Shown here: in pieces, positions 1 to 37,467 of the stretch | Numbering within the stretch: position 1 is the stretch's first letter | Layout of the letters: every line of letters begins with the position of its first letter | NCBI GenBank assembly: GCA_009602735.1 | Contig: WELA01003053.1 | Location: forward strand, 154,633 to 192,099 | Direction of reading: 5' to 3' | Length of the DNA: 37,467 bases | Source: Mesotaenium endlicherianum | Lineage: Eukaryota | Notes under the pieces: model-generated | The model's database searches: none | The model's input: only the letters and a program-made list of their open reading frames with translations | What the model was told of the DNA's origin: nothing | Program-made: the position numbers and the translations under genes

Positions 1-267
1 CCCCGCGTCCCCCGGTGTCCCCCCGGTGGCCACACATCACCCGAACACACATACAAATCATCAGTCATTAGTCTTCATCACCACCCTCCTCAGATTCCCT
101 CGGCCCTCCCTCTTGTTCACACACCAGTCGGGCATGCGTATGATGGTCCGTCCAACCGTCTTCGCCTTCCCGGTCTTTCTTGGGCCCTCTCCTCTCGCCA
201 CACACACGTCCCAGGGGAACAGGAAGAAAGCCCCAACAGCCGAGCCGAGTGAGGGGAGGGAGTGTAC

Positions 268-331
268 CGTCGTCGCTGTTGATGTCCAGCATGCCCAGGG
301 CCACCAGCGCCTCCACGTTATTCTCGTCCAG
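268..331 (-). CDS. CTR9: CTR9 exon 7
   Basis: LDENNVEALVALGMLDINSDD then donor GTACAC. Confidence 0.9.
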
Positions 332-3300
332 CTGTCTCACATGCACTCATATGCATGCAACGCATATACAAGAAGTAAGGTACACGCACTGCACCCTTAT
401 CAACACGTATATGCTTTACATACATATAGATATATACAGGCACATTTGAATATTCATGTGCTAATGGCGCACTTCACAAGCAAGCAAGCGAGCTCAAAAC
501 ACCAGGTAGAAATCTGAGTGCTCAAGGGACAGGGGCAAGGAGGAAAGGAGGAAAGAAATGATCAAAACTTCTCCTTTGAGTAAGTTAGCTGCGAGCACGT
601 CACGAGAATCACCAGAGGCACGTGCAAGCGTCTTAGCTCGATACATGGTGCCCTCCTGTGGCAGCTCGACACGTGGCGGAGGTTCCCCTTGCCATCAAGC
701 AGAGCTTTGTGTGCACACGCAGCAAGCAAGGGGCGCGCAAGCAGGCACGAGTCGGGACAGCGTTTGTGAGCTCCACAGCTTGAGGCAAGAGGCAGGGCAG
801 CGCAGAAGAAGGCCAGGCCCAAAATGGAAGGGGCACGACAGGGCGGGGGGTGCGGTGTAACACAAGAAGGGTGGCTGAGAAAGACAGAATGGCAGGAAGG
901 GCCGGCGGGCTGGTGGGTGCAGGGGGAAGGGGCGCAAGGAAGGGGCAGTGAGGAGGGGGAGGAGAGGACCTGCAGCACGCGCTCGAAGGCCTGGCGCGAC
1001 TTGGCGGCGTGGAACTCGCGGCGCGCCTTGTCCGAGAACTGCATGCGGTAGTGGCATAGCGCAATGCCCACCCTCACGGCAGCCGGGCACCGTGGGTGCC
1101 TCCGCAACACCGCCTGAACGCACATCCCGCAAGCGAATCGCAGCAAGCATTTTACGGCCACGTCCCATCAGAACCCAGTTCCCCCCCGTCAAAATTCACT
1201 CGCCCCCCCCAATCCCCCCCCCNTGGGATAGGGCGTCCGAAGGAGCACACGTCGCCAATGTAGTGCTACATGATCACTTTATCAATCATCCCTGCATTCC
1301 AATGTAAGCCTCTCTCTTTTGCACAGCCGGGGGGGGCAGTAGCAGCAGCAGCAGCAGAAAGAGGAGGAGGAGCTACTCATGATGGCGCTACTCGCTTGCT
1401 CCGCACACTCGAGAACTCACAGATGCGTCGAGAGCGGGCTTGATTGGGCCGAACGCCGCGGCCAGAAAGACACGGCCCGAGGTCCACCGCACGTTCGGCC
1501 CCCGACCCCGCAAGAGCAGCAATTGAGGAGGGCTGGCGGGGGGAGGGAGCAGTCCAGTGTGGCGAGTACCTTGTAGAGCTCCAGGGCCTCCTTGTACTTC
1601 CCCTTGTTGAACTGCGCGCACGCCTGCCCACAGACAGAGACAGACAGGCGTGATGGACGTACATATATAAGCGCGTATAAAGAGTGCGACGTGAGCCACT
1701 TGAGGCTCAAGCCTTGCCCGAGCCAATGTGAGATACTCCACAGGAACCCAGCGTAGGAGAAGTACAGGCACACACTCCACTGCGTGGGCACTTCAGTTCT
1801 TTCCAGAAATGAGCGCGCAATATCCCTCCCTAGCCCACAGATATTCCCTCCGCAAGGCGTGAAGCTCCTCATCAAAATGCTGCCCCCCCTACGAAACCAC
1901 CACTGGCACCACGACGGTCACGTGCTGGGGGTGCACAAGACCGACTGCTCCTTCGGGGCTCCGGCTCCGGCATTAAGAACGCACGTCAGGAACAAATGCC
2001 CATGTGAAGCGTCGAGACGATCCTGACAGACGAAAAAGAGCAAGCGCAGCCGCGAGCAAGCCCATTGTTTGGCAGCCTTGGAATACTTCACCTCCCCCTC
2101 CCTCCCCCTTGTCCCCCCTCCCCACACCCCCTCTTGAGAGCACAGACAGCAAGGCAACTCATAAGCCCGGTGATGTGCTTGATTGCAGGCCCTAGGGTCC
2201 CCCAAGGGTCCAAGAGCAGAGGACAGGCGCTGAAAAACATCCCCGTGACGGTCAATGCCCCTACGCCCCCCTTGTGTGCAGAGCCTACTCCCCTGTGCTC
2301 TCCTGCAGGATAGCTCAAGGCCAGCTGCTTCCAGCGCGCTCCCTTTTTGTGCTCCCTTCTTAGCAGCTCCCAGCCTTTCTCGTCCAAAAAGAAAGAGGAC
2401 GACGCTCCGCATGCAAGCAGATGGAACTGACTCGGAGCAGACATCGCTCGCGTGGGTCGACTGCGGGGTGCACCGGGGCATGCGCTGCTGTCGTTGAGCC
2501 TTCTGGAACTAAACCCCGACCCCTGAATGCAAGTCATAACTGCCGAGCTGTCGCTGGGACTTGAGGCTTGCGGGTACATGACGAGCTAAGTTCTTGGGAG
2601 GGCTGGGAGGGCTTTAGGAGAAGGGTTTTAGGGCAGGCTTGGTTTGTAGTGCAGAAGTGCTGTGCGGCTGGAGATGGTGCCACGTGGCAGGGCACAGCAG
2701 CAGCAGCAGCAGCAGCAGTCGGTACCTCGCCGAGCAGAGCGGGCACGTGGTCCTTGTGCTCCGCCAGCACGATGCGGAACATCTCCAGCGCCTGGTCCAG
2801 CTCGCCCTTCGCCACCTGCAGCTGCCCTGCTCCCGCCCGCAAGGCATCACAAGAGCAGAAGAGACGCTTAGCTGTTGCTCACGTGGTATCCCCATCTGCG
2901 CTGTTATGCACACATGGTTCCATCTTCACGTCTACACCCGACGAGGGCCCTCAAGGGCTCTTAGGCTCCTGCTAATCTTCCAGTGAGACACAAACCCCCA
3001 CCCACACACTCTACCCCTCCCCCTCTCCCCTCCCGCCCCCTCCGGCGGAAAATGACAGCCAGCCATGTGGCGAGCAGCATGGCTTGTCGTGGCGACCATG
3101 CATGTAGAAGGAGGCATGAAGGGGCGACCTGTTTTCGAGTGACATCTGTCAGGCAAAAAACGCTCCCCCGCTCAAAACACACAGGCAGAAGTTGTAACAT
3201 GATGCCTTTTCACACAGCTCAGCAAGCACCCTGCAGCTGACACCTGCCCCTTCCGAGCGGTGGCCATGGTGGCTCACAACGACCCCGGGCTACAGACCGT

Positions 3301-4605
3301 TGCTTGCCACTCTGCTACCGTTGCACACCCTGCAGAGTGCGGAATGGCGTAGGGTACGGGCATGCATCAGGAGGGCTTTATCTGGCAGGAGGAGGTGGTA
3401 CTGGTGTGGATGAAAGGGCCGAATGCAGCATGCCGGAAGAGAGGGTGGGGCAAGCAGGGGGCCTGGAGGACTGCTGATGTGGCGAGCTGCAAGGGGACAG
3501 ACCTTTGCCGACCCATGTGGTGAGCTCCCGCCGGTCGATTCGGGCGGCCTTGTTGTAGAAGTCGACGGCTTTGATGAAGTACTCGTCCTTCTGCCTCTTG
3601 CTGGTGCGGCCCAGGCTCGTGTAGTAGGCGCCCAGCGCATTCAGGATGGCGATGCGATCGTACTTCACGTCGGCGTAGAACTCCTCCACCTCTGCACCTC
3701 CACCCAGGGCGACAAGGCTCGCCGGTCAACAGCTGCCCGGAGGGCTCACTCTTAAGGTCCTGTGATACTTGACGAAGGGCTCAAGGGCTCAAGGGCTCAA
3801 GGGCTCAAGGGCTAAGGGGCTCAAGGGCTAAAGGGTTAAAGGGTTGAAGGGTTGGAGGGCTATTCCAGCGAGAAATGGGACTTGGGGGCGAGGTGCGAAC
3901 CTGGGCTCGACCCTTCCTGAAGGAACTCCAGAAACTCGCTCACTTTCCCTTGCTTGAAGTACTCCCTCTGCACCAAAACCAAAAAAATGTCAGACAAAGT
4001 GGAACTTCAGGGGCCACGTCACATGCACTCTTGCCGGGGCAAGGCTGAAGCCAAAATAATTGGACCAAGGACCAAAAACAAATAGCTAACTCATCGTGGC
4101 TCAAGTCTTTGCCCTTGCCTAGCTTCAAACTGTCTCTTCTCTTCTCAGAATAAGTTTTACCACCAGGATACAGCCATATACATTATCTCGTGGGAGTTCT
4201 CTCGCTGGCTTTGAGCCCTCTTTCCTGGGGCTCTAATCACCACTGGGAATGCATCTAATTGCTGTTGTTGCAAACGCAGTCAGCTACTCAGGAAACTCAT
4301 TCCACGTCTTCTATTCCACAAGATATTCTGCACTGCAATGCGAACTGATGAAAGGAGGCCCAAGAGATTTTTTTGACAAATTCCGGAAGGCACATTGTGG
4401 TTCTCATAACAGCAGCTGGGGTGCTGGAAGCGAGTCCTATAAAACTTTTGCAACGTACCGCAAAGGCGAGCCAAAGGTCCAGAGGTGCCTGTTCAGCCTT
4501 CAGCAAATCAAGGACATCATTGTGGTCTGGCAGGTTATTAAGATCAACTTTCACTTCTTCCTCGGAGTCCCTGACCGGCACATATATGGCATCAGCACTC
4601 GCCAT
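268..4605 (-). CDS. CTR9: RNA polymerase-associated protein CTR9 (PAF1 complex TPR subunit; plant VIP6/ELF8), 5' part with 7 coding exons; continues left of the window
   Basis: Exons 4605-4459, 3967-3901, 3691-3503, 2826-2726, 1623-1570, 1113-970 and 331-268 all have GT-AG introns with consistent phases. They splice to MASADAIYVPVRDSEEEVKV..LKAEQAPLDLWLAFA/REYFKQGK..EGSSP/EVEEFYADVKYDRIAILNALGAYY..TWVGK/GQL..VPALLGE/ACAQFNKG..LYK/..CPAAVRVGIALC..RQAFERVLQ/LDENNVEALVALG, colinear with the recalled N-terminus of Arabidopsis VIP6/ELF8. Confidence 0.95.
970..1113 (-). CDS. CTR9: CTR9 exon 6
   Basis: AVLRRHPRCPAAVRVGIALCHY...RQAFERVLQ; 144 nt. Confidence 0.92.
1570..1623 (-). CDS. CTR9: CTR9 exon 5
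   Basis: ACAQFNKGKYKEALELYK; 54 nt, phase 0/0. Confidence 0.92.
2695..2718. repeat. (CAG)8 intronic microsatellite
   Basis: Read directly; lies just after the exon 4 donor. Confidence 0.9.
2726..2826 (-). CDS. CTR9: CTR9 exon 4
   Basis: GQLQVAKGELDQALEMFRIVLAEHKDHVPALLGE (TPR). Confidence 0.93.
3503..3691 (-). CDS. CTR9: CTR9 exon 3
   Basis: EVEEFYADVKYDRIAILNALGAYY...TTWVGK; AG/GT boundaries. Confidence 0.93.
3775..3861 (+). repeat. Degenerate telomere-like 8-mer array (AAGGGCTC grading to AAAGGGTT) in CTR9 intron 2
   Basis: About 11 GGG-containing units read directly. Confidence 0.85.
3901..3967 (-). CDS. CTR9: CTR9 exon 2
   Basis: tgcag acceptor; REYFKQGKVSEFLEFLQEGSSP; GT donor, phase 1; not shown in the ORF track. 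Confidence 0.92.
4459..4605 (-). CDS. CTR9: CTR9 coding exon 1 (49 codons)
   Basis: ATG at 4605; ...KAEQAPLDLWLAFA then donor GTACGT. Confidence 0.93.
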
Positions 4606-4809
4606 ATCTACGCCTGTATGTTAAATTGCCTCTGGGCTCTATGAAAGTCGAAGTCAGCTGCTCATTGCAATTCCTGTCGACACAGCAACATCGACAAAAT
4701 ATCGTGTCTCCCGGGAGCACTTTTCATGCAGTATTTATTTCACGAAGAAATAATGAGGAGGAAAAGTAAGCCACTCATCCCTATGACGTTTGATCCAAAA
4801 TTCTCGAGT

Positions 4810-4843
4810 AAGATGGTCTCGTTGCTAAGATGGTCTCGTTGCT
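4810..4843. repeat. 17-bp perfect tandem duplication upstream of CTR9
   Basis: AAGATGGTCTCGTTGCT x2. Confidence 0.85.
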
Positions 4844-6261
4844 AGCTCTTCTACTCCTTGCATGCTGCAAGTGCTGACTTGAAGCTGGTTGTCAGAAGTC
4901 AACTGCCGACAGTCGCGTTGCAACGATATACCGGACTTGACCGAACTAGCTTCCCCGATTTAGTGCAATGCATTGCCCAGTCTAGCACAGCTGTCAATGG
5001 GTCACGCCTGTGCTCTCCAACTTTTTGATTTGCATGACCGTGATGCCTTGGAGCTGTCAAATCCGGGCAACCAAAACAATTACCACAAAAGCGCGCTGCA
5101 CCTCAATGCAATTACTATAACAATTGAGCTAGATGGAAATATATTATGAGAAAACCTATGGCCGTGGACCGCTGTTGTCAAGCTGTGCCTTCTCAGGTTT
5201 GATGGCTCCCTGGTTGTTTTCATTATGTGAAGTTAAGAACTCAATTATCTTCCCATTTTTAACTGTGCTATTAATTTCCATAAGCCCTATGGTTTCTTGA
5301 CTGACATTTCTGAGTTTATTTGATGTCAGTTGTTTGGACTCCCTGCTGTGGGCTTATGCTCAACTGGGCCAAAAACAATTGTTCTGCTAATCTTGAATAG
5401 CGCTCTTTTAACAGGGAGCTTCTTGCGCATGTTCTAGCAGGAGAAGGCTGGATGAAAGAGTGCTGTGAGTCCTCAGGACCTTTGATCATGTTCGTACCTT
5501 TGTTGTACTAGCTATAAGCCAGCCTCTCCGTGGAGAACTGAGAACCCTACCAAAACGCATTACAGGAGTGGTTAAAGACTCGTAATATACATTCAATTGT
5601 GCCATGCAGGAATAGCTCCTTGCACATCACACATGTCAAATATATTATAGTGCACTTTAGCTCTCGCAGTAAAGTTGGTCCTGAAGTTTTTGGGAGTTGG
5701 GCTATATTAGCACATAGTAAGTAGGTCTTGTCTTTGGTCTTATTTTTGGTCAGGGAAAGAGAAATCACTGCTGAGTTCGCCAATTGAAGGGCATTGACTG
5801 GATAGTTCCATCTAAGGTCTTCAGAATGGATAATGTTGGGCTTTGAACATCAATTCATGGGTAGGCTTTGACTCTGAAAAAGTCACCGCTTTGATCTGAA
5901 GGGCCAAGGCAGATAGGAAGCACGTACATGGCCCACTTGACACAAAACTATTTAATCTTTATCTGGCCAATCATATGACTGTATTTTACAGAGGGTTCTA
6001 GAATGTGAAGGGTCAAGCCTAGTCAAAATTGTCACTAGAATTTTAGAATTCTTGGTCAGCAGGATGACTTGTACGAGCACTGTCGAGAGGACTTATGTCT
6101 AAGAATGTGCTCCCAGCCCGCACATAACCCACTTGGCAACCTTCGACCATCTCGCCTGAACCAATTCTTTCTGTTACGATGTAAACAGAGCCCCTCTCAC
6201 TCTCCCTTTCAAGAGCCTTGGTGGCAAGTTGGCAACACCCGCAGCTGATCTCCTGCTGGTC

Positions 6262-7700
6262 ATGGACAAGACCTCGAGCATTCCGGATGAGGTTCTGCTG
6301 CAAATCCTGCGGCGAGCCCGCACCCATAGGTGGCAATATAGCAACCAAAATAGGAGATCGTTGGAGTCCGTGTGCCGGAAATGAAGAGACCTCGTGCAAA
6401 GCAGCTACACGTGCGCAAAAATTTGTAGCCGAGCTCAGGGTGCAGACCTTGACCCCAGGGCGCTGCTAATCCTCCCGAACGTGACAAGTGTCGAGATGTC
6501 GTCTCACCAATTTGGGGTGGGGAAGCTTCTGAGAGCACTTGCCATAGTGAACATGCCTCGGCTAAAATCCATCCGTTTTTCGGTGAACCTCGACAAGGAA
6601 GAGCTTCATGGTCTGGCCTACTTCCTTATGAGGGCGACCAGCCTGAAGAATGTGAGCCTCAAGGTTGACAAAGACTCAGTCAGGTCCCGGAGCACCCCCT
6701 GGCAAGTGAAGCACGCCTGCCTGGAGGGCCTAGACTTCGGGAGGCTCACTCGTCTCGAGAGTCTGACAATCGACTGCCAAGAATTGTATCTTGAAGTTGA
6801 TGACGTCGGTCTACCTGACGAGTGCTGCTTCGTCCCCCTGATCTGCACCATCGTCAACCTTCAGCAGCAGCAGCTAGAGCAGGAGCTCGCAGCCGAACTG
6901 GAGTTGTTCCGCCTCACATTGCCAAGCGAGGCCTTGGCGCAGGTGCTGCCTCCATGGTTGGACGAGCTCGATCACTTCTCCAATTTGTCAGTAGGCAGCT
7001 TCAAGGACACCCCCACTGTTACTTCCAATGCCAGCAGGCAGTTTTTCAACTCCCTGGCAGCCATAAGCTCTTTAGAAGAGCTCTATGTGGTCGTCAAAGA
7101 GGGTACATTCGACGCGGCGCAGCTGCGGGGAATAGCGAGCTGCGGGGGCTGGCGACGCTGGAGCTGCGCGTCGACAATGGTCCTCCTTTCAAGCTGACCT
7201 GCCCCTTTCTCTTCTTGAGGACGCTTGATATCTGCCTGCACAATCATGGTTCTTTGGCAATCCAGCTGCACCCCGACTTGTTTGCATCCATGCCCAACCT
7301 GTGCTCTCCGAAGCTTAATTCGTTACAGGCGCCGACGTGGGTGAACCTTGCCCCCCTCGCGCGACTCAAAAATCTGTAGTTAGAATTCGATTCAATACAG
7401 TTTGGTGAGGAGCAGGCTCCCCAGGCCCTCTGGTGTGACGTGGGTGGCCTGCCAGCTCTACAATGGCTGCGCATCGACAGGTGCGAGATGCTGCCGCTGG
7501 TGGAAGGCCTATTCACCCTCGGCCACGACGCAAATCTCAGCTTTTCCTGGTACTGTCGGCAGGATGGACGGGCAACCCCGCTGATCGAAAGCTACGCAGG
7601 GTATGTAAAATCAAGATGCGTGCGACAGCCACGTGCCAGGGTTAGAGAGCTGTTTGACAGGGCCGGCGGACGCCAGGTGGCACCAGAGGCACTTGAGTGA
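6262..7700 (+). pseudogene. Intronless F-box/LRR-like pseudogene, copy 1
   Basis: From ATG 6262: MDKTSSIPDEVLLQILRRA...RSLESVCRK*RDLV, an F-box motif with TGA at 6382 where the conserved W is expected. In frame with ORF 6394-7197 carrying LxxLxL repeats (LTRLESLTI, LKNVSLKV, LEELYV). Frameshift near 7140; TAG at 7377 (CAG in the paralog); terminal stop 7700. Confidence 0.8.
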
Positions 7701-8556
7701 GCAGCATCTCAAGCAAGGTGATGCTGTGGGCGTGTGGGGCGTAGAGGAGGTAGCCACCTGCCACGCATGATCTGCACAGTTGCAACTTTTGGCCTCCTTG
7801 TCACTACTGGCAGTCAGGGGAAGGGTGGCCAGGGGATGCAGGGGTGCAGGCGGGAGAGGCAAAAGCAAGGGGGTGGTTTGCTGCTGAATATTGTGGTCAA
7901 GGACCTTCTCCTTGATGTATTTAAAGTTGTGAAAGTAATTTTGACTGTTCCGGCTATCCCTACAGCAATGATCTTAGATAGGTGTTGGTGCTAAAATCGT
8001 AGTGTGATGCACTTTCTTTAGCCAAGGTGCAATGCACGTGGGATCTTGTTGCATTTGTGGAGCTAGATAAGGACGCGTGGGCACAGGCCCTAGCTGGCGG
8101 ACCGTCATTTATTAATTGCAACCATGGGACGAGTCTCTTTCCTCTCCCTATGCTACCTACAATGGCTCAAGCGTGGTAGCTATGATTACATGAAGGCTGT
8201 CATATTCCGCTATATGCTTCCTTGAGCCGAACTCACGTTAGGTGGCGCGAAAAGTCACCGTGTGACTTCCTCCAAGACTCATCAGCTACGTACTTGTGTT
8301 GACACGCTTAGATGCATACGTAGCAGGAGTATCTATAGTAGCAGAGTTGCTTGACTTCCATGAGAATATGGCCCAGCTGCGAGCTTATTTAATGTGTAAT
8401 CCACTCGCATCATTATGCCAAAATTGCAGGTCATATATCCAACCAATTATGTTTCGACCAACTAGTAAGCCGACTTCCTCTACTTGCAGTATGTCAAAAA
8501 CCAATTGTGAATAAGGTCCTGCACCTAATTGACGAGTGTCAATTTATCACCTTACT

Positions 8557-9058
8557 TGTAGTAATTTGAGTTATAATATATTAGTTTGCATATATTTTAA
8601 TGCTTTTGAATATATTTGGAGTAGTATTGTGATCAGTCAAGTGTGAATAGATACTCTAGTGACTTGGTTCATGTCCTTTGAACCTTCTAAGGCATTTTCG
8701 AAGTTAGAGGAAGGACCTAGAATAACACCATGTAGCAAAAGTCAAATGTGCCATTTTTAGGTCAAAAGGACATGTCTACATTATTCTAGAAAGAGGTGGC
8801 AAGTTTTGGGATGTGTTGGGTGACAACACATCAACATGCACCTTCCTAGAAACTACTTATGTAGAAAGTATATAAACAAGAGCTAGGTCAAAGAAAGACA
8901 TTCAGAATCACTCTTGTACGTGCCAAAATCCAGAGATATATTAACTTTCAAGAAGCCATCTCTCTTTCAAGAAGCTACCACTTGTGTTCAAAGATCCTTG
9001 TCTTGAATAGATAAAGTATTATATTTCACTAAGTACTTTATCTATCTGTTTCACTACA
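8557..9058 (+). repeat. A1 5' LTR
   Basis: TGTAGT...ACTACA; matches 14688-15182 and the inverted A2 LTRs. Confidence 0.93.
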
Positions 9059-9059
9059 G

Positions 9060-9071
9060 TGGTATCGGAGC
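9060..9071 (+). promoter_or_regulatory. A1 primer-binding site (tRNA-iMet type)
   Basis: TGGTATCGGAGC, 1 nt after the LTR. Confidence 0.9.
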
Positions 9072-9095
9072 TAGGCACTTTGGTAGCACAAGAAG

Positions 9096-10291
9096 ATGGC
9101 CGATCCTCAAGACCAACAGCAAGCTTTCGAAGGAAGCCCTTCCTCTCCAAGAGACCCTTCTCCAGCGCCGATGGGAGAGCCCACTCAAGAAAATCTGAAG
9201 CACCACAAGGAGGAGCACCGTCAAATCCCGTGGCAGCCGCTATAGCAAAGTTGACCCCACCACAAGGAGTTCCCGCAAATGAGTGGGCAGCTTCCTAATG
9301 ACCGTCCACAACCAAGTGGGCTTGGCCACCATTGAAGCAACCGTGCAAGCGTCAAGAGAAGCTCTGGCTGCCATGGTTGCCCCTATTGCAAGCAACGCTC
9401 GAAATCCAGTCCCGGCTCAAGCGCCTCCACAAGAGCCTACAAGAGCAACGAAACTCATCAAGCCTGGCAAACCACACACTTTCAATCCTGGGAGAGGAGC
9501 CATTCTGAATCTGTGGCTCTACCAAGTGGAGGCGTACCTCACATTCCTTGAAGTACCTGAGGAGTACCTACGTCCCTTTTGCCGTTACTTTGCTCAGAGG
9601 AGCAGCAACATCATGGTGGCGCAACTATCAAGTGGCTGTATATCAAGCTGTGGCGCACCCCGTACCCGGCCAAGAGCCCCCATCATCATATGCAAGATGG
9701 GTGGATTTTCGTGAAGCCTTCTAGAAGCAATTCATGCCCATCAATGCGGAGAAAATTGCTCGAGAAAAGTTTTGCCATCTCAAGCAAACAACGTCCGTTC
9801 AAGAATATACATCCAGATTTCATGACCTCACTCTTGAGATCCCCAACATGTTGCTCAAGGAGAAGATTGATCGTTATGTGTCTAGCCTCAAGCCCAAGGT
9901 GGCAAAAGAAGTGGAATTACGCGACTTGACGAACTTTTCAAAGATTATAGAAGTGGCTTAAAAGGTGGATACCTTGGATTTCAAGCACTCCGTGCCTTCA
10001 TCTTCACGGACACCAGCGACGCGGGTGTACGCAGCCCCTTCCACACCTGAATCTGGACCCACACCCATGGAAATTAGAGTTACTAAAAGGGACCCCGCGG
10101 CTGCCCGGAAGAGTGGAAGACCCTCCAGAAACACTTATGATGCAAGAAACCAGCAAGGAGTGAAAGGAAGACTCTCCCCGGCTGAAAAAGAAGCTCTGAT
10201 GACGGCTAGACTATGCTTTCATTGTAAGGAGAAGGGCCATCGTGCACTCTCATGCCACAAAAAGTTGTCAAAAAACGGACAGCGCCGGTAG
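9096..10291 (+). pseudogene. gag: A1 gag (frameshifts and stops)
   Basis: Colinear with A2 gag; capsid-type motif [14 protein letters not shown]; zinc knuckle [14 protein letters not shown]. Confidence 0.9.
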
Positions 10292-13200
10292 GCCAGGAGC
10301 CTACCACCCCAAGACCCACTTCACAAGAAGACAACAAGCCAAGTGAGGCGGAGACCCCCGTTGAAGACGACGTTCCAGCCCAATGAGTTTGAGAGGTTAC
10401 CTTGGAGGAGAGAAGGTCCACATCTTGGTGGATAGCGGAGCTCAAGGCAACTTCATCGTTGCAGATTTTGCCACCAAGCACGGTGTTACTATGCAAACTC
10501 TTGACCACGACGAGGAGATTATGATGCCTGACAGATTCTTCTATACTACCCCTTCTAAGAAGACGTACCCCTTGGCACTCTTTATCAAGTCCTTCAAGGA
10601 TAGAGTAGTGTTCTCCCCCATGCAATTGGGCAAGTACGACGTCATCCTAGGGACGCCTTGGTTGACCAAGCACAACCCCCAAGTTGATTGGAGGGACGGT
10701 ACTATCAAGATCAAGAATGACACCACTTCAAGAATCTGTATTTTGCGCGCAATCCAGAATATCCAGACCCAAGACATTGAGAAGCCGGCACACGAGATAC
10801 TATTGTCCGCCCTCCAACTCAAGAGACTTGTGAGGAAGGGACACGAGCTTCGTTTAGCCTTGATCACGCCAAAAGACATCAAGAAAAGCCATCGAGAGTC
10901 ATGAAGCCAGCCCCCTTCCCAAGGAAATACAAGAAGTCTTAGAGGACTACAAAGAAGTATTCTCCCCGAAATTGCCCAAGGGCTTACCCCCCAAGAGATT
11001 CGTATACCACAAGATAGAGTTGGAGCCCGGAAGCAAGCCCATCTCTCGGCCTACGTTCAAAATGTCATACACGGAGCTAGACAAAGTCAAAAAGCGAATC
11101 AAGGAGCTACTGGAGCATGGCTTCATTCGACCTAGCAAGTCGTCATTTGGAGCCCCGGTGCTATTTGTCAAGAAGAAAGATGGTACCTTGAGGATGTGTG
11201 TGGACTATCGCGCCCTCAACAAGATCACCATCAAGAATTGATACCCGCTGCCGCGCAAGGATGAGCTCATGGACNAAGGATGAGCTCATGGACCAGCTGG
11301 TTGGAGCCAAGTACTTCACGAAGGTGGACTTGAGAAGCGCCTACCACCAGATTCGCATCGTTAAACTTGACACAGATAAAACGGCGTTCAGGACAAGATA
11401 TGGACATTTTGAGTTCATGGTCCTGCCATTTGGCCTCACCAACGCGCCAGCAACTTTCATGACTGTGATGAGCATCATATTTCAGCCCATGTTGGACAGA
11501 TTTGTGGTGGTATTCATCAATGACATCCTTATCTACAGCAAGACCTTGGAAGAGCAAGCGAGACATTTGAAAGAAGTCCTCGAAGTATTGAAGCAAAACA
11601 AGCTATTTGCAAAGGAGTCAAAGTGCGAGTTTGCCAAACAAGAAGTGGAGTTCCTAGGTCTCCACATGACTGCTGATGGCATCAAGATGGACCCCAAGAA
11701 GACCACGGTGGTGGAGGAATGGCCAACCCCCACAACCAAGAAAGAACTCCAATCATTCTTGGGATTTGCCAATTGGTACAGGAGATTCATCCAGAGCTTC
11801 TGGCTCATAGCAGCCCCCCTCACGGATCTACTTAAGAAGGACAAGCCATATGCTTGGACCAAGAAAGAGGAGGAAGCATTCCAACAGCTGAAGCAAAGAT
11901 TGACGACATCCCCGGTGCTCACACTCCCAAGTCAAAATCCAGATTGGCCCTTTCACGTCATCACCGATGCATCTTCCTCTGCAATAGGAGCAATCCTGCT
12001 TCAAGACCAAGGCAAGGGACTGCAGCCCATTGCCTACGAGTCAAGGAAGCTAAATCCGGCAGAGCAAAATTATACAACCACGGAGCGAGAGGCATTGGCG
12101 ATTGTACATGCCTTGAAGGTTTGGCGCTGCTACGTTGAAGGACGCAAGGTGCTGGTCACTATGGACCACGAGGTGTTGAAGCACCCCCAGACGCAGCCGT
12201 ATCTCTCAAGGAGACAAGCAAGATGGAGTGGATACTTGCAACAATACAACATCACGATTCAGTACCAGCCCGGCAAGACAAACCCGGCTGACCCCCTCTC
12301 AAGACTGCAATTAAACGCAGTGATGATNCAATTAAACGCAATGATGATATCCCTGAAGACAAATCTGGAAGCTCGATTTTCAGCCGCCTATGAAAGAGAT
12401 CCTTATTACAAGAACGGAGAAGCAGCCTTGGACCCATACAAGAAGCAAGAAGGCAATTATTGGGTGAGGCAAGACACGGGCCAGAGATGTGTTCCTGAGN
12501 AGACTTAGACCTCCGGCTCTTGCTTTTACGAGAAGCACACGACAACCCTCTTGGAGAACACTTCGGAATCCTAAAGACCACGGGCGTTCTAGCCGGTTAT
12601 TATTGTTGGCCAGGCATGTCTAAGCAAGTCAAGGAGTACTGCAAGAGCTGTGACACATGCCAAAGAGTCAAGCCATCATCACAAAAGGCAGGAGGACTCC
12701 TCCAACCTCTACCAATCCCCGAAAGACAATGGACGGACATCTCAATAGACCTTATCATGGACCTGCCCGTGACACCTCGAGGCCATAATGCAATACTCAC
12801 GGTGGTGGACAAACTTACGAAGATGGCTCATTTTATTCCCACGACAACTGAGGCTACAGCACCACAACTTGCAAGACTCATCTTTGACAACATCTTCCGA
12901 CTCTATGGACAACCATCAAGAATTGTGTAGGATAGTTATCCAAGATTCACAAGCCATTTTTGGAAACATCTCTTCAAGAACTTGGGTACATCGCTGGATA
13001 TGTCCACTGCCTACCACCCGCAATCAGATGGGCAAACCGAGCGTATGAACTGTAACCTAAAGACCTCTCTAAAGGCCTACATGTGGACTCTGGAGCAAGA
13101 CTGGGACATGTACTTGACCCCCTTGGAGTTTGCCTACAACAACACGACGCAGGCCTCTACCCGAGAGTCCCCATTCTTCCTCAACTATGGCTTCCATCCG

Positions 13201-13911
13201 ACCACGCCACTGAGCTCCACGGTTGGCCATGATGAAGTACCTGCAGCAACAAATTTTATGGAGACATTAGAAGCGGCCCTAGCAATAGCGAAGAAAGCTC
13301 TACAACAGGCGCAAGATGCTCAAGCAAGAGTCGCAAACAGATCCAGAAGAGAAATCACGTTCAGAGTGGGTGACAACGTGTTACTATCATCCAAGAATAT
13401 TTCCCTGAACAACAGGCCTGCCGGCAGCAAGTTCTCTCCCAAGTATTTGGGACCCTTCAAGATTATCCAGCAAGTTAACCCCGTTGCTTTCAAGCTAGAA
13501 CTTCCCCTAACTATGCACATCGACCCCGTATTCCACGCTTCCCTCTTCAAGCCATATGTGCAACCCGACAACAAGTCCCCAGGACGAGTGACAACTCCAC
13601 CAGCCCCAACAATAATGGATGATCATTTGGAGTACGAAGTGGAAGACATAGTGGCTATGAGAAATTTCAGGAGACAGCAGCAATACTTGATCAAGTGGAA
13701 AGGATATCCAGATTCTGAGAATAGTTGGGTGGCGGCGCACTACCTTGACAAAGTTCAGAGAAAGCAGCAACGCTTCCATGCCGCCAATCCCCATCTTGGA
13801 CCAGCCCCAAATCTCTCTACTAGACGCCCAAAGACTTCAGGGAGGCAGCCTGCCACCATCAAGAAGCAGCAGAAGACCCCTTGGAGGCAGCCTGCAAGAA
13901 CCACAAAATGA
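10270..13911 (+). pseudogene. pol: A1 pol (protease, RT, RNase H, integrase, chromodomain), disrupted
   Basis: LVDSGA protease; [16 protein letters not shown] (catalytic D to N); [26 protein letters not shown]. Confidence 0.92.
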
Positions 13912-14531
13912 AAAAAATGACATTAGACACTTTTCTCTTCTCGCAGTTTGTGGACAGAAAACTAAAAATGCTACTGTTGATAGGTCTCTACATATTAAAT
14001 TCTGAAATTTTACTTGGCTGTAGTGTATAAGTAGCCAGCCATTTAGAAACCAAGTTTGCTCAATTTGGAGCTCTGGTAAGAGAGATATGATGCTTTGAGT
14101 AGAAGGGAGTCAGGCTGCTGGCATTAGTAGGGCAGAATATGCCTTCTGACATTGTCCCTCCCCTGAACTTGGAATGCTATGAAACTCAAGACTCTGGTAG
14201 TACATCTTACAGCGCCCATTTAGAGACTTACTTTGCAAAATTTGGAGAAGTATAGAAGGACTCATGATTTTCAGAAGTTTCTGCACAGATTTGGAGGAGT
14301 GCCTACTCTCTCAGCTCGCAACGACACTCCAGAAATTAGAATGCTCTCAAATTTGATGACTCGGTAGAATTCTCCAACGCGCTCCGTCTGGCATTGGGAT
14401 TTTTAGATTTGGAGCAGTTCTCTGGACGGTATGAATTTTGAATTCGTGGCAGATTCTGGGCCAACTTGTACAATTATCTTCATCATCAAGGAGTAGGCTA
14501 GCCAATAAGGTCACACCACCCACGACCTTGC

Positions 14532-14661
14532 CTAGTCTACCTTACATGTGTAGCACCTGACTTGGCGCCTTTGACTAATCCTCTTCACATATGTGGCATC
14601 TGACTTGAAGCTGTTGACTAGTCTGCTCCACATGTGTAAGATCTGACTTTACACGCCGAGA
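14532..14661 (+). repeat. Three ~43-bp imperfect tandem repeats before the A1 PPT
   Basis: CTAGTC..ACATGTGT..CTGACTT..GA x3; also present inverted in A2 (~25870-26000). Confidence 0.8.
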
Positions 14662-14677
14662 CGTCGCTTTTTCTGTC

Positions 14678-14687
14678 GGGGGGGTGA
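14678..14687 (+). promoter_or_regulatory. A1 polypurine tract
   Basis: GGGGGGGTGA abutting the 3' LTR. Confidence 0.85.
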
Positions 14688-15182
14688 TGTAGTGATTTGA
14701 GTTATAATATATTAGTTTGCATATGTTTTAATGCTTTTGAATATATTTGGAGTAGTATTGTGTGCAGTCAAGTGTGAATAGATACTCTAGTGACTTGGTT
14801 CATGTCCTTTGAAGGCATTTTCGAAGTTAGAGGAAGGACCTAGAAGAACTCCATGGGGCAAAAGCCAAATGTGCCATTTTTAGGTCAAAAGGACATGTGT
14901 ACATTATTCTAGAAAGAGGTGGCAAGTTTTGGGATGTGTTGGGTGCCAACACATCAACATGCACCTTCCTAGATATTACTTATGTAGCAAGTATATAAAC
15001 AAGAGCTAGAACATAGAAAGACATTCCAGAATCACTCTTGTACGTGTCGAATTCCAAAAATATATTAACCTTCAAGAAGTCATCTCTCTTTCAAGAAGCT
15101 ACCACTTGTGTTCAAAGATCCTTGTCTTGAATAGATAAAATATTATATTTCACAAAGTACTTTATCTATCTGTTTCACTTCA
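14688..15182 (+). repeat. A1 3' LTR
   Basis: Direct repeat of 8557-9058 with substitutions and a short deletion. Confidence 0.93.
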
Positions 15183-16271
15183 TTAACGACCGCCGACTTA
15201 TCTCAGCAAATTTTGCGAAGGTTAGACGTGGTTCATTGTGACACAGATTATTGCAGGATAAATAGTTGCAAGTTTTGTAATCTAGGTCTTGCATTTGTTG
15301 ATAGAAGAGCTTATGCAGCTTGCACAGCTTTGTACCTGTTTACGTCGGGCTTCAACAAGGCCGCCACTAGCCATTCATGCAAGCACATTATGGCAAAGAG
15401 CAACTAATAGAAGCTGACTACAGAACAATGCAAAGAATTGCTAATTGACCCAACAATGACCAAAAAAAAAATATGCTAGACATTGCTACCATGGGTCGTA
15501 GAAAGACATAAGAGCTGCAGAGCTAAGCTGTGTAGAAAGGCCAGCTCCGGCTAAAAGCACCGAGAAAACTATTATTGCTATAGCAAGATCACTTCTATTT
15601 TTGCGACAGCAAAGAAATGAGCATATTGCATCCAATAGTGTTGATTAGTGCAAGCCTAGAAAATTGTGCAGGGGGTGCTTAAATACTATGTCAAAATGAA
15701 AGGCAGATTGGAGAGTTGGGTTTCAAGCAGCATGAGGCACGACACAAATTTCTAGTGAACAGGGCTCCAATGCTTCAGCCAATGTAGATAGCTGATTGAA
15801 GTTGAAAGAAAACACTCGTTATTTTGAAGCATTCTTGCTGTCCCTACCTTTCTATCTGCCAGGTGTACTTACTTCCATGCAAGATCGTGCCTAATCTCAC
15901 TCATCTAAACTAAAGCTCCATTGTGAAAGAATATCCTGTAAGCAATGCACCAGCTCACTGAGGGTAACGTTCACATCATGAAGAAAGCTCCAAGAGCTAT
16001 CATTGTCGTAGAAAGCCGAAGCCAAATTTGATGTACTACAACGTCAATCTTCTTTAACAGCGGCTAACTTAGTTGCTCGACACCTCCTCAACCCCCCCCT
16101 TACCTCGCTCTTTTTCCTCCTCGCCCAAGCTGACCTCCCGTAACTGACCGGCTGACTGACTGGCAGCAATAAAAAGAGGCCAAAAACTGCAACTGTGCAG
16201 ATCGTGCGCGGCAGGCGGCCACCTCCTCTACGCCGCACACCCCCACAGCATCCCCTTGCTTGGAATGCTGC

Positions 16272-17360
16272 TCACTCAGGGGCCTCTGGCACCACCGGGC
16301 GTCTGCCGGCCCTGTCAATGAACCCTCTAGCCCTGGCGCGTGGCAATCGCACGCATCCTGATTTCCTATACACGGCATAGCTTTCGATCAGAAGGGACAG
16401 TGGCAAGAAAAGCTGAGCTCTGCCTTGTTGTCAAGAGTGAACATACCTTCTACGGTCGGCAGCATATCACACAGCTGTTGATGTGCACCCGTCGCATCCC
16501 TAGCCCACGTCACACCACGCAGTCGGGGGAGCCTGCTTCTCAAACTCTGCCTCATGGCATTCCACCTGCAGATCTCTAAAATGTGTAAGGGAGGCAAGGT
16601 TCACCCACGTCGGCGCCTCGAACGACTCAAGCTCCAGAGAGCGCACATCGGGCGTGTGCTTGAACAAGTCAAGGTGCATCTGGATTGCTGAAGAACCAGA
16701 TCCCTGCAAGCCATGGCAGCTCCACCACCCCCTTGGAGCTGTTCTGCATTAAATCTATCCTCTTTCACGACCACACAGAGCGCCTGCAGAGAGCTCATGA
16801 TTGCCAGGGAATTTGAGAAGGGCCTGCTGGCCTCGGAGGTCACAGCAATGGCGCCCTCATAGCTCCCCACTGACAAACTAGAAAAGTGATCGAGCTCGCT
16901 TAGCCACGGGGGCAGCACTTGCTTCAAGGCCTCGCTTGGCAGTGTCAGGCATAAAGACCCCAGTTTGGCAGCGAGCTCTTGCTGCTGTTGCTGCTGCTGC
17001 TGAAGGCTGACAATGGTGCAGCTCAGGGGTACAAAGCAGCGCTTGTCAGGTCGACCCACGTCGTCAACTCGATGGTACATATATCGCCAGTCATGACAAA
17101 GGTGCTCGAGGTTGGTGAGCCTCCCAAAGTCCAGCCCCTCCAGGCGGGCGTGTTTTACTTGCCAGGTGGTGGTTTGAGAATCATCTGAAGCATTGTCAAA
17201 CATAAGGTTCACACCCTCCAAGCTGGTCGTCCTCACGAGGAAGTAGGCGAGGCTATGAAAATCTTCCTTGTCGAAATTCATCAAAAAGTCGATATGTTAG
17301 CCGGGGCTTCTCCATCCTGGCAAGTGCTCTCATAAGCTTGGTCACCCCAAATTGGTGACA
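16272..17360 (-). pseudogene. F-box/LRR-like pseudogene, copy 2 (inverted paralog, 5' end cut off by B0)
   Basis: WQVKHARLEGLDFGRLT, LTLPSEALKQVLPPWL and APTWVNLA match copy 1; frameshifts and an internal deletion; 3' UTR similarity extends to ~16155. Confidence 0.85.
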
Positions 17361-17365
17361 TTGCA

Positions 17366-18132
17366 TGAAATGAATTGACTTACCAATAGGCAATTGACAA
17401 TTAATAAAAGATCTTTAAATCAGCAAGTAACCTTTATGGTATTTTTTGTTATCTGATTAAACAGCAAAAGACAAACGTACAAGCGGTGGACAATACTCCC
17501 AAGTCAAATGCAAGTAAACGTGCATCAATAATGCAATCGATAAACTCATACATAAGCAAGGCTAGAAGACAGTGCGTATCAATGGCTTCTCACCTTGAAT
17601 GGCTTCTCACCTTGGATTCAGATATCTCTCAGTAAGCGGTACAAGAGAGTTGGCCTCGTTTTCGAATGCCGAACTCGAGAGCAATACCTAGCATATGTAC
17701 ATGGAATGAGTTTACTGCTCAACGGCAAGTGCGATGGCACCGCCTACCCGGGAGTTAACCACGTAGGTAGGACCTCGACTAACCAAGTCCACAGCCATCT
17801 CCCATCATCCCAAATCGCCATCCACCTTAAGGGTGTCATTTGGCCACTCATCTAGCACACGACACTTAGATGCATAGCTAGGCAGTTCGCTGCTGCCGAG
17901 TACGGCAGCTAGCTGACTGTCAAAGAATGTGTTAGCACGCTGACCCAAGTCAATAGGCTGACCTAATTGACTTCAGCTTGCTACTCTCGGCTGAGTCAAT
18001 TAACTAAGTATTAAGTATCCAGCAGACTTAAATTCAGCAAACCAAAAATTAATTAAAGTTCAGCAGGTTGAATTCGTTTAACTATTATATTTAAATGAAT
18101 ATTATATCTATCCAATATACTGATTCATTACA
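17366..18132 (-). repeat. B0 3' LTR
   Basis: Minus strand TGTAATGAATCAG...ATTCATTTCA; internal 17-bp tandem duplication at 17581-17614. Confidence 0.9.
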
Positions 18133-18147
18133 ACCCCTCCAACTTAA
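18133..18147 (-). promoter_or_regulatory. B0 polypurine tract
   Basis: TTAAGTTGGAGGGGT directly before the LTR TG. Confidence 0.8.
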
Positions 18148-18242
18148 ATTGTTGTTGACTCGACTTTACTTCTATATTATTTACAGCCAAGTAACACACA
18201 TGCAACACAACCAACTGAATCGAAAACAAAGACAAAAGCAAA

Positions 18243-18634
18243 TTAAGTACCAGGGGCTTGATCTTCTGGGGAGCGAGACCTCGAACTGGATCTTTTTCTC
18301 TTGTCTGATGGTCTCCTAATACCTGGAGGCTCAGACCAGGGTGAATCGAGGGGTGAACGCAGCAACTGGGCAGCCTGCTCTTGCACTGTCTGCAAGTTGA
18401 TGGAGACCGCTCTCTCCTGTGCAGCTCTCCAACTGACAGGCACATACACTGGCATACCGGAGGGGTGCTGCATGACATGGGCTAATGGTACATGCCCTCT
18501 ATGAGGGGGAGGTGCTGGTTGCCCTCTGGCTGCCTCCTTGGCAGCCACTCTGTTTGCCCTGTCTGACTGAGTCTCACCTCCTCGGGTGGGACTCCTCCTG
18601 CTGAAACTTCCTAGCCACTGAAGATCTGGATCTC
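18243..18634 (-). CDS. C-terminal ~130 codons of the family B extra ORF (ORF3), truncated by the B1 LTR
   Basis: Open frame DPDLQWLGSFSRRSP...DKRKRSSSRSRSPEDQAPGT*, ending ~95 bp before the PPT. The first 12 aa of the track ORF come from LTR sequence. Confidence 0.65.
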
Positions 18635-19351
18635 TGTAATGAATTGGTATATAGGTAGATATAATGTTCATTTATATAGAATAGGTAATTAGGTTTAGCC
18701 TGCTGAACTTTAGTCACCATTCAGTCCGGTGGTATTTATACAATTATCAGTTTAATGACTCAGCCCAAAGCAGCAGGCTGAAGTCAACTTAGGCCAGCTT
18801 GCTGACACATTCTTTGACAGCCAGCTGACTTCCGTACTCGGTAGCAGCAAACTGCCTAGATATGCATCTAAGTGTGATATGCTAGATGAATGGCTAGAAG
18901 ACATCCTTGAGATGGATGGCGATTCGGGAAAATGGGAGATGGAGGTGGATTTGTTAGCCGAGGTCCTACCAACGTGGTTAACTCCCGGGTAGGTGGTGCC
19001 ATCGCACTTGCCGTTGAACAATAAACTCATTCCATGCACATAGGCTTGACATTGCTCTCGAGTTCGGCACTCGGAAACGAGGCCATCTCTCTTGTATTGC
19101 TTACTGAGAGATATCTGAATGCAAGGCGAGAAGCCATTGATACGCACTGTCTTCTAGCCTTGCTTATGTATGAGTTTACTGATTGCATGATTGATGTTAG
19201 TTTACTTGTATTTGACTCGCGAGTATTGTCCACTGCTAGTGTGTTGTCTTTTGCTGTTTAATCAATAAACAGAATATACCATAAAGATTACTCGCTGATA
19301 TAAAGATCTTCAGCAATTGTTCATCGCCTATTGCTAAGCCGATTCATTTCA
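18635..19351 (+). repeat. B1 5' LTR (~717 bp)
   Basis: TGTAATG...CATTTCA, followed by degenerate PBS TAGTATTGGAGC (19353-19364). Confidence 0.9.
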
Positions 19352-19384
19352 ATAGTATTGGAGCAGTTATCACAGTAGTCGTGT

Positions 19385-20910
19385 ATGGTAAGGACAAGGT
19401 CTCAAACTAGCAACTCCCAAGACATGGAGAACCAGGATAACGAGAATGTCAAAAACCAGGCTGAAAGTCATGTACCGGGAACCCGTACCTATTCTGAAGC
19501 AATGGCAGATACTGCAGCTAGAGAGGCTGCAGATGAGGCAGCTGCTATTGCCGCAGTTGCAGCACAGCAGGCTGAGGAGGAGAGCGTCAGATTAGAAGTT
19601 CAACGATTAGCAAAAGCTGCTGAAGAAGCAGAAAGAAGGGAAGGACAGCCAGCGGACGAGCGCACTGTCGAAGAACTTATGGCAAGAAGGGCCAATAATC
19701 TGAACCCACCTCCTGCTGTACAACTCAATGTGCCTCTAGGTCAAATTCGTGATCGGTTGAATGCGGCAGGAATTGCTGCTGCAGGAGCGAGAGGGAATGT
19801 TGAGGACATTGCTCAGCAAGTGAATGCCACTGCTGCTGCTGCATTTGCTGGGCTCCCACCTCAGATTGTAGATCTGGGAGTATTATTCGTGAAAATGCAA
19901 TAGCAAATGGCGAGCATGAATCAGTCCCAACAGGAGGACAAAAGAATCATGATGGCTTTGCTGCGTGACAGAGACCAACTGAGTTCTCATACCACTGGTG
20001 GTGGTGGCGGAGGGCCTAGTAAGCCTAAGCCAAAATCTCCCCAGGACTACGATCCTGAGGGAAACAAAAAGCATTACCTGATCAAGTTTCTCGCTGATGT
20101 TAAGCATTGGCTGGAGAACTACCTAGAACTGCAAGATTACAAGAAGGTCAGGCACACTGGTGCTCTACTGAAAGGCAATGCAGCAGGCTGGTGGTTGTGT
20201 TGGAAAGAAGAGCATAAGGCTCAGCACCTCGGTGACCCTACTTGGGTAGAGTTTGTCAAAAAACTGCATGAGAAGTTTGATGTCATCAATCACCAGGAGA
20301 AAGCTATCTATGCAATGATCTCCTTGACACTGAAGCAGACCACTTCAGTTGCTGAGTTTGCTCAGAAGTTCTAGGTGAACATGATGAAGCAGCCAGACTT
20401 GCCAGAGCGGTATAGGATAGCATACTTCAGGTATGGCTTGAAATCCGTAATCTCAGGTCATTTTGCTGAAAAGAAATATGAGAAACTGGCTGACCTGATC
20501 CAGGATGCTGATGCCTGGGATCAACAGCAGGTCAATCACAAGCGCCACAGTAATGCTTTGGTGTCTAAGATGTCAAAATGCCACACGGTTCCTACAATGC
20601 AATCGAAGGAGATCAGGCTGAGGACGATCCGGGTGATGAGTATGAGTATGAGTATAATGCTATGCAGTCTAAAGGGAGAGGTGGATACTCTCGAGGTGGC
20701 TATGGAAGAGGTGGTGGTAGGACTAAACCAAGACCAGCCTCATCAAAATCTGTTCGCTACCTTTGCCAGCAGTTAGGTCACTACAGAGAGCAGTGTCCAG
20801 TCAAGCACCTCCCAAAGGTCGAGAGAAAGGACCAGCCTTTAAAAGACAGCAACAGTCAGTACTCCAGTCTATTGACTGCGAGGATGCTAGAGATAGTGAG
20901 TCGTCACTAG
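19385..20910 (+). pseudogene. gag: B1 gag
   Basis: MVRTRSQ start; LKGNAAGWW; LKQTTSVAEF; RGG-rich segment and damaged knuckle (CQQLGHYREQC); in-frame TAG stops at 19901 and 20372 plus frameshifts. Confidence 0.85.
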
Positions 20911-21076
20911 CTGCCCTCGTAGCAGGTATTATGGGTCTTGCTGAACTGGATTCATTGTGCATGCCTGACAAACAGATAAAGGAGACCATCAACAATATAG
21001 ATCTCCAGAGAGTGCACACTCTATATGATCTTGTTCCACCTGATGTCCAACATTTCTTTGCTAAGTCAGGAGAACA

Positions 21077-22363
21077 ATGCGAAAGTCAAGAATAGATTTC
21101 CTACTGCATTGCATGATTGCAAGTAGGAAGGTGACGGCATTTGTTGACGGAGGGGCGTCACATACTTTTATCCATGAGGACTTAGTTAAGCGGCTAAGGC
21201 TGCCTACTGTCACCCAAGGGAATAGAAAAATATTCCTTCGAGATGCCTCAAGTATCCCGGGAGGAGTTGTAACCAAGCCTATTGAGGTCCAGTTAGGTTT
21301 TGGCATTGCAGTTCTAATTGAAACGCTTACATTTGAGGTACTCAACACTGGCTTCTATGATCTTGTGCTAGGCAGGTCTTGGTTTAATAGACATCAAGCT
21401 GAAGTGTGTTGGAGCAGAGGTACAGTTAAAGTGAGAGGAGCCAGTGATGGGCAGACTAACTTGGCACCCACCAGTGCTCTTCCTCTTGTCCTGTATGGAT
21501 GGCAAATGAAGGAAAAGAAGAGGCTTCCAGAAGGATGCAAGTTGCTGAATGCAATGGAGTTCGTCAAAAGCTGGAACCAAAAGGAAGACAGAATGTTCTG
21601 TCTGCTGCTAAGAGAGGTACGTCCTCAACCTGAAGAAGGGGTTGAGAAAAAGGTAAGCCCTCCGGAGCACCCTACTGCTGCAAAAACTGTTGCTCAGTAT
21701 ACTGATGTTTTTAATATGCCTCCAGGACTGCCCCCTAAGAGGGAAGTAGATCATAGGATTGATCTATTACCTGGGAGTCAGCCACCTTGGCAACGTACGT
21801 ATGGCTTGTCTTATGTGGAGAGCGAGGAGTTGAAAACACAGATTGCAGAGCTTGAGAAAAATGGTTATATTTCTCCCAGTAAATCACCTTACGGCGCACC
21901 CATCCTATTTGTTAAGAAAAAGGATGGCAGTATGCGGATGTGTGTGGATTACAGAGCCCTGAACAGAATTACAGTAAAGAACCAAGTATGCTTTACCCAG
22001 GATCGAAGACTTGCTTGATACCCTGTCTGGTGCTAAGGTGTTCAGTAAGATAGATCTCAAGAGTGGTTATCATCAAATCAGAATTGCTGAGGGGGATGAA
22101 CACAAGATTGCTTTCTGCACACGTTATGGACACTATGAGCTTAATGTGATGCCATTTGGACAGACTAATGCTCCCGCAACCTTCATGGGTGCTATATAAG
22201 ACATCTTCAGGCCTTTCTTGGATAAGTTTGTGCAAGTCTTCTTGAATGATATTTTAATTTTCACTAAAGATGAAGCTGAGCATGCTGAGCACTTAAAGAC
22301 AGTTATGGACACTCTGAGAAGGAATCAGTTATATGCTAAAATGAGCAAGTGTGATTTCTTTAA
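21077..22363 (+). pseudogene. pol: B1 pol segment 1 (protease, RT N-part)
   Basis: [42 protein letters not shown]; ends at the piggyBac TTAA. Confidence 0.9.
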
Positions 22364-24417
22364 CACTAGATAGCTCGGAGCATCATATGTGATGCAACTC
22401 ACACATTTTGATGCAACTACTTGCCCTCTTTGTCTCTACCATAAATCTCTGTAGCTTTGGGAGGTTCATGAGCAGGAATAGATTCAAACAAATAAGAAGA
22501 TTTTTTCATGTGAAGGACAATAGACAGAGAGCTTGTTTTCCTACATATTCTAGAGCATACAAGCTTTGGCAATTGCAACCTTTCACATATTTGTGCCTAG
22601 AGAACTTTGCCAAGTACTATAGTCCTGGTAGTACTCTCACAGTTGATGACAGAACCATTCCCATCCGAGATAGACAATGTCCTATTAGAGTGTACAATGC
22701 ATCAAAGCCATATAAATATGGTATAGAAGTCTCTACAATCTCTGATACAATTACATATTTCTATTATGCCTTCATCATATATGATAGAGTAAAGAAAGAA
22801 GGTGCAAAGACTGACATTGTGTTAGACTTAGTAGCTATGCTTCCTGTAGGCAGATGCTTCACTCTCATACTTGACAAAGGCTTCACCTCTCCACACCTCT
22901 TTTCTAAACTTGCACAACTAAGACATGAAGCCACCGGCACTGTAGTTTCCACTAGAAAGGACTACCCAAAACCGTTGTTATACATGAAGCCTGACACCCA
23001 CCCTAAAGGCTACACTCTTGCATCTTACAATGAGCAGCCCCCTATGGTAGCTGCTGTGTGGAATGATAAAGCTCCATGTGCTTTTTTGTCAACAGCCAAA
23101 GGGCTGGCCCCCACTATACGAAGTAGACGCAACGGAAAAGAAAAACTTAGAATTCCAGCCCCTGAGGTAGTAGAGCATTACAATATGTACAAAGATGCTG
23201 TTGATCAATATGATGCCTATTGTTTGAAGAGAGGTTACAGTGATGAGAGAGTCTTGGTTAACAAAAAAGTGGTGGCACAGGGCATATTGGGGCATTTGGG
23301 ATGGCCTTCTTGCCAATGTCTTCATCATGTACAAGATGGTGCTGACGAAGGCAGACAGTTTCGACACATACATGGACATCATGGATGACATGTGCTCTTC
23401 CAGCACCCTGATGAAGCAAGACCTAGTGGAGTGGCAACTAGGGTACTTGCAGCACAACCTACAGCAGAAGGCGGCTTCACTGGAAGACACTTTCCTACAG
23501 AAGTTGAGAAGAGGAAGTATTGTGTCGTGTGTGTTGCGGGTACGTTTGGTCAACGTGCCAATAGAAAGAGAGCTAAGTTTAGTGATTACAAGTGTATGTC
23601 TTGTAATGTGTTCTTGTGTGCTGCAACCTGCTTTTGTGTATACCACACCACCAGGGTTTTTGCCCATCTAGGTGAAGGATCTTTCAGGGAGAAGAGATTA
23701 TAGGAGACACAAATAGGCGAAAATCGACGAAACTGAGCTAATCTGGTAGAAGATGTAAATAATTGTAGTGAGCTTCACTGAGATGTATGAAGACATGACA
23801 TGAATGAGGTCATCATCTTCTATTTAATTTTATTTTTTTATTTTTAAAAATAAATTAATTGTTCACTTTGCCCTTGCATGATGATTACTTGTAATAATTA
23901 CATCATTTTCTAAATATTTAAAATTGAAAAAACAAATTTCAACAAGCCAAAGACACAAGTAAGTGGTTTGTTAAGTTTCGGATCCATGTGATGTGTGTGC
24001 ACTTCACAAAGTCATGCTATGTGAACTTGTCCATTAAAACGCTTGTTGCATCATGCTTTTTTTGCGCATCATATTTGGTGCATATATGCTAAGGGCCCCA
24101 AATTTTGCAATTGTAGTAACTACCTATATACATACTCCTGGCTAAATTCCCATGCCCTAGAACCTAACGTGTGTAGAGATATCAAAAACCAATTTCTGCC
24201 GTTTTGCCGCTAAATTTTCTGGTGTCATTCTTTTTCATTATTTCACTCTAAAACAAATTGATCTTTTAAATCAAAAGATATGGTCAGCAAGATTGTGATG
24301 TAAGCTTTCCAAATCTGTCCTTTATTATATGATTAGACTACTACTGTGATCACAAAAAAGTCAGGAGTAAAGGTAGTAGATGCATCAAAAGTGTGAGTTA
24401 CCGTGCGCAATCTAGTG
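22364..24417 (+). mobile_element. piggyBac-like DNA transposon (internally deleted)
   Basis: Flanks TTAA (22360-63) and TTAT (24418-21); termini CACTAGAT...ATCTAGTG; subterminal inverted repeats 22396-22421 / 24375-24399; host RT reads SKCDFF-MKSNEFLGY after removal. Confidence 0.9.
22456..23703 (+). pseudogene. piggyBac transposase (DDD core plus C-terminal Cys-rich domain), N-terminally deleted, two frameshifts
   Basis: MSRNRFKQIRRFFH; LTVDD; KPYKYGI; LILDKGFTS; WND; YNMYKDAVDQYD; KWWHR; CVVC..CMSCNVFLC..CF..YH. Confidence 0.9.
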
Positions 24418-25341
24418 TTATGAAAAGTAATGAATTCTTGGGCTACGTTGTCAGTGAAGAAGGCATCAGTGTGGATCCTAAGAACGTCCAGACCATAAGG
24501 GACTGGCCAGTACCACAGTCTGTCCCAAAAGTTAGATCTCGGAAGTTAGATCCTTCCTTGGGCAGGCTAATTATTACAGGAGATTCATTGAAAATAATTC
24601 TACAAAGGCCAGTAAGCTGACTGACCTTACTAAGGACATAGGGTATGTGTGGGGGAAAGAGCAGCAAGCTGCCTTCCAGACCCTCAAAGATGCTCTCTGT
24701 TCTGCCCCAATCTTAGCTGTGTATAACCCCAGCAAACCTGTGCAGGTGGTTACAGATGCTTCTGACTTTGCCATAGGTGCTATTTTGTTGCAGCCTGCTG
24801 ACAAAACCACAAAGGATGGTAAGGTAAAGCAGGAGTGGCACACGGTGCTGTATAAGACTATGAAATTCAACCCAGCTGAAATCAACTATTCTGTGCATGA
24901 TAACGAGCTGCTCGCTATCATTCATGTGCTCAAACAGTGGAGAGCATACTTACATGGTAAAGCTTTTAAGGTGATTACAGATCATCTAGCTCTGACTCAC
25001 TTTCAGAAGAAGTCCAAGCTGTCGAGGAGGGAGAACCGCTGGAGCCAGATGCTGGAGCAGTTCCAAGTCCAGATCGACTACAAACCAGGGAAGTTGAATC
25101 CTGCTGATGCACTCTCTAGAAGACCTGACTTGCAAGAAAGGAACTTTAGTCAGCATGCGGTCGATAAAGTCTTTTGTGCACTCACTTCACTAAAGGTGAA
25201 AAGTTCCTTCCTTGAACAACTTAGGAAAGCCTACCTTTCTGACCTAACATTTGAGCCCAGCCCCACTGATGGTGTGTGTTGTGCTACTGCACTCGGGTAT
25301 AGGCCAAAGGGGGGGGTCTGGGTAACTGAAACCACTTCAGC
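24418..25341 (+). pseudogene. pol: B1 pol segment 2 (RT C-part, RNase H)
   Basis: EFLGYVVS; VVTDASDFAIGAIL; ELLAII; ITDH; KPGKLNPADALSR. Confidence 0.9.
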
Positions 25342-25844
25342 TGTAGTGAAACAGATAGATAAAGTACTTAGTAAAACAGAATACTTTATCTATTCAAGAC
25401 AAGGATCTTTGAACACAAGTGGTAGCTTCTTGAAAGAGAGATGGCTTCTTGAAAGTTAATATATTTCTGGATTTTGGCAAGTACAAGAGTGATTCTGGAA
25501 TGTCTTTCTATGTTCTAGCTCTTGTTTATATACTTGCTACATAAGTAATTTCTAGGAAGGTGTATGTTGATGTGTTGGCACCCAACACATCCCAAAACTT
25601 GCCACCTCTTTCTAGAATAATGTACACATGTCCTTTTGACCTAAAAATGGCACATTTGACTTTTGCCACATGGAGTTCTTCTAGGTCTTTCCTCTAACTT
25701 CGAAAATGCCTTGGAAGGTTCAAAGGACATGAACCAAGTTACTAGAGTACCTATTCACACTTGACTCCACACAATACTACTCCAAATATATTTGAAAACA
25801 TTAAAATATATGCAAACTAATATATAATAACTCAAATCACTACA
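25342..25844 (-). repeat. A2 3' LTR
   Basis: Direct repeat of 31519-32021; PPT (C-run on + strand) adjacent at 25845-25854. Confidence 0.95.
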
Positions 25845-26613
25845 TCACCCCCCCGATAGAAAAAGCGACGTCTCGGCGCGTCAAGTCAGGTCTTACACAT
25901 GTGGAGCAAACTAGTCAACAGTTTCAAGTCAGATGCCACACATGTGAAGAGGACTAGTCAAAGGCGCCAAGTCAGGTGCTACACATGTAAGGTAGACTAG
26001 GCAAGGTCGTAGGTGGTGTGACCTTATTGGCTAGCCTACTCCTTAATGATAAAGAAAATTGTACAAGTTGGCCCAGAATCTGCCACGAACTCAAAAATTC
26101 ATAGCGGCCACAGAACTGCTCCAAATCTGAAAATTCGAGTGCCAGACGGACCGCGTCGGAGAACTCTACCGGGTCACCAAATTTGAGAGCATTCTCATTT
26201 CTGGAGTGTCGTTGAGAGCTGAGAGAGTAGGCACTCCTCCAAATCTGTGCAGAAACTTCTGAAAATCATAAGTCCTTCTATACTTCTCCAAATTCTGCAA
26301 ACTAAGTCTCAAACTGGGCGCTGTAAGATGTTCTACCAGAGTCTTGAGTTTCAGAGCATTCCAAGTTCAGGGGAGGGCACAATGTCAGAAGGCATATTCT
26401 GCCCTAACAATGCCAGCAGCCTGACCCCCTTCTACTTAGAGCATCATATCTCTCTCACCAGTGCTCCAAATTGAGCAAACTTGGACTCTAAATGACCGGC
26501 TACTCATGGACTACAGCCAGGTAAATTTTCAGAATTTATTATGCAGAGACCTATCACCAGTAGCAGTTTTAGTTTTCTGTCCAGAAACTGCGAGAAGAGA
26601 AGAGTGTCTAATG

Positions 26614-29600
26614 TCAATTTTTCCTCTTTCTTGTTCTTGCAGGCTGCCTCCAAGGGGTCTTCTGCTGCTTCTTGATGGTGGCAGGCTGCCTCCCTGAAGT
26701 CTTCGGGCTTCTAGTAGAGAGACTTGGGGCTGGTCCAAGATGGGGGTTGGCGGCATGGAAGCGCTTCAACTTTCTCTGAACTTTGTCAAGGTAGTGCGCC
26801 GCCACCCAACTATTCTCCGAATCTGGATATCCTTTCCACTTGATCAAGTATTGCTGCTGTCTCCTGAAATTTCTCATAGCCACTATGTCTTCCACTTCGT
26901 ACTCCAAATGATCATCCACTATTGTTGGGGCTGGTGGGGTTGTCACACGTCCTGGGAACTTGTTGTCGGGTTGCACATATGGCTTGAAGAGGGAAGCGTG
27001 GAATACGGGGTCGATGTGCATAGTCTGGGGAAGTTCTAGCTTGAAAGCAACGGGGTTGACTTGCTGGATAATCTTGAAGGGTCCCAAATACTTGGGAGAG
27101 AACTTGCTGCCGGCAGGCCTGTTGTTCAGGGAAATGTTCTTGGATGATAGTAACACGTTGTCACCCACTCTGTACGTAATTTCTCTTCTGGATCTGTTCG
27201 CCACTCTTGCTTGAGCATCTTGCGCGTGTTGTAGAGCTTTCTTCGCTGCTGTAAGGGCTGCTTCTAATGTCTCCATAAAATCTGTGGCTGCAGGTACTTC
27301 ATCATGGCCAGCCGTGAAGCTCAGTGGCGTGGTCGGATGGAAGCCATAGTTGAGGAAGAATGGGGACTCTTGGGTAGAGGCCTGCGTAGTGTTGTTGTAG
27401 GCAAACTCGAGGGGGGTCAAGTACATGTCCCAGTCTTGCTCGAGGGTAGACACGTAGGCCTTTAGAGAGGTCTTTAGGGTACGATTCATACGCTCGGTTT
27501 GCCCATCTGATTGTGGGTGGTAGGCAGTAGACATATCCAGCGATGTACCCAAGTTCTTGAAGAGATTTTTCCAGAAATGGCTTGTGAATCTTGGATCTCT
27601 ATCTGACACAATTCTTGATGGTAGTCCATGGAGTCGGAAGATGTTGTCAAAGATGAGTCTTGCAAGTTGTGGTGCTGTAGCCTTAGTCGTCGTGGGAATA
27701 AAATGAGCCATCTTGGTAAGTCTGTCCACCACCGTGAGTATTGCATTATGGCCTCGAGGTGTCACGGGCAAGTCCACGATAAGGTCCATTGAGATGTCCG
27801 TCCATTGTCTTTCGGGGATTGGTAGTGGTTGGAGGAGTCCTCCCGCCTTTTGCGATGATGGCTTGATTCTTTGGCATGTGTCACAGCTCCTGCAGTACTC
27901 CTTGACTTGCTTAGACATGCCTGGCCAACAATAAGTCCTAGCTAGAACGCCCGTGGTCCTTAGGATTCCAAAGTGTCCTCCAAGAGGGTTGTCGTGTGCT
28001 TCTCGTAGAAGCAAGAGCCGGAGGTCTATGTCATTAGGAACACATCTCTGGCCCGTATCTTGCCTCACCCAATAATTGCCTTCTTGCTTCTTGCATGGGT
28101 CCAAGGCTGCTTCTCCGTTCTTGTAGTAAGGGTCTCTTTCATAGGCGGCTGAAAATCGAGCTTCCAGATCTGTCTTCAGGGATACCATCACTGCATTTAA
28201 TTGCAGTCTTGAGAGGGGGTCAGCCGGGTTTGTCTTGCCGGGCTGGTACTGAATCGTGATGTTGTATTGTTGCAAGTATCCGCTCCATCTTGCTTGTCTC
28301 CTTGAGAGATACGGCTGCGTTTGGAGGTGCTTTAACGCCTCGTGGTCCGTGGTGACCAGTACTTTGCGTCCTTCAACGTAGCAGCGCCAAACCTTCAAGG
28401 CATGTACAATCGCCAATGCCTCTCGCTCCGTGGTTGTATAATTTTGCTCGGCTGGATTTAGCTTCCTTGACTCGTAGGCGATGGGCTGCAGTCCCTTGCC
28501 TTGGTCTTGAAGCAGGATTGCTCCTATTGCATAGGAAGATGCATCGGTGATGACGTGGAAGGGCCAATCTGGGTTTGGACTTGGGAGTGTGAGCACCGGG
28601 GATGTGGTCAATCTTCGCTTTAACTCTTGAAATGCCTCTTCCTCTTTCTCGGTCCATGTATATAGCCTGTCCTTCTTGAGTAGATCTGTCAGGGGGGCTG
28701 CTATGTGCGAGAAGCCTTGGATGAATTTTCTGTACCAATTGGCAAATCCCAAGAATGACTGGAGTTCTTTCTTGGTCGTGGGGGTTGGCCATTCCTCCAC
28801 CACCGTGGTCTTCTTGGGGTCTATCTTGATGCCATCAGCAGTCACGTGGAGACCTAGGAACTCCACTTCTTGTTTGGCAAACTCGCATTTTGACTCCTTC
28901 GCAAACAGCTTGTTTTGCTTCAATACTTCAAGGACTTCTTTCAAGTGTCTCGCATGCTCTTCAAGGGTCTTGCTGTAGATAAGGATGTCATCGATGAATA
29001 CCACCACAAATCTGTCCAACATGGGCTGAAATATGGTGTTCATCATAGTCATGAAAGTTGCTGGCGCGTTGGTGAGTCCAAATGGCAGGACCATGAACTC
29101 AAAATGTCCATATCTTGTCCTGAATGCCGTCTTCTCTATGTCCGGTTCTGCGATGCGAATCTGGTGGTAGCCGCTCCGTAAGTCAATCTTCGTGAAGTAC
29201 TTGGCTCCAACCAGCCGGTCCATGAGCTCATCCATGCGCGGCAGCGGGTATCGATTCTTGATGGTGATCTTGTTGAGGGCGCGATAGTCCACACACATCC
29301 TCAAGGTACCATCTTTCTTCTTGACAAATAGCACCGGGGCTCCAAATGGCGACTTGCTAGGTCGAATGAAGCCATGCTCCAGTAGCTCCTTGATTTGCTT
29401 CTTGACTTCGTCTAGCTCCGTGTATGACATTTTGAACGTAGGCCGAGAGATGGGCTTGCTTCCGGGCTCCAACTCTATCTTGTGGTCTACGAATCTTTTG
29501 GGGGGTAGGCCCTTGGGCAATTCCGGGGAGAACACTTCTTTGTAGTCCTCTAAGACTTCTTGTATCTCCTTGGGAACGGGGCTGCCTTCTTGACTCTCGA

Positions 29601-30279
29601 TGTCTTTCTTGATGTCTTTTGGCGTGATCAAGGCCAAAAGAAGCTCGTGTCCCTTCCTCACAAGTCTCTTGAGTTGGAGGGCGGACAATAGTATCTCGTG
29701 TGCCGGCTTCTGGATGTCTTGGGTCTGGATATTCTGGATTGCGCGCAAAATACAGATTCTTGAAGTGATGTCATTCTTGATCTTGATAGTACCGGTCCTC
29801 CAATCAACTTGGGGGTTGTGCTTGGTCAACCAAGGCGTCCCTAGGATGACGTCGTACTTGCCCAATTGCATGGGGGAGAACACTACTCTATCCTTGAAGG
29901 ACTTGATAGAGAGTGCCAAGGGGTACGTCTTCTTGGAAGGGGTAGTATAGGAGAATCCATCGGGCATCATAATCTCCTCGTCGTGGTCAAGAGTTCGCAT
30001 AGTAATACCGTGCTTGGTGGCAAAATCTGCAGCAATGAAGTTGCCTTGAGCTCCGCTATCCACCAAGATGTGGACCTTCTCTCCTCCAAGGTAACCTCTC
30101 AAACTCATTGGGGCTGGAACGTCGTCTTCAACGGGGGTCTCCACCTCACTTGGCGTGTTGCCTTCTCGTGAAGTGGGTCTTGGGGTGGTAGGCTCCTGGC
30201 CTACCGGCGCTGTCCGTTTTTTGACAACTTTTTGGGGCATGAAAGTGCACGATGGCCCTTTTCCTTGCAATAAAAGCAT
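26614..30279 (-). CDS. pol: A2 pol polyprotein (PR-RT-RH-INT-chromodomain), open; probably entered by -1 frameshift at ~30216-30222
   Basis: 1221-aa ORF: LVDSGA, FIDDIL, TDAS, H..H..C..C, ISMD/SDRD/QTER (DDE), [20 protein letters not shown]. Confidence 0.96.
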
Positions 30280-31481
30280 AGTCCAGCCGTCATGAGAGCT
30301 TCTTTTTCAGCCGGGGAGAGTCTTGCTTTCACTCCTTGCTGGTTTCTTGCATCATAAGTGTCATTGGAGGGTCTTCCACTCTTCCGGGCAGCCGCGGGGT
30401 CCCTTTTAATAACTCCGATTTCCATGGGTGTGGGTCCAGATTCGGATGTGGAAGGGGCTGCGTACACCCGCGTCGTCGGTACCCGTGAAGATGAAGGCAC
30501 GGAGTGCTTGAAATCCAAGGTATCCACCTTTTGGGCCACTTCAATGATCTTTGAGAAGTCCGTCAAGTCGCGTAACTCCACTTCCTTTGCCACCTTGGGT
30601 TTGAGGCCAAAGATGTAGCGGTCAATCTTCTCCTCGAGAGACATGTTGGGGATCTCAAGAGTGAGGGCGTGAAATCTGGATGTATACTCTTGAACGGACG
30701 TCGTTTGCTTGAGATGGTGGAGCTTTCCTCGGGCAATCTTCTCCGCATTGATGGGCATGAATTGCTTCTTGAGGGCCTCACGAAAATCTGCCCATCTTGC
30801 ATATGATGGTGGGGGCTCTTGGCCGAGCATGGGGTGCGCCATAGCTTGATATATAGCCGCTTGATAGTTACGCCACCATGATGTTGCTGCTCCTCTAAGT
30901 AAGGTAACGGCAAAGGGAACGTAGTCCTCCTCGGGTACTTCAAGGAATGCGAGGTACGTCTCCACTTGGTAGAGCCATAAATTCAGGTTGGCACCTTTCC
31001 CGGGGTTGAAAGTGTCGGGTTTGCCGGGCTTGATGAGTTTCCTTGCTCTCGTTGGCTCTTGTGGAGGCGCTTGAGCCGGGGCTGGATTTTGAGCATTGCT
31101 CGCAATAGGGGCAACCATGGCAGCCATAGCTTCTCTTGACGCTTGCACGGTTGCTTCATAGGTGGCCAAGCCCACTTGGTTGTGGACGGTCATTAGGAAG
31201 GCTGCCCACTCATTTGCGGGAACTCCTTGTGGTGGGGTCAACTTTGCTATAGCGGCTGCCACGGGATGTGACGGTGCTCCTCCTTGTGGTTCTTCTTGTT
31301 GTTGGAGATTTCCTTGAGTAGGCTCTTCTATCGACGCTGGAGGAGGGTGTGCTCCTCCTTGTGGTGCTTCTTGTTATTGCAGATTTTCTTGAGTGGGCTC
31401 TCCCATCGGCGCTGGAGGAGGGTGTCTTGGAGAGGAAGGGCTTCCTTCGAAAGCTTGCTGTTGGTCTTGAGGATCGGCCAT
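30201..31481 (-). CDS. gag: A2 gag (ATG 31481; single premature TAA at 31374-31376; open 31262-30201)
   Basis: MADPQDQQQ... in frame with the track [26 protein letters not shown] knuckle. Confidence 0.9.
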
Positions 31482-31505
31482 CTTCTTGTGCTACCAAAGT
31501 GCCTA

Positions 31506-31517
31506 GCTCCGATACCA
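31506..31517 (-). promoter_or_regulatory. A2 primer-binding site (tRNA-iMet type)
   Basis: TGGTATCGGAGC on the minus strand. Confidence 0.9.
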
Positions 31518-31518
31518 C

Positions 31519-32021
31519 TGTAGTGAAACAGATAGATAAAGTACTTAGTAAAACAGAATACTTTATCTATTCAAGACAAGGATCTTTGAACACAAGTGGT
31601 AGCTTCTTGAAAGAGAGATGGCTTCTTGAAAGTTAATATATTTCTGGATTTTGGCAAGTACAAGAGTGATTCTGGAATGTCTTTCTATGTTCTAGCTCTT
31701 GTTTATATACTTGCTACATAAGTAATTTCTAGGAAGGTGTATGTTGATGTGTTGGCACCCAACACATCCCAAAACTTGCCACCTCTTTCTAGAATAATGT
31801 ACACATGTCCTTTTGACCTAAAAATGGCACATCTGACTTTTGCCACATGGAGTTCTTCTAGGTCTTTCCTCTAACTTCGAAAATGCCTTGGAAGGTTCAA
31901 AGGACATGAACCAAGTTACTAGAGTACCTATTCACACTTGACTCCACACCATACGACTGCAAATATATTTGAAAACATTAAAATATATGCAAACTAATGT
32001 ATAATAATTCAAATCACTACA
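31519..32021 (-). repeat. A2 5' LTR
   Basis: TGTAGT...ACTACA, next to the PBS. Confidence 0.95.
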
Positions 32022-33353
32022 TCAGGCAAGCTGAAGCTGGTCATTCCTAATAACTTGGAAATAAGGTCCCTCGTATTGGGTCAAGCGCATGACAGTTTCA
32101 TGGGTGGGCATTTGGGGCAGGCCAAAACTGTTGGCAAACTGGCAAAACATTATCATTGGGAGGGGTTGCCCCGTGAGGTCTTGAAATATGTGAAGTCCTG
32201 TGATCAGTGTCAAAGCAATAAGTCTAGGCACACACCACCGGGAGGTCTCTTGCAATCGCTGCCCATCCCAGCGGGACGCTGGAAAACTATATCCATGGAC
32301 TTGGTGGTCACACTGCCACAAACTGCTAATGGGCATGATTCGATACTGGTAGTCGTGGATAAGCTGACAAAAATGGTCATTTTCATCCCCACAACTGTCA
32401 AAGTAACTGCACTCGAAACAGCGAGACAGTTCTACAACCATGTAGTATGCCAACATGGGCTACCCTCTAATATTATCTCAGACAGAGACTCAAAATTTAC
32501 CTCTAAGTTCTGGAGAGCTTTAATGGGGTTAATGGGAGTCGAACAGCTGCTCAGCACAGCAAACCACCCTCAGACTGATGGGCAGATTGAAAGAACTAAC
32601 CGAGTTTTGCAAGAGGTACTGAGAGCCTATATTAACCAAAAACAAGATAATTGGGATGACCTGTTACCTCAAATCCAGTTTGCGGACAACAGTGCGGTGC
32701 ACGCGTCAACGGGCAAGACTCCTTTTGAAATCAATCTGGGTAGAGTCCCTAAGTCTCCTTCAGATGTACTAGGGGAGTCTTTAACTCACCCTGTGGGGAT
32801 TGACAATCCCGTGTCTCTCCAGTTAACTCAGGAGTTTGCCGACACCCTGTCAGAAGTCCAACACAATCTGCACAAAGCCCAAGGAAACCAACAAAAATAC
32901 GCTAATCAACACCGTTGGGAGCTGACATTTTCAGAGGGGGATTTGGTCAAACTGCATTCTCAACACCTGTACCTGCCTGGTGTGGTAAAGAAGAAGCTTG
33001 GTCCGATCTGGGTCGGTCCATATTCGGTGGTGCGTCGTGTCGATCACAATGCTTACAAACTAAACATGTCAGCGGAATACAAGGGTCACCCAGTTTTTAT
33101 TGTCTCCTTCCTGGAACCATACATCAAAGGTGACACACTGTTCACAGGTCGGTTACCTGTCCAACGGGGACCGGTCCCCGCTGTCCGGGAAGGTGACCCT
33201 GAGGAATATGAGATTGATGAGATTTTAGAAGCTCGTTCTGTTCCTCGATCATCTAAATATGTCATGAAATATCTGGTCAGATGGAAGGGTTACAATGCCT
33301 CTGGCGACACCTGGGAATTTGAGGACCATTTGACCAATGCCAAAGGGCGTTGA
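32022..33353 (+). CDS. pol: B1 pol segment 3 (integrase plus chromodomain), open frame but severed from upstream pol
   Basis: AHD..GHLG..CDQCQ; ISMD; SDRD; HPQTDGQIER; GPY; YEIDEIL..YLVRWKGY..TWE. Confidence 0.92.
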   Translation, partial: SGKLKLVIPNNLEIRSLVLGQAHDSFMGGHLGQAKTVGKLAKHYHWEGLPREVLKYVKSCDQCQSNKSRHTPPGGLLQSLPIPAGRWKTISMDLVVTLPQTANGHDSILVVVDKLTKMVIFIPTTVKVTALETARQFYNHVVCQHGLPSNIISDRDSKFTSKFWRALMGLMGVEQLLSTANHPQTDGQIERTNRVLQEVLRAYINQKQDNWDDLLPQIQFADNSAVHASTGKTPFEINLGRVPKSPSDVLGESLTHPVGIDNPVSLQLTQEFADTLSEVQHNLHKAQGNQQKYANQHRWELTFSEGDLVKLHSQHLYLPGVVKKKLGPIWVGPYSVVRRVDHNAYKLNMSAEYKGHPVFIVSFLEPYIKGDTLFTGRLPVQRGPVPAVREGDPEEYEIDEILEARSVPRSSKYVMKYLVRWKGYNASGDTWEFEDHLTNAKGR

Positions 33354-33808
33354 AACGTTTTTACCTTTGGAAGGCTGGGAAACCTCCCTAAATGTCATTT
33401 GAGATGACATGGGAAGGTGACAGGAGGTCCTGTCTCCATTTAAGTTGGGGGGAAAATGTGGCCAAACGTGGCCTAAAGTGACAGTTAGTGACAGAAAGCG
33501 ACAGTTTTTGACATTGAGTGACAGTTTTGACAGGCAGCCCAGTAACAGTTGAAACAGGCAACTCACCTTAAACATTAAGTTGGAGGGAGTGGGATAAACA
33601 TCTCGAAAACTAGCCAATTACCGATTGCCGTTGCATATTCATCCCTGACAATTGCGCTCACACTCACTTCTCTCTCAAGCACACTCGCACTTTCAATTTA
33701 CATACACCAGGTATTGCATGCCCTAACTCCCTCTACTACGTTCTTCCCTGTCAAAGTACTCAATCCTGTGCATGATATCATAACTACATTAACCCCATTG
33801 TCGTATGA

Positions 33809-34933
33809 ATGAGCGGGATGACTCAATTGTCTGAACTCAAGAGGAAAACAAGGGCGGATGAGGCACAGGCGGAGTACAAGGAGTTCCATGGCGACATCGA
33901 ATCATCCTCCATCTCTTCTCGAGAATTAGAGCAACTTCGACTACAGCGAGAGGCTCAGAAGAGGAAGGAGGAGGAAGAACAGGCCAGGTTGAGACAGGAG
34001 GAACAGGACAGAAAAGATGCAGAGGAAGCTAAGAAAGCGGAGGAACAAAGGTTGGCTGAGGAGAGGCAGGAGCAGCAGGTCGAGGAGGAACAGAGGAGAA
34101 TCATTAGTTATCGCTACACGGTGATGGGCAAGGGCTTTGATCTTTTGGAGGAGGCCTTCAAGTACGCCCAGAGGAACCAAAGTGAATCACGGAGGGACAT
34201 ACTGCAGTGGGAAGGGGAGACAGCCCAAGATTTTGACAAGTACATAGAAGTCAGCACAGGGCTTCTACTGTACCATGACTATGCCAAGACGGTGGGGTAT
34301 ACGATCCGAGAGGCCAAAGCATTGGCCCACATAGGTGAATCTGAAACGGTGCCAATACCTGGGATCTGGGGCACAGACAGGGTCATCGGATTGATCCCTA
34401 TGCATACAAACAGCTTCAAGGATGCCACTTCCCACAACCAATTCAAGGCCATGTATAACGAGGTGGAGAGAAGAAGCTGGGAGTTCTTGGCAAGGGAGGC
34501 CAACCAGTTGGATTTCTCAGGTCACAAGTACCCCTGTACTTTGAAGAGGACGGATCCTGCTTTCTTTCTACAGCCCACTGACTGGCGCTGGATGACCATC
34601 ACCATGAAGGAACAGCAAAATGACAGAGCTGAGGAAGACGATTTCCTGGCAGATTTGCAGGGGAAGATAGTGCTGCCACCTCACATTGCAGCATGGGACC
34701 CACGGCTGGATGGAGTCAGGAACTGCATAAGTCAGGAGACACACGAGGATAAGACCAGGGCCAAAGATTCTTTCTCTAAGGGGAAGCATGCTTATGCAAA
34801 TTGGGCAAGTAAGCAAGGGGAGAAAGACCTGTATGCAGTCAGGACCCAACAACCTCCACCTGCACCCAAAAGGGGGAGGTCAGTGGGATACTCTTTTTCT
34901 CGAGAACGGTTGGAGGAGATGATTAGAGTGTAA
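33809..34933 (+). CDS. Family B extra ORF (ORF3), N-terminal 373 codons; unknown function; truncated by the B2 LTR
   Basis: 374-aa open frame with an E/K/R/Q coiled-coil-like N-part and a mixed, globular-looking core. The final V* is supplied by the LTR start (G-TGTAA). Confidence 0.75.
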   Translation: MSGMTQLSELKRKTRADEAQAEYKEFHGDIESSSISSRELEQLRLQREAQKRKEEEEQARLRQEEQDRKDAEEAKKAEEQRLAEERQEQQVEEEQRRIISYRYTVMGKGFDLLEEAFKYAQRNQSESRRDILQWEGETAQDFDKYIEVSTGLLLYHDYAKTVGYTIREAKALAHIGESETVPIPGIWGTDRVIGLIPMHTNSFKDATSHNQFKAMYNEVERRSWEFLAREANQLDFSGHKYPCTLKRTDPAFFLQPTDWRWMTITMKEQQNDRAEEDDFLADLQGKIVLPPHIAAWDPRLDGVRNCISQETHEDKTRAKDSFSKGKHAYANWASKQGEKDLYAVRTQQPPPAPKRGRSVGYSFSRERLEEMIRV

Positions 34934-35647
34934 TGAATCAGTGTATCGGTTGATATAATGTTCATGTAAATATAGTAGTTAAATAAGTTCAGCCTGCTGA
35001 ATCCTAGTTAACATTCAGTCGGCTGGACTTGATTAAAATATCAGTTTAATGACTCAGCCAGAAGCAACAGGCTGAAGTCAACTGAAGTCAGCTTGCTAAC
35101 ACATTCTTTGACAGCCAGCTGACTTTTGTACTCGGTAGCAGCGAACTGCCTCGATATGCATCTAAGTGTGGTGTGCTAGATGGATGGTCAGATGACATCC
35201 TTAGGATGGATGGCAATTTGGGATGATGGGAGATGGCCGTGGATTTGGTTAACCGAGGTCCTACCAACGTGGTTAACTCCCGGGTAGGCGGTGCCATCGC
35301 ACTGGCCGTTGAACAATAAACTCATTCCATGTACATATGCTAGGTATTGCTATCGAGTTCGGCATTCGGAAACGAGGCCAACTCTCTTGTACTGCTTACT
35401 GAGAGATATCTGGATCCAAGGCAAGAAGCCATTGATATGCACTGTCTTCTAGCCTTGCTTATGTATGAGTTTACTGATTTGCATTATTGATGCTAGTTAC
35501 TTGCATTTGATTTGCGTGTATTGTCCACTGCTAGTGTGTTGTTCTTTGCTGTTAAACCAATTAACAAAAAACATCGTAAAGATTACTTGCTGATAAAAAG
35601 ATCTTAATTAATTGTTAGTCGCCTAATTGGTAAGTCGATTCATTGCA
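34929..35647 (+). repeat. B2 5' LTR (~719 bp)
   Basis: TGTAATG...CATTGCA; homologous to, but clearly diverged from, the B0 and B1 LTRs. Confidence 0.9.
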
Positions 35648-35681
35648 GTGGTACCGGAGCAGTTATCACAGTCTTCTTTGT

Positions 35682-36388
35682 ATGGTAAGGACAAGGTCTC
35701 AAACTAGCAACTCCCGAGACATGGAGAACCAGGATAACGAGAATGTCCAAAATCAGGATGAAAGCCATGTAGCGGGAACCCGTACCTATTCTGAAGCAGT
35801 GGCAGATACTGCAGCTAGAGAGGCTGCAAATGAGGCAACTGCTATTGTCGCAGTCGCAGCATAGCAGGCTGAGGAGGAGAGCGTTTGATTAGAAGCTGAA
35901 CGATTAGCAAAAGCTGCTGAAGAAGCAGAAAGAAAGGAAGGCCAACGGACGAGCGCACCGTCGAAGAACGTATGGCATCAAGGGCCAATATTCTGAACCC
36001 ACCTCCTGCTGTACAACTCAATGTGCCCCTAGGTCAAATTCGTGACCGGCTGAATACGGCAAGAATTCCCGCTGCAGGAGCAAGAGGGACTGTTGAGGAC
36101 ACTACTCAGCAAGTTGATGCCACTGCTACTGCTGCAATTGCTAGACTCCCACCTCAGAGTGTGGATTTGGAAGCATTGTTCGTGCAAATGCAATCGCAAA
36201 TGGCGAGCATGTATCATTCCCAATAGGAGGACAAAAGAATCATAATGTCTCTGCTGCGGGACAGAGACCAACTGAGTTCTCAAGCCACTGGTGGTGGTGG
36301 CAGAGGGCCTAGTAAGCCCAAGCCAAAACCTCCCCAGGATTATGATCCTGAGGGGAACAAAAAGTATTACCTGATCAAGTTTCTCGCT
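35682..36388 (+). pseudogene. gag: B2 gag 5' part
   Basis: MVRTRSQTSNS...; several stops and a frameshift. Confidence 0.88.
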
Positions 36389-37467
36389 CAGGGTTACGCC
36401 GTACGCCGTATTGGCCAACCTTCGTACGCTTAAATAAGCGTACTGCGTCGATACGCTCGTACTAAGCGTACGATTAACTTTTTATTCGTGCGCGCCGCCC
36501 AGCAACGTTTTGACACCTTCAAGTCCGCCACCGCACGCTCTGTTTCACTCATGACTTTGCATACATCGTCGATCGACGGGATTCAAACTACCAAGTGCAT
36601 CTTGACAGGTTTGTGGAGCAACGGCGGGAACTAAAAAAAAGTCACTAGCCTTTTCACCAATATTTTGGCCACCAGCCATTTCAATTTTTGCCTCCAACGT
36701 GCATCTGCTTGAGTTGCTGCCCATCTTACAAGCTACAATCCTTTTGGCCAATTTCGCGGAGCCTACTTAAGAGACTTATAGCGCCTTTCTTTGCATTTCG
36801 CACCTGCTATTCATCGTAAGTTTTCTTACTTCCGCATTTAGGACCTTGGTGCCTTGCATTCCTTAGGCTGTAACACATCCAGGCCAGCAGCGGACGGGCC
36901 GAAGCTGGAGTGGACGGCGTGATTCAAGCCCGTTCTGTACTACAAGGTGGCGCCGTCTTCACGCTCACGCGCCTCACCACCAACATCTCTCAGGTGCGTC
37001 CATCCCCTCTTGCCCTTTTTGCGACCAGCCCCTTGCTTGCTATTGTTGGGGCTGGCTGCCAGCCCCTTGCTTGCTCTTAGGGGGGCTGGCTGTCAGGCCC
37101 TTGCGTGCTTTTGTCGGGGCTGGCAACCAGCCCCTTGCTTGCTTGTGTCGGGGCTGGCTGCCTGCCCCTTGTTTGCTTTTTGGGGGGCTGGCAACCAGCC
37201 CCTTGCTTTTTTGTGTTGGGGCTGGCAGCCAGCCCCTTGCTTGCCTGTGTCGGGGCTGGCTGCTAGCCCTTTGCTTCATTGTGTTGGGGCTGGCAACTAG
37301 CCCCTTCATTGCTTGTGTCGGGATTGGCTGCCAGCCCCTTGCATGCTTTTTGGGGGCCTGGCAACCAGCCCCTTGCTTGCTTTTAGGGGGGCTAGCTGCC
37401 AGCCCCTTGTGTACTTTTGTCGGGGCTGGCAACCAGCCCCTTGCTTCCCTGTGTCGGGGCTGGCTGC
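36389..37467. mobile_element. Probable hAT-type DNA transposon end inserted in B2 gag (other end outside the window)
   Basis: gag homology stops abruptly; new sequence starts CAGGGTT and has clustered subterminal CGTA/CGTACG motifs; no transposase or second TIR visible. Confidence 0.5.
37025..37467. repeat. 34-bp palindromic minisatellite, ~13 copies, running off the window
   Basis: CCAGCCCC-N15-GGGGCTGG-C(TG/AA) units. Confidence 0.93.

What the first reader, a model, noticed from the sequence alone, without database searches (positions are those of the whole stretch)
18620..34940. Two family-B insertions appear to hit the same site of family-B ORF3: possible self-targeting hotspot
Seen: the B1 5' LTR starts at 18635 after ...AGATCTGGATCTC, inside B0 ORF3 in opposite orientation. 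The B2 5' LTR starts at 34929 after ...GAGATGATTAGAG, inside B1 ORF3 in the same orientation. The ORF3 pieces show no long overlap but share 3 nt and keep frame. This reconstructs an empty site GATGATTAGAGATCCAGATC with 5-bp TSDs TAGAG and GAGAT, only 2 bp apart. Inference: site-preferential integration into its own accessory gene, giving a safe-haven nest that also knocks out ORF3 of the resident copy. An alternative is a single aberrant event (autointegration or two-donor integration) followed by recombination. A 3-nt in-frame match could also be chance.
Basis: inference. Interest (0 to 1): 0.85.

Follow-up and report, generated by a model that had tools for sequence, protein, structure and literature searches.

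The report
Retrotransposons nested in their extra gene
Three diverged copies of one jumping-gene family sit inside one another, and both inner copies broke an extra gene of unknown function; this is likely ordinary nesting, and the idea that both hit the same base is untested (about 1 in 4 for a true hotspot).

Summary
The coordinates hold. Family B is a Ty3/gypsy chromovirus. B1's 5' LTR (18635) abuts, inverted, a 130-codon ORF tail of B0. B2's 5' LTR (34929) abuts the 373-codon ORF head of B1. The two ends share 3 nt in frame.

That match is weak evidence: random cut pairs give it 1% of the time, and 3.9% with B1's end fixed. No intact ORF3 or homologue was obtained, so adjacency of the two pieces is untested (about 0.4).

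The three LTRs are 86-87% alike, far more diverged than B1's decay explains. They come from separate cDNAs, which argues against one autointegration event and against a shared-LTR tandem. Family B is not an obligate site-specific element: B0 sits in an F-box-like gene at an unrelated sequence, and 65 contigs show mixed LTR flanks.

Best reading (0.6): two independent self-nestings into the 3' non-pol region, a regional bias already described for plant gypsy elements. A base-precise self-targeting hotspot remains open (0.25). It is cheap to test on the assembly and would be new for a chromovirus.

The parts
16270..17365 (-). 3' part of an F-box-like/LRR-type host gene paralogue (approximate 3' end) into which B0 inserted; starts with the presumed TSD copy at 17365-17361
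   Evidence: 74-76% inverted match to the paralogue at 6504-7817; alignment up to the LTR end; weak F-box-like hit on the paralogue
17366..18132 (-). B0 3' LTR (767 bp, TG..CA), with three 12-17 bp insertions relative to B1 and B2
18133..18150 (-). B0 polypurine tract directly before the 3' LTR
18244..18634 (-). B0 extra-ORF tail, 130 codons, Pro/Arg/Ser-rich, cut by B1
   Evidence: open-frame test 97 of 20,000 shuffles; no family or homologue
18635..19351 (+). B1 5' LTR (717 bp), inverted relative to B0; followed by a decayed PBS
19424..33353 (+). B1 gag-pol (capsid, protease, RT, RNase H, integrase, chromodomain), with stops and frameshifts, interrupted twice
   Evidence: Pfam; tblastn
22364..24417 (+). 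piggyBac-like DNA transposon (PF13843, terminal inverted repeats) inside B1 RT
25342..32021 (-). family-A chromovirus copy A2 inside B1 pol; LTRs 98.8% alike, 5-bp TSD with 1 mismatch
33354..33808 (+). B1 spacer between pol and the extra ORF: two PPT-like tracts (about 33438-33452 and 33575-33587) and a short 10/20-bp tandem repeat (33475-33533)
33809..34928 (+). B1 extra-ORF head, 373 codons from an ATG, predicted N-terminal coiled coil, cut by B2; function unknown
   Evidence: no family; no credible homologue; model of the first 303 aa confident only for the helix at about residues 41-90; relatives at about 86% in DNA runs
34929..35647 (+). B2 5' LTR (719 bp), same orientation as B1, followed by a PBS
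35721..36388 (+). B2 gag 5' part (3 stops, 1 frameshift), cut by another, unidentified insertion from 36389

Best explanation
Three separately born copies of one chromovirus family are nested, B1 inside B0 and B2 inside B1, likely by two independent ordinary integrations that both fell in the family's 3' extra-ORF region without base-level self-targeting. Shown: the junctions, the element anatomy, the LTR divergence, and five insertions into B copies in this one cluster (B1, B2, A2, the piggyBac-like element and the unidentified insertion at 36389). Inferred: a methyl-lysine-reading chromodomain steers integrase to silenced transposon chromatin, so resident copies are common targets, and the pol-to-3'LTR region is a favoured landing zone. 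The 3-nt in-frame match would then be chance, with a gap between the pieces, or less often a coincidence of sites.
For: LTRs are mutually 85.6-87.2% alike (K2P 0.14-0.16) against 0.057 and 0.012 for the sister LTRs of A1 and A2. Four B1 coding pieces (1,317 codons) hold no internal stop, where 7% neutral decay predicts about 11 and 2% about 3 (the pieces were delimited as open frames, and pol has 1 stop and 2 frameshifts at or between them). So most LTR divergence predates insertion. The 3-nt match occurs in 1.0-3.9% of random pairs. Targets share no sequence (0, 5, 4 of 20), and there is no exact Pol III A or B box within 150 nt of any cut and no tRNA in the window. Run X2 has 65 contigs whose sequence before the LTR start is heterogeneous (agreement 0.37). 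Same-family nesting and a 3'UTR preference are described for plant gypsy elements, and similar nested pairs there differed by at least 50 bp (PMC6911290, section 7 read; passages). The B1 chromodomain keeps the three cage aromatics by eye; this type binds H3K9me in MAGGY (PMC3350952, passages).
Against: Both B-into-B insertions (2 of 2) but none of 3 other-family insertions lie in the extra ORF, which is about 17% of a minimum 8,767-bp element. The pieces are complementary, with an in-frame 3-nt match that is 25- to 100-fold more expected if they are adjacent. My Bayes sketch gives P(adjacent) 0.17-0.85 over the priors I chose. An 8-mer of the family's PPT starts 20 nt before the B2 cut; 1.5-2.6% of random cuts have such a hit (noticed post hoc). 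B2's gag is more decayed than B1's although B2 should be younger (3 stops and 1 frameshift against 1 stop; rough P=0.006 from a hand-counted rate).
Confidence: 0.6

Rival explanations
1. Base-level self-targeting hotspot: family-B integrase repeatedly cuts within a few bases of one site in its own extra ORF. The cause would be a positioned nucleosome or a tethering protein, not sequence recognition. It is a preference, not an obligate target.
For: 3-nt in-frame match implying cuts 2 bp apart; 2 of 2 B insertions in the ORF; Ty3-type elements can be precise to 1-4 bp through tethering (PMC5006619, passages); PPT-core 8-mer next to the cut.
Against: n=2; chance rate 1-4%; B0 lies in a host gene with an unrelated flank, and there is no Pol III box at either cut; heterogeneous LTR flanks; plant gypsy TSDs are near random (PMC6317226, passages).
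Confidence: 0.25
2. One aberrant integration event at a single cut, either two donors' U3 ends or an autointegration circle, followed by recombination with a resident copy. Both junctions are of the U3-end type that deletion and inversion circles produce.
For: Both junctions use an LTR left end on opposite sides of a putative single cut. A PPT-like tract lies next to the cut, and Ty1 autointegrates near its central PPT flap (as cited in PMC7197481, passages; the primary paper was not held). B2 looks older than B1.
Against: The simple inversion-circle or same-cDNA model needs sister LTRs, but B0/B1 K=0.16 with three long indels against low B1 decay. A single cut predicts a 5-bp duplication, and 5-nt overlap matches 3 of 5. 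After the head comes a forward LTR with PBS, not a reversed LTR. Rescue needs extra recombination steps.
Confidence: 0.1
3. No insertion at 34929: the LTR is B1's own 3' LTR shared with B2 in a tandem, the ORF ends naturally at the in-frame stop two codons into the LTR, and B0's tail belongs to another subfamily.
For: The frame stops at once inside the LTR (1 in 3 by chance); a PPT-like 8-mer lies upstream; shared-LTR tandems are common (PMC5932611, passages).
Against: The 8-mer starts 20 nt before the LTR, against 11 nt in the true PPT. B1 and B2 LTRs are least alike at their 5' end (48 and 46 of 60 in the first two blocks), where sisters should agree.
Confidence: 0.05

Closest known systems
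Same-family nesting ('autoinsertion') of plant Ty3/gypsy elements with 3'UTR preference (PMC6911290; passages and section 7 read)
   Same: A gypsy element inserted into older copies of its own family, in the region between pol and the 3' LTR, in both orientations.
   Different: There the bias is regional, and similar nested pairs differed by at least 50 bp. Here the region holds a long ORF, and the two cuts may be 2 bp apart (untested).
Non-seed-plant and algal chromoviruses with a group I chromodomain (Chlamyvir, Tcn1, Galadriel; PMC6317226 and PMC3350952, passages)
   Same: gag-PR-RT-RH-INT-chromodomain order, TG..CA LTRs, aromatic-cage chromodomain.
   Different: It has a TGG-type PBS (most Tcn1 elements lack a tRNA PBS) and a forward 3' extra ORF of 500 or more codons if head and tail are one gene. 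The passages seen link extra ORFs mainly to SIRE and non-chromoviruses. Clade not determined.
Position-precise Ty3/gypsy elements: yeast Ty3, Dictyostelium DGLT-A (PMC5006619, passages)
   Same: They show that a gypsy integrase can hit within a few bases repeatedly without a sequence motif.
   Different: Their targets are host tRNA genes. No tRNA gene or exact Pol III box was found here, and precision here is not shown.
Autointegration circles of Ty1 and Arabidopsis SISYPHUS (PMC7197481, passages); double insertion at one site (PMC5932611, passages)
   Same: LTR-end junctions into the element's own internal sequence in both orientations.
   Different: Those are extrachromosomal products of one cDNA with identical LTRs, or adjacent tandems. 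Here there are three diverged LTRs in the chromosome.

Membership tests
Ty3/gypsy chromovirus (family B) | gag, protease, RT, RNase H, integrase in gypsy order | tested here: met
   Pfam (capsid, protease, RNase H, integrase); RT by tblastn to A2 pol
Ty3/gypsy chromovirus (family B) | chromodomain at the integrase C-terminus | tested here: met
   PF00385 E=2.8e-7, above cut-off; cage aromatics present by eye
Ty3/gypsy chromovirus (family B) | TG..CA LTRs, PBS and PPT | tested here: met
   seen across three partial copies, since no copy is complete in the window
Ty3/gypsy chromovirus (family B) | 4-6 bp target-site duplication on both sides | not testable with these tools
   only one end of each B copy lies in the window; no genome is held
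Named chromovirus clade (Chlamyvir, Tcn1, Galadriel) | placement in the RT/RH/INT tree | not tested
   no reference set was fetched
Site-specific or self-targeting retroelement | many independent insertions at one position | tested here: inconclusive
   n=2, adjacency unproven, chance 1-4%; the rows shown do not cover this junction
Site-specific or self-targeting retroelement | obligate or shared target sequence | tested here: not met
   flanks share 0, 5 and 4 of 20; B0 in an F-box-like gene; 65 contigs with mixed flanks
Ty3-type Pol III-tethered targeting | tRNA gene or A/B boxes beside the site | tested here: not met
   (exact matches to recalled box patterns only)
Single-cDNA autointegration product | sister LTRs and a 5-bp duplication across the two junctions | tested here: not met
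   K2P 0.16 with long indels; 3 of 5 match
Shared-LTR tandem | PPT directly before the middle LTR, whose 5' part is sister to the first LTR | tested here: not met

The most novel reading that the evidence does not exclude
A chromovirus family carries an orphan accessory gene of 500 or more codons and preferentially integrates, to within about 2 bp and without sequence specificity, into one PPT-like site of that gene in resident copies. This builds Russian-doll nests and knocks out the resident copy's accessory gene while sparing its gag-pol.
Probability: 0.22. Interest if true: 0.8.

Novelty: new member of a known kind. Interest (0 to 1): 0.4.

Why it matters
As it stands, this is a decayed transposon nest plus an uncharacterised extra ORF in a chromovirus, of modest interest to specialists. 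If the hotspot is real, it would be a base-precise case of an LTR retrotransposon targeting its own family. My searches listed regional same-family nesting and host-gene targeting but no such case. These were listing-level searches of an open-access library only, and no supplements were read. A real hotspot would give a handle on how chromovirus integrase picks sites and on competition between copies, and one pass over the assembly would settle it.

Tried and rejected
No genome is held for the window.

Homologue searches for the extra ORF found nothing usable. Head, 205-653 aa: 0 of 5,291 candidates. Head residues 230-373 against shorter proteins: 0 of 2. Tail against longer proteins: 0 of 696. 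Metagenome contigs: 0 of 109 stretches confirmed. LTR motif in metagenome contigs: 0. Integrase in viral contigs: 0 of 1. Atlas, tail only: no usable hit. Pfam, NCBIfam and PHROGs: nothing at cut-off.

The full-library search with the first 303 aa gave 1 hit (P0001, E=6e-11). I rejected it: it is a TPR-repeat protein, and the score sums 7 weak matches of one 30-40 aa stretch.

The single-sequence structure model was poor (mean pLDDT 47), so no fold search was run.

Rfam on 17300-19500: none. Earlier scan findings: none. No RNA holder was listed in the run index.

Read depth is much lower over the extra ORF than over pol or the LTR, but the tool says depth is no copy number, so I did not use it. 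RNA reads of X24 cover the ORF head at mostly under 95% likeness; that shows relatives in that sample, not expression of this copy.

dN/dS for B1/B2 gag was 0.52 (CI 0.27-0.97) and 0.62 (CI 0.19-3.42), against 0.19-0.25 for A1/A2 pol. This is too wide to separate subfamily divergence from decay. The direction of LTR substitutions was uninformative.

A microhomology deletion between the ORF's PPT-like 8-mer and the real PPT does not fit, because 12 ORF bases remain before the LTR.
Full report
Setting. The window is eukaryotic DNA: a many-intron TPR gene at 1-4620 on the minus strand (TPR matches; the likeness to CTR9/VIP6 is recalled, from no call), then a transposon cluster. The chromodomain type points to an alga or non-seed plant (PMC6317226, passages); the host was not identified. 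Two chromovirus families occur: A (A1 at 8557-15182, A2 at 25342-32021) and B. No genome is held, so everything right of 37467 is unseen.

Observation. The stated coordinates are right. On the minus strand B0 shows a 130-codon ORF tail from 18634, a T-rich UTR, a PPT and a 3' LTR ending at 17366 inside an F-box-like gene. B1 starts at 18635 in the other orientation and runs LTR, PBS, gag, pol with chromodomain, a 455-bp spacer and a 373-codon ORF head. The head stops at the first base of B2's LTR (34929), which has a PBS and gag behind it. B1 also carries a piggyBac-like element (22364-24417) and A2, and B2's gag is cut at 36388. The tail is probably coding (97 of 20,000 shuffles). Head and tail lie between pol and the 3' LTR in the same sense, so one gene is the natural reading, but this is inference.

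How strong is the 3-nt match? Exact overlaps exist at 1 and 3 nt, frames agree at 0, 3 and 6, and a 5-nt overlap matches 3 of 5. An in-frame overlap of 3 or more occurs in 1.0% of 393,851 random cut pairs, in 14 of 361 with the head's end fixed, and in 11 of 1,091 with the tail's start fixed. This is real but modest evidence, picked out after the fact. A Bayes sketch with my own priors for a hotspot (0.002-0.05) gave 0.17-0.85 for adjacency and 0.08-0.82 for a hotspot. I settle on about 0.4 and 0.25; these are judgements, not measurements.

The direct test was not achieved. No protein or contig collection held a relative of the ORF. The one hit in 1.84 billion proteins was a TPR-repeat artefact. 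Public runs hold the family (best share 0.43, four runs of one sample). Laying 4 of the 24 listed runs on 32100-35720 showed many diverged relatives, including ORF-head relatives at about 86%. The loose-end table showed only 24 rows, with 1,933 more not shown, and none covered the ORF side of the junction. Continuity of the ORF therefore stays open.

One event or several? The three LTRs are 85.6-87.2% alike (K2P 0.161, 0.143, 0.144). Sister LTRs of A1 and A2 give 0.057 and 0.012. An equal-distance star could reflect old decay of once-identical LTRs. However, four B1 coding pieces totalling 1,317 codons have no internal stop, where 7% decay predicts about 11. These pieces were delimited as open frames; pol has 1 stop and 2 frameshifts elsewhere, and gag has 2-3 stops. 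B1 has therefore decayed by only a few percent, and the LTRs came from different cDNAs. That argues against an inversion circle or a same-cDNA event, which also predicts a 5-bp duplication and a reversed LTR after the head. A shared-LTR tandem fails because no PPT abuts 34929 and the two LTRs differ most at their 5' ends. A two-donor cut with later recombination cannot be excluded. Against my reading, B2's gag is more damaged than B1's; a defective copy moved in trans would explain this, but so would a more complex history.

Is family B site-specific? Not in any obligate sense. B0 sits in a host gene. The three visible flanks share 0, 5 and 4 of 20 bases, and there is no tRNA gene or exact Pol III box nearby. 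In run X2, 65 contigs leave the LTR start into sequence unlike the laid stretch, with agreement 0.37; some of these could be junctions of the B0/B1 type, which that table cannot show. A partial preference remains possible. One lead: the core of the family's PPT recurs 20 nt before the B2 cut (1.5-2.6% by chance). In Ty1, autointegration occurs near a central PPT flap (cited in PMC7197481, passages; primary paper not seen). A flap exists in cDNA, not in the chromosome, so this lead favours the aberrant-event rival more than a chromosomal hotspot.

Mechanism. Most likely, ordinary integrase reactions were steered by a group I chromodomain into silenced transposon chromatin (inferred from PMC3350952, passages, and the aromatics seen). 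Same-family nesting and a 3' regional bias are as described for plant gypsy elements (PMC6911290). Both B insertions do destroy the resident's extra ORF, but B1's gag-pol is also broken by other lesions, so no adaptive reading can be drawn. The ORF's function is unknown: a predicted coiled coil at residues of about 41-90, an unresolved middle and a low-complexity end. My best guess, untested, is a fast-evolving accessory protein like other orphan plant eORFs (PMC6317226, passages).

Verdict. This is a new member of a known kind, with an unproven but easily testable hotspot claim. Papers were seen as listings and passages, plus one full section; no supplements were read, and the eORF and TSD tables in the supplements of PMC6317226 and PMC6911290 may bear on the novelty claim.

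Noticed in passing
window 33354-33808: The spacer holds two further copies of the family's PPT core around a short tandem repeat. A 1,512-bp contig of run X1 matches pol and stops matching at 33456, just after the first tract, so relatives without this ORF module seem to exist and the ORF may be an acquired cassette.
   Followed up: partly
window 33809-34928 and 18244-18634: Orphan forward extra ORF in a chromovirus, with no credible homologue among 1.84 billion protein representatives (first 303 aa searched); relatives occur in DNA and RNA runs.
   Followed up: partly
window 35721-36388: B2 gag has 3 stops and a frameshift in about 222 codons against 1 stop in B1, the reverse of the expected age order.
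   Followed up: partly
window 22364-24417: piggyBac-like element (PF13843, E=1e-36) with inverted termini and a TTAA/TTAT flank inside B1's RT.
   Followed up: partly
window 36389-37467: Unidentified insertion in B2 gag, with a 34-bp tandem array from about 36959 to the window end.
   Followed up: no
window 25342-32021: Young family-A chromovirus copy with open gag (390 aa) and pol (1,230 aa) frames and LTRs 98.8% alike; A1 (8557-15182) is older, and its flanks show no clean 5-bp duplication.
   Followed up: partly
window 6260-7700 (+) and 17365-16270 (-): Inverted pair of decayed, apparently intronless F-box-like/LRR-type paralogues, 74-76% alike.
   Followed up: no
window 1-4620 (-): Many-intron TPR gene; resembles CTR9/VIP6 from memory, only the TPR match was shown. 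An 8-bp tandem repeat lies at 3761-3864.
   Followed up: no
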